Part shown: piece by piece, positions 1-38,498 of the stretch
How positions within the stretch are numbered: the first letter of the stretch is position 1
Layout: the number at the start of each line of letters is the position of its first letter
NCBI GenBank assembly: GCA_008632985.1
Contig: QPGO01000366.1
Location: 1-38,498, forward strand
Source of the DNA: Psammoneis japonica
Lineage: Eukaryota
Length of the DNA stretch: 38,498 bases
Direction of reading: 5' to 3'
Translations under genes and position numbers: made by a program
Notes under the pieces: generated by a model
What the model saw: only the letters and a program-made list of their open reading frames with translations
Databases searched by the model: none
Told to the model about the DNA's origin: nothing

Positions 1-169
1 TCGAATCTTGGATCTCTGATTGAATCGTGGAGGTCCGATGTTGTTGTAAAAACATGCAAATATGAATATTGTCACAGCTGTTGTCTAACAATTACGACAC
101 CGTTCAATGTATTCGATAATATCGATTGAACGGGATCTATAGCATAAAATATAAGATGAAATATGACTG

Positions 170-377
170 CACATGTGCAGAATACTAGTGCAATTAATCG
201 TTGGGCGTCAGTTGTTTTTTTTGTTGTGCAATCACAAATAATGTAAGCCATAAAGCGCACGGCAAAGGCCAAGGCGAAAGTAGAACCACATGTGGCTAAC
301 ATTAATGATGTGGCGGATTGAATGGTCACCCTCATTCTTCCAATTTACACATCTTATGTGCAGAATGAAGGGGATCG
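170..377. repeat. Degenerate ~165-180 bp tandem repeat, unit 1 plus start of unit 2 (cut by the copia insertion)
   Basis: Blocks atgtgcagaata / tcacaaat / gcaaaggccaaggcgaaagtagaaccacat / ttaat / attcttcc recur at 353-370, 6530-6620 and 6663-6830. Confidence 0.65.
373..377. repeat. Target-site duplication GATCG (left copy)
   Basis: GATCG lies immediately before LTR start TGTGAG (378); the identical GATCG follows the other LTR at 6516-6520. Confidence 0.92.
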
Positions 378-630
378 TGTGAGCTAATAGTTTAATTAGA
401 ACTGAGTTGACAACTGGCCTTGTGATGAACACAGATGAACCAATTGTGATTGCTTTGAATTTCGAAAAGGTGAGAAGACGAACGTCTCAACAAGTGTTTT
501 CCGACAAGTGTTTGAGATGTCTTCAACAATTTGGGGGCCGTACGTGCAAACAATTTGGGGCCATAGAAATCGAATGTTGACAATCGGATGTCGTAGATGT
601 CGCGAGGCATAACAGACGTCAACAGTCACA
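378..630 (-). repeat. 3' LTR (253 bp)
   Basis: Starts TGTGAGC, ends GTCACA; aligns to 6262-6515 with 11 substitutions and 1 indel. Confidence 0.95.
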
Positions 631-640
631 CTCCCTCATT
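631..640 (-). other. Polypurine tract
   Basis: Minus strand reads AATGAGGGAG directly before the 3' LTR. Confidence 0.8.
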
Positions 641-659
641 CGATGAGATGGGTCACCAG

Positions 660-1362
660 CCGAAAAGCAAACGACGGAGCTTATAGAAAGCCGCCCAGGT
701 AGCTGTTTCGTGAAGATGTCGGCTTGTTGATCGGCAGTGCGAATGGGTTGAACTTTGATGCGGCCGTTGGCGACTTCGTTGCGAAAGTGGTGAAGTGTGA
801 CGTTGAAGTGTCGAGTGCGTGGGCACATTTTGGGTGCGCGAGCGATCTCCAGTGCGGCGGAGTTATCCTCGAACATCGTGCAATGCATGATGGGTGTCGT
901 TTTCACATTAATGTTTCTTTCCTTGAGTTCTTCCAATGGGCACATGATGGATTTCACATGTCTGGCAGCTGCAGAGAGAGCAATGCATTCAGATTCTGCA
1001 CTGCTGAGAGCAAACATTGTTTGCAGCTTGGAAGCCCAATGTGGGGGCACGTTTGCAAACTTGACAGCAAAACCAGAGCAAGAGCGAGCTGCATCAGGAT
1101 GGTTTGCTGCGACAGCCTTGTCCCAGTTGCCACAAAAATCAGCATCAACATGGCAATCAAGGCCACACATGTCGTCTGGTTTGATGATGTGTCCTTCATT
1201 TCGGGTGGCCAGCAGATGTCTTCCAATGTGTTTGATGGCAGCGCCGTGAGAAGCTTTGGGATTTGACGTGAAGCGGGCGCATTGGTGAGCAGCATGTGCA
1301 ATGTCACCTCTTGTTGATTTTTCTAAGAAGTTCAGTTTTCCAACACAGAGCGGCAGTTCCAT
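660..1362 (-). pseudogene. pol: Copia RT C-terminus and RNase H (degenerate)
   Basis: GKLNFLEKSTRGDIA, LDCHVDADF (YxDAD), WASKLQT...LSSAESECIALS (EAEYIA), FEDNSAA, QQADIFTK. Confidence 0.93.
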
Positions 1363-2279
1363 GATTCCTGAAAAGGTGCACCATCCGGATCGAGTCCGAC
1401 AAGTTTTGCAGTGCTTGCTGGGAGCTCATGTGTCTTGGTGTTGTTTGAATTCAAGTTGTTGCGAGTGCCAATGAGACCAAGGTCTTGGAGAATGCTGTCA
1501 ACAAGTTGTGGTTGGCACAGTTTGAAAGAGCCATCCGGTGACGTTTCGATTTTGACGCCGAGGTGGTCGCCAATGTCGCCTTCATCGGACACACGTGTGC
1601 GTGTGCCGAGGTCCTTGATGCATTGATCAATCTCAGCATCCGAAGGATCAAACACAAGACCGTCGTCGGTGCAAACCAGGAATGTGGTCGTTCCACGGCA
1701 GAAAACACATTCGTTGAATGAAGACTGTGTGAAACCAATGTCGAGCAGTGCGTTTCGTAAGAACACAAACCACGTTCGTCCAGTGTCTTTTCCACCATGT
1801 GTGTTTTTCAATGCTTCCAAACAATGCTTGTTGCGATCCAAATTGGGAAAGTTGGTGCCTCTTGGCAGTTCCACAAAGGTGGGCCTTGGAATGTCAGCGT
1901 GTGGACATGCCAGTGCAAAGTCAACTTGCCTTGATTTCCATTTGAAGAGGATGGAGAGAACAAGGAACAGACGGATGATAGTCCAAGAAAGTGTTGGAGC
2001 ATGGGTTTCCTCGTAATGTTTTCCTTTCTTCATTTTGTGTCCTCCCAAGTTGAGTCGACTTTTCCACTTGCATGCTTTGCGTGTGCCGATGCGTCGCTTG
2101 CGCTTCATGGACCACATTGCAGGAAGAACAGTCTCACCCTGTGGTGCATCAGCCTTTTCAATAACTCGCCAATGTTCTCCCATCGGCATGGTCTTGGACT
2201 TCTTTAACCACAGCTTTCTTGAATTCGTGAGCATCTGGTTCGCGAAGAGCCTCGTGCATGCAGAGAGTGTCCGGGTCAT
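1332..2279 (-). pseudogene. pol: Copia reverse transcriptase (RVT_2), degenerate
   Basis: WSMKRKR, KSRLNLGGHKM, ETHAP, QVDFALACPHA, HGGKDTGRTWF, catalytic CTDD at 1662-1673 (YxDD), GDHLGV. Confidence 0.93.
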
Positions 2280-2592
2280 TGGAAGCTTTCATGCTGTACA
2301 AAATGGGATCTTCTAGTTGATTTCGGTCGTCGTCGATGAGATGCATGTCCTGGGCAATAGCTTCACAAGTGGTTGCAGCGTATGAGACAACATTTTGTTG
2401 ACGTTGAAGTTGTGACTCAATGGCCCTTTGGGTCATTTGGCTTTACGACCAGAGCGAGTTGTGACCGTTGGTGTTGGCGATCCTGAGTCGGCTGCAGAAG
2501 TTTCAGAAGTCTCGTTTGTTGTTGATGGACCTCCCTCATTTGGTGGAGCAGTGGTCTCTGTTTGATCCGAGTGGCTTAGAGATGATCCTGTG

Positions 2593-3700
2593 TCATTTGC
2601 ATTGTCCCATGTCAGTTGGTGGCAAGTCCGACACATCTGGAGCAGGAGCTGCAGTCACCTTGCGTCTTGACTTGTCAGTTGTTTTTGCAGAGAATCTGAC
2701 GCGTGCTTGTTTCTTGCAACGACACTTTTCTTGCCATGCACTTCGAGGGATGACGGATGAGCCTTTGACAGTCTCAAATGGGTCGTCAAATTTGACATGG
2801 TGTTGTGGAGAGGCAAGTCCTGTTTCAAGGTCAAGGACAAGTGCCACAGATCTGGCGTGTCTGGGTGAAGGTCCGAGGTAAATGCCCACTCGTGCTCTTG
2901 TTTCCCACTTTGGCAGATGAGAGCCTGACTGTGACTTGTTCTTTAACACATGCACAGGACATCCAAAAGAGTGGAAGTGTGCGAAGAGCTCCATTGGAGA
3001 TTCGTTTCCAGGAGATCTGGCGGCATGATTGTGCACGTTGTTGGCATGGCGCACAGCACATGGCCACAAGTGGTGATCAACAGCGTTTGGCCAGCAATGG
3101 TGAGCGTGCACAAGTTGTGTTCTCGCTTGCTCTTGTAGGTCTCTAATGCGTTTTTCTGCTCTGCCGTTCTGAAAGTGTGCATTGACTCCGCAACAGGTTG
3201 TATGCTGCCCTTGTTGACGTCCCGATTTGATGAATGCGTTGTCGCGAATCGTCCATTGTCGGCGTGACAGTGTTGGAGACGAACTCCGAGGGAGCAGGCA
3301 AATGCTTCACAAGCAATTTTGGCGTGCAGCGTTTCTTCTGAGGTGATCGATTTCTGCAAGCATCCGAAGGACAGGTCGCTGTGGTGGTCGACGAAGACCG
3401 TGACGCAGCGACATCGTTGACATGTTGGCATGCCCTTGAGTTGAGCTGTCAGTCCAGGCGTGGTGGCGTCGAGTTGGTCGACAGACACCACTTGGCCGGC
3501 AGCAGTGGCTTTGAAAATTTTGGTTTGTTGTGTGCCCTTGGTTCGCCATGGGCCTTGGTGGCTTTACCATGGCGGCATGCAGCGCACACGGGTACGCGGC
3601 AATCAGCGAGGCGCTTGGGTGGGTCTCCGGAGTTAGCCACATGCTTGTGCGTGAGAATGGCAAGTGTCCGAGTCGGCAGTGCCAAAGTAGTAGTTCGTTG
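2593..3700 (-). pseudogene. pol: Copia integrase with GAG-pre-integrase zinc finger, frameshifted
   Basis: CAACRHGK, VSVDQL, TVFVDHHSD, HCHADNGRF, LWPCAVRHA, FGCPVHVL, GIYLGPSP, SPQHHVKFDD, spread over several frames. Confidence 0.9.
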
Positions 3701-4217
3701 GAGGAGTCAGGTCATCTGGGAATGTTTGGTCCTCGACGACTGGTGCGCCAAAGTTTGCATCCGAGAAGTCCACCGTGTTGGGTGTCGTGGCTTCTGGTGT
3801 AGCCGCAGTTGAGTTTGTAGGCGTTGTAGCAGCTGTTGAGTTGCTGTTATCGATGGCCTCGTTGAACGTGTGACGTGCAGTTGGTGCAGTGGTCTGTTCT
3901 TCAGGTAAGTCTTCAGGTTCGGGTTCGATGATGTGTACATTTTGAAATACTTTAGGTTCTCGTGCTTGCGAGTTGTACTCACGCTCAAATTCGTTGTGCT
4001 TGTCATAGGATGGAGCGGAGCGGAAGACTGGTACGTTTGCCTTGGAGAGCGGCATAGTGCGAGAGTATTTCTCGTCTTGCCATCGAAGTATCGTTCGATC
4101 GTGAAGTGTCTTTTCATAAGTACCATCCGGATTGTTGGAAATTGGTGCGAGTACTTGTGCCAAGTGTTGTGGCGAGAGAAGACGAATTGGAAGCGTAGGT
4201 ACGTAGTACGTGTTCGG

Positions 4218-4260
4218 NNNNNNNNNNNNNNNNNNNNNNNNNNNNNNNNNNNNNNNNNNN
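4218..4260. other. Assembly gap (N run)
   Basis: 43 N. Confidence 1.
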
Positions 4261-4798
4261 TAACTTTGCCCTTGAAGGTCGATTTGGCGTTGCCACTTGC
4301 AGCTTCCACGACAACGTTGACCTCAGTTGGTGGTTCAATGAAGTCGTCTTTGTTGTTGGTCATGCAGTGGGAGGCATGGTTGTCAACTCCGATGTTGAAC
4401 GAGTCTGTGTCGAAGTTGTGATCGTGTTGATCATTGCAGTTACAGCCATGGGAGCATGATGCAGTGTGGCATGAGGCGTGCTGCGATTTGAACCGTGTGA
4501 GTCGGCAAGTGGCTTTGTTGCACATGATGAAGTGTCGGCGTTTTCGTCGGATATAACGCATGTTGGTCTTGAGACAGTTTGGTTTCCTTGGTGGTCTACG
4601 ACTTCTCAGGAGACATTCTGTCATTCGTCGTAACCAGGAACGCAGGAGTGGAAAGGAGTGGAGCCAGTTCAGCAGTTCCACCATTGCGCAGCAGATCATG
4701 TTGAGCGCACAGAAGAATGGCAGGAAGACTGCGCACACACCACAGAACAGCCACAGCCGCAAGTGCAGCTTGACTTGCAATGCGGTGCTGACGAGCAC
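4261..4798 (-). pseudogene. pol: Start of pol: hydrophobic linker plus aspartic protease
   Basis: FDTDSFNIGVDNHASHCM (motif core at 4361-4390) occupies the copia protease D-S/T-G position; same frame as gag, separated by one TGA. Confidence 0.7.
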
Positions 4799-6169
4799 TC
4801 ACTCTTGATCCGATGCGTCTTGTGCGCCAATGTTTGCCACAGAGGCAGTTGGGTCAGATTCGGCCTTGTCCTTGATGGTGGTGCAGTCCTTGGTGAGGTG
4901 AGCAGACCAATGCTCGTGATGTTTGCACCATTTGCAGGGTTTGCCCTCAACAGTCTTGGTGTGTGATTGTCCGTCTTTAGGAGCCGTGTTGCGCCAGGCT
5001 AGCTTTCCGTAGAAGAGTTGTTTCTTGCATCCGTTGGGTGGGATCTTGAACTTCTGGCACTTGTTGTGATTGTTGGAACCCGATTCTTTTGTTTTGTTGC
5101 TCTTGGTGGAGCTCTGAGCATTCCTGTTTCTGCTGCTGGCAGAGCGTGGAGCGTTGCGAGCTTTGTTGTCGCGGAGAGTCTTCACTTCGGCTTGTGGAGC
5201 TACGATGGTTTCTTGCTCTTTCGTTGGTGCCATCCACTTTTCAGATTCGATGAGGATCTTGCACTTGTTTTCAGCCTTGAGCATGAGAGCATGCACGTCA
5301 AGATCCGATCCATCTTCGCAGTCACTCTTGCACTTCTTGATGGACTCGATGAATTCTGAGTCGGTGCACGTGAGGCAAGCCTTGAACACGTTGTTCAGCA
5401 GGTCGGAACTGGTGTGGCCGCGAGCAGCAAGTTTCTTTTCCAAAGATTTGACGTGGTTGTTGAAAGTCTTGATGTTTTGACCGTCAACTGCAGCCATGCA
5501 AGCGTCTGGATTGCCCATTTGGTCACGGATCACCGAGACAGCAGCCCTTGTGTCGACTTGAGCCTTGGACAGAAGAGCTTTGAGGTGGGCCACACCGCAT
5601 TCCTCATCTCCAACAGTGCACTGAGCCTTTTCTTCCGTTGCCATGATGGTCTTGGAGGCCTCGTCTAGGGTGCTCTGGAGACATGCGAGAAGCTGGTGGT
5701 TGTTCTGCACGTTGCGTTGCGCCAGATTGAGGCAAGCAGCAGATGCGGTGCGAATTTGTTCAGCTGAGATTTGTCCACACTCAGTGAGCATGTCCTTGTT
5801 CTCGACTGGCAAAGCAGGAACTGCGCCATGGTTGATGTCAATCGTGAGGACTTCGTTCCAACCATTGGCTTTGGAGCGGACTGCGAGTTCTTCGAGGAAG
5901 ACTGGGATGTTGGGCGATTCAAGACTGAACTGGGTGTCCAACGGCTTGGTCGCGTCTACGAAAACGAGCGCGTCGCCTTTCTTGGTGTGGTCTAAAACGT
6001 CTGCACGGGCCAGTGCTGGTGACTTGGCGAAAGGTCCTGGAGCAGCTGCTGCTGGTGGTGCAGGCATGTTGTTCACAATCGGCTGGACAGCCGCCTGGAC
6101 AGCTTGTGCGATGGCATTGGCGAGCGCGTCAGCGCCGGGCCATGACGAGGTCTTGAAGTTCCTGAGCAC
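4799..6169 (-). CDS. gag: Copia Gag (open frame but heavily missense-mutated; true start uncertain)
   Basis: 456-aa ORF after the 5' LTR with C-terminal knuckle CKWCKHHEHWSAHLTKDC; only one Tyr in 456 aa. Confidence 0.85.
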   Translation of the reverse strand: MLRNFKTSSWPGADALANAIAQAVQAAVQPIVNNMPAPPAAAAPGPFAKSPALARADVLDHTKKGDALVFVDATKPLDTQFSLESPNIPVFLEELAVRSKANGWNEVLTIDINHGAVPALPVENKDMLTECGQISAEQIRTASAACLNLAQRNVQNNHQLLACLQSTLDEASKTIMATEEKAQCTVGDEECGVAHLKALLSKAQVDTRAAVSVIRDQMGNPDACMAAVDGQNIKTFNNHVKSLEKKLAARGHTSSDLLNNVFKACLTCTDSEFIESIKKCKSDCEDGSDLDVHALMLKAENKCKILIESEKWMAPTKEQETIVAPQAEVKTLRDNKARNAPRSASSRNRNAQSSTKSNKTKESGSNNHNKCQKFKIPPNGCKKQLFYGKLAWRNTAPKDGQSHTKTVEGKPCKWCKHHEHWSAHLTKDCTTIKDKAESDPTASVANIGAQDASDQE

Positions 6170-6245
6170 GTCTTTGTGCTCCTCTTGTCAAACGGCGCAT
6201 CTTGTTGGTTTGGAGAGAACGTTGCTGGTTCGATCAAGAACACTT

Positions 6246-6261
6246 TGTCGCAGAGGAAGCG
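6246..6261 (-). other. Putative primer-binding site complementary to the D-arm of initiator tRNA-Met
   Basis: Plus strand 6246-6263 TGTCGCAGAGGAAGCGTG versus eukaryotic tRNA-iMet nt 8-25 TGGCGCAGCGGAAGCGTG (16/18); abuts the LTR. Confidence 0.6.
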
Positions 6262-6515
6262 TGTGAGCTGACAGTTTAATTAGAACTAAGTTGACAACTA
6301 GCCTTGTGATGAACACAGATGAACCAATTGTGATTACTTTGAATTTCGAAAAGGTGAGAAGACGAACGTCTCAATAAGTGTTTTCCGATGAGTGTTTGAG
6401 ATGTCTTCAACAATTTGGGGGCCGTACGTGTAAACAATTTGGGGCCATAGAAATCGAATGTTGACAATCGGATGTCGTAGATGTCGCGAGGCATAAATAG
6501 ACGTCAATAGTCACA
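6262..6515 (-). repeat. 5' LTR (254 bp)
   Basis: TGTGAGC...GTCACA, copy of 378-630. Confidence 0.95.
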
Positions 6516-6520
6516 GATCG
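6516..6520. repeat. Target-site duplication GATCG (right copy)
   Basis: Identical to 373-377. Confidence 0.92.
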
Positions 6521-6830
6521 TTTCGATCACTCTTTTGTCGTGCATTCAGAAAGGCAAGCCATGAGGCGTCTAGTGTGAAGGATAAGGCAAAAGTAGAATC
6601 TCATATGGTTAATAAAAATGTGTCGGATTGTTTGACAATGTTTCTTCTTCCCTTTGACCTATCTGATGTACAGAATACGGTGCATCATTCTTTCCTTCTT
6701 GTGTCGTGTGGTCACAAATGCAAACCACAACGGCTCTAGAGCAAAGGCTAAGGCAAAAATAGAGCCGCATATGAGCAATGTTAATATGTATGATTTAATG
6801 GTAAAGTTTATTCTTCCTTTACTGCACCAT
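6521..6830. repeat. Degenerate tandem repeat, rest of unit 2 and unit 3
   Basis: aaggcaaaagtagaatctcatatg (6584-6607) and aaggcaaaaatagagccgcatatg (6750-6773) match aaggcgaaagtagaaccacatgtg (271-294). Confidence 0.65.
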
Positions 6831-7048
6831 AAGGGGCCGCTTTATGTCGATTTGTCGATGCATCCGTCATGGTCGGCGGCGGCAGAGCGTGGCTTTCTAC
6901 CGGCATCATATATCTGGTTGAATGTGGGAAACAGCACACCCGCCTATACAAAATTAGACGGGAATTACCGCACTGCACTCATTTTTTGTTCCTTCCCCTG
7001 ACCCCTTTCAGTCGTTCCTTCCCGCTAAATTACCCTCATTTCCCGGGT

Positions 7049-7110
7049 ATTCCCCAAAAGGGTAAGGCAATTCCCCCTTACCCTTGCCATTTTGGGGAAT
7101 CCCCAAATGG
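7049..7110. repeat. Nested inverted repeats, probable transposon sub-terminus
   Basis: attccccaaaa (7049-7059) pairs with ttttggggaat (7090-7100); aagggtaagg (7058-7067) with ccttaccctt (7076-7085); ccattttgggg-aat-ccccaaatgg (7087-7110). Confidence 0.7.
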
Positions 7111-7689
7111 ATGAAACCAAACCAAGCCTTGAGTTTGCCAAGGCGATGAACAAGTGCAGCACTCCACCGCCATCTTGTGACTGCTGGTGCGTTGAACCTT
7201 CGTCATCCCACACACCGCCGACCACCGACCTGGACCACGCATGGAAACAACATGATCAATCATTGTGAGCACCTGTGTGCATGCATGTGAGTGAGTGCGG
7301 CAAGCAAAATTCTGCTTGATGTGCAGTCTGTCCACACCCAGGCAAAAATCTTGAAATGAAGAAAGGTCCCTGCTGCTGCACGTGCTGCAAGTGTGCGGCA
7401 TCCAACAAAGATCCCGGATCCTTGGATGCAGGTTCCTTGTTGGGTGTGGCTTGTGGCTGGAATTGATTGTTCGAAATTTGGTGCAGATTTCTGTGTGAAC
7501 AGCACAACACGTCACCAAGTTGAAGTTCATTTCATTGGAGGGAAAACAAAAAGAATGAGAATTGTCACGTGCCTGGTTGCTCAACGACGACATTCACAGC
7601 TTCTTGAAAATCCTTGGCTTTTGGCACTGCAACCTGTGCCCACCTTGCCAACCCACCTGCGAAGCTCCCTGAGGGCCGAAGTGCAAAAA

Positions 7690-9694
7690 CCCATCATGTC
7701 TGATGTCCAAAAATTGTTCGCATCAAAACACATGCATTGGCTGTTCTTGGATTCTTGCGTTCAGAATCAATGGATGCCAGCAGACCTGTGGGCAGAGCAC
7801 CACAATGCAAAATTCAATGTCAATGATGAGGGGGTGCAAATCATGGGCAGAGAGTTGAAGAAGCAGTGTGGAAGTGTCGGCGGCATTTCAAATGTTGCAA
7901 AGGAGAACAATGTTGTTGCTGACGAAGTGAGAATCTGTGCAAAACGGAGTGCTCATGTGGCCTTGAGAAGGGTGGAAAACCATCACAACAAATGTTTCTT
8001 TTTGTCACCATTGGCAAGCCCCATTGGCACCTTTGTCCACCAGCAGCAACTGGCAATGACTCTGTGGAAGTGCGGCTGCAAAGTGGATCTGTCAAGACAA
8101 AATTTGGAAGAACTGCACTTGACCACACCAAAATGCCACCCAACACAGATCCAGACACACTCAACAGTGACAAAGCACAACAAGCAAAGAAGAAACAACA
8201 TCTTTCTGAAGAAAAAGACAATGATGGGATGTCAGTTGAAGAGCTGGATTCTGTCAGGTGACAAATTGCACCTCGACACACGACTGTTGGGATTCGACTC
8301 AAGTGCACAGCATTTTTGCACCGACCTTGGTTTACCCAGATGATGTTGATGTAAAGACAGTTGCACAAGATCGCGCTGACATTTTGTCTGCTGTTGTCAA
8401 TCATCCACATGGCTTTAAGTCAGTGTTGCCTGATCAGGATGACAAGAATCTGGCTGCCGACTGTGAAAAAATGTGTCCATTCGGCATCGTGCACTTCACA
8501 TCATGGCAGTGCTTCAGGCTGCACTTGACAACCTCAAGGGGGGAGGAAAAGAGATTGAGGGCAATGTGACTTGGGGCAAGTGCTGTTGACATGCTGCAAA
8601 AGATGGGCTCCAGCCCCAGGTGGGTCTTTTTGTGACATTTGGCCTGCACAATTCTGCATGCAAGCTCTGAAGCAAAATTGTTCAGTGATTAAAATGCAAA
8701 TGATCGCCAACAGAAAAAGAGGCAATTTTGTGAATGCATCTCCTCCTCCACACTTGAAGTGCATTGTTCACATTGTGCCCGGGTGCGTTCTTCAGACATT
8801 GAAGAACACACCCAGTGCATTTTCATTGTCACAAGTGCAGAAAATAAAAAGCCTTTGGCTTCACAAAACAGGCAGCAGAGAACAATTTTTTACAATGCAA
8901 CACGCAGAAATGTGTGCGCAAAACATGCAACGGATGACGAAAAACATTTTGTCACAGGTCAGCAGTGCGAGGTCCCACCCAGAGCTGGAATGCATCAAAA
9001 AAACTGGAGGAGGATGGTGTTGTTGCCATCACGAACTGGCTTGCTGTGCAGCATTGGTGTCAACATTTGGCACAAGTGGGAGACCACTTCCCTCAAAAAA
9101 CCAAAAGAGGCAAGCCTGCACTCCCACCTTTTTTCAGCGGCAATCCTGAAGTCAAGAATGCATTCATTTGGCAAGCAGCGCGCAATCTGAAAGATCTTTC
9201 AATTGAGTTGATGCACCACAAGAGCCTTTGCCAGAAGACAATTCCTCCTGCACTGCTGCTGAGCACAAAGAACGATGTTGTTGTGGAAGATGTGATGAAT
9301 TTGAACAAACTGTTGAGTCTGCTGGCAAACTTCATTTGCCAACTGAAGAAGAGGAAGATGCCAAAAGTTTGTTTCTGAAGCAGTTTGGACCAAGGACACT
9401 TTCCAATTGACAGCAGCATGATGGGTGCGTCTTCTCAGATTCAAGTGTGCTCACAGGATGAAAAGCTTTTGTGTTGATGGTTGTGAGAAGCCTGCCATGA
9501 AGGCGCATCAAAAACAACTCACCAAAGAACACCTTGAGTTGGAGACAAGGTGCCACAGGTGGGTGCAAGTTCCGCTGGAAGAAGCAACGGAGCTCATGAA
9601 TGCAGACTCCCTCTTTGCAGTGCACTTGGTTGGGCAGCTCAATCACTCATTTTCAGCACTCATTCCAGAGGATGGAGAAAGTTCATTTCCCTGA
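7690..9694 (+). pseudogene. Degenerate DNA transposase, probably IS630-Tc1-mariner-like (5' part; catalytic region not seen)
   Basis: 9422-9590 reads WVRLLRFKCAHRMKSFCVDGCEKPAMKAHQKQLTKEHLELETRCHRWVQ, fitting the W..LG(F/W).Y...K..YxDGHE...YR motif of such transposases once Cys/His are reverted to Tyr. 5' extent approximate. Confidence 0.55.
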
Positions 9695-11039
9695 ATGGAC
9701 TGGATTCAAAATTTTCCTGAGACAATGCAAAACAAAGTGTCTCTACAAACCAGTTGTTTGAGCTGTCAAAAATTGTGCTGCAATGATGGATTCTGTTGTG
9801 GAATGAGGCATGGGCAGGAAACTCTTGTTTTGGCGGGAAACTTCCCTCCAACATGGCCCCAATTTGCTGTCCGCAGCCACCCTCCTGAACTTCTGAGTTT
9901 GCTTCCCACAAATCTTCATTGCCAGCCATGCTGCATGGTCTCTTGTGTGCTTTTGCATTCAGCTCCTTTTGGCCCCTCATGTCCAATGGGGGGAAGCCGC
10001 CCTTGCCATCTCCTGGAACAAGGATCAAGAAGGTGGCAACCAGGATGGCTGTCAGCAGCAGCTGGGGTGCTTGCCTTGATGTTGTGGCACGCAATGTTGC
10101 CACGGAGCTGAGAAACTTTCTCTCTCTACAAACCAAGTCATTCATGCAGAGAGTCAACTTTGTCACAGATGCCGCAGAGCTTCTGCCGTCTCCCAAAGCC
10201 AAGCAACTCATTGCCTTTGTTTGTGACAACTTTGTGAGCCAACAAGCAAAACAAAGCATGATGGGAGAAGATTCCTCCCATGCTCCAAATGCTGCACAAG
10301 CAGAACAAGTCCAAAAGGACTGCAATCCTGTGTCCAAGACAGCTTTGGCATCGGCCACATCTGCCCATTTGACTCCTGCTCTTGAGTTGTTTCCTGGAGA
10401 TTTTTTCCCATTCTTCAAAGCTGCCCAACAATTTCTTGATCCAGATGCTAAATCCAACTGCAATGACAACAAGGCCAAGAAGAAGAAAAATCTGTCTGTT
10501 CCTGCAATGAGCAAGTTTAGCCACAAAATGCCGGGTTGTCACTTCAAAGCAAGAACATTGTTGCTGCACCATCAAGGACGAGCCCCTGCAAGTTGCAAGG
10601 GATCTGTGGCCATGATGGTGCCACAACCCCAAAACTTGGTGGGAGCACATTCTTGCCAAAGGTTCATGGGGTCTTTCTCCATTGGCAAAACTGCACGTGT
10701 GCAGCTCATGACAAAAAATGACCCAAATGCACCACCAAAGGACACACAGAGAAAAACTGTGGACCACTTTTCATCATTGGAAGATCTGCCCACATCCATG
10801 TTGCAGCTCAAAATGCAGGAGCTCCACAACAAGGTTTCGAACAAGATTTGCCACTGCATCACACAGAGACAAAGAGAGGTGGCAACAATGGCCCACCCTG
10901 CATCAGAAATCTGTCTTGATGGAAAATCATCTGACACAAAAATCTCCTGCACACAAGACCCAGTTTTGCACTGTCACAAATGGGGTTTGCAGGTTCCAGA
11001 GGGTTTCAATGCAGAGCCCGTTTCTTTGGAAGTTTGCAC

Positions 11040-11525
11040 TTGACAGCCACCTTGGCCTTCACCACTTGTTGCACCCACCTCAGTTTGTTCTTGGTCAACA
11101 ATTTTGACTCTCAGGATTTAAGATGCAATCCCTCAACTTGTGGCAATGATTGGGATGTGCCAGCCACCTGGAGGAGCTTGTCCAGTTGGAATGCCACAGC
11201 CTTGGGATTCACCATTGGCTTGGGTGCCATTTTGATTCTGGTGCTGACATGATTCACCACCTTGCAAGTTCTGTTGGCCACCACAGCCTCCACAGCCATG
11301 ACCACCACAACCACCTTGATTACAACAGTTTCCTTGTTCTCAACCTGGGTGTCCACCTTGGCCACCACAACCTTGTGGACCACAACCTTGACAGCCGCCT
11401 TGGCCTCCACCACGGCCATTGTTGCATCTACCTCAGTTTGTCCTTGGCCAACAATTTTGACTCTCAGGATTTAAGATGCAATCCTTCCACTTGTGGCAAT
11501 GACTGGAATGTGCCAGGCATCTGGA
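11040..11525. repeat. Direct repeat ~135 bp (11040-11172 and 11389-11525)
   Basis: Both contain caacaattttgactctcaggatttaagatgcaatcc...acttgtggcaatga; duplicates the zinc-knuckle segment. Confidence 0.88.
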
Positions 11526-12340
11526 CTCTGCTTTGACACAAGTGCCATTGCTGTGGCTGCATCTTGAGGCTTGGTTGGATGAGAAAGTTCCTTTCCTCTT
11601 CTCATCTTGTTGTTTCTTGGTGTTTCCCTTGTCTGCAAACAACTTCTTGTTGTTCATGCAACTGGCAATCTCCACCCAGCTCTGGCATGCTTCTCATGCC
11701 AGGGTCAAAAGGAAAACTGTCAAAAATCATCTTCTTCTTCTGGGCACCTTTGGCTTGTGAGACATGTTTCCTGGGAGCTTGTTTGAACAATGCATCAACA
11801 TCTCCATGCAATCTGCACATGCCTGCACTTAGGATTGAAAAAGGTTTTTTCAAAGTTGGCAAGCACCCAAGCATTGCATCATGTGCCTCATTGTCAGAAC
11901 AAGACAAACAAAAGCAACTCATCTCTTGATCAAAGCACACCACCATTTTCTGAGGGTCTGGAATCGAATCAGTCAAATTGGCCCACACTTGTCCTCAGCA
12001 GCATCTCCGTCAGCACTTCTTCAAAATTTTCGAACAATTCTGCACCAGTCATGAACTCCAATTTTGCAGCAATCTTACAAGTTCAATCTTCAACAAACAG
12101 CAGTGATTCAATGCCGTGAAAGACATCAAAACAAGGACACTTCTTAGCATGAGCAGTGCCATCATCATGCAATTGAGTTGATTTTACGCTCTCCAAGTGA
12201 GAATGCTCAAATTTTGCCTCACAGTCAATGCAGGGCTCCTTCAATGATTCACTCATTGTCAAAGATCAAATGCAATCACACAATGATCCTTTCTGAGGGC
12301 TCCACCTTTCTCTCCAATTGTTGCCATTGGATTGCCAAAT
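11040..12340 (-). pseudogene. Degenerate retrotransposon Gag-like ORF (CHHC knuckle, Gly/Arg-rich tail), possibly Ty3/gypsy
   Basis: GAELFENFEEVL, DAMLGCLPTLKKPF, KKMIFDSFP, CLAHSSHCHKWKDCILNPESQN, then GRGGGQGGCQGCGPQGCGG (eroded RGG/YGG). Confidence 0.5.
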
Positions 12341-12992
12341 CTTGTTCTTGGCAATTGTGTTGTCTCACTCCTTTTCTTGTGCTGAATGGCCCAGTTTGCT
12401 GTTTTTGCTTGCAGTTCTCTTTTTCTCTGTTTCAAATGTTGATCAGTTGGGAACAACCCCAGTTTCCATCCAATTCCTCTGTTGACTGCAATTGCAGTGC
12501 AAGGTGAAACAAGACAAAGACTTCAGCATCAACAGATTTGTGAGGAGAGGCCAAGGCAATCAAGGTCATAAACAGCAAAGCCCATTGCAGTGGCTTTCTC
12601 TAACTGCCGATGCATTTTTTGATGCTGCACGTCAGAAACAACAGGTGCACAACACTGCAACTTTTGTGGTGGCATGCCGCAGGCACTTTGCAAAATGTCT
12701 TGGCTGCATTCCCATCTCCTTGCTCTCTTTGAGCACACTTGAATGCTGTTGTGTTGCTTGTCACTGCATGTGCAATGTTTGCCATCAGCACCATCATCAT
12801 GGTGTGCACACAAACAAGAAAACCCTGTTGTTGACTTGATGACACGAAACATGACAACAGCCCAAGAAAGCAAAAGTTCAGATGCAAGCAGAGAGCAGCA
12901 TGATGACAACAGTTCTTTTTGAGCTCCATTGTTCACAAGCTGTTGCCATCTTTCTTGTTGTTTGTCATGATTGCTGCCATGGGACAGGCATT

Positions 12993-13317
12993 GATGGGGA
13001 TCTGTTCTGGTTGGATGCTGCCAACTGATGACAACAATGTTTGCATGAGACACCCTGTGTGCAGTTGGAAACAAACTGCTTGTCAATGACATTTTTCAAA
13101 ACAAATTTAACTCAACCAGCAGGATGGTGCCAAGCAGAAATGCTGCCCCCAGGGGGTTCTGTCAGATGAGCTGTGAATGACTGTGTGACACTTTGAATGA
13201 GATGGGGATTTGGGCTGGATCTGCAATCTGGCAAGGCAACAACAATGTTTCCATGAGACACCCCATGTGCAGTTAGAAACAAACTGCACATCAATGATGT
13301 TTTTTGAAAATGAGTTT
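12993..13317. repeat. Direct repeat ~115 bp (12993-13108 and 13201-13317)
   Basis: Shared gatggggat...acaacaatgttt.catgagacaccc..tgtgcagtt.gaaacaaactgc...tcaatga. Confidence 0.8.
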
Positions 13318-16132
13318 CACTGCAGCCACCTGGCAACTCCCCTCAGTCGCTGTTGCTGCTGCCAGACAATTCACTTGAGCAGCCCGTCTCATCCTCGCTG
13401 CTCCCCAAATGACAGCTGGAAAAGTTTGCAGCCTTTGTCACCCACCAAAACTCTGCATGCTGATGGGTGCACTCATTGAGGGTTTTTTTTGTTTTGTCAC
13501 CCAGCAATCTGCCAACACTGGCATCAAACATTGACATCTTCTCCAGCAGAGAAAATCTTTTGTTGTCAAGCTGCTCTTTTCACCATTGCATCAATGAAGT
13601 GCACGTGCAAGAACATTGTTTTAAAGGCTGTCATTGCCCAAGTGCCAAAAATGCAGAAAGCAAACTGCAGATCACAGAGTGAGGGGGGGGTGCAAAAGCA
13701 GTGTTCAGAGAACAGAGCTCATGGCAAAATCTGAAAAAGTGACAAAAGAGCATGCATCAAAAACAAGAGCAGCCAGATCAAGCCACAAAATTGACAAGAA
13801 CAAGAGGAACAAAACAAAGCAGATGCATGCCATTGCAGCATGCCTTGCCACATGTGGGTGGCAGATTTGGATCCATGTGATGAAAAAGCTCCACCTTGTA
13901 AAATTTGGCATGCAATGATTTGAAGTCTCTGCAGATGCTGTGAGATCATGATGCAAGCAGGAGAGGCTGGCCGGCAATGGATCTGACACTCATCAAACAT
14001 GGCCCATCTGTCCTGTTGTTCAATTGTGGCATGTCCATGGCAGAAAGCAACAATCTGATGTGGTCAGCTGTTCTTGAGAAACATGGTGTCAGTGCAGGAC
14101 AATGGCTTGCATGGCATGTGCAATGCCTCAAAGCAATGGATGTGCCAGCATTGTGAGAGATCATTGAGAGGGTGATTTCCAATGGCAAAACCCTGTCTCC
14201 TGTCTGGTTTTGCAGGAAACACCAAAGGGGGTGGATGCAGCACCCACAATCAGTGGCATGAGGCTGGAAATTGAAGCACCAGAGACAAGCATCATGTCAC
14301 AAACTTGGCTTGCAAAGGAGTGCCTGGTGATCCAGAGTTGGACCCACCTGCAAACAGGGATCCCTTTGCAAGGACAAGATGATCCACACCATGCAAATGG
14401 TGCAAACAGCCACTGTCACATGGCACAAATGAGGTTTAGAGAAAATGGCTTTGTCAACAACATGGCAGTCAAACCATTGGCAGACATCCTTGGGTGGAGC
14501 ATCTGGATCAAACAGACACTTGGATTGTGGAGGCATCAAAGATGTCACAGTGTTGGGTGTGCAGGACAAAGGGGACATTTTTGATGCAGCGCAGTTGCAG
14601 CCAAGCTCATCACCAACAAGGTCCTTGAAATCTGCCATTGCAGAAGTGCCTGATGTTGTCACAGGTGGAGGTGCTGATGTGCATTTTTGTGGGAATGAAT
14701 TGTCAGAGAGTTTGTTCCAATCCTGGCAGTTGCGTTTCATGCTTGGGTCAAAGTGCATCTCCACAGTGCTGGTGACAATGGTCACTTTCTGAGCACAATT
14801 CTTTGCAGTCAAACATCATCTGTCATGAGAGACATCATCAACCACTGGAGTTCAGACAAGAAGAGGAGCCCCTGCTTGAATGGAGATTCCACTGACTTGG
14901 CATCAGCAGGGTCTCATGTCTGTGGGATGAGGATGTTCTTGAGGATGTGCTCTCTTGACAGAGGTGGCAACAATGCCATCTTTGGATTGGGTGTGTTTGG
15001 CATCATCATGAAAGGATCAAGATCAAGTGGCAACTTGCCACAAACTTCACCCATGTGCTTTGAGACCTCAGAGAGATGTGGGTGTGCTGGAAACATGATT
15101 TGAACCTCTCAGAGGCTGTTGGTGGTGTGCTTTTCACTCTCAGTTGGCACCATGGTTCTCAGGTGCACAAAAAGGTGGTCATGCACAGCCATTTGATTTG
15201 CACTCAGGAAAAGCCAATGTTGCCATTTGTCAGCAAGCCACTGGTGCCACTCCAGTCTTCAACAGTGATGCCAAGTTTGTTGCAAAAACCAGCTCAGTGG
15301 CACAAACGGGATGATGTTTTTAGCACTGTTTTGTGTCTCAGAAAATGCCTTGGTTCTGAGAAAAAGGTGCTTGCGGGAGCAGAAAAGTGAGGCAGACTCG
15401 ATGGGCTCACAAAATGATCAAGGCAAGATGGGATTTGCAGCGCAAATGAACATGCGATGGCACAAGGCCACAACCTAACGGAGCAGCGACAGCAAGGGTG
15501 ACACACGTGTGAGACCTCCCTGCAAACCGATGACAGTGACAACACGTGTGCTAGCTAAGAAGAAAAAATGAGAAGTAAATCTCGGATGGAGATCTGCTGT
15601 GTCCGAGCACCGTACATCACTCGGTCAGCTGACATTGAAATGAAGCATTGCCGATTGCTTTGATGGGGGTGGCAAATGTGACTCACCCTCTTTAGACATA
15701 GAGAATGTGGAAACGACACGGAGTAGAAAGTAGAATGTATTGATAACAATAATTCTGTACAAAGGAGAGCTTCATAATGTGACATCACTAGTCATCTGGT
15801 CCGTTTTGTTTGTCGTACAATACATACTTTTGGTGGAGCGTCGCCGGATGATAGATGGACAGCCTGCTGTTTCAATTTTCAATTATGCTAGGTCAACACC
15901 AGACCTCCCATGTTGGGAGCGGTTGGCATAATGTTACTCAACGCTACTCTGGCTATCTATCTCTATTCTACAGTACCTAGTATGCAAGGCTTCTCTCTCT
16001 AGAGGCTACAGTAAGTCGTATCACGGTACTCTTATAATGCCCGCGACGTTTGATCTCGTGCAGTCAATGAAGCTTGTCTTTGAATATGACACCGTTCAAG
16101 AAAACAGGAAGGAAATCCCATACCAGTGTCTG

Positions 16133-17717
16133 TCATCTGCGATTGCTGCGTTCGTGTTGAGCCTTGGCGGCTTTCTTCAAGTAAGGTTGCATCTCCTTCT
16201 GCCTCTTCGTTCGACGCTTTTCGGCAACAGAAATCTTGTTCTCCACGAGATTCTTTAGTTGGTCCATCTCCTCTTTGCTCACTTCTGGCCAGCATTTTGG
16301 ATACCACGGTCCATCTAGCTCAGCGACTTCATCCGCGCTACGTGCACCGTTTTCTTCGTTCCACAAAACGCTTAATTCCGTCCCATACCCACGGGGTATT
16401 ACAGAACTTCCCGGGCCATACCGTATGGAATACCTTCGATATACCAGAGCCTTGTCGTGGTCGTGGTTATGGCTTTGTACCACACTCCGTTCAAACGGGA
16501 CCGTTCGATGAAAAACCCATCTCTCGTGAAATATGATGTCTCCTCGTTTCAAATCATAAACTCGCCTGGTCTCTTCCATGCGTCGATGGATATGCGGTGC
16601 CTCCACCTCCAGGTTACATGTACCTGCACCAATTCGGTTCTCAAACATGTCAGCCACTGACTGAAATCCTTCTGTCGGGAACGTAAGAGTAGAACCTATT
16701 GCACGGTGAGCATCATGACGCCATGAGGCACTGTGTGAGCCTACCGCCAGAGCGAATCCACCCCCATTCGCAATGGGCATATCGTCGATGGCTATCCAGG
16801 CATTCACACCGGGAGAAGAGGCAGTTGCGGGCCAGAAGCCTAGATCATCGACGTGCCAACCACAAACGTACTCTTCGTCGTCTTTTGTAAGAAAAATATC
16901 CCTAACGCGCAAGCAAGAGAAAGCTTAGCATGAACAACAAGATGGCTTCGAGCAACACACGACAAATTAGACAAACAATTTCGTCACCTCATTAGGCGCA
17001 GGGTTTGGTTCTTGTCAGTTGATAAGCCAAGAAGATCAGCCGCAAACTCTGGTACAGCAGAGGTGAGAGCCACTTCTCTGAATGCAGATAAATCGCGGCT
17101 TTGTCTCTCATCGTCAGAAGGTCCGACATTGTCCTTTTCTATTTCACCGTTTTCGTCGTTTGAAGATGGAGGATCAAGAAAAGCAGCTCCCATTCGAACC
17201 ATGTGAAACTGTGTATTGGATCGTTTCTGATTCCGCTTCTCGTCAACAATGCGTTGCTCACTAACGAGCTGGGCAGAAGCATGTTCTAGTCGTAGAAGCA
17301 TATCGTCCGTCAATAGGCCCCTGATAGCAACGACACCATCTTTTGCAAAGGCGGATCTGATATCGTTCGTAACTAGCTTCCACTTCCTACAGTCACATTA
17401 TGTATGATTGGATCATCAATTTCTGGGGCCTTGCCCAGGGGAGCTCGGTATTTTAGTCGCGTCTCGAATGCATGAAAAAGCTCATCATCGTTGGTTACAA
17501 TAGCTACAGCCACTGCAACAAGAAGTACAGCAAATGCCATGGAAAGCGCCCATTTCGAATTGCCAAATAAAGCGATTCGATCTGTCAATTCGTACAGAAA
17601 CTGCGATCTCTTGTCCTCCTCGTCTTCAAACAATGAATCTTCCTCCTCCTCTTCCGAAGACAAAACGTCATGGGAAGAATCATCGCCACTCTCGTCTCCA
17701 CTGCTGCCATCATCCAT
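16133..17717 (-). CDS. Phytanoyl-CoA dioxygenase (PhyH)-like 2OG-Fe(II) oxygenase with N-terminal TM segment
   Basis: FAKDGVVAIRGLL, GWHVDD (HxD), VNAWIAIDD, GSH, GDIIFHERWVFHRT; intron 16902-16987 joins in frame (MR|DIF); one probable indel near 17390; start at MDDG assumed. Confidence 0.82.
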
Positions 17718-18285
17718 TGTTCGGTTCTGACGGTGTAAGGTTACCAGGTATGATGGTGCTTCAAAGTGTAATACTTGTAACCGTATTATTTGCCACATGT
17801 GCGGTGCGGTGTTTTTCTTCATCGTGTACTGACCGTCGTTCGCTGATTTGTCGATCGGCACTTTATTCTCAGCGTCCAAAGGATGCACCTCAATGGCGAG
17901 TGCGACGCTGTAACGATAACGATTTGGCACACGATACGTAGTGCACTCGTTCTATACACTACCGCAGGAAGCATATGATTATTGATTGTAACATTGATTT
18001 AGTCGAACGACGATGCTGTCGATGTCTTCGCAATTCACAATGGCCGATGGCGGTATGAGAAATGGAGCAACAACAACTTCAACAACTCATTCAAACACGT
18101 AACGGCGAATGCAAAATAGATCCGATGAAGAGAAAAGCATTAATCTTGCTGTAGATAACCTCACCTGAAACTCCAAGGACTATTGGGACTACCGGTATGA
18201 TACAGTATTAGGTCGAGTAAATGCTCTTTTCAGCAGAGATTGTCAAAGACGATGACACGCCACCTTGGAACATGATGTCACATTG

Positions 18286-18372
18286 TACAATGTATTGATA
18301 CTCGGTGCTTCCTATGGATCCCTCTTGGCAACAGAGATTCTTCTTGCCGGCCACAAAGTTACTTTGGTAGAC
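18286..18372 (+). pseudogene. Isolated N-terminal Rossmann-fold fragment (ketopantoate-reductase-like)
   Basis: YNVLILGASYGSLLATEILLAGHKVTLVD is a clear beta-alpha-beta start; similarity ends after ~30 aa. Confidence 0.55.
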
Positions 18373-18837
18373 CGAGAGCCACGGTTGCGGCGCTGGTTGA
18401 ATTGCTTGTTCATAATCGAGCCGAACGTTAGCATCGTATGCGGGTGGAGCTTGCTGCGCCTCAATTAGGCACAAAAGCCCACTGCTGGGACGTTCGGCGG
18501 CACTATTGCAAAGGCGATCCGCCCCTGCAGTTAGCTATTTCGTCTTTTTGCAATACTGTTCTCAGGTCCGTCAAATTGGTGAGAACTGCGGGCCCTCAAG
18601 ACTTGGTATCTATTGTAATTTCAGATGAGGGACTCACTGTGTCGGCGAATGCCAGAATTACCGTGAAGCCTACTTCTCAACGGCTTTGACGCAGGTCTTG
18701 CCAATTGCTTTGCCGACTGGAAGAGCAGTCTTCCCCTCAACAGCGCGTCTCATCCAGGCAGCTGCTCGGACCAACCAGCAAACGCTAATATCCCGGACTA
18801 CTTTGACTTTCGGCAAAGAAGTCTATTCCCTACCTTG

Positions 18838-19277
18838 ATTCTCTTCAAGGCATTGTCGGCTTCTGCCATGCAAGTTGCAGAGAATGCAGGTATCGAAGGA
18901 GCCGTGGTTCTAGCCAAGATTCAATCTCTTACGGAAGAAAAGGGAGTAAGTTGTCTTTGTATCCGGCCGCCCTCTAGTATTGTTATGAGGCATCCTCACG
19001 GAATCTTCTCGTTATCCTCTGTCCTTGCAGTTTGGTTGGTGCTGGGATGCTGCCACCCTTGAATGCTGCGACTTAATGGAGAGAGGTGTCATAAACCCAG
19101 CCAAGGTGACTATTAACGCCATTGAAAACTCGGCCAGTGTGGCTGGATTGGTTCTCACAACTGAATGCCTACTAGTGACGGAAATTCCGACTGAGATGAG
19201 CGAAGAGGATAAGCAGAGGATGTTTGACGAAAAAAGCCACGGGAGCAGGCATTGGTCCCGGTATTCCAGGTGCGTAG
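18838..19277 (+). pseudogene. cpn60: 3' fragment of chaperonin 60 (GroEL/Cpn60)
   Basis: QVAENAGIEGAVV, intron 18946-19030, then GVINPAKVTINAIENSASVAGLVLTTE and a GAGIGPGIPGA tail after a frameshift; the N-terminal ~80% is absent upstream. Confidence 0.85.
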
Positions 19278-22026
19278 TTAGGAACTCAATCTGACTCGTT
19301 TATTACATCTCTCTCTCACACACTCAACATTGTATTTTTTCTTGTTGTAGACTACTAAATAGCTAAAAGGTTTACTGGCATGTTGTATGAATACAACTTC
19401 TCTATGGTAGAATCGGGATGCTTGCAAGTATGTTAAACCGTTTGAAATGCTTGTAGCTAGAAGATGCATTTAAATCGGTCTAGTGTCCGAAGTGCAAAAA
19501 GGGGTTGTAGCATTGCTCGCCAGTCAAGTTACAGTATAAGGTTGATAGCTCAAACGAGGGAGGCAGTGCTTCGCTACGTCCACCGCATCGCCTCCTTCGT
19601 TGTATAGCGTCTTTTACCTACGCAGCAAATGGTGCAGCCCTCTGCAATTTCGAAAACGATCTGTTTTGTTATGCAAGGAGCCACGAGAAGAAGGGGCGAT
19701 CACGGTGAATGGGATTGGGGTGGCGGCCGTGATAATGCGAGTGCTTAGTGAAATTGATCAAAGTGACTGCTGTGTCTTGGAGAACGCACTTGGGTCGACT
19801 GCTCGCAACACAGAACCGCTTTTACATAAAATGGATGGTATATCTATCTAGTTTCAAACGAAAGTAACCACCAAGGCTCAGGGAGTCGCGTCATTTGTAA
19901 CTGTGTCAGGAGAAGGACGTTTCTCGGGGAACACGTCAACCGCTAAGGGCCAGAGACGCGCCTGTTGCGTAAGAACGCCATCCACTGCGTGGATTACGTG
20001 AAGATTGGAGGTACGATGTGCTTTCGGTATCACGTCTCAATCCAGTGAAACGAATGACAGATACGTGAAGGAGCTCGAGGAATAATGAGCCTTGAGAACG
20101 CCACTGTCCTGACAACATCGCTAGCAACCGTAGATGCGACTGCAGATAATATATAGCTACTTCTTGTTGCTTTTCTCCATTCATGTCATCTGTTGAAATA
20201 GAAATCGAATCTGAAAAAGAGTGTGAGTTATAAAGTATAACTCAGCGAGTAGATCAATACGAACGATCGATACAAACAGATCTTCAAACGCTGTGGGACG
20301 TGGAGAATATAGCTGATATAACGGGCCGGCGACCCATAGGAGTATTAAACCTACGGGGGATCAGATATGAGATGATCAATGAGCAACTCAAGCGGTCTGA
20401 ACCACCTTACAACCTTCACGAAAAAGGCTGCCCTTCGGGGGTATCTAGCACACCGTCTTAGTCCACGACGTCAACAGGCGTTCAGCGTGCATTCAAAAGA
20501 AAGAAAGCAGGGGCTGGCCCTCATATGGTTCCTGCTTAAACAACCGTTGCACTAAAAAGTGCGTTGGTTGGCACCGGGTTACTGCCGTATTGGACGTTTA
20601 CAAGCATTCAGCGCACACGCAAGAAGCGAGTTTGCTGGCAATCGTGGTGTATCTCCGTCGGAACCACGGACTACTTTGACAGGCAATCGTCATTTCGCCT
20701 CGAACCGACTTCCAAAGATATACGCAATCAAACGCACAGAGGAAAACCGTCAAGGACCCAAGCCTTCAGGTCTACATGGTAATCGTGTGCGGACGACATT
20801 CAATGACTTAACTCCAGCAGATCTAATTCGCAACGAGAACGAGACGATCGACTCACCTTTAGCAGAGATATGATGCAACCATGGCAATACAGACAACGAT
20901 GTGTTTCAAAAGGTCGAATGGCGATTTTTGTGTGCTTCGTGCAACAATGAGCAAAGTGATTCGGATTTCACGTGTCCCGCCCGGGCTTGCCGTTTCAAAT
21001 TTTTTTGAAAATGTGGCGGGAAAACCAACGGGTTTTTCACTATCACATTTTGTGTATAGTGTGCGAACCCTAATGACGTAGGCCAAATTCATCAAAGCAT
21101 ACGAGCTCCGAACTCCAAGATTTCCTTCCCTCCGCCAAACATAACGCAACAACAAAAAACAGCGCAACAATGATGTCGTCGCTTCCAAGGGCAGAAGAAG
21201 CAATACGGTATATTTGAACCACAAGCAAACACACCATACACCAACAAAGGGATGAGTTGAGTGCTCTGATACTACAGCATTCAAAAGTGGCTTCATGAGT
21301 GTGCCCTTTGTCGATGCAATTGACGACGAAACCACCCTCGTTGACCTGACGTCTCGACTCAAGTCGCCATGCATCCGGCACCGGCACTTTGCGTTTGACC
21401 ACGACTGAGCCCAATTCTTGTGCCTCTCGACGGATACGGTCCCTTACAGTTGGTTCTGTATCCCCTGATAGTAGAACAGATGACTTTTCTCGTTGGAATC
21501 ATCTGGCACGCTTCAGGAACGCTCGTTTGATGGAGCGCCCTGTACTCTGTACTGCGGCTGTAAATGATTGTTTTCAACGGATGGGTGGTGTCAAGCTCAC
21601 GTCCAGAGCCTCCAGTAGACGTCTAGTTCGATCCATATCACTTCCTCCCAATCTGAGTTCCATCACAATAAAACAGTGTCATGCCGTCCGCAACCAGATT
21701 TCTCTGATGAGACTTAGTACTTTAGCACCCGGCACATACCTAGAAAAGGAATCTCGGGTTTTTACACGAACGATGCTGAACAAGCTCTTCCAGTCTGGGC
21801 GTCACCGTGATGGTGCACACTTAACAGGAACGGACAGCACTGCCAATTCATTCCGACGTAACGTGGGCACAACAAGCAGCACGCAGCTCTCATAGCTTCT
21901 CTCGAGCGAGCGAGAGGCTGTAGATCTGACGGTATTGTCAATGTCATTAAAGGATATCCATCACGGTTCACCTACAACTAATGGCTAGACGGAGAAGGTG
22001 CTTTCGATGGGCTTCAATTTTTTTGG

Positions 22027-22712
22027 AGATTGTCCGCAGCCATACGCCACTTATCGCTACCTGTCTCATTACATGCTGTCTCTGCGGTCAAGACGATTGA
22101 TCTCCCTCTGAAGAGTCGTGAGTGTTAATTGCCAAGGATTCCCGACTCTCGTCAATTACGATGCAGTAGGCAGGAGCAGTGACCAATAAGATCGCACTAC
22201 CAAAATTGCAAAAGGCGAGAACTGTTGGACAAAGTTGATGCTTGTTGGACAACACGCTAAATGAACAGACCCTACAGAATGAGTGTAAAGGTACGAGCTT
22301 TCATCATGTATTTGAAAAACGATTAGCTTCAAAGTCGCCATATGCCTAATTTCATAACACATTCACACAGATTATCCGCAGCCATACGCCACTAATCGCT
22401 ACCAGTCTCATTGCATGCTATCTCTGCGGTCAAGACGATTGATCTCGCTCTGAAGAGTCGTTAGTGTTAATTTGCAAAGGGTTCCCGACTCTCGTCAATT
22501 TCGATGCAGTAGGTGGGAGCAGCGACCAATAAGATCGAACCACATAAACTACAAAAGGCGAGAACTGTTGGACAAAGTTGATGCTTGTTGGACTACACGC
22601 TGAATAAACAAACCCTACAGAATGAGTATAAAGGTACGAGCTTTCATCATGTATTTGGAAAAACAGTTAGCTTCAAAACTCGCCATGTGCCTAACATCCT
22701 AACACATTCACA
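22027..22712. repeat. Tandem duplication, 2 x ~342 bp (22027-22368, 22369-22712)
   Basis: Direct alignment, e.g. caaaaggcgagaactgttggacaaagttgatgcttgttggac in both; roughly 85-90% identity by eye. Confidence 0.95.
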
Positions 22713-23315
22713 GAGTACTTGAAACCACAACAGAAAACTTCCCGACTAGTAGAGTTATTCAAAGTCATTAAGTACTTCACGCAAAACCAATGCTGAATCC
22801 GTCTACGGTGCAAGCACCACACTGTCCACGGCCAATGGTGCTTGTTCAGGCCCAAAAAGGAATCATCGAATCGGGCATTGAGTTTTCAATCCCCCACAAA
22901 GCTGAATCCATAATGTTGAATGTAAAGGTACGTGTTGTGCGTAATATGTGCCGAACTGCAGGCGCCACGAAGATTCTGCACTCGATAGACCCGAAACTTG
23001 CCGATCGACACGATCACAAAAGCAACTGCACCACGATGATTCATACACACGGATCCAGCATGTGGTCAGAAAACCCGCCGCCAGACTCAATTCTTCCCTT
23101 TGGAACTGGCAAAGCAAACAAAAGCAAGTGTGAGTGTTGCTGCCTACAGTCCTTTCCGAACCCAGTCTTCGTCCCGCCTCGCCATTTCCCCGATTCCTTT
23201 TCTCTCTTTTCTAAATACTCCACTCCCTTTCTCTAACTCCCGCTCCTGTCTTTCTATCTTCAATTACCACTTTTCTCTCTTCCCATGCATTTCTTCGTTC
23301 CCTCAAGCACTCGAA

Positions 23316-25249
23316 CTACCCCACGGTGCCATGTCGCCGGTTCAAGATTCTAGCGGACCTTCGAACAGTTCTCCCATCAGCAGAGAGGACATGCACGCTT
23401 CCCAAAGCTTCTCTAAGCCGAGCAGACCGCCTTGGAATGACGGAATCCGTAATGAGGGATGCAGGTGAAATAGCGTGCTGATCTTCTGCCTGTTCCGTCT
23501 CCACCATCAACCCGTCTCCACCAACGTGCTGGTCTGGAATGCGCTCATTGCCTTCGTCGGAAGGGATCTCTTGTGACGAAGGTGCCACCACTGCTGACGC
23601 CGTCTCGTGGATAGGATCGTCGCTGTCAAAAGCACGGTGATCCGTAGTGAGGGATTCCCGCACTTCGACATACCCTTCTTCTTCTCGATCTTCTCCCAAG
23701 GCTTCAGGCACGCCATTGTGTTGGTTTGGAACGGAAGCCTCATCGTCAGACGGAACCTCGCACGCCGAAGGCACCGCCATTGCTGATGCCATGTTGTGGA
23801 AGGGACCATCCTTGTCCGAAGCAGGTAAGCAAGACCCTTCCAATTGTTGTTCACCAATCAACACTTCATGCAAGTCATTGTGTTGATCTGGACCAAACGC
23901 ATCGAAATCGGAAGGGTCATCTTGCACCGCACTCGCCACTGCAGGAACCGTCACCTCTTGGACGTGATCATCATCTAAAAGAATCGCATCGAGAGGATTC
24001 TCTGCTGCAACAGACGCAATGGAAGATGTCTCGTGTTGAATTGATGTGTCAGGTGCAAGCTGTGATTGTAGAGAGTAAAGTAGAAGTAAAAATGGGTTTT
24101 GGTCAATTGTCAATGAAAAGGAGTGACAATGCAAATGATAAAATGACTTACTCTCTGACTTCTCTCCTCAGGACTAGCGCTGAGGCCAATGCCACCGCAT
24201 GCGTCATCTTGATCACGTGTGATTAGGCGCCGTTTCCGAGGACCCAACACTCTGTGCTGATGCTTCCTTTTTTCGCCGGAGAAGGCGTCGATGAAACGTT
24301 CATTCGAAGATCCTTGAACAGGTAACTTCTCCATGAGGTACAACAAATGATCAGGCTTTGAGTGCTCGTCCATGCGACATTTTCTTGGGGCGCGGATAGT
24401 CTTTTGGCGGAGGTCTCGACGCGTGCGAGGAAAGCAAGTGTGGTTCACACACGAGCAAGGCTTTGGGCGACCCCAGCCGAATGCCAGATGACTGTTTCCG
24501 TTGTCACAAGTCTCCTCGTGACTGGAACCAACAAGAACGACCTCATCATCTTGCTCACAGGAAGTCCGACGACGTTTGCGTGAACCAAGTTCCGCACTGC
24601 ATGTGTGCCGCAACATCCTCTTGTGACCAGAACTCGGATCGATGAACAGGCATTCGCTTGAAGACTGGCTGGCAATCTGTTGCACAACACTTGCAAAGTG
24701 ATCGTGCTGAGAGTGCTCATTGTAACATCGGAGTAGCGATGACGACTCGTCTGAACCCAAGTACATCGGTGACCAGTCTGAAAGCTCCGGCTGAACTTCC
24801 AGACGAGATGGTTTCGAAATGCCTTGTCGTGATTCATGCTCGGATGTTGTTGAGGATGCATCAATGCTTGTCAATTCGTCTGGCAAGTGCACATCGGAGG
24901 TGTCGTGTTTGCTTGGAATGACGCTCAACTGAACCGATGACTGCCATTGGAGACGTTTCGAAGGACGTCTGCTTGTCGAAAGCTTCATGTCGCGGGAAAC
25001 CTCGTCTTCGGTCAACAGCCTGCTGCGTTTGTCGCCGACGCTCATGCGAGCACGCCCCATGCTCTCCATTGGAACGGTGCGGGAAGAAAGGTTGCATCTC
25101 ATTGTTTGTTTGGACATTGTGGACGTGATTGAAAGCATCATGAGATTGTGTGGTTTTTGCGCAAAGAGATCTTGTTTGAAACCGGTGGGTTTGATTTCTT
25201 GCGACATCGGGTTCATCGTAGAAACATGCGGGAATGTCATACCCGACAA
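23316..25249 (-). CDS. Hypothetical two-exon low-complexity protein with internal repeats and C-terminal RRSAR motifs
   Basis: Exons 25249-24152 and 24059-23316; GTAAGT...CAG intron 24060-24151 joins in phase 0 (SQR|LAPD); start uncertain. Confidence 0.65.
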
Positions 25250-25360
25250 CTGTTGCCAAAATGTCTGATCACCAAAAACAACATTTAAGCAATGAAATGT
25301 GCCGTTGTTCGTGACTGAAGGAGATGTTTTGAAACAACCCGAAGCGCGCGGGCGATGGGC

Positions 25361-25368
25361 GCGCGAAA
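25361..25368 (-). promoter_or_regulatory. E2F-like site TTTCGCGC (second copy 25495-25502)
   Basis: Matches TTTSSCGC about 110 and 250 bp upstream of the 25249 ORF start. Confidence 0.3.
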
Positions 25369-25649
25369 ATTTATTTCGATTGATTTATTTCTCTCAACCA
25401 AGAACCGCTCATACGATCAGCATTCTCTTCAACGACAATGCAAGCTGTGTTCGTGGTGACTGAGGGATGCACATGTAAGAATTTTTTCTGAACTGCGCGA
25501 AAATAAAGAGGGTGGCTGAGTGGGCCACCAGAGTTGAACATTGCCGACGACAGAACTTGGCCATTCTACAATCTGGCAATCTGATGGTGGCAAGGATGAT
25601 TCAACATTCATGGCAATGGAATCCATCACGCAATGGGCTGTCATACATG

Positions 25650-28600
25650 GACTGTCCAACTTGATTCACCGTTCAGGAAACTTGTGATGCTTGTCCAACA
25701 TCACCACTCGTGGACGCTCGTGCGGGCTTGAAGCACTTTGGCAAAAGCGGCTCTTGAACAGTTCATCTGTGAATGCAAGGTGCTGGCATCAAGAGCATGA
25801 AGTGGCTGAGCTTCAACTGCTTTCTTGTCCCTCGAGATTGACACATGAGGTCGTCCCGAGACATCTCTTGACAGACTGTGTGCATGCTCCTCTCTTGGAA
25901 GACATTTTTGATGCCAACACAAAACAACTGCGAGTGCGCGCGTGGCTGGCATTCCATGCCAGGTGGGCGATTGCAACTGCAAATGATTCAAGAACACTGG
26001 CCACAAGCATCCAATGACGTGGCAGCTGCCACAGAAGTGCCTCCTGCACACTGGTGTCTTTATTGCGCCAGCAGTTTTTCACATCACTGGACCCCGCAGA
26101 AAAAAATCTTAACAATTGTCCATTTGGCAGGTTGACCGCCATTCCAAACTTGAGGAATTTGCACAACATGATCTAGAACGTGAGCTTGTTGACAAAATGA
26201 CATCACATGGGGGGCTGGGTTCAGGATTGCACTCAGTGACAGACCAGCAAATGGGCTCTGCAGCCCCAGACACATGCGCATGCCTTGTTGATGAGGAGTC
26301 TTGCCCTTGAGCAAAGCAGTGTTGGGACTGATCAATTGAAGAGTCTGTTTGACTGGATGATCTTGTTGTGGGTCTGGTCACTCAGGTGCATGATGATGTC
26401 CATTGCTCTTCCAGCAATGGCAGCATCCTGCACTGCATGCTTGCTGCACTCACTCTTGACAGCATCTGCTTGGTTTGCAAACATGTGCATGCAGAGTCCT
26501 TGTGCATCACAGGGACAGCATGTGCACTGTGGATTGGCTTCTTGTTTGATGCCAGACACACTGTGGAGCAGCTGTTGAGTCACTGTGAGGTCTTCAGCCT
26601 TTGAATCTTGAGGGTCATTGACCCAAGTGCAGTTGGCAGCATTCATCTAGATCAAGCAAGTGGCCTTCAATGGAGTTTTCTGGGGGGTCACAGGAGCTGT
26701 CCAGTGGGAATTGGACCCCTCCTGCCTTGATCATCCTGAGTCTTGTGTCTTGTCCATGGCACCATCTGCCACACTGGGTGCTGGTTGATCAGCGTGGGCA
26801 TTTGGGTTGCCTCAGAGGGTGTCTTCCTTGGATCTGATCCTGTGTCCATCCCCACCATGACCACTGCATCCTCAACCACTGCCCCTGTGTCCACTGCCAC
26901 ATCCAGCCCTGTTGCCATCTGTGGTGAAGGTCAATTCTTGCTGATTGACATGGGGCACTGGCACCAGCTGATGTGGGGCTTTGTTGAAACTTGCTTGGAA
27001 GTCACAGGCCACATCAAAAGCTGCAGGACATTTGTCAGCACCACTGGCATTCTTGTTCTTAATGCCGCATGCTGGGTTGCCATGCTGCACTTGTTCTTGC
27101 TGTTGATTGAGAACCTGTTGCAGGCTTGGTCCTGCTCAACATTTGTGGGCATGTCAGCATCTGCTGCCACATCTGCCAGAGATGGTGCCAATGGTGACTC
27201 ACAGTTCCTGATGCCCAGCCTTGCCACCAAGAATCTCTGAGTCTTCAAACTTTTCAAAAACATTTGCTGGTTGACACGGGTCTGCCCAGTTTGAATCACA
27301 GTGTGGCAGTCTCTGTCTCAATGATGGTGCACTCTGGGCAATGCTTTGTCTGGCATTGTGCCATGCAATGAGTTTAAATGAGGCACGTGGGAGTGCTGTC
27401 AAATCTGAGTTTTTTGTTTTAACAGTGGCCCAGTCTGGACATGATTTTGCCCTGTTTCACAGGTCTTGTGAGCACTGCCCAAGAGTCAAGGCAAATTAAT
27501 TGGAAAAGTTGGTGTGGTGCATCTTGATGCTGTCATCATGGTGGACTCCATGGTGGANNNNNNNNNNNNNNNNNNNNNNNNNNNNNNNNNNNNNNNNNNN
27601 NNNNNNNNNNNNNNNNNNNNNNNNNNNNNNNNNNNNNNNNNNNNNNNNNNNNNNNNNNNNNNNNNNNNNNNNNNNNNNNNNNNNNNNNNNNNNNNNNNNN
27701 NNNNNNNNNNNNNNNNNNNNNNNNNNNNNNNNNNNNNNNNNNNNNNNNNNNNNNNNNNNNNNNNNNNNNNNNNNNNNNNNNNNNNNNNNNNNNNNNNNNN
27801 NNNNNNNNNNNNNNNNNNNNNNNNNNNNNNNNNNNNNNNNNNNNNNNNNNNNNNNNNNNNNNNNNNNNNNNNNNNNNNNNNNNNGTCATGGGAGCTTGTT
27901 GTTGAAGGGAGGTGACATTGTCATCAAGCATGTGCACACTCTCTGGGCAGCTGTCCAATGCAGAAGCTGCAAACAATTTGGGTGCATGTTTGGAGCTCTC
28001 AGTCTGCTTGTCCATGGAAGAGTGGGAGCAGGACACCAAATGCAATGGTGAAGGAAAGAGGTGACTGCTGCGGTGTGCAATGGGTCAACAGATTGATGCA
28101 TGGTTTTGGCAAGCATTTGTGGCAGAATGGCAACAGGAGGTTGAGTGGCTGGGAAGCAGTTGCTGTGTCCAGCAGGCCACAAGTGGAACAAACATGGGGA
28201 CTCACTCCTGTGGCACACAGCACAGATTCATTTCTTGAAACAACTCTCACAACACCTTTTGCAATGCTGCTTGGGCAAATTGCTGTCACCCCCTCAAATT
28301 GGATCATAACCAGGTCTTGGCATGTGAAGTGCTCATTGGCCTGAATTCACTCTCCATCATGACAAGATGGCGCAAAGCCACACAAAAATCACTGCGCCGA
28401 AAGTTCCCGCCTGTCAAGCACAGCCCCTGACAAAAAAACTGTTGGGCATGGGTCACAACATTTTGATAAAGTGAGTGTTGTTTCTCCAGCAGACATGAAG
28501 GGACAGGTGATTTGTGATCTTCAGTGGGCTCCAAGATGTGTGCCGCCATCCTGCTGCTGCTGCTTGACCCGCCCTGCTCTTCCGTGTCACACAAAGGCCT

Positions 28601-28850
28601 TTTGCCTGATGCTGTCTGCTCCAGTGCTCAGTCATTGTCAGTCAGATTTGTGGTCCTTCAATCAACTGCTGTGCTGACTGATCTGACATGAGACATGTAA
28701 AATGAGTCGTTTCTCTTGTGGAGATGTCAGAGTGGCAAGAGCACGTCTGGTGCCTGCCTCACCAGACCTGCCCTTGAAGCAAAAGTCTGCACTCGAGGAG
28801 CATGCACAAACACCAACAAATCTTTCGATTGCTTTTAGGTTTCCACAAGA
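25650..28850. mobile_element. Second decayed repeat block, TpA- and CpG-depleted, family unidentified
   Basis: Same CA/TG-rich composition as 7.1-15.5 kb; eroded RGG-like stretch at ~26840-26920 (minus); contains an assembly gap. Confidence 0.6.
27558..27884. other. Assembly gap (N run)
   Basis: 327 N. Confidence 1.
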
Positions 28851-29068
28851 GAATGAGTAGATGTGACTCCTCACTCTCTTGCGTCTATTTTGCATCTACT
28901 AGAACTTTGTGTCAAACTGCTGGCGGAGGCCACACCGTTCTGTGCGGGTCCTGAAAATGCAAACCTGCATTATGTGAAGTGCTGTCTCACGACATTTGCA
29001 TAAATCCGGGTTCCAACATCTTTTCCCATCTTACATAGAGTTTGTTGCATCAGACCAACTGACCGGCC

Positions 29069-30247
29069 ATGGCGTCAAGCGAGCATCCACCACACGCAAA
29101 CGTGTCTTTCAACATCCTGGGTGACGCATTTGTCGATATTTTTTGTTTTCTAGAACGTGATTTTCCGGAGCGAGGAGGCGATGCTCTTTTGGAAAAGCCA
29201 GTCGGTCTGATGGCTGGTGGATCTGCTGTCAACACTTCAACCCACTTGGCGAGTCTCGTCACCAACACAAGCGAGAAAAGAACGAAGTCACAGGAAGCTG
29301 TATTTTCCGTCAATCTACAGACGGTAGTAAATCCAAGTGATGATTATGGACGCCTGATAATGAATCATGCTAAAACACACGACTTTCACATGACGAATTG
29401 CTTTACTCCTGGTTCGAATGCTTCAACCGGACACTGCATTGTCATCGTGAGTGGCGGAGAGCGAACGTTTATGACTCATCGAGGTTGTGTGGAGGTATTC
29501 AGAGCATCTCAAATAGATGTGCAAGAACTAGTCGGACCTGTAGTAACGAATCCTGAACAAGAGTGTCACATTCACATTGCTGGCTACTACAACATCCCGT
29601 GTTTCTGGGGGGCTCTAAAAGCGACACTTGAGGAGGTTGTTAGAAAACGAGAAACTTGTGGATTAAAAACCGCAATTTCTTTGGTCCCCCAGTTCGACGC
29701 TACTGGAAAATGGGATGGCAAGATACTGGAACTCTTTCCGCTATTAGATTTCTTAATTCTCAGTGAAACGGAAGTCAGTCAAATTGTGAGATGCAACCGA
29801 CAAGCTACTGACAGCAACTCTGCTCATAGCATTTTGGATTGGACCGACTTCTTTGACTCTAAAGGTCCTAATGTGTGTGTTATTGTCACATTAGGGGCAA
29901 GAGGAGCTGTAGCATTTCGTGGCAAGACGATTCTGCAGAGGCAGGATGCACCCTTCGTTGATAACCCTATCGATCCAACAGGAGCTGGCGATGCTTTTGC
30001 TGCTGGATTCCTTTATGGTATTTGGAGCTGGAGGTCCAAAAATGACATTAGACACGAGCTGATGTGGCCTGATGATGCGATTCGGGAAGGACTGGTTTTC
30101 GGATGCGGCGTAGGAGCTTCCAGCGTTATGACAAGAGGAGCTAGCGTACCATCAGCTCCAGCCTTGTCAAGACTTACGTGGACGAAGCAAACAAACTATA
30201 GATCATTTATAGGATCACAGAAGAAGAGATCGGTAACAAAAATCTAG
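29069..30247 (+). CDS. PfkB/ribokinase-family carbohydrate kinase
   Basis: GDAFVD, AGGSAVNTS, VTLGARGA, DPTGAGDAFAAGFL (PfkB signature 2); last ~25 aa may be frameshifted. Confidence 0.92.
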   Translation: MASSEHPPHANVSFNILGDAFVDIFCFLERDFPERGGDALLEKPVGLMAGGSAVNTSTHLASLVTNTSEKRTKSQEAVFSVNLQTVVNPSDDYGRLIMNHAKTHDFHMTNCFTPGSNASTGHCIVIVSGGERTFMTHRGCVEVFRASQIDVQELVGPVVTNPEQECHIHIAGYYNIPCFWGALKATLEEVVRKRETCGLKTAISLVPQFDATGKWDGKILELFPLLDFLILSETEVSQIVRCNRQATDSNSAHSILDWTDFFDSKGPNVCVIVTLGARGAVAFRGKTILQRQDAPFVDNPIDPTGAGDAFAAGFLYGIWSWRSKNDIRHELMWPDDAIREGLVFGCGVGASSVMTRGASVPSAPALSRLTWTKQTNYRSFIGSQKKRSVTKI

Positions 30248-30288
30248 ATTTTCTATTTTGTAAGAGCTAACACACAGTACACTGTCAA

Positions 30289-33200
30289 TTAGTCGTTTCC
30301 GTCCGTGCCTCTCGATAGAAAATCATCGTGCGATGGGAAGTCATCTAAAAGGAAATTGGTCGAAGTTATGGACGGGTCTGGTTCAACATCATCAAAGAGT
30401 TCACTACTACTGTTGTAGTCGTCTGGAATCATGCAATCGACGGTGCTATCGTCATTGTCGCGCTCTTGGAAATATTCAAAGGTTGGTGGCAACGGACGAG
30501 ACCCTTTCGAATTCGTTCCCTGCTTAGAAGGACGTTGAGCTGCTGCTTGGCTGGTCTCCTTCGTCTTCGTGAAGTATTCAGCGGCAACGTCATTTATCTT
30601 CGTCACCTTCTTATCTTCGGCGGTTCGGGAGACCAACTCTGACGATTGATGCTTCCTGTAACTTGGTTGTTCCGACTGGGTAACCGTAGACTCAAATATT
30701 TTATTATCGGTCTTCGACGTTTCACCACTTTTGCCATTGTTTTCGGTTTCCAAATCTGACTCCAACGACGATTTTATTGGCGAATGATTATCCTGCCAGA
30801 CTCCAGAATCGTCCATTTGAGCGATGAGAGCTCCATTGCTCTTTCGCGAGACTGGCGCATGATGGCGTCCCCATCAGTTTCATAGCGCTCACCATACTCT
30901 TCGCGAAGGCGGATGTCAAACTGGTCTATAGTTTCTTCGTCCATGTCAATATATTCCCCACCGTAGGACCCGTCAGCGGGCAAGCGATAATCAGTTCTCC
31001 CAAAGTTTCCTGAATACGATGAAATACCTCCTTCAGTGTCTGGAGTCCAAGTAAAGCTGTCTTGACTCCATTCTTCCCAATCTTCTTCCAGCGATTGCAG
31101 CTCGTTTCGAAGTCTTCTTCTTGATGAATGAAAATCCTCATCGCTTGATTTAACCAATAAGGAGATTCTGGCTGGCTATCAGAGCCATCATATCTGTCAT
31201 TAGCCTTTCTATGTAACGCCGGGGCATCATGCCGATACGAATTACCCGAAAGCTCCGCCATATGCTCATCCAGCATATTGGAAAGTTGCTCCTGTTGCAA
31301 CAATCGGCTTCCTTTGGAACTGGAATAATCCAACAAACGAGAACGAATCCTTTGGGTAGATAAATCAAGATCACGCATAGCTCGAGAACAGTCTTTGATC
31401 CTAAACATGAGTTTCTGACAGTATTCTTCTAACTCATCGAGAGCAATTCTTCGAACTTCTCAATGCCTTCGTGCATTTTCCGTTCATGACTCGGAGAGAA
31501 AATGGTGCCATCGGCGTGGATCTCTTCTGTGCTGCTATCAAGACGTGAATACAGAGCCTGAGATGCAGCAAGCCACTCCTCCTTCGCGTTGTCGAGCCTA
31601 GTTGTAACAGATACCTGCATTAGAGTTGAGAGTGACTCTTGAACAACAAGCTCGGCTCGCCTCTCTCTGCTGATAGTTTCGTCGTAAGTGTCTACAAAAA
31701 TATTCCTCTTCACGTTCAAAGAGACCGTCGAGTGAGCCTCTGCCGGAAACAGTAGGAGCTTCTATTTCGCCTCTCGAGACTGTGGTGTCGGTGTCAACTA
31801 CAGTGCCGTCCGTTTTGGCAAAACTATTGAGTATCCCCAACTCTTTCGCTTCCATATCCACAACCTCCGGTGGGTCTTCGTTATCTCGAATTCGATCATT
31901 GTCGGATGAGATTTTGCCTTGGTCTGCAACGGAAGCTTTCTCCAAGGCTGCTGGTATTGTCAAGCCAAAGGCCCCAGCGTTTACATCAGGTCTGTTTGAA
32001 AGAGTACCCCAGAGTTGAGACAGATCGCCAGAATCGAGCAGCTCAGGAGGAATTGGATCAGCAGGGTCCACCAAAAGCTGGTAGAGCCATTCTTTCTCTG
32101 GGCTGCTCCACTCGATGCGGGTAGATGTTCCGGTGGCGTCACTTGATACAATCGAAGATTTCATTGCATTTCTAGCAGGCGCATAGTCTATCATGGTGCG
32201 AAGCAGCCGATTTTCGGCTGACACCAGCATTTTCTCCGGCTCATGTCTGACGAGCGTTGAAACACCGTGTTGGAGAAGAGCGCCATTGTTGCTAGTCTTT
32301 TCGTCAACGTACCCAGCCATTATTGCTTCCCGCGTCAAGAATTGCTGGCCGTGGTACTCGTTTGAATTAAAATACACAATGTCATCACGAAGGAATCCAG
32401 GAACATGATCGTATCCTTTTCGAGCTGCATCACGCTTTGCCCACGCTTCCGTCACTTCCATACCGCAAAGGGTCAGAAAGTTTCTTCTTGATAGCTGGGA
32501 GAAGGGCGAAGATAAAAGCATGACGATGGACGTTGGGGATTTCGGATTTGAATACAGAAGGACACACGTGCTATGGCACACAATGGTGGCTCACCTTGTT
32601 TCGTGGTGCCCCCAGCCAGGCTGCATCATTTTGGTTGGCAAAATTAAACCCGGCAAAATGCGTGTCAACGGGGGGCGTGCGCGGTTTCTTGGTCGCATCT
32701 TACGACGCTGTGGGTTGGGAGATTGATTGATATCAAAAGTCGGCGGCACTCTAGCCTGTTCACGACTCGCGCTTGTCTGCAACGGACTCTTGGAATCATT
32801 TGAGTCCTTGTCAATCTTTACTAATCCTTCACCGCTGGACATTTTCATTTGCATAGATCTAACAACGTCAGGTTCAACGCCGTCGACTTGCTCAATCCGT
32901 CGCGTCACTGAATCTTTGGCAGGCTTTTCTTGATGTCATTGCCACCAGGTCGGATTCCAGCTGGATGCGCAAAGCACTATTGGATTCCCCGTCATCGCCT
33001 CCAGATACGACTTTTGAGAGAATCCCGGCCACCTCATACGAACGCTTGGTGCGTTCCCCCGGATTCTTAAAATTAGCAAAAAGTCAGAAACGCGTTCGCA
33101 GACACCCGCAAAGGTTGCCGGACTGCCTCGCAGCGCCTTTGGGTCATACCGTGACATGAGCTGTTCCAGATACCATACAGTCCAATCTTTGGCGGTGTCT

Positions 33201-34893
33201 ATTATTTGCGTTTTAAAGTCCTCACCGGCTTTCTGGGCTCCACCACGTGCTTCAATGAATTCCGCAGGGTCCTTGATCCCACCAGGCAATGTGGCTATGG
33301 CAATTTCAACCGCATACCTGTCGCAGGTCTTTGACAAGATGTTTCCACTGCATAGACGTTCCATCGCGTTGATTCCGGCTTGATCCGCGTCAAGGCATAG
33401 CACGATTCGGCCTGTTTAGAAGTGACAAGGGGTGAGTCAGCTGCATCCGTACGAATCATCACACAATGATACTTCATTTTTCTAAAGCGCTTACCACCGT
33501 GTGATCCAACCGTTCTCGCAGCGTTTCCAATTTGTTGCTCCGATACAGCGGTTCCCATGCTAGCGACAACTTGTTGAATCCCAACTTCCGACAGGGAAAT
33601 CGCATCCATGTAACCCTCCACCAGAACGATGAAATTCGATTGCTCCTTCTTGCTTGTGGCGGCGGCTTTTGCATATTGGAGAGCAGCTTGCGCAACGTGC
33701 TGCCCAAACAGCAAATGACTCTTTTGAAATACCAACGACTCGGGGCTATTTAAATACTTTGGAGCCTTGAAGTTGGTTGTTTTGTTGCTTGAAGGTTCGT
33801 CTGACAGAACGCGTCCCCCAAAACCAAGCACCTTGTTTCCTCGTGCATCAAAAATAGGGACTACAAGGCGATTACGGAAGCGATCCATTAAATTTGAGTA
33901 ATCATGGCTCGCACTTGCATTTCCATCTTTCTGCAGCAAAGAGTCAGAGCCTGTTCTATTCTGATGCTTGCCCCATTCCGATTTCTTGTACGAATTGCTA
34001 ATCCAGCGTCAACAATTTCATCCGGTGCAAAGCCTAACTCACAAAGTCGATTCACGAGGCTCCCGTCGCCCCATTTTTTACCTGCCAATGATGACGAATA
34101 AAAAGCATCTGGCGCAAAGCCCATGGCATACGTTCGGACCGTGGCAGGTGACAGACCACGTGACTGAAGATAGAATCGTGCCACACCCGCTGATGGTAAC
34201 GTCATGAGACAATTCGCGTAAAAGTCTGCAGCTGCCGCATTGCGAGCACAATCGTTCCTTCTTGGCCCGCATTGCTTGGCGCTCTTCATCACTCATTCTA
34301 TCATTCGTACTGCTGCTTTGTAGTTCAAAAGAACCATCCCCATATTCTTTCGCCACGTGCGCAATTGCTTGGCCATACGTCATTGGTTCTCCCTGCACGT
34401 CGCTGATTTGCCGTACAAACTGAAATACATCTCCGCCCGCACCGCAGGCAAAGCACTTGTATATGCGTTTCGTTGAATCCACATTAAGAGATGGATTATG
34501 ATCGTCGTGAAACGGACAACGAGCGACAGCACTCGTTTCACTCCTTCGTCGAAATTCTGGCAGACCGTAGCTTTCAACAACTCTCACGATATCAACAGTT
34601 TCCTTGAGCCTCTCCACTTCTTCTGGGGGCATCCAGTAACTCTTCTGGTTGTCGGGTTGCTCAATATTTATTCTAGATTTTGATACAAAAACTGATACAG
34701 AGCCTCGTGGCTTGTGCATGCCTCGACGAGAGCCGATGAACTTCGACAGCGGTGCAAAGGAGCAGCCTACTGTCAGACTGTAGGCAAACGTAAAAAGTCC
34801 AACATATTTTAGAATCCGAAACGTCTCTCTCTTACGACGCCTTCTTCGACGTCGCTTATAATCATTGGCAGTCGATTCAATCATACAAGGCAT
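30289..34893 (-). CDS. dnaG: Bacterial-type DNA primase (DnaG), probably plastid-targeted, with long C-terminal extension
   Basis: CHC2 finger CPFHDDHNPS...YKCFACGAGGDVF; YLQSRGL; DRFRNRLVVPI; GFGGR; KYLNSPES; TOPRIM VEGYMD...LDADQAG; KDPAEF; introns 33412-33494 and ~32495-32594; N-terminal ...LTVGCS|FAP; several apparent indel errors. Confidence 0.9.
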
Positions 34894-35324
34894 CGAACAC
34901 TCTGTATGTAATGAGGTGAAGCGACGGCTTCAGGGCTCATGGTAGTGCCGGCAGGTCTATCTACGCACCGCACAAAGATCGCACAGACGACGGGTGGCAG
35001 ATTTGCAAAGCAAGATTAGCATTTCTATTACTTTATTCACATATTAATATGTTTATGTTAGTGTTCTTCTTCCCTAAATAAAGTTGACATGACCGTTATT
35101 TGATGACGCGGCACGAAATCGGATCTGCTTTGTGCGTGCGTGCCAGCCTGCCATCCAGCCTGCTCATGATGGATCTTCTCGACATTGTCTTGTGTTTTTG
35201 AGTTTCGGGTTTGGCAACGAAGACGACCATATCATAGTCTCAAGAGTAACCGAGGAGGAAACTGAAACGGGAAGTTCAAAGTACCAGACCGAGCCATAGG
35301 ACGCTTTGTGACTCTTTTCAAACG

Positions 35325-36045
35325 ATGTGGGGTACAAAGATAGGAGATATCCGCTCTGACATGCCTTCTCGCAGCGGTATGTTTGTGTGACTCTTTTGTT
35401 GTTGTTCCCAAGCCACGCCGCCTTTGCAAGAGCGCCTTATTTTCTACCAAGGAAAGCGAAGCAGAACGTTTGCTTCGCATGGCACGAGAGCTCCGTGCCC
35501 AAGCGGAAGCAGACGAGCACGCGGTCCACGCTGACCTCTTGACGAAAAAGGCAAAGCGCGACGAGGAAACCGACAGGGTCATTGATGGCCTCTTCTTTTC
35601 TGACAGGCCTCTTCTAGATAAACTCCGCGAGAAAAAGTGCTCTGCCGACATGCTGGTCCGTGTCGTGGACCGTCTACACGAACGAGAGGTCAATGCCAAA
35701 GGATTGGAACATGTGGAACCCTCTTTGCACCACGACCATACCAAATTTCACAGAGTCGCCGAGGTCAATCAGGAAGAGTTGTCTCGCGTCGAGGGCCTGA
35801 TTGATTCTCTCATACAAGCTTGTGCTACGTTGGACGACGAAATGCTGGCGGAGCGCCAGGAACGTGGCGTCAAGCATATTCCTCATGCAGAGACGCAGCA
35901 TTGGCATCTGGGAGAGGCCGCAAAGGCGCTCGAGGATAAGGTGAAAGAGATGAGGAGGGAGCATGACGAGCAATTTCAAAAGAGGCTCGAATCATTTTAC
36001 GAAGCGCAGCGTAAGAAAGATTTGCCTCCTCCGAAAAAGAAGTAA
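35325..36045 (+). CDS. Hypothetical coiled-coil protein with signal and transit peptide (putative plastid)
   Basis: ISALTCLLAAVCLCDS|FVVVPKPRR followed by a charged helical region; ATG at 35325 needs one indel; divergent from dnaG. Confidence 0.7.
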
Positions 36046-36487
36046 GGCGTTAAAAAGCCAAAATATCGGACGAAAACCCGAAGAGGGAAGAAAGGCTCGA
36101 TGGCTAGGAACCATAATACTTTATGCTACCAGAGAATGTGCAAAGTAAAGAATTTAATTAAAGAAGCGAGATGCAGTAGTTTACCGTATTGATTACTCTT
36201 TTGAAAAGCATTCGTATCAAAGAGATTTCTTCACTAGCCCTACCTGTCGATCATGAGCCGCTCGAGCACATTCAACATGGAGCAGCATTTTTTATTGTAG
36301 TCGTACGACAAGACAGAGACTCAACTTACATTTCACTTTTACCATTACGGGCTCGCTATCTTGTGAAGCAAAGACTAACGGAACAAGGAGCTAACAGAAC
36401 ATGCCGGTACGGTAGGACGGCGAGAACCCAGAACCCGATGCATGCGCGTTGGGTGCGCGATTGAAAGTGACAGGTTGATGATTGACG

Positions 36488-37973
36488 ATGCTGGATGCGG
36501 TGATGGATGATGACGGATTATTGTTGCTTGATGTTGTTCTAAAGGAGAGGTTCCAGAGAGGAAACCAAGATATAAAGAAGACAGCTTTTGGATCATGCAT
36601 CGCTGGTAGGGGAAATGGTACATATTCAGCCTCCTATGATTTCTGCCAATCGACTCAGAAACACTCTATTTCTCTTTGGTGTGTATACTCTAGCGCGACA
36701 CGTTTCAACCGGGCTTTCGGATATCAAAACGAAAAGTTCGAGAACGTTGGTTTCGACGGGATTACAAAACTTGGGAAACACATGCTATATGAATGCTCAG
36801 CTTCAATGTGCCTTCCATATTCCTCGGATTCGACAGCTCATAATTCGCGAGCCTCCTACATCTTCGAACGAGGACGCTGAACTTGATACCAAGACGGAGG
36901 ACGGCTCTCAAACGAGCGTTGCCCTCAAGGCGCTGTGCGATGTCTTTGTACAGATGGAGAAGTCGTCCAAGACGGACTTTGCTTCTTCCGTAGCACCAAG
37001 AATGCTTTGCCATGATCTGGGTATTCATGTAATGGAGCAGCAGGATTCACAAGAGTTCTGGAAGCTGTTATTGCCTGCTCTGCAACATCCGAAACTGTTG
37101 GATTTGTATCAGGGAGCTTATGAGGATTACATATCTGCTGTCGACGGAGTAGAAAGGAAAGGCGGCGAGAGGAACCTTTTCTAGATTTGTCTTTAGAAGT
37201 CAAAAGGTATGATTTTCATCAATGACGTTCGAGCTCCCCTTAATTGTCGCAATGCTTTCAATGTTTCTTTGTCTCTGTCTTGTTCATTGATGGGTTTCAA
37301 AGTCGCTCCGCTCTTGCGTCTATAAAAGGGATGTTTGGTGCTCCCGAGCTTTTAAGCGAAAAGGAAGGAAACGGGTGGAGGCCCGAAAGGGGTGCTGATA
37401 AGGTAGATGCTTTGAAAGGATCCTTGTTGAAATCCCACGGGCTGCCATCCGTTCTTCAGCTTCATCTAAAGCGGTTTCAATATGACTGGAATACGGGCAT
37501 AATGAGCAAATCAATGACCGCTTCTCGTTCCCAAAGGTGCTGGACCTTACGGAGGTATGCAGTGATATTCCAGCGAAGCAGCTGCGCGGCAACAATGCAG
37601 TTTACGATTTGCAGTCGGTGGTTGTACACGTGGGCGAGTACGGCTCAGGCCATTACTATTCATACGTCCGTCCTGAGATAGAGGAAGACTTGGTATCGTT
37701 TCAATGACCATGAAGTTACGGAGGTGAGCTTTCGTGATATGGTTACGGATGCCTATGGAGCTGGGGGAGGAATAACCGATGACACCGGTTCTCCCAATGN
37801 CACAATACAGAAATCCGCTGAGTCGCCTTATAGGCCGGCAGGATCATGGATGGGGTGGCCGAACAAGCAGTGCGTATATGCTTCAGTACACAAAACGAAG
37901 TGACGTTCCTATGCTCTACGGGCAGATTGAAAGGATGGAACAACCTTTTCGCTCTTGTTGGGAAGCAAGCTAA
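36488..37973 (+). CDS. Ubiquitin-specific protease (peptidase C19)
   Basis: Cys box GLQNLGNTCYMNAQLQ, EQQDSQEF, LQLHLKRF, His box VVVHVGEYGSGHYYSY, WYRFND, SAYMLQY; intron 37207-37302; frameshifts; start uncertain. Confidence 0.9.
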
Positions 37974-38038
37974 AGACTTTTAAAAACAATACCCGTTCTG
38001 TTTCCTGAACGAGTTCCATACTATATGATATCATTTCT

Positions 38039-38498
38039 TCACTGTGAGAGATTACCGGTCGACCCAACAAAGAGGTCTGCTCTCTCAGTCTTCCCTTGGG
38101 GCCACACGTTTGTAGCTATTCGTAACATGTCATTTGCAAGTGGGGCAAGAAACACCATGTGCTCTCCAGTGACGGGGTGGGAGTTCTAGCTTTTGCGCGT
38201 GTAAGAGTGGACGCCGTATTGATGCGTTTTGGATAATCTCTTGTTCCAGTCTGACAACCCATACACATCGTCCCCGTACTGGTTGTGTCGATCTTGTAGG
38301 TGAACGCGAATCTGATGAGTACGACCAGTTTCAATAGAATCTGCACTACGCTCAGCTTTCCGTCAAAGGCAAGGCTGTCAACAAAAGAAGAGCCCGACGT
38401 CCCGCAGTCGAATTACTAGGGATTCGATCTTTGGGAGCCATACGATTCCTATTTTTTGGTGTGGATCTGAAAACTCTCATGCGTTGTCGATACGTCGG
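38039..38498 (-). CDS. RluA-family pseudouridine synthase, 3' part (runs off the window; missed by ORF track)
   Basis: Minus strand encodes ETGRTHQIRVHLQ (core at 38300-38332), GDDVYG, PLLHA, HPVTGEHMVFLAPL across frameshifts; stop position uncertain. Confidence 0.85.

Follow-up and report, generated by a model that had tools for sequence, protein, structure and literature searches.

The question raised by this locus is what kind of process could strip nearly every TpA step from long stretches of DNA that lie beside untouched genes. The window, by which we mean the whole 38,498-nt stretch analysed, is contig QPGO01000366.1 (positions 1-38,498, forward strand) of Psammoneis japonica, assembly GCA_008632985.1. 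TA loss was scored as the dinucleotide observed/expected ratio (o/e) per block, with the gene regions 15552-23300 (TA o/e 0.68, CpG ~1.0) and 28901-38498 as the internal control. The TA numbers expected in 7080-15551 and 25501-28900 use the gene-region composition as a stand-in for the ancestral state. The blocks outside the transposon are:

6516-7079, no strand: TA-normal spacer at the junction of the copia element and the erased block; TA o/e 0.78
7080-15551, no strand: main erased block of 8472 bp, with 27 TAs; TA o/e 0.05, CpG o/e 0.20, no Pfam domain found
23301-25500, no strand: partly erased block; TA o/e 0.23, CpG o/e 1.02 (intact)
25501-28900, no strand: second fully erased block; TA o/e 0.09, CpG o/e 0.21
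28901-38498: gene region (PfkB kinase, DnaG-type primase pieces, UCH) and internal control; TA o/e 0.59, CpG o/e 1.01

The recount gave 0 TA in 7081-8332, 5 in 12001-13020 and 17 in 29281-29640, the same as the hand counts of the first-pass annotation. The TA-free run is bounded by TAs at 7079 and 8333, and its probability is 8e-25 at the gene-region density of 0.043 TA/base. The main block contains 27 TAs against the 371 expected from the gene-region o/e (Poisson P 2e-120). TA erasure beside untouched genes is thus confirmed as a real observation. In the same block, TG (o/e 1.85) and CA (o/e 1.77) are both elevated on the same strand, and the books nearly balance: 344 TA and 376 CG were lost (720), and 368 TG and 342 CA were gained (710). 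The second erased block, which contains a 327-N gap at 27558-27884, stops ~170 bp short of the start codon of PfkB.

Part of this balance is probably ordinary CpG decay, in which 5-methylcytosine deamination turns CpG into TpG/CpA, as in 7080-15551 and 25501-28900, where the CpG loss (o/e 0.20-0.21) is balanced by TpG/CpA gain. This decay cannot remove TpA. It is also absent from the copia element, from 23301-25500 and from a related metagenome locus, L055, all of which lost TA with CpG intact; heavy CpG decay is therefore not needed for TA loss.

The clearest target is a copia retrotransposon at the left end of the window, with these features:

373-377 and 6516-6520, no strand: target-site duplication GATCG, the same 5 bases beside both LTR ends, read directly
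378-630, minus strand: 3' LTR, TG...CA, aligned to 6262-6515
622-1362, minus strand: RNase H ORF, with zero Tyr; its 5 conserved Tyr columns hold 2 His, 1 Cys, 1 Phe and 1 Leu
631-6261, minus strand: copia interior with a gag-like ORF, an integrase SH3-like domain, RT and RNase H (Pfam RVT_2 E 7e-26, SH3_retrovirus)
1332-2279, minus strand: RT ORF; its 11 conserved Tyr columns hold 5 Cys, 3 His, 2 Phe and 1 Tyr, and the catalytic YxDD reads CTDD
3551-4270, minus strand: TA-keeping island of ~700 bp inside the copia; TA o/e 0.73, Tyr codons kept
6262-6515, minus strand: 5' LTR, followed on the minus strand by a PBS-like 13-mer

The edges of the affected DNA are sharp. TAs are frequent as far as 355 and again from 6571, the element occupies 378-6515, and its flanks have a normal TA o/e of 0.71 and 0.78. 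The process stops at the element edges, which are marked by the target-site duplication. Inside, the TA o/e falls to 0.12 (613-3550) and 0.11 (4271-6254) with a CpG o/e of 0.79, and the gains are nearly equal for the two strands (TG 70 + 40 vs CA 81 + 48). The island at 3551-4270 ends at a 43-N gap (4218-4260). The loss is also uneven along the element, reaching ~82% in the interior vs 20-53% in the LTRs, which indicates either patchy targeting or that part of the loss is older than the insertion. The span 378-15550 marked by the first-pass annotation is thus depleted overall, but not uniformly, in that the LTRs, the island and the spacer keep TA.

The two LTRs of this single insertion record the process most directly. 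Their alignment has 254 columns, of which 11 are mismatches, all TA-type, and 1 is a gap. The mismatches comprise 9 sites with TA vs TG/CA and one CA/TG doublet, so that all 10 substitution sites are TA-type, and all 11 differing bases are transitions with no transversion. Changed bases make up 11/60 at TA sites vs 0/446 elsewhere (P 3e-11). All 12 CpGs are shared and none has changed, giving 11/30 site-copies lost for TA vs 0/24 for CpG (P 6e-4). The two LTRs, which belong to one insertion, disagree at TA-type sites and nowhere else; the change therefore took place in situ, after integration. TA change was much faster than both CpG decay and background substitution. The LTRs retain 8 and 11 TAs. 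The 3' LTR has lost 8 of ~15 ancestral TAs, with no mutation in its outermost ~25 bp, and the 5' LTR has lost only 3, of which two lie no more than 11 bp from the interior edge.

The proteins tell the same story. Against 9 homologues of 34-56% identity, which define the RT Tyr columns, and with RNase H included, the 16 conserved Tyr columns now hold 6 Cys, 5 His, 3 Phe, 1 Leu and 1 Tyr, so that 11/16 are Cys or His; the Tyr codons were turned to TGY or CAY. Both outcomes occur in one ORF, and therefore both strands were hit, as the first-pass annotation had argued from TG and CA on the same strand. The copia was inactivated by missense changes (Tyr to Cys/His, including the YxDD motif), without new stop codons. 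Together with the LTR pair, the sharp edges and the balance of lost and gained dinucleotides, these replacements bear out the earlier proposal of a directional A:T to G:C change at the DNA level that acts at TpA on both strands and is confined to mobile or non-genic DNA, and the unchanged LTR CpGs and the CpG kept in the copia and in 23301-25500 bear out its separation from CpG decay.

We looked for replicates among metagenome loci with relatives of the window RT, which are SPAdes-style contigs from other samples. Three distinct loci with related copia elements show TA erasure: L055 (the same locus as L069), L004 and L037. In L055 the interior TA o/e is ~0.1, CpG and the flanks are normal, and the left LTR is followed by the same PBS-like 13-mer as the window 5' LTR. 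The Tyr columns of these erased relatives hold 0 Tyr, 4 Cys and 4 His (L055), 2 Tyr, 4 Cys and 2 His (L004), and 3 Tyr, 2 Cys and 3 His (L037). In contrast, five TA-normal loci, and also L047 with a whole-locus TA o/e of 0.37, keep 6-9 Tyr with zero Cys or His.

The TAs that survive in the old blocks follow a flank rule. RTAY survivors number 1 of 157 expected (0.6%), mixed contexts 21/258 (8%) and YTAR 23/97 (24%), with TTAA at 11/23 of expectation (P 5.5e-8). RTAY sites hardly ever persist, and YTAR sites, TTAA above all, often do; therefore, the A:T pair is best attacked where its A is followed by a pyrimidine (5'-T-A-Y). The same rule was repeated in L055 (0, 0.08 and 0.48; P 3e-16) and L037 (P 8e-10). 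The strand outcome follows the T-A-Y prediction weakly, in that 19/29 informative sites agree (P 0.07) and two of the three mixed sites in the 69-bp LTR tail of L055 go the opposite way. One RTAY site (GTAC) survives in both window LTRs.

The signature has already been described, as live mutation, in an unrelated alga. In the rhizarian Bigelowiella natans, Mettrop et al. (bioRxiv 10.64898/2026.01.13.699255) report de novo hypermutation of integrated NCLDV and virophage DNA that is solely A>G/T>C at TpA and gives TpG/CpA. In that preprint, 210/211 mutations in NCLDV regions are of this type, the per-generation rate is ~1000x background, and the process is active only in some lines. There the process is confined to integrated foreign DNA, with host DNA normal; genome windows show TpA depletion with CpA + TpG gain, and TpA-poor CDS are enriched in RT and DDE domains. 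The window shares transitions only, at TpA only in the LTR pair, confined to mobile or otherwise non-genic DNA with the host normal and, for the copia, edges at the target-site duplication. It differs in that only an end state is preserved, and the genome is of diatom type; TpA is almost completely erased (o/e 0.05), whereas the B. natans viral regions are still TpA-rich (Rho 0.45) in the preprint's account; and retrotransposons are the clear target, with CpG decay superimposed in older blocks and a flank rule. The words diatom, CpG and flanking are absent from the preprint main text, and our full-text literature search found no report of TpA hypermutation in diatoms. The earlier statement that no description in diatoms was known agrees with this search; the signature itself is on record for B. 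natans. The window shows the same odd pattern as live mutation in that alga, now in diatom transposon DNA.

Other known systems resemble it in part. RIP in Neurospora and other fungi also inactivates mobile or repeated DNA by dense directional transitions and spares genes. However, RIP converts CpA to TpA, which is the opposite of the window, as the first-pass annotation recognized; RIP creates stop codons, whereas the process here removes TAA/TAG and leaves long open frames; and RIP is triggered by sequence duplication, for which contig depth is the proxy in the window. The copy-number proxy was the summed contig depth of X1, a sequencing run that may be from the same sample as the assembly, and it is a poor measure of copy number. 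By this proxy, the spacer 6516-7079 is deep (1675-2600 vs ~115 for single-copy, ~15x) yet TA-normal, 8326-9288 is very high copy, and 9600-15551, which has no recognizable TE domain, is mostly at single-copy depth yet erased. These depths lend no support to the label repeat-targeted. APOBEC3 and ADAR in animals likewise disable selfish elements by enzyme-driven, clustered transitions, but they act on cDNA or RNA and are strand-specific, whereas the window LTRs diverged after insertion with both strands hit.

The reading that we favor, with a confidence that is evenly balanced, is that the erased blocks are mobile or non-genic DNA in a diatom-type nuclear genome that underwent post-integration, DNA-level A:T to G:C transitions at TpA. 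TpA would become TpG or CpA depending on which strand's A:T pair changes. Counting against this reading, none of the 40 differences with the best support between window and X1 contigs is TA vs TG/CA, and that family shows no TA-holding copy; the weak strand outcome, the GTAC site kept in both LTRs and the unevenness of loss between interior and LTRs also count against it. Our leading guess for the agent is an adenine deaminase, possibly a polynucleotide enzyme of the TadA/ADAT kind, that would convert adenine to hypoxanthine, which then pairs with C. The natural tRNA target of TadA/ADAT is A34, preceded by U33, and in bacterial TadA the target adenine is followed by C. TadA, ADAT2-ADAT3 and the TadA-evolved DNA base editors have U/T before the target A, like 5'-T-A-Y in the window, and the retention classes match the signature expected of such an agent (T before, pyrimidine after). 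What guides the enzyme may be silenced chromatin, not duplication of sequence, and the CpG loss in older blocks would be a separate, slower 5-methylcytosine deamination. Mettrop et al. also propose an adenine deaminase and name ADAT2 as a candidate; their Discussion notes that ADAR favors U before the edited A, and, as cited there, only a few ADAT2 proteins are reported to act naturally on DNA.

We tentatively extend this reading, as a conjecture that is rather doubtful, to a chromatin- or RNA-guided DNA adenine deaminase derived from tRNA A34 deaminases, which would have kept their U33-A34-pyrimidine preference as 5'-T-A-Y, would be common to stramenopiles (diatoms) and rhizarians (Bigelowiella), and in the window copia would follow the transcribed part; the 5' LTR is mostly spared there, as are the final ~25 bp of the 3' LTR. 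If true, transposons and integrated viruses would be disabled by missense changes, without stop codons, as a heritable genome defence. The earlier term genome-defence system is supported as far as element inactivation is concerned, but not as an adaptive function. The earlier list of affected parts stands for the copia, the 25.6-28.9 kb block and the spared genes; the transposase and Gag relics were not confirmed by Pfam, which detected no such domain in 7080-15551 or 23301-28900. As a whole, the first interpretation is partly supported.

The attacked base could instead be the T of TpA, if a TET/JBP-type dioxygenase or other modifier produced 5-hydroxymethyl- or 5-formyl-uracil in silenced DNA, and mispairing with G or mis-repair then gave T>C. 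Either base accounts equally well for the mutated A:T pair and for the flank rule, and thymine modification at TpA steps is found in kinetoplastid telomere repeats and in dinoflagellates. The deepest TA loss and CpG decay occur in the same blocks; therefore, that DNA was probably chemically marked. TA was nevertheless also lost with intact CpG in 23301-25500, the copia and L055, and the sole experimental precedent, B. natans, proposes adenine deamination, itself a proposal. We consider attack on T unlikely.

Pol eta has an A>G bias at WA motifs, and the first-pass annotation had named error-prone repair among its candidates. Pol-eta-type misincorporation opposite T, recruited to heterochromatin, is nonetheless improbable because none of the 10 LTR substitution sites lies at AA or another non-TA context and there is no transversion; in addition, the erased blocks show no depletion of AA or TT, and the process is near-complete (RTAY retention 0.6%).

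In the window copia and in L055, depletion is far deeper in the interior than in the LTRs, and deeper in the 3' than in the 5' LTR. A similar gradient is left when APOBEC edits retroviral cDNA, so an ADAR-like enzyme on element RNA, or a deaminase on single-stranded cDNA, might have edited the element before insertion. We find this highly improbable: the near-equality of strands in the copia (6 Cys vs 5 His, with TG and CA both gained) departs from a one-strand-only expectation, most of the erased DNA has no retroelement signature, and in B. natans it is integrated DNA of non-retroviral kind that acquires the mutations during culture (Mettrop et al.).

Miscalling is a very remote explanation, in which a base modification at TpA in these blocks would be read as G or C by the sequencer or polisher. 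The window contains N gaps and differs from the X1 contigs by many small indels, which indicates an imperfect assembly, and the X1 library type is unrecorded. Deep X1 contigs (word depth ~110-125), however, cover 9556-16000 with ~1-2.6% other letters and carry the TA-free sequence. Contigs from other samples repeat the erasure, the Tyr to Cys/His changes and the flank rule, and the mass balance and LTR pattern are what real mutation predicts.

That the elements are intrinsically TA-poor, because of a codon or dinucleotide preference or because UpA is selected against in their RNA, is barely credible and largely refuted by the window LTR and Tyr data: RNAs and viruses commonly avoid UpA, and most RT relatives are already below 1 (TA o/e 0.5-0.8), but catalytic and conserved Tyr were replaced here, TA is the sole point of difference between the LTRs of a single insertion, non-coding DNA is equally affected, and TA-normal relatives keep Tyr.

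The partly erased block 23301-25500 contains two His/Cys-rich minus-strand ORFs for which no homologue was found. The outcome in this block is strand-biased, with a TG gain of 41 and a CA gain of 9.

The window contains 970 TA dinucleotides, an observed/expected ratio (o/e) of 0.38, and their spread is highly uneven. The hand counts of the first-pass annotation, namely no TA in 7081-8332, five in 12001-13020 and 17 in 29281-29640, were reproduced exactly. The TAs at 7079 and 8333 bound the longest stretch without any TA (P = 8e-25 at the gene-region density of 0.043 per base), and the block at 7080-15551 holds 27 TAs in 8472 bp where 371 would be expected (Poisson P = 2e-120). The regions of the window differ in dinucleotide composition as follows:

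7080-15551: old block; TA o/e 0.05, CpG o/e 0.20, TG 1.85, CA 1.77
25501-28900: old block; TA o/e 0.09, CpG o/e 0.21
23301-25500: TA o/e 0.23, CpG o/e 1.02
613-3550 and 4271-6254: interior of the copia element; TA o/e 0.11-0.12, CpG o/e 0.79
15552-23300 and 28901-38498: gene regions; TA o/e 0.59-0.68, CpG o/e about 1.0

At the copia element, dense TAs run up to 355 and resume from 6571 on, with the depleted element between. The G+C content of the erased blocks, where TA is lost and TG/CA gained, is the same, and the missing TA and CG reappear as TG and CA. With the gene-region o/e values as an assumed stand-in for the ancestral state, 7080-15551 has lost 344 TA and 376 CG (720) and gained 368 TG and 342 CA (710), 25501-28900 has lost 253 and gained 276 dinucleotides, and in 23301-25500 the loss is of TA alone (53, with CG undiminished) against a gain of 50 TG and CA. 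The pattern of TA loss is real, and chance falls far short of explaining it. The gain in 23301-25500 also has a strong strand bias, with 41 TG against 9 CA and CpG intact, and two minus-strand ORFs in this region are His-rich (15 and 21 His versus 3 Tyr each), which is what a change of Tyr to His on that strand would give.

The depleted element is a copia-type retrotransposon with Pfam matches to RVT_2 (E = 7e-26) and a retroviral SH3-like domain, and it has the following features:

378-6515, minus strand: copia-type LTR retrotransposon, with the 3' LTR at 378-630 and the 5' LTR at 6262-6515 (TG...CA)
373-377 and 6516-6520: target-site duplication GATCG, a perfect 5 bp
from 631, minus strand: purine-rich tract GAATGAGGGAG, inside the low-coordinate LTR

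The two LTRs align over 254 columns with 11 differing bases in 10 sites and one single-base indel. Nine of these sites have TA in one copy and TG or CA in the other, the tenth has CA versus TG, and the remaining bases agree, including those of all 12 CpGs. Counted as site-copies, 11 of 30 TAs were lost versus 0 of 24 CpGs (P = 6e-4), and the changed bases amount to 11 of 60 at TA sites versus 0 of 446 elsewhere (P = 3e-11). Since the two LTRs are identical at insertion, these TA-only differences indicate that the process acts on integrated DNA and is TpA-specific, and the counts indicate that the TpA change is faster than both CpG decay and ordinary substitution.

The coding sequence of the element carries the same change. 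At the 11 positions of the reverse transcriptase (RT) ORF where at least 60% of nine homologues have Tyr, the window copia has five Cys, three His, two Phe and one Tyr, and the catalytic YxDD is now CTDD. The five such positions of the RNase H ORF, chosen by the same criterion, have two His and one each of Cys, Phe and Leu. Because Cys is encoded by TGY and His by CAY, TAY was turned into TGY or CAY, and the presence of both outcomes within one reading frame indicates that both DNA strands are mutated, as the first-pass annotation had proposed. In the RNase H ORF (622-1362), we also noticed Arg to Cys changes at conserved positions, e.g., KMRPRTRH in relatives and KMCPRTRH in the window, the kind of trace (CGN>TGN) that CpG decay would be expected to leave at an early stage.

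We scanned metagenome contigs with an RT alignment and kept 80 loci; one of the two search patterns includes Tyr, so erased copies are under-sampled. Taken over whole loci, the TA o/e lies between 0.24 and 0.94, mostly 0.5-0.8, and six of the 80 rows contain a 1-kb stretch with a TA o/e below 0.25. One locus, L055, was found in two assemblies (the second as L069, with 99.9% identity over 8037 bp). Its interior has a TA o/e of 0.00-0.24 across about 6 kb with normal CpG, its flanks are normal (0.8-1.2), and the depletion stops at the 3' end of the element. In the last 69 bp of its LTRs, seven bases differ, six of which are TA in the 5' copy and TG/CA in the 3' copy. The conserved Tyr columns contain no Tyr, four Cys, four His and one Phe in L055, two Tyr, four Cys and two His in L004, and three Tyr, two Cys and three His in L037. 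Six TA-normal loci (L012, L001, L033, L003, L044 and L031) have six to nine Tyr and no Cys or His in these columns, as does L047 despite a whole-locus TA o/e of only 0.37; L018 has one Cys and L002 two His. The window copia and L055 have in common a 13-base PBS-like motif, CGCTTCCTCTGCG, after the 5' LTR (6249-6261 on the minus strand of the window and 70-82 in L055), and their RT proteins are only 42% identical.

These metagenome contigs come from other samples and include SPAdes-style assemblies; they are stronger support for the bases than X1, a public sequencing run whose contigs match the window and which may be the sample behind the assembly. X1, for which the library type is not on record, contains half of the sampled words of 6400-16000, and its contigs, at a word depth of about 110-125, span 9556-16000 piecewise and differ from the window in about 1-2.6% of letters. 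The TA-free sequence is thus present in deep, accurate read data whose letters are not all those of the window. Among the 40 best-supported differences listed between X1 contigs and the window (194 others lie outside this listing), seven are TG/CA doublets, 17 are CpG-type and nine are other; none of these 40 is TA versus TG/CA, and no listed copy of that repeat family retains TA. We dropped the seven doublets as evidence of TA mutation because an ancestral CG gives them too.

The survival of a TA depends on its flanking purine (R) or pyrimidine (Y). With gene and flank DNA as the reference for the density of each TA context, the old blocks have kept 1 of 157 expected RTAY (0.6%), 21 of 258 mixed RTAR/YTAY (8%) and 23 of 97 YTAR (24%); at the extremes, TTAA was kept at 11 of 23 sites (48%) and ATAT at 0 of 44 (P = 5.5e-8 for the flank rule). 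The young blocks have an identical, weaker order of retention (P = 0.035). Retention of RTAY, mixed and YTAR sites is 0, 0.08 and 0.48 in L055 (P = 3e-16) and 0.03, 0.37 and 0.69 in L037 (P = 8e-10); the rule has P = 0.04 in L004 and was not seen in the flank DNA of L055 (P = 0.15). Taken strand by strand, the rule means that the best-attacked A:T pair has a T before the A and a pyrimidine after it. A model of two independent strands, based on the RTAY and YTAR retention, predicts that 3.8% of mixed sites are kept versus the 8% seen. The T-A-pyrimidine preference predicts YTAY>YTGY and RTAR>RCAR at about 78% of such sites; the predicted product is seen at 19 of 29 informative sites (P = 0.07), and a pyrimidine precedes all six surviving Tyr codons (13/13 vs 18/24 mutated, P = 0.07). 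The retention rule is solid, and the rule for which product, TG or CA, is formed is only suggestive.

TA is mostly lost with little or no loss of CpG in the copia element, 23301-25500 and L055, and both are lost in the two old blocks. This indicates that TA erasure came first and that CpG decay is slower; the latter is probably a separate process. The first-pass annotation had described the erasure as repeat-targeted, and we compared it with summed contig depth, a rough gauge of copy number. The X1 contig depth is high over 6400-9300, reaching up to 54,000 at 8647-8967, which suggests that this stretch is multi-copy. Over most of 9300-15700 the depth matches that of the neighbouring gene (about 110-135); over 10573-12177 it is two to three times as great. 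The spacer at 6516-7079 is at about 15x single-copy depth yet TA-normal, and DNA at single-copy depth is erased elsewhere. By this rough measure, the targeting is not simply a matter of copy number.

Within the copia element, the TA loss is uneven: about 82% in the interior, 8 of ~15 in the 3' LTR and 3 of ~15 in the 5' LTR. Two of the three changes in the 5' LTR are at most 11 bp from the interior, and the outer 25 bp of the 3' LTR has no change. In L055, the tail of the 5' LTR is spared together with the 146 bp that follow it, and the erasure continues through the 3' LTR. Protected promoter-proximal chromatin and guidance by the element transcript would both fit the LTR asymmetry. A transcript-span model accounts for nine of nine single-LTR events in the window copia (about 2% by chance, an estimate), but the spared 5' stretch of L055 does not fit it, and we keep this model as a lead only. 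An island at 3551-4270 (700 bp) within the element has a TA o/e of 0.73 and has kept its Tyr codons; it ends at a 43-N gap (4218-4260). Either the mutation was patchy here, or the assembly may have joined the element to a family copy that is unmutated.

The best reading of these data is a post-integration, TpA-specific A:T>G:C mutator of the Bigelowiella natans kind in a diatom-type genome, which would act on mobile or silenced DNA. A full-text literature search returned one description of such a process and none for diatoms. As stated in the main text of that preprint, two integrated viral regions in B. natans mutation-accumulation lines mutate about 1000x faster than the remaining genome; 210 of 211 mutations in the NCLDV region and 20 of 20 in the virophage region are A>G or T>C, all at TpA (Mettrop et al., bioRxiv 10.64898/2026.01.13.699255). 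The same text reports that the mutator was seen in some lines only, that its main target is single-copy, that RT and DDE domains are enriched in TpA-poor CDS, and proposes an ADAT2 homologue as the agent; a term search found the words diatom, CpG and flanking absent from it. In comparison with B. natans, erasure in the window is nearly complete and the flank rule is clear. What we infer is the chemistry, by deamination of adenine or modification of thymine; the guidance, by chromatin, by RNA or by neither; and any role in defence.

In contrast to RIP, which creates stops, the change of TA to TG/CA removes TAA and TAG, and no in-frame stop can arise from it. TA-free DNA consequently has long open frames that are a trap for gene callers: 6500-15800 contains 40 ORFs of at least 90 aa, in all six frames and on both strands. 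The combination of TA loss and TG/CA gain, with RTAY erased and YTAR spared, is a simple sequence fingerprint that could be used to locate silenced DNA, to date insertions relatively (TA loss before CpG loss) and, through the long frames, to flag false gene calls. Diatoms are major primary producers of the ocean. If the process is real, they carry a mutator that rewrites the TA steps of mobile DNA, what was described first in a single rhizarian alga, in 2026, would extend to a second large lineage, and the metagenome contigs would extend it to further organisms. With the flank rule, the enzyme can be sought among fewer candidates. A natural enzyme that edits adenine in double-stranded DNA would be of interest for work on genome defence as well as on base editing.

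The DNA-transposase and Gag relics named in the first-pass annotation could not be confirmed. Pfam gave no family above the curated cut-offs for 59 stop-to-stop ORFs (38 of 7080-15551 and 21 of 22772-28674), and the two long ORFs used in homologue searches are without a named relative. A homologue search limited to proteins of near length gave no match for the ORF at 24110-25381, and the ORF at 7360-8340 has a single match in a homologue search, an unnamed 167-aa protein that is itself Tyr-poor. Atlas searches with 9889-11040 and 7360-8340 returned no usable match; no RNA run is listed among the data sets matching 6400-16000, and two further sequencing runs, X2 and X3, are nearly without this DNA.

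We also dropped the in-window repeat pairs 11066/11419 and 13031/13239 as evidence, as they are too short or ambiguous. The gene region contains two tandem 343-bp copies at 22027-22715 that are 91% alike and both retain 18-21 TAs; 9 of their 31 differences pair TA with TG/CA, with either copy holding the TA, and this repeat is not clearly hypermutated. A 23-nt inverted repeat has its arms at 7045-7067 and 7082-7104, and the sequence turns TA-free within its loop. An X1 contig links 7086 to 8605 with only two other letters between, and the fully TA-free 1.5-kb segment (7087-8604) may be an insertion that another copy or allele lacks.

The named organisms among the 120 listed PfkB homologues (best identity 48%) are Fistulifera, Pseudo-nitzschia, Mayamaea, Cylindrotheca, Stephanodiscus, Thalassiosira, Epithemia and Attheya, all of which are diatoms, and the source organism is diatom-like. 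On the minus strand at 32936-34893, three adjoining ORFs, whose frame breaks are either introns or assembly indels, contain a CHC2 zinc finger, the catalytic core of DnaG and Toprim domains; they represent a primase gene of the bacterial DnaG type on a nuclear contig that is diatom-like.

Follow-up and report, generated by a model that had tools for sequence, protein, structure and literature searches.

A probable TpA-erasing mutation process acting on an integrated Ty1/copia retrotransposon of Psammoneis japonica

Two LTRs of one retrotransposon whose substitutions fall at TA-type sites only, with every CpG left alone, raise the question of what changed them, at which stage of the element's life, and in which direction. 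Such a pair bounds a Ty1/copia element in the window, by which we mean the whole 38,498-nt stretch of Psammoneis japonica DNA analysed here. We consider it highly probable that the answer is a process acting after insertion and targeting the mobile element, by which TpA would be converted to CpA or TpG.

Substitutions between the two LTRs

The element consists of the following parts:

378 to 6515, minus strand: Ty1/copia element, from LTR to LTR
373 to 377: left copy of the target-site duplication, GATCG, identical to 6516-6520
378 to 630, minus strand: left LTR, which is the element's 3' LTR, 253 bp with TG..CA ends
631 to 641, minus strand: purine-rich tract GAATGAGGGAG (minus-strand reading), adjoining the 3' LTR and, judged by its letters, likely the polypurine tract
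631 to 6261, minus strand: copia internal region with broken frames, matching Pfam RVT_2 and a retroviral-integrase SH3-like domain
1332 to 2288, minus strand: reverse-transcriptase ORF (Pfam RVT_2)
2593 to 3111, minus strand: integrase C-terminal SH3-like domain (PF25597, E 4e-6, at the gathering score)
4218 to 4260: run of 43 N inside the element, either a gap or withheld letters
6262 to 6515, minus strand: right LTR, which is the element's 5' LTR, 254 bp
6516 to 6520: right copy of the target-site duplication, GATCG, identical to 373-377

Both LTRs begin TGTGAG and finish GTCACA, and the intact GATCG duplication together with the TG..CA ends indicates a single insertion. Read along the element's own strand, the integrase SH3-like domain is upstream of the reverse transcriptase, the gene order of copia elements. 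Comparison of the interior with full-length homologues by tblastn needed several frame changes, and the longest stop-free stretch of the element is 462 aa, the homologues being ~1,390 aa long.

Global alignment of the LTRs gave 11 substitutions and one 1-bp indel in ~253 bp, the same count that the initial annotation had reported. Every one of the 11 is a transition, and each lies at a TA versus CA/TG site. Nine have TA in one copy and TG or CA in the other, and the remaining two are adjacent, CA at 505-506 facing TG at 6389-6390; this division into nine single sites and one double site had also been described before, and the aligned coordinates bear it out. The nine single sites are (left LTR/right LTR):

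386/6270, 388/6272, 404/6288, 416/6300, 452/6336: TA versus TG or CA
491/6375, 547/6431, 613/6498, 623/6508: TA versus TG or CA

There are 12 CpG per LTR, in line with the earlier mention of about a dozen identical ones, and none differs between the copies.

With so few differences (11), one might suspect ordinary neutral divergence with a coincidental pattern. However, the sites able to toggle between TA and CA/TG by a transition number 60/251 in the left and 65/252 in the right LTR, and the chance that 11 of 11 changes would be of this type is 1.5e-7 to 3.4e-7. The changes hit 11/64 TpA bases and 0/442 other LTR bases (Fisher p=6e-11), a rate contrast of at least 25-fold (95% bound), and the earlier claim of a rate far above background thus stands. 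The window also contains a control:

22027 to 22712: tandem duplication with a period of ~342 bp, located in TpA-normal DNA; its spectrum serves as the control from within the window

Its 31 differences comprise 9 TA-type changes, 13 transversions, 7 other transitions and 2 CpG-type changes, a spectrum different from that of the LTR pair (Fisher p=3.9e-5). In three non-identical repeat pairs from 46 related metagenomic copia contigs, 23/217 substitutions were TA-type, and the spectra of both controls are ordinary. Contradicted by the 11-of-11 probability, the TpA rate contrast and the control duplication, neutral divergence was rejected, and its chance appears practically negligible. The same contrast matters for dating: K2P over all LTR sites is 0.0455, while 0/221 non-TpA sites changed (95% upper bound 0.0135), and LTR dating of the copia element is inflated at least 3.4-fold, as the annotation had warned in saying that it would overestimate age.

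When read as TA loss, the changes on the plus strand are 5 A>G and 6 T>C. Eight fall in the left LTR, which keeps 8 TpA and has lost 8/16 of its inferred original ones, and three in the right LTR, which keeps 13 and has lost 3/16; these losses so far, 8 and 3 of 16, would be the source of all 11 LTR differences. The alternative that the differences were already there at insertion needs either the element's RNA to have undergone ADAR-like A>I editing or its cDNA to have been deaminated in reverse transcription, and ADAR is described as favouring a 5' U (bioRxiv 10.64898/2026.01.13.699255). Editing of RNA or cDNA on one strand does not predict what we see, because the changes lie on both LTRs and both strands; the left LTR alone has both strand senses, 3 A>G and 5 T>C. 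With the target-site duplication intact, the changes arose after integration rather than by RNA editing or reverse-transcriptase error, as had been proposed at the outset.

Direction of the changes

Taken alone, the LTR pair leaves the direction ambiguous. Fungal-type RIP, or a RIP-like process, would involve the same dinucleotides, converting C:G to T:A at CpA/TpG and so making TpA, in which case the TA copy of the LTR would be the mutated one. Diatoms possess DNMT4 enzymes, relatives of fungal RID that are described as having no known function (PMC9998398).

The element was compared with 40 of 54 copia homologues (those > 1,100 aa) over 448 conserved columns. At the 20 conserved Tyr columns it has Cys in 9, His in 6, Tyr in 2, Phe in 2 and Leu in 1, so that Tyr has become Cys or His in 15/20; with a 50% threshold, which gives 35 Tyr columns, the residues are Cys 12, His 11, Tyr 6, Phe 5 and Leu 1. 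The catalytic box of the reverse transcriptase reads FLVCTDD, with a Cys codon TGC at 1671-1673 where 40/40 homologues have Tyr. Val>Ala via GCA (3 columns) and Ile>Thr via ACA (2 columns) agree with T>C at TpA. In contrast, over the same 448 columns there were no reverse changes (C>Y 0/11, H>Y 0/22) and none of the stops expected of RIP (Q>stop 0/18, W>stop 0/15).

A public run provides other copies. It contains 34% of the words sampled from the window, and the window's copia copy is without independent confirmation in its reads. Among the 40 listed of 315 differences between the element and these copies, TA stands against the window's CA/TG in 15, and the reverse in 0. Lastly, the double site would under RIP need two hits on one CpG. 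The initial annotation had allowed an ancestral TA or CG there; because 0/24 other CpG copies changed compared with 11/32 TpA copies (p=0.0013), ancestral TA fits better. Together with TpA being depleted, not enriched, in the element and in the old blocks described below, these sequence comparisons establish the direction as TA to CA/TG, not that of RIP. Contradicted by TpA depletion, residue changes, other copies and double site, RIP was rejected, and we regard it as very improbable.

Extent and edges of the TpA loss

The regions that bear on the extent of the loss are:

1 to 377: left flank, TpA normal, 25 observed, o/e 0.71
3565 to 4217, minus strand: TpA-normal island within the element, 26 observed, o/e 0.72, adjoining the N run, unexplained
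6521 to 7080: right flank, TpA normal (for 6516-7080, 34 observed, o/e 0.78)
7100 to 15450: older block, nearly without TpA and CpG, CA+TG approximately doubled
23500 to 25700: TpA-poor, CpG-normal block in a state like that of the copia interior
25750 to 28900: second block poor in TpA and CpG, including an N run at 27558-27884

Besides most of the copia interior, TpA erasure covers three further blocks in the window; at the element it ends at the edges, the flanks being normal. Outside the island 3565-4217, the interior keeps 34 TpA against ~178 expected, a number taken from the copia family, in which o/e ranges from 0.35 to 0.96 over 79 related metagenomic loci with a median of 0.63; the element's own o/e is 0.23 overall and 0.11-0.13 in the interior. 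TA/AT falls to 0.27 for the element and to 0.01-0.10 for the old blocks, with (CA+TG)/(AC+GT) at 1.39-2.36. Block 7100 to 15450 has 0-5 TpA per 250 bp against 14-22 expected, and parts of it are highly repeated in the public run. A Pfam search of 13 ORFs tested in 6636-14815 returned no domain, block 23500 to 25700 gave no Pfam match and its 424-aa ORF no homologue, and in the old TpA-free blocks no ORF could be recognised as a transposon protein (Pfam matches in 0/18 ORFs).

TpA is kept at 34 of ~178 in the interior and at 21/32 in the LTR copies (p=3e-7). Given how much more depleted the interior is than the LTRs, with an abrupt change at the edge of the right LTR, some of the interior loss could be older than the insertion, or the LTRs could somehow have been spared. 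The same observations would favour pre-integration editing, and retroviral cDNA editing by APOBEC3 spares the LTR region. Against this, Tyr has in the element's sense become Cys (A>G) and His (T>C) about equally often, 12 and 11 times, and blocks without any retroelement signature show the same kind of erasure. Changes of this kind in the alga Bigelowiella natans are moreover described as having arisen in chromosomal single-copy viral DNA during culture (bioRxiv 10.64898/2026.01.13.699255). We hold pre-integration editing to be improbable.

The 650-bp island 3565-4217 inside the copia element is without depletion, a counter-point in its own right.

An artefact might arise from an assembly that is chimeric or collapsed, from recombination of two copies into one element, or from modified bases that the sequencing chemistry systematically misreads at TpA. 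The N run adjoining the TpA-normal island would suit it. So would the small share of window words in the public run, the only one found and perhaps the source sample itself, and the 23/40 listed rows of that run at which none of the depth carries the window's letter. However, at the other 17/40 listed rows the run has the window's letter alongside the alternative one, and therefore both TA and CA/TG forms exist in the sampled DNA. The matching 5-bp target-site duplication (chance 1 in 1,024) ties the LTRs to one insertion site, the pattern stays within sharply bounded elements and blocks, and it includes fixed Tyr>Cys/His changes and frame breaks of the sort seen in real decay; an artefact seems a slight prospect.

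In our preferred reading, a Ty1/copia retrotransposon integrated here in minus-strand orientation, duplicating 5 bp of its target, and the inserted copy would then have been mutated in place as chromosomal DNA, TpA passing to CpA or TpG by A:T>G:C transitions on either strand. The process would be aimed at the mobile element and halt at its edges, removing ~80% of interior TpA and killing the element, for example by turning the catalytic Tyr of the reverse transcriptase into Cys. Decay of CpG would be slower, visible only in the older neighbouring blocks. Of this account, the data above show where the changes fall, which way they run, that they followed integration, that they are confined to the element and how far their rate exceeds that at other sites.

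Flank preference, candidate chemistry and known systems

The TpA surviving in the depleted blocks lie more often in YTAR (32/70 vs 151/802 in normal DNA, p=1.7e-6) and less often in RTAY (4/70 vs 246/802, p=1.4e-6). At asymmetric LTR sites 7/8 changes obey RTA>RCA / TAY>TGY, and the ratio of RCAR+YTGY to RTGR+YCAY products stands at 1.47 in old blocks vs 1.15 in normal DNA. Such a flank preference suggests an enzyme. The Tyr-codon test gave no support for the flank rule (His after R/Y 6/5, Cys 5/7; p=0.68), and strand-coordinated tracts were not found, the variance of the TG-CA imbalance being 1.26-1.44 in old blocks vs 1.22-1.38 in normal DNA.

As for the chemistry, adenine and thymine reactions at 5'-TA-3' are inseparable by sequence alone. 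We tentatively favour an ADAT/TadA-like DNA deaminase that would turn the adenine of 5'-TA-3' into inosine. The same process might instead run on other chemistry, either oxidation or hypermodification of the thymine at 5'-TA-3' (5hmU/5fU-like, by TET/JBP-type enzymes) or error-prone repair synthesis in heterochromatin (Pol eta-like, WA>WG); the two together make a possible but secondary account, and thymine modification taken singly, the mirror-image chemistry, is a fainter possibility. A modified T mispairing with G would give T>C, and RTA T>C mirrors TAY A>G, an equal fit to the flank preference. Dinoflagellate 5hmU shows a preference for TpA and TpC, and errors of Pol eta favour WA motifs. 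Nothing in the window, however, indicates base modification, and Pol eta would be expected to leave ApA hits and transversions, where the LTRs have 0/11 transversions or non-TpA changes. An ADAT2-like adenine deaminase is the candidate preferred in the B. natans study, by structural prediction only (bioRxiv 10.64898/2026.01.13.699255).

That alga offers the closest comparison. Mettrop et al. 2026 describe TpA-restricted hypermutation of its integrated NCLDV and virophage DNA, and in the hypermutable regions of mutation-accumulation lines 230/231 mutations were A>G or T>C, all on TpA (bioRxiv 10.64898/2026.01.13.699255). As the preprint presents it, B. natans resembles the present case in that the changes are nearly only A>G/T>C, all on TpA and yielding TpG or CpA by strand, are limited to foreign or mobile DNA with the rest of the genome ordinary, and occur orders of magnitude above background; long-term TpA depletion with clustered CpA+TpG enrichment is common to both, and in B. 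natans reverse-transcriptase and DDE Pfams are enriched in TpA-poor genes. The differences are a diatom-like stramenopile host here vs a rhizarian, an LTR retrotransposon and unclassified repeat blocks as target vs integrated giant-virus and virophage DNA, deeper erasure here (TpA o/e 0.01-0.13 vs 0.45 for the B. natans NCLDV region), and evidence that is comparative here (LTR pair, homologues, paralogues) vs mutation accumulation there. For one host gene here, all relatives with a named source are diatoms. A flank preference, with YTAR surviving and RTAY going first, is found here and not in the main text of the preprint. By analogy, we infer that an enzyme may drive the process here, with silenced or foreign DNA as its target.

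RIP differs from the process here in changing C:G>T:A rather than A:T>G:C, in creating rather than destroying TpA, and in producing Gln/Trp>stop rather than Tyr>Cys/His. It inactivates transposons and distorts LTR dating, as does the process here. RIP of Neurospora and other ascomycetes (PMC2621366) is likewise transition-only, bound to one dinucleotide and sharply confined to repeats or mobile elements. It depends on duplication, a premeiotic stage and RID. In B. natans a single-copy region was hit in asexual lines (bioRxiv 10.64898/2026.01.13.699255). Hyper-editing of repeat dsRNA in animals by ADAR and of retroviral cDNA by APOBEC3 shares, by the same preprint's account, deaminase-type transitions at repeats or retroelements (bioRxiv 10.64898/2026.01.13.699255). 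Their substrate is RNA or single-stranded cDNA that has yet to integrate, and they alter one strand, in contrast to the changes on both strands and both LTRs of the integrated copy here, and the C>T/G>A of APOBEC is the wrong direction.

A literature search returned no report of a TpA-erasing process for diatoms, and a TA-erasing footprint has previously been reported once, in B. natans, an unrelated alga. What the present locus points to would be a fast mutation process aimed at mobile DNA, its flow opposite to that of the fungal RIP defence.

The copia element and the extent of TpA loss

A single direct repeat pair, recovered by repeat search and MAFFT alignment and then checked against the sequence, has the TG..CA ends and the flanking 5-bp target-site duplication of Ty1/copia elements, and it encloses an RVT_2-type reverse transcriptase (RT) with integrase upstream, again as in Ty1/copia.

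Features of the element
373-377 and 6516-6520: target-site duplication GATCG, 5 bp, directly outside both LTRs
378-630: left LTR, 253 bp, starts TGTGAG, ends GTCACA (direct repeat search, MAFFT, script check)
1332-2279, minus strand: RVT_2 reverse transcriptase, PF07727, E 7e-26
2593-3111, minus strand: retroviral-integrase SH3-like domain, PF25597, upstream of the RT in the element's sense
3565-4217: TpA-normal island inside the element, about 650 bp, adjoining the N run; 26 TpA, observed/expected ratio (o/e) 0.72
4218-4260: N run inside the element, 43 N
6262-6515: right LTR, 254 bp, starts TGTGAG, ends GTCACA, same repeat pair as the left LTR

Full-length copia polyproteins in public data, about 1,390 aa long, are collinear with the element along 4594-703, but only by way of several frame changes, and the longest stop-free stretch of the interior is 462 aa. 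The RT catalytic box reads FLVCTDD, with Tyr at that place in 40 of 40 homologues. From this anatomy the element is a dead Ty1/copia retrotransposon on the minus strand, which makes the right LTR its 5' LTR. The purine tract GAATGAGGGAG, a putative polypurine tract, adjoins the 3' LTR, and the first bases inside the 5' LTR (6261 downwards) are not TGG. At 642-659 on the minus strand, immediately 5' of the purine tract and the 3' LTR, TGGTGACCC begins a stretch that looks complementary to the 3' end of a tRNA and in this is like a primer-binding site. The relatives of the RT in the protein atlas come from mixed taxa, and for the pfkB kinase the atlas yielded no usable taxonomy.

Dinucleotide composition (o/e) and host genes
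1-377: left flank; TpA 0.71
631-3500: copia interior; TpA 0.13, CpG near normal (0.65-0.97), CA+TG raised
4262-6261: copia interior; TpA 0.11, CpG near normal (0.65-0.97), CA+TG raised
6516-7080: right flank; TpA 0.78
7100-15450 and 25750-28900: old blocks (1-kb windows); TpA 0.01-0.14, CpG 0.03-0.47, CA+TG 1.7-2.0
23500-25700: block with TpA depleted, CpG near normal, CA+TG raised
15500-23000 and 29000-38498: gene regions; TpA about 0.6-0.7, CpG about 1, CA+TG about 1.0-1.2
16133-16924, minus strand: PhyH-like dioxygenase, ordinary host gene, dinucleotides normal
29063-30247, plus strand: pfkB-family kinase, ordinary host gene, dinucleotides normal
36576-37184, plus strand: UCH ubiquitin hydrolase, ordinary host gene, dinucleotides normal

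The depletion of TpA is confined to mobile DNA and leaves the neighbouring DNA ordinary, as in the TpA-restricted A:T>G:C hypermutation of integrated viral DNA in Bigelowiella natans; the mutation process halts at the element edges. A caveat to this confinement is that the old blocks have no recognisable transposon domain. They are complex DNA, not repetitive in appearance, without TA and CG, and their long ORFs are stopped by TGA only; Pfam gave no match for 18 ORFs of the depleted blocks and flanks. Contigs of X1, a public DNA run compared against the window, reach a depth of 14,000-68,000 over 8502-9074, peaking at about 68,000 at 8693-8883, so that at least this part is a very abundant repeat. 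In the right flank at 6592-7164, TpA is normal, yet the X1 contig depth is raised (about 3,200-5,000), and some repeated DNA may thus be undepleted, or young. The block at 23500-25700 holds minus-strand ORFs of 283 and 424 aa with no Pfam match, and a homologue search with the 424-aa ORF (24110-25384) found none; this may be a young element of no recognised type or a host gene being hit.

As to the host, the pfkB-kinase ORF has 262 relatives at E<=1e-20, the best 48% identical. All nine relatives that carry an organism name are from diatoms: Fistulifera (2), Mayamaea, Seminavis, Conticribra, Stephanodiscus, Thalassiosira, Cyclotella (CCRYP) and Epithemia. This makes the host a diatom or a near relative of diatoms, though one distant from every named genome. 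One Seminavis kinase relative is labelled ubiquitin hydrolase at source, which may reflect the same kinase/UCH gene neighbourhood. In the same eukaryotic gene region, two neighbouring minus-strand ORFs at 33295-34929 encode the domains of a DnaG primase of bacterial type (CHC2 zinc ribbon, DNAG_N, Toprim). The primase is presumably targeted to an organelle, with its frame interrupted by an intron or a frame change.

Differences between the LTRs and their timing

The initial annotation had described the two LTRs as differing only by TpA-type substitutions with CpG untouched, and the alignment bears this out: there are 11 substitutions and one 1-bp indel, nine of the differences being TA versus TG or CA and the adjacent remaining two forming one site, CA (505-506) versus TG (6389-6390), while none of the 12 CpG per LTR lies at a difference. 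All 11 substitutions are transitions, and all fall on TpA, as in B. natans (11/64 TpA bases changed versus 0/442 other bases, p=6e-11). Because just 24-26% of sites can toggle between TA and CA/TG by transition, the probability of 11 out of 11 is 1.5e-7 to 3.4e-7.

Two controls in other DNA have ordinary spectra. A TpA-normal tandem duplication in the window (22027-22712; period about 342 bp, about 91% identity) contains 31 differences, namely 9 TA-type, 13 transversions, 7 other transitions and 2 CpG-type, a spectrum distinct from that of the LTR pair (Fisher p=3.9e-5). Of 79 related metagenomic copia loci that were fetched, those of 4,500 bp or longer, 46 in all, were examined. Twelve contained a pair of terminal repeats; nine pairs were 100% identical contig-end overlaps and uninformative, and in the other three 23 of 217 substitutions are TA-type, with 204 of the 217 coming from a single locus. 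A second duplication (11066/11419) aligned poorly from end to end (138 indel columns) and was discarded as a control, and Tandem Repeats Finder returned 0 rows.

The LTRs of a single insertion are identical at the start. Because the target duplication ties the two LTRs to one insertion and they begin identical, their differences arose in the chromosome, after integration, as the initial annotation had proposed; a GATCG duplication would match by chance 1 time in 1,024, and its intactness argues against a recombinant between elements or a collapsed assembly. In ADAR-type editing fixed by retrotransposition, A>G changes would be limited to the transcript strand and would predate integration, and the LTRs would be alike. 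Here, the plus strand carries 5 A>G and 6 T>C changes, both senses occur in one LTR, both LTRs of one insertion are struck and are unlike, and Tyr>Cys is about as frequent as Tyr>His in the coding region, which fits neither ADAR-type RNA hyper-editing before retrotransposition nor one-strand editing of cDNA, and agrees with the earlier reading against RNA editing.

The LTR pair is a natural clock starting at zero, and as a lower bound it puts the TpA mutator at least 25-fold faster than background, upholding the earlier claim of a rate far above it. The claim that LTR dating would overestimate age also holds, and can now be given a size: since the K2P divergence is 0.0455 over all sites and at most 0.0135 at non-TpA sites (0/221, 95% upper bound), the LTR-divergence age of this element is inflated at least 3.4-fold.

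Direction of change, flank preference and uneven loss

Three independent tests, namely protein columns, X1 copies and the family baseline, show that TA is the ancestral state and that CA and TG are derived. For the first, 40 of 54 homologues (those >1,100 aa) were used, and a column was kept if 8 or more homologues were present and 70% or more of them agreed, which gave 448 columns.

Consensus residues and their state in the element
Tyr, 20 columns: Cys 9 (TGY), His 6 (CAY), Tyr 2, Phe 2, Leu 1
Cys, 11 columns: to Tyr 0
His, 22 columns: to Tyr 0
Gln, 18 columns: to stop 0
Trp, 15 columns: to stop 0

Tyr thus became Cys or His in 15 of 20 columns, and the reverse is seen in 0 of 33. Val>Ala through GCA (3 columns) and Ile>Thr through ACA (2 columns) are consistent with T>C at TpA, and at a 50% threshold the 35 Tyr columns become Cys 12, His 11, Tyr 6, Phe 5 and Leu 1. 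On the plus strand of the copia interior (631-6261) TG mostly exceeds CA (mean z +1.4 per 250 bp), which could stem from a bias native to the coding strand or from a mutator that treats the two strands unequally; the counts of Tyr>Cys and Tyr>His (12 versus 11) are without a matching strand bias.

For the second test, X1 and X2 contigs were compared over 4300-10000. X1 differs from the window at 315 places, and among the 40 of these that were listed X1 has TA against CA/TG in the window 15 times and the reverse 0 times, CG against CA/TG 11 times and the reverse 4 times, with 4 other transitions and 6 transversions; the right LTR contributes none of the 40, and the 11 LTR sites are outside their coverage. 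At 23 of the listed 40 the window's letter appears at no depth, and at the other 17 both letters appear. TA and CA/TG forms therefore both exist in the sample, and this copy is not confirmed by X1. X1 is the sole public DNA run found and contains 34% of the sampled words, with no public RNA run listed for words of the window; it may be the sample behind the window's own assembly. As to the third test, TpA o/e in the 79 related copia loci is 0.35-0.96 (median 0.63), and in this element 0.23.

With this polarity, the LTR at insertion would have held at least 16 TpA, of which 8 are gone from the left LTR and 3 from the right. The initial annotation had explained the CA/TG double site by opposite-strand hits on an ancestral TA or, alternatively, CG. 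The TA version stands, with one hit per LTR; about one double hit on TpA is expected from per-site losses of 0.5 and 0.19 over 16 sites. The CG version, which needs two hits, fits poorly, the 24 other CpG copies being unchanged as against 11 of 32 TpA copies changed (p=0.0013).

The loss of TpA appears to depend on the flanking bases. Among TpA surviving in depleted blocks, YTAR is over-represented (32/70 versus 151/802 in normal DNA, p=1.7e-6) and RTAY is scarce (4/70 versus 246/802, p=1.4e-6), and at asymmetric LTR sites (RTAR/YTAY) 7 of 8 changes follow RTA>RCA, equivalently TAY>TGY. The ratio of RCAR+YTGY to RTGR+YCAY is 1.47 in the old blocks, 1.24 in the young blocks and 1.15 in normal DNA, normal DNA being taken as a stand-in for the ancestor. 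The flank rule is not significant on Tyr codons (p=0.68). In the left LTR 3 A>G precede 5 T>C, an order that the local flank rule accounts for as well as strand-coordinated tracts would, and across the window the TG-CA imbalance, which such tracts would raise, is no greater than in normal DNA. This flank preference points to an enzyme, although adenine and thymine chemistry are indistinguishable from sequence because A>G at TAY is T>C at RTA on the opposite strand. The 11 sites together with the preference (RTAY lost first, YTAR last) offer test material for candidate enzymes.

The loss is uneven along the element. The interior keeps 34 TpA versus about 178 expected at the family median, and of the 32 TpA copies in the LTRs 21 remain (p=3e-7). 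At the right LTR the change is abrupt, with 1 TpA in the 300 bp inside and 13 in the LTR. The LTRs may be partly spared, or the interior loss may have been carried over in part from a source copy that was already damaged and was mobilised in trans. The TpA-normal island at 3565-4217, where Tyr is kept in 2 of 4 Tyr-majority columns, could reflect targeting in patches, conversion by a copy that had escaped mutation, or a join made during assembly.

Relation to known systems and what the record would mean

Fungal RIP makes TpA from CpA (C:G>T:A), acts on duplicated sequence at a premeiotic stage and requires RID. RIP had been the first guess from the LTR alignment, and it was rejected on the composition map and the polarity tests: the element and blocks have TA/AT of 0.01-0.27 and (CA+TG)/(AC+GT) of 1.39-2.36, opposite to the direction of RIP. 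The process in the window is similar to RIP in logic and opposite in direction. In an available portion of one study, diatom DNMT4 is related to fungal RID (PMC9998398).

The closer likeness is to B. natans. In the available portion of the preprint (bioRxiv 10.64898/2026.01.13.699255), mutation-accumulation lines carry 302 nuclear mutations, 231 of them within two integrated viral regions; A>G and T>C make up 230 of the 231, every one of them on TpA; the rate is about 6e-7 per site per generation, in some lines only, with a de novo rate about 1000-fold above background. The same portion reports TpA-poor genes enriched in reverse-transcriptase and DDE domains, and its authors propose an ADAT2-like deaminase from structure prediction. 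As far as this portion goes, the signature is alike, whereas lineage, target and degree of erasure differ in the window. The process seen here is of a kind described once before, in B. natans, and not previously in diatoms; a search of full-text literature, including diatoms together with RIP, found it not described for diatoms and the B. natans preprint as the sole find.

The LTR pair is a clean, internally timed record of A:T>G:C hypermutation that erases TpA and is confined to the element, in a diatom-like alga. Such a process would have consequences for how these genomes are read: dead elements lose TAA and TAG stops while spurious long ORFs persist in them, transposon proteins acquire systematic Tyr>Cys/His changes, and old blocks defeat homology-based repeat annotation. 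The single experimental report so far is from a rhizarian alga, and the window would add a diatom-like stramenopile to the hosts and retrotransposons to the targets, a hint that genome defence of this type is widespread. As a tentative proposal, possible rather than probable, diatoms and chlorarachniophytes share an old, enzyme-based, SAR-wide defence that marks silenced mobile or foreign DNA and rewrites 5'-TA-3' to TG or CA on both strands with an RTAY preference, perhaps through an enzyme that deaminates adenine to inosine in DNA or one that modifies thymine. If true, this defence would outpace CpG decay, end where an element ends and leave LTRs partly untouched, and it would be the functional mirror image of fungal RIP.

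Follow-up and report, generated by a model that had tools for sequence, protein, structure and literature searches.

A Ty1/copia retrotransposon in Psammoneis japonica DNA, probably hypermutated at TpA steps after integration

Why should a retrotransposon with long open frames carry cysteine or histidine at position after position where copia proteins have tyrosine? The question is raised by a locus in contig QPGO01000366.1 of Psammoneis japonica, of which we analysed positions 1 to 38,498 (the window). An earlier note, made from the letters alone, had listed nine altered copia motifs here and proposed a process that destroys TA dinucleotides. We consider it very probable that the element is a single recent insertion from a multi-copy Ty1/copia family, hypermutated after integration at TpA only.

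Positions 373-6520, minus strand, hold a complete Ty1/copia element with two LTRs, a 5-bp target duplication, gag, and PR-INT-RT-RNase H (Table 1). The LTRs end in TG...CA with CGATC outside both, as is expected of Ty1/copia LTRs and their 5-bp duplication. The pol order and an RVT_2-type reverse transcriptase were confirmed, and the element is colinear with 33 full-length relatives by tblastn. The reverse transcriptase is open for 318 codons, in a different frame from the RNase H part, which has 241 stop-free codons and is terminated by TGA at 621-619. The integrase matches Pfam gag_pre-integrs and SH3_retrovirus, both weakly and under cut-off, and its translation is interrupted by frame changes and stops. 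The earlier note had counted one Tyr in a gag of 456 residues; the single Tyr stands, in a frame of 462. The label CoDi for this element comes from that note.

Table 1. Features of the element, with its altered motifs and the residues that 32-33 full-length relatives have at the same position
Feature	Position	Strand	Basis or remark
Target-site duplication, 3′ side, CGATC	373..377	minus	same 5 bases at 6520-6516
3′ LTR, 253 nt, TG...CA ends, TA o/e 0.39	378..630	minus	alignment to 5′ LTR
RNase H part of pol (HVDAD, ECIALS, PPHW)	619..1425	minus	tblastn of 33 relatives, translation, motifs
Reverse transcriptase (CTDD, DHLG, ETHAP)	1332..2288	minus	Pfam RVT_2, E=7.5e-26; tblastn, translation, motifs
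Integrase (LWHCRLGH, HCHADNG, WPCA, GCPVHVL), three frames	2593..3711	minus	tblastn, translation, weak Pfam
Unmutated tract, Tyr-rich reading frame, TA o/e 0.72	3565..4217	minus	adjoins N run
Run of 43 N	4218..4260		X1 contig spans run with 4 extra letters
Pol start with protease region, in gag's frame	4261..4798	minus	tblastn frame-3 matches (4262-4690), translation
Gag frame, 462 residues, 1 Tyr, zinc knuckle CKWCKHHEHWSAHLTKDC	4799..6187	minus	ends in TGA 4801-4799
5′ LTR, 254 nt, TA o/e 0.58	6262..6515	minus	LTR alignment, TA counts
Target-site duplication, 5′ side, CGATC	6516..6520	minus	just outside 5′ LTR
CTDD	1673-1662	minus	Tyr in 33/33
DHLG	1568-1557	minus	Tyr 23, Phe 10
ETHAP	2009-1995	minus	Tyr in 29/33
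HVDAD	1152-1138	minus	Tyr 22, Phe 6, Trp 4
ECIALS	990-973	minus	Tyr in 21/33
HCHADNG	3272-3252	minus	Tyr in 32/33
WPCA	3066-3055	minus	Tyr in 30/32
GCPVHVL	2964-2944	minus	Tyr in 30/32
PPHW	1047-1036	minus	Tyr 8, Phe 8

All nine altered motifs were found on the minus strand. In the last of them the second Pro (codon CCA) takes the place of a residue that is Ile in 21 relatives and Leu in 10. We extended the comparison to 401 conserved columns (at least 70% conservation in at least 15 relatives). Only 3 of 17 conserved Tyr columns are retained, the replacements being 9 Cys, 4 His and 1 Phe, against 340 of 384 other conserved columns (Fisher p=1.9e-10), so the claim of systematic Tyr replacement by Cys or His holds. 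Its companion, systematic Leu to Pro, does not: the change occurs in 1 of 37 conserved Leu columns, with one further Leu to Ser.

Of the replacements, which affect 58 columns, 24 need only a single TpA>TpG/CpA change (14 TG, 10 CA). These make up 24 of the 50 single-step replacements, where a codon-level null predicts 3-10% (p≤1.1e-11); this null, which the earlier note had named as the test that could refute its reading, is thereby rejected. Another 28 of the 58 columns changed by transversion, by several steps or by some other transition. Lineage divergence may account for these, but they reveal a consensus of relatives that are only ~55% identical to be an imperfect ancestor. The protein pattern would be the read-out of the DNA process at codons that contain TA or are entered by it, with Tyr to Cys/His, Val to Ala, Met/Ile to Val and occasional Leu to Pro/Ser as the expected replacements.

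If low TA and Tyr were native to the family, or the pattern were an artefact of sequencing or assembly, no mutator would be needed at all; we give such readings next to no credence. The TA and Tyr poverty is not the native composition of the family: 80 metagenomic relatives have TA o/e of 0.34-0.91 (median 0.68), Cys or His occurs at 0 or 1 of 10 conserved Tyr positions in every relative and at 8 in the window, and the hypermutation pattern, sought in all 80, was found in 0. For an artefact speaks the unmutated tract beside the N run, where the assembly may be a mosaic of copies. Against it, the LTRs of one element differ only at TpA, and the window's letters at 2980-3353 recur, with 6 exceptions, in a contig whose depth (52.4) is single-copy-like; the extra A that a high-depth contig has at 3243 is missing from it.

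Two sets of contigs from public DNA (X1 and X2) were compared with the window. Their differences from it are mainly a T or A in place of a window C or G. The X1 counts (window>contig) are C>T 158, G>A 128, A>G 59, T>C 77 and transversions 77, on evidence that is incompletely independent, since X1 may be the sample from which the window was assembled. In the 40 differences listed out of 520, 18 have TG/CA in the window against TA in other copies, the reverse occurs 0 times, and 8 have TG/CA in the window against CG. The family is multi-copy in X1, with many variant contigs whose summed depth is several times that of single-copy-like contigs. The direction of mutation that the earlier note proposed, loss of TA, is thus borne out: Tyr codons of relatives read TGY or CAY here, and other copies of the family keep TA. 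Classical RIP, which creates TpA, was ruled out on the same grounds, as that note had argued.

The loss is also visible as composition. Outside the unmutated patch the interior has 35 TA where 285.7 are expected (o/e 0.12); the flanks have 0.71 and 0.78, the gene zones of the same window 0.62, and the LTRs the values in Table 1. By TA o/e the loss is restricted to the element and neighbouring genes are spared. The interior is more converted than the LTRs: beyond the patch, 13 of its 16 Tyr columns are changed, compared with 11 of 32 sites in the LTRs (p=0.005). Roughly four fifths of interior TA steps would have been converted and fewer in the LTRs, with flanking DNA untouched. AA o/e is unchanged in the element (1.17, against 1.12 in genes), which means a strict T at position -1. 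This bears on error-prone repair synthesis in silenced chromatin with a polymerase-eta-like WA-motif error, a source that we rate as very improbable. Polymerase eta errs most often by A>G at TA, but the enzyme also strikes AA, and while TA falls to 0.12 in the element and 0.05 in the 7-15 kb zone of the window, AA does not fall (1.25 in that zone); a polymerase strict for TA would be needed.

Both strands were struck about equally, the ratio of TG to CA in sense orientation being 14:10 in conserved columns, 9:9 in the listed read differences and 6:5 in the LTR pair. The TAs that survive in depleted zones are 35 YTAR, 54 mixed and 9 RTAY, against 127, 344 and 207 in gene zones (chi-square p=2e-6). 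A preference for TAY is read from these surviving TAs only, with gene zones as proxy for the ancestor; converted sites, counted by hand, have no clear preference at +1 (10 pyrimidine against 8 purine among the 18 read-supported sites, 7 against 4 in the LTRs).

The two LTRs supply the timing. Between them are 11 substitutions, spread over 10 dinucleotides, and each is TA against TG/CA (at one site CA in one LTR faces TG in the other), with 0 other substitutions and one single-base indel; CpG differences were not found in the alignment. The 3′ LTR bears 8 of the 11 (5 TG, 3 CA in sense orientation) and the 5′ LTR 3. Since every substitution is of this kind, mutation came later than integration, and since six TAs survive in both, the LTR was inserted with about 16 TAs, which is normal. 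A-to-G changes made before integration on RNA or single-stranded cDNA, in the manner of ADAR or APOBEC, and then inherited, would explain the excess of interior over LTR conversion, a gradient known from editing at the retroviral cDNA stage. We nevertheless hold this to be most unlikely. Ten TpA sites distinguish the LTRs, each of which bears changes of both strand types, they were normal in TA at insertion, and the strand ratios are near equality. Other TA-poor zones of the window (7.1-15.5 and 23-29 kb), searched for retroelement homology, gave none, and in the available text on Bigelowiella natans (bioRxiv 10.64898/2026.01.13.699255) such changes arise in integrated DNA during culture.

Hypermutation after integration would thus have turned A:T into G:C at TpA steps only, leaving TG or CA according to strand. 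The chemistry that we propose is enzymatic deamination of adenine to hypoxanthine in 5′-TA context, preferably 5′-TAY, and a DNA-acting TadA/ADAT-like deaminase aimed at silenced repeats is the agent that we tentatively favour. TpA is self-complementary, so sequence cannot separate a hit on the A after T from one on the T before A. With the same process and targeting, a TET/JBP-type dioxygenase could instead attack the thymine, giving 5-hydroxymethyl- or 5-formyluracil, pairing with G and T>C changes, and the flank rule would then read 5′-RTA rather than 5′-TAY. All our LTR, column, read and TA counts fit this version equally; 5-formyluracil can pair wrongly with G, and TpA is the preferred site of T modification in some protists. 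We think it unlikely; the sole experimental report of the signature, in its available text, proposes adenine deamination, itself also without proof. More tentative still than the deaminase is the wider proposal that diatoms, and perhaps more of SAR with Bigelowiella, have a dedicated mutator that recognises integrated mobile DNA and, staying inside the limits of that DNA, acts at 5′-TA(Y) on both strands to saturation. If true, this points to a natural eukaryotic DNA A-to-G editor with strict TA dinucleotide specificity, whether adenine is deaminated or thymine modified.

The earlier note had the element disabled by missense and without stops. Missense loss is evident, but missense is not the only damage. 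Pol changes frame at least five times through single-base indels (near 3701, 3646/3551, 3243, 2300-2600 and 1343), and X1 contigs of other copies have one base more at 3701, 3646, 3551, 3243 and 2440. Decay of CpG to TpG/CpA adds 6 conserved columns and the 8 listed read differences given above; CG o/e is 0.82, as methyl-CpG deamination would leave it, and this is a second, weaker or slower process on the same DNA. The removal of stops and the long open frames were found as described: TAA and TAG together are about 4x rarer than in gene zones, TGA frequency is unchanged, and stop-free stretches of at least 100 codons are about 2x as frequent. By codon enumeration, TpA>TpG/CpA never makes a stop from a sense codon, so that, with TAA and TAG erased as well, a dead element keeps long open frames. 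Annotators should take such frames as a by-product of TAA/TAG loss and not as evidence of genes; if the proposed mutator is real, it would leave tracts kilobases long in which all six frames are poor in stops, and from which new coding sequence might arise.

Against our reading counts the 650-bp tract inside the element, which has no mutation at all. A high-depth X1 contig over 3746-4330 differs there by 8 letters only, where other segments differ by 6.5-10%.

Several known systems invite comparison. RIP in Neurospora and other fungi, the work of cytosine methyltransferase homologues, is a C>T change, chiefly at CpA, that produces TpA together with stop codons and reduces GC. The likeness lies in dense dinucleotide-specific transitions in repeated or mobile DNA, on both strands, with inactivation and sharp boundaries; the process here, by contrast, removes TpA, raises GC and can make no stop. 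APOBEC3 and ADAR likewise fill retroelements with missense changes through deaminase-type transitions, and ADAR favours U before the edited A. Both work before integration, on cDNA or RNA and on a single strand. Here the LTRs came to differ once the element was in place, changes fall on both strands, and position -1 is strictly T.

The element resembles the diatom CoDi Ty1/copia elements in its PR-INT-RT-RH order and short LTRs; as far as the available text of their description goes, no more than a single stop or frameshift lies between gag and pol in putatively active copies, and the terms 'point mutation', 'RIP' and 'degenerate' do not occur in it (Maumus et al. 2009, PMC2806351).

Our literature search found no description of TpA hypermutation for diatoms or retrotransposons, and in print the signature is known only from one 2026 preprint on B. 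natans, which ours matches. Its available text reports TpA hypermutation of integrated NCLDV and virophage DNA, arising de novo in cultured lines at ~1000-fold above background; 230 of 231 hypermutable-region mutations in mutation-accumulation lines were A>G or T>C, stated to fall on TpA, and reverse-transcriptase and DDE Pfam domains were enriched in TpA-depleted coding sequences (Mettrop et al., bioRxiv 10.64898/2026.01.13.699255). In common, as far as that text goes, are A:T>G:C changes limited to TpA, TpG and CpA on either strand, and regional confinement to foreign or mobile DNA; the change at TpA, both products and the confinement are all found here. The differences are that B. natans is a chlorarachniophyte and the host here apparently a diatom; that its targets, by the same text, are a pair of mildly depleted viral insertions (Rho 0.45 for the NCLDV region), whereas here an LTR retrotransposon has TA o/e 0.12 and neighbouring repeats 0.05; and that timing comes there from mutation-accumulation lines and here from an LTR pair. 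Beside the B. natans-type signature this DNA shows a bias of its surviving TAs towards YTAR, and CpG decay on top of the TA loss. That a second algal lineage has a dated LTR retrotransposon so close to saturation suggests that this genome defence is widespread and not an isolated case; the spectrum of an LTR pair and the number of Tyr changed to Cys or His offer simple sequence assays for it. A mutator that is restricted to repeats and erases TpA would be the counterpart of fungal RIP, with the opposite chemistry.

The element is a complete Ty1/copia-type LTR retrotransposon on the minus strand (window 373-6520), whose pol, downstream of gag, runs in the order protease, integrase, reverse transcriptase and RNase H. 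The reverse transcriptase matches Pfam RVT_2 (E = 7.5e-26), and the whole is colinear with 33 full-length relatives of 1281-1500 residues. Gag ends at an in-frame TGA (4801-4799, minus strand) and pol goes on in the same frame, while the pol proteins of the relatives begin only about 40-180 residues upstream of the protease; gag and pol may be natively split by a single stop, possibly read through. Around the insertion lies a degenerate tandem repeat (about 166 bp), whose three units are 72-77% alike over a common 43-nt core. In contigs from X1, a run of a public DNA sample, 372-379 is joined to 6516-6530 through variable letters, which are either other units of this repeat or an empty site. 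Host genes near the repeats look normal, and all lie in DNA with a TA observed/expected ratio (o/e) of 0.5-0.8.

Features of the retrotransposon and its surroundings (window positions)
Feature	Position	Strand	Remarks
5' LTR	6515-6262	minus	254 nt, starts TG, ends CA
3' LTR	630-378	minus	253 nt, starts TG, ends CA
Target-site duplication CGATC	6520-6516 and 377-373	minus	same five bases outside both LTRs
gag frame	6187-4799	minus	462 residues, zinc knuckle, terminal TGA
Cores of the tandem repeat	265-307, 6578-6620, 6744-6786
PhyH-like dioxygenase	16133-16924		host gene
Reading frame of 424 residues	24110-25384		no homologue found
PfkB kinase	29063-30247		host gene
DnaG-type primase with CHC2 zinc finger	33295-34929	minus	host gene
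UCH protease	36576-37184		host gene

TA is nearly erased from the interior of the element. Apart from one unmutated tract, its 4,933 bp hold 35 TA dinucleotides where 285.7 are expected (o/e 0.12). The ratio is 0.39 in the 3' LTR and 0.58 in the 5' LTR, 0.71 and 0.78 in the flanks (1-375 and 6516-7080), and 0.62 in the gene zones used for comparison (16-23 kb, 29-37.8 kb). CA (1.68) and TG (1.36) are in excess on the plus strand, and AA is not altered (1.17 vs 1.12 in genes).

The LTR pair places this loss in time. Between its two copies there are 11 substitutions, which fall on 10 dinucleotides; the 3' LTR carries eight of them and the 5' LTR three, and all 11 set TA against TG or CA. The only further difference is a single-base indel. 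One site is CA in one LTR and TG in the other, so an ancestral TA was hit twice independently. Six TAs are intact in both, and adding the 10 differing sites puts the LTR at about 16 TAs at the time of copying, which is normal. Since the LTRs of one element come from one template, the differences post-date integration. The process is strictly specific for TpA, runs from A:T to G:C, acts on integrated DNA and is confined to the element, and its rate is far above background (11 TpA changes vs none of any other kind in the LTR pair). Conversion did not taper significantly towards the outer LTR ends (Mann-Whitney p = 0.14). In sense orientation the 3' LTR hits read TG five times and then CA three times, too few to weigh; this order could reflect two strand-coordinated events. 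Among 18 read-supported interior sites a hand count gave 10 runs vs 10 expected, hence no strand-coordinated runs.

Other copies point the same way. The family occurs in many variants within the one public sample, in contigs from its coded runs X1-X3. Relative to the window, X1 contigs show C>T 158 times, G>A 128, A>G 59, T>C 77 and transversions 77; X1 may be the window's source sample, so what it adds is support by other copies and not necessarily by separate data. Among the 40 differences listed of about 520, 18 have TG or CA in the window and TA in the other copy, with none in reverse; eight have TG or CA in the window against CG, one has CG in the window against TG, and the rest are 10 other transitions and three transversions.

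In the protein, the loss falls on tyrosine. All nine motifs quoted in the earlier note as having lost a Tyr (CTDD among them) are present on the minus strand, and Tyr is the commonest residue among relatives in eight (21 to 33 of 32-33); in the ninth, PPHW, Tyr and Phe are tied at eight relatives each. Gag does hold a single Tyr, in 462 residues rather than the 456 first reported. We aligned the 33 relatives frame by frame and kept the 401 columns with at least 70% agreement among at least 15 relatives. Tyr is retained in 3 of 17 such columns (nine Cys, four His, one Phe) vs 340 of 384 for non-Tyr residues (Fisher p = 1.9e-10). Trp is kept in 14/14, Asn in 13/13 and His in 17/18, Val in 17/23 (four Ala), Ile in 6/13 and Met in 1/4. 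A systematic change of Leu to Pro, also proposed, was overstated and appears in just one of 37 conserved Leu columns.

Of the 58 replaced columns, 14 are explained by one TpA>TpG step and 10 by one TpA>CpA step; six are CpG>TpG/CpA, 12 are transversions, eight are other or ambiguous transitions, and eight need more than one step. As a null, context-free single substitutions were simulated on back-translated consensus codons, under host or uniform codon usage and with each transition given 1 to 20 times the weight of a transversion. The TpA class is then expected to make up 3.0-10.1% of replacements; 24 of the 50 single-step replacements observed belong to it (p <= 1.1e-11 whatever the setting). 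The earlier note had let its reading turn on such an enrichment over a codon-level null; the observed share exceeds the null at every setting, and the reading therefore survives this test.

The same note held that the element was disabled without stops, which is partly right. Missense is not the sole damage, as pol has at least five frame changes (near 3701, between 3646 and 3551, at 3243, within 2300-2600 and at 1343). Other copies have one extra base at 3701, 3646, 3551, 3243 and 2440, and the frameshift at 3243 is not an error peculiar to the assembly because a single-copy-like contig of depth 52.4 is the same there. The argument on stop removal holds: by codon enumeration, TpA>TpG/CpA converts TAA to TGA or CAA, converts TAG to TGG or CAG, and can make no sense codon a stop. 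TAA and TAG together occur 8-9 times per kb, counting both strands, in the element interior vs 35-41 in the gene zones, with TGA the same in both (about 40). The long open frames predicted are indeed left: runs of 100 or more codons free of stops number 40 per 10 kb vs 21-23 in the gene zones, and no stop interrupts the segments for reverse transcriptase (286 codons) and RNase H (241 codons).

The listed single bases that are present in other copies and absent from the window lie at 695, 2440, 3243, 3551, 3646, 3701 and 4491, six of these seven being A or T, and single-base indels in the window copy are about as frequent as substitutions outside TpA and CpG. Two of six single-base deletions examined at TpA restore TA, about the chance rate. 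The indels could be a by-product of lesion repair, or chance.

CpG decay is superimposed on the TpA change (CG o/e 0.82). It accounts for Arg to Cys in three conserved columns and for eight of the 40 read differences listed, and it is slower than the TpA process, as no CpG differs between the LTRs. Window 3565-4217 (650 bp), adjoining a run of 43 Ns, is unmutated, with TA o/e 0.72 and nine Tyr in a reading frame of 194 residues. A high-depth multi-copy contig differs from it at 8 of 585 letters, vs 6.5-10% in other segments. The tract may result from mosaic assembly or gene conversion, or may truly have been spared. Two further TA-poor zones were seen, with no Pfam family and no copia homology: 7100-15500, where TA o/e is 0.05 and CpG is nearly all lost (0.00-0.5), and 23000-29000, where CpG is about 1.0 in 23-25.5 kb and lost in 25.5-29 kb. 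Both fit a rapid erasure of TA, with CpG decay following more slowly.

Both strands of the element are hit about equally, TG:CA on the sense strand being 14:10 in conserved columns, 9:9 in read differences (two sets that may overlap) and 6:5 in the LTRs. The inferred cause is adenine deamination by a TadA/ADAT-like enzyme acting on DNA; in such enzymes, U precedes the natural target A. A hit on the T of TpA instead, for example thymine oxidation, would leave the same products, and sequence cannot tell the two apart. Surviving TAs in all depleted zones comprise 35 YTAR, 54 mixed and 9 RTAY, vs 127, 344 and 207 in the gene zones (p = 2e-6); the element alone has 11, 19 and 4 (p = 0.03). This bias fits a 5'-TAY target read on either strand, a preference based on survivors, with gene zones standing in for the ancestor, and one that converted sites do not display: by hand count, flanks were 10 pyrimidine vs 8 purine at the 18 read-supported sites and 7 vs 4 in the LTRs, no clear preference in either. 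A strand-specific flank estimate from product excess was dropped, having given ratios above 1 and below 0 from an unfit gene-zone baseline. Across the depleted zones of the whole window, TTAA is the most resistant context (relative survival 0.38) and ATAT the least (0.015). The only clue to how the element is recognised is its multi-copy state, which we offer as a lead.

Among 80 related copia loci from metagenome contigs, TA o/e is 0.34-0.91 (median 0.68). Ten Tyr positions are conserved in nine relatives; Cys or His stands at none of them in 52 loci, at one in 28 and at eight in the window element, which nevertheless retains 114 of 123 control positions. Because one of the two patterns used for the search includes a Tyr lost in the window element, the scan is biased against mutated copies, and the absence of mutated relatives among these loci therefore says little on the spread of the process. 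TA o/e is lowest in loci L022, L032 and L036 (0.34-0.37), where stretches of 600 bp fall to 0.12-0.21, and L032 and L036 retain 7 of the 10 Tyr positions, without Cys or His. Either a native poverty in TA or mild mutation of copies in other organisms may explain these three loci.

Compared with repeat-induced point mutation (RIP) of fungi, the window element is a mirror image and fails RIP's defining feature. In our full-text literature search, TpA-erasing mutation was described for neither diatoms nor retrotransposons, and only a preprint on Bigelowiella natans (bioRxiv 10.64898/2026.01.13.699255) described it at all. In that preprint, two integrated viral regions have 231 mutations, of which 230 are A>G or T>C, on TpA according to its text; TpA-depleted windows form clusters, and reverse-transcriptase domains are among the TpA-depleted genes. 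Its authors also propose adenine deamination, without proof. The signature is the same as in the window element, which now belongs to a kind of mutation previously reported solely in the Bigelowiella preprint.

Follow-up and report, generated by a model that had tools for sequence, protein, structure and literature searches.

The 16 bases that follow the 5' LTR of a retrotransposon from Psammoneis japonica are, judging from sequence comparison, probably the minus-strand primer site of a Ty1/copia lineage that would take its primer from the 5' part of initiator tRNA-Met, the tRNA having been cleaved after position 24 or so. We also lean towards a wider reading, in which a deep and widespread algal (diatom-type) copia lineage would use as its primer a fragment of about 23 nt from the 5' end of mature initiator tRNA-Met, the cleavage falling between D-stem and anticodon stem. 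In that wider reading the site would also record the chemistry of the tRNA, being kept opposite G24 to G10 and U8 and free opposite a methylated G9.

The window, that is the whole stretch of DNA that was analysed, is a contig of 38,498 nucleotides (QPGO01000366.1), and alignment of its repeats together with reading of the minus strand revealed one LTR retrotransposon of Ty1/copia type on that strand, at 378-6515. All features of the element are given here on the minus strand and in the order in which they are read. The 5' LTR (6262-6515) is 254 bp long, running from TGTGAC to CTCACA, and forms a direct repeat with the 3' LTR (378-630), which is 253 bp long and also ends CTCACA; an identical five bases, CGATC, flank both LTRs as a target-site duplication, at 6516-6520 on the 5' side and at 373-377 on the 3' side. 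The primer-binding site CGCTTCCTCTGCGACA (6246-6261) adjoins the terminal CA of the 5' LTR, and it is followed by a gag-like open frame of 422 aa (4799-6067), by a pol region that is split into several open frames (619-4699), within which the reverse transcriptase (RT) is recognised as RVT_2 by Pfam (1332-2279, E = 7e-26), and by a polypurine tract GAATGAGGGAG (631-641) that abuts the 3' LTR.

The position of the gag-like frame agrees with that of the gag frames in intact relatives, and its best Pfam match, to DUF3584, is below threshold (22.6 bits against a cut-off of 31) and not meaningful. Membership of Ty1/copia rests on the presence of a copia-type RT (RVT_2), alongside which are found TG...CA LTRs, a 5-bp duplication and a purine tract. 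The broken frames of the element, where 43 N fall in the pol region, gave no match to an integrase family; the distance from the end of the RT frame to the end of the 3' LTR is 954 bases, which leaves no space for an integrase downstream of the RT. The run of 43 N (4220-4262) lies inside pol, and part of the protease/integrase region is unreadable there.

The copy of the element in the window is dead, with broken frames and a heavy loss of TpA. When the two LTRs are aligned they differ at 12 columns, in 10 of which one copy has TA and the other TG or CA, and at one place there is CA in one copy and TG in the other. The observed/expected ratio of TpA is 0.22 within the element (378-6515) as against 0.40 in the remaining window, and together with the differences between the LTRs this fits hypermutation of TpA to TpG or CpA. 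Since the LTR differences follow such a pattern, LTR divergence is useless as a clock for this element.

A first-pass annotation of this DNA had picked out an 18-mer at 6246-6263, which on the minus strand reads CACGCTTCCTCTGCGACA and which occurs a single time in the window, where 0.08 occurrences are expected with up to three mismatches allowed. The first two letters of the 18-mer, CA (6263-6262), close the LTR, and only 6261-6246 make up the site itself. Within it, +1 to +13 (6261-6249) pair with G24 to C11 of tRNA-iMet, +14 (6248, an A) mismatches G10, and +15 and +16 (6247-6246) face G9 and U8. Thirteen to 15 contiguous bases match one place in a tRNA, for which the chance is about 60 registers x 4^-13, and a match of that length exactly at the LTR border is far beyond chance.

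The same annotation had claimed that there is no primer-binding site of the TGG type behind the 5' LTR, and this is borne out over the first 60 post-LTR bases, from which TGG is absent. It had further named a better match to a tRNA 3' end, or a self-priming sequence, as findings that would speak against a D-arm site, and neither was found. The longest complement in the LTR to the first 30 post-LTR bases is a 7-mer, which starts 16 bases in and not at the border. Two other kinds of priming were accordingly rejected for the element of the window, a 3'-end tRNA primer site for want of a TGG after the LTR, and self-priming of the Tf1 type, the LTR complement being only a 7-mer and away from the border.

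Relatives of the element were sought through the RT. A search of representative proteins gave 15,479, 25 were aligned with the RT of the window, and the alignment was scanned against metagenome contigs, which gave 501 confirmed relatives; the best 80 of these 501 represent 78 loci, with an RT that is 35-45% identical to that of the window. A search of viral contigs with the single RT protein of the window gave no match. Over the 423,912 bases of the 78 loci the exact 13-mer CGCTTCC[ACGT]CTGCG occurs in 47 loci in the same orientation as the RT and in none in the opposite orientation, where chance would give about 0.03 occurrences per strand, and in the 47 relatives it takes the form CGCTTCC[T/C]CTGCG. 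Relative to the RT it is located 4.0-5.7 kb upstream in some loci and 0.9-1.9 kb downstream in others, the downstream cases being contigs that run from a single assembled LTR into the internal region (circularly permuted or tandem), and the distances in the window, about 4.0 kb and 0.95 kb, agree with both classes of location.

Forms with a one-base indel are found in three more loci, L128 having an extra C in the part that faces the D-loop and L147 and L149 lacking one T. Every one of the 10 loci in which the sequence upstream of the RT extends for 4.7 kb or more carries the site (eight exact, two variant). The remaining 28 of the 78 loci are without it; L153 and L184 start within the gag frame, and the other 26, which are short or run past the 3' LTR into other DNA and have too little DNA on the upstream side, were treated as untestable rather than as negatives, as a group and not locus by locus. 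The LTR end can be located precisely in L122 and L186, each of which has two copies of the repeat: the one on the internal side stops exactly before the motif, whereas unrelated DNA comes after the other. Pairwise identity of the RT among loci with the motif ranges from 36 to 100% with a median of 48%, and the flanks of the site cannot be aligned among the relatives. The conservation of the motif at the same position in sister elements, which had been put forward as a check on the original proposal, is thus upheld, both by the exact matches and by the loci that reach far enough upstream.

Many of the relatives, including L122, L130, L135, L143, L144, L147, L150, L162, L172, L177 and others, are circularly permuted contigs that contain one LTR and the internal region, and in which the two ends overlap exactly over 110-127 bases or there are long exact repeats; such contigs could have arisen artificially in the assembly of multi-copy elements, or they could represent tandem copies or one-LTR circles. 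A feature of the coding region is that gag and pol are in the same frame with one stop codon between them in all seven of the intact-looking relatives that were inspected (L130, L150, L153, L184, L187, L191 and L198), an arrangement that suggests that pol may be produced by stop-codon readthrough, and in an eighth relative, L189, decay is too advanced for the arrangement to be judged.

The extent of the conserved block was determined from a positional profile of 42 non-redundant junctions, including that of the window, from which near-duplicate flanks had been removed. The positions of the 13-mer are fixed by the way in which loci were selected, and the free observations are +8, +14 to +16 and the flanks only. 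The dinucleotide before the site is CA in 41 of the 42 junctions and TA in one, and the spacing between LTR and site is zero in all 42. Within the 13-mer, variation is restricted to +8, which is T in 37 and C in five and never A or G, and which faces the D-loop base that varies in the tRNA. At +14, where the window has A, 37 of the 42 junctions have a C that pairs with G10, and an A that pairs with U8 is found at +16 in the same number. Between these, +15 is unconserved (A 17, T 17, C 5, G 3) and lies opposite G9; the C that the window has here may be a product of TpA-to-CpA change and not a real pairing base.

Past +16 the information is at most 0.37 bit and nothing else is conserved within 45 bases downstream, and on the LTR side conservation is confined to the last nine bases. 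The block has been held constant across a deep lineage amid diverged surroundings, and its limits are those of the D-arm (G24 to U8, except opposite G9). In yeast initiator tRNA position 9 is m1G, and a freely varying +15 would fit a G9 that is methylated and does not pair.

The tRNA side of the pairing was approached by searching IMG/VR contigs with the pattern CGCAGNGGAAGCGTG, which gave at least 120 DNA stretches with at least 121 matches, and tRNA genes were predicted in these with ARAGORN. Among the matches listed, 29 distinct tRNA genes have the pattern in their D-arm, two odd, over-long predictions having been left out; 28 of them are tRNA-Met(CAT) and one is tRNA-Pro(TGG), in a set that comes from viral and giant-virus contigs, was selected by the pattern under test and may not represent the host. 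The D-arm of the 28 tRNA-Met(CAT) genes among the matches listed is ...GGCGCAGNGGAAGCGTG, in which the variable D-loop base N is A in 16, T in six, G in five and C in one, and tRNA position 17 is absent. In 23 of these 28 listed genes the T-loop is GATCGAAAC, which we take to be the mark of a eukaryotic-type initiator tRNA-Met.

Against the A-form of this D-arm (...TGGCGCAGAGGAAGCGTG) the 18-mer of the window is complementary at 17 of its 18 bases, and the sole mismatch is opposite G10. The complementarity to the D-arm of initiator tRNA-Met, which the first-pass annotation had put at 16 out of 18, holds, and the higher figure applies to tool-predicted tRNA-Met(CAT) genes from viral contigs and not to those of the host. 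Such a D-arm exists and is nearly specific to tRNA-Met(CAT) among pattern-selected genes of viral contigs, which does not imply that the host encodes it. ARAGORN predicted no tRNA gene in the window and, across the 78 metagenome loci, one spurious gene only. Four IMG/VR stretches (L035, L036, L052 and L054) contain initiator-type tRNA-Met(CAT) genes in which the CATA of the anticodon loop is immediately followed by an intron-like insert some 25-30 bases long.

Pairing with an internal stretch of a tRNA can prime only once the tRNA has been cut just 3' of that stretch, and a short 5' fragment follows from this. As proposed here, the site would pair with the D-arm of initiator tRNA-Met from position 8/10 to position 24, and a 3'-OH opposite the first post-LTR base would need a cleavage of the tRNA after position 24 or thereabouts, where the D-stem meets the anticodon stem. 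The first base copied in the standard scheme is the last base of U5, and since the CA that ends the 3' LTR is intact next to the target duplication, the last base of the primer would be G24 under that scheme; with tRNA position 17 absent, a primer that ends at G24 would be a 5' fragment of 23 nt. The reverse transcriptase would extend this primer of about 23 nt into U5, and the plus strand would later copy the primer back to about U8, by which the site would be regenerated.

The nuclease step could take either of two forms, a 5' tRNA fragment that is made beforehand or an annealed tRNA that is cut inside the particle, and if the tRNA were uncut U25 and G26 could pair with the CA of the LTR as well. 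The anatomy of the element, the adjacency to the LTR, the complementarity to initiator-type tRNA-Met genes and the conservation are observed, while the use of a fragment as primer, the place of the cut and the agent that makes it are inferred. The 5' fragment of tRNA-iMet of 23-25 nt that the first-pass annotation had envisaged keeps its main feature, a short 5' fragment being what internal pairing entails, and its length is narrowed to about 23 nt by the terminal CA of the 3' LTR.

There are other ways in which the block might be explained. It may be a true primer site for which the primer is some other RNA with the same stretch, whether a further host tRNA that has an identical D-arm or a small RNA of unrelated origin, and one of the 29 pattern-bearing tRNA genes among the matches listed is a tRNA-Pro(TGG) and the tRNAs compared are not those of the host. 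We consider this unlikely, as 28 of the 29 are Met(CAT), 23 of these with an initiator-type T-loop (again among the matches listed), whilst the conservation stops at U8 and G24, the limits of the D-arm, and the variable base is found opposite the variable D-loop base; furthermore, in the text available from two sources, Ty1/copia elements usually prime from initiator tRNA-Met (PMC8515867, PMC6317226). It would seem highly unlikely that the conserved block is instead a cis element for another step, such as the packaging of tRNA or RNA, dimerisation, or the binding of integrase or nucleocapsid, with priming achieved by other means. An auxiliary pairing of this kind does exist in yeast Ty1, whose template has additional boxes that pair with both the D arm and the T arm of initiator tRNA, and sequence data show no 3'-OH at the site. 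However, adjacency to the LTR is the defining place of a primer-binding site, and here the spacing is zero in 42 of 42 junctions, and in three cases (window, L122 and L186) the LTR end is confirmed by comparison with a second copy. Moreover, the block of the window is not followed by a TGG site, its LTR offers no self-primer complement, and the 45 bases downstream contain nothing else that is conserved.

A resemblance by chance in one decayed element would be easier to entertain if the window were taken by itself, where the copy is mutated and has one mismatch, and where the tRNA sequence first compared with it was a general one of animals and plants. This explanation is refuted by the occurrence of the exact 13-mer on the RT strand of 47 of 78 distant relatives as against none on the other strand, and its probability is now negligible. 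A primer site for the 5' part of initiator tRNA-Met is the reading that is carried forward in the comparisons below.

Priming from half-tRNAs (the Hemivirus type) has been described, in the text available of three sources, for Drosophila copia and yeast Ty5, for Osser, Bryco and part of Gymco-II in plants, and for Copia-28_PHord of Puccinia (PMC6317226, PMC10886601, PMC8515867). According to these same texts, half-tRNA systems share with the element of the window a primer site that touches the 5' LTR, that complements an internal part of initiator tRNA-Met and that needs a 3'-truncated tRNA. Half-tRNA sites pair with the anticodon stem-loop, and the cut is placed in the anticodon stem (Neumann 2019, PMC6317226) or in the loop (Kojima 2024, PMC10886601) in the parts available of these papers. 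The site of the window differs from them in that it pairs with the D-arm (8/10-24), so that the predicted cut is about 15 nt further 5' and the predicted primer about 23 nt long. The first-pass annotation puts the length of half-tRNA primers at about 39 nt. Complementarity to an internal part of initiator tRNA-Met is found against tool-predicted genes of initiator type, not those of the host, and it covers positions 8-24(26), the D-arm, and not the anticodon stem-loop. Because pairing with the anticodon stem-loop is absent the lineage would not be a member of the anticodon-cut class, and it may be described as a variant of half-tRNA (Hemivirus-type) priming with a different cut site.

In the accessible text of PMC6317226, PMC10886601, PMC8515867 and a Candida review, tRNA-fragment priming in copia elements involves the anticodon stem or loop only, and the tRNAs that take part are, again in the text accessible, tRNA-iMet, Ile, Tyr, Asp and Arg. 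Neumann 2019 (PMC6317226) distinguishes, in the part available, three kinds of primer, namely a whole tRNA, a tRNA cut in the anticodon stem and self-priming, and the ICTV text, as far as it is available (PMC8515867), tells copia genera apart in part by the extent of the tRNA that serves in priming. The term "third priming mode", which had been suggested for the window, is a fair one for a new cut site within the known priming by tRNA fragments, but it does not amount to a new principle.

Elements with 3'-end priming of the Pseudovirus type (Ty1, most plant copia and, with TGGTAGCAGAGC, metazoan GalEa), as described in the portions available of the literature, use the same tRNA species and have a site in the same place next to the LTR. 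The site of the window differs in that it has no TGG at its start and is not complementary to the 3' end of the acceptor. Self-priming of the Tf1/sushi type, and the plant TAR and Tcn1 lineages, likewise do without a whole tRNA as primer; in contrast to the Tf1 type, the LTR of the window has no complement of the post-LTR bases, the best being the 7-mer found 16 bases in.

Small RNAs of about 22-24 nt that derive from the 5' part of tRNAs form the tRF-5 class, and both their size and the region in which they are cut match the predicted primer, though none from initiator tRNA-Met came to light for a diatom in the material covered. For Phaeodactylum, the available Table S3 of Rogato 2014 (PMC4247016) gives fractions for Met(CAT), with initiator and elongator pooled, at 18, 19, 20 and 31-35 nt that are all at most 0.13, and the text available of that paper flags no fragment pattern for Met(CAT). 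Fractions as small as these in the available table imply that most reads are of other lengths, which is a lead only (PMC4247016). The available text of Maumus 2009 on the CoDi elements of diatoms (PMC2806351) has nothing on tRNA or primer sites. More generally, no D-arm primer site is described in the full-text literature searched, as far as the texts were available, including PMC2806351, PMC6317226, PMC5445492, PMC8515867, PMC4139406 and PMC10886601, the original papers on copia, Ty5 and Osser lying outside that scope.

If the proposed mechanism is true, the use of the first 23 or so nt of a tRNA as primer would add a cut site to the classification of LTR-retrotransposon primers, and a third class of tRNA-derived primer would stand beside whole tRNAs and anticodon-cut halves. 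It would furthermore link the replication of retrotransposons to the pool of 5' tRNA fragments, the functions of which are much debated. For annotation, the exact motif CA|CGCTTCCYCTGCGC marks the 5' LTR borders of the lineage in algal and metagenomic assemblies, in which programs that test tRNA 3' ends only will report "no PBS" for these elements. On the D-arm reading, the initiator tRNA of the host would be expected to complement CGCTTCCTCTGCGC exactly with G10 to G24 of its D-arm and to have A as the variable D-loop base.

Finally, the window has some features outside the retrotransposon. Two pairs of direct repeats, at 11066-11525 and 22027-22662, consist of copies of 107-191 bp that are 91-92% identical and 342-353 bp apart. 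On the minus strand at 33295-34929 there are two adjacent frames with parts of a DnaG-type primase, a CHC2 zinc finger followed by the catalytic core and Toprim, which are probably one gene split by an intron. Near the primase frames are a PfkB-family kinase on the plus strand (29063-30247) and a PhyH-like frame on the minus strand (16133-16924).
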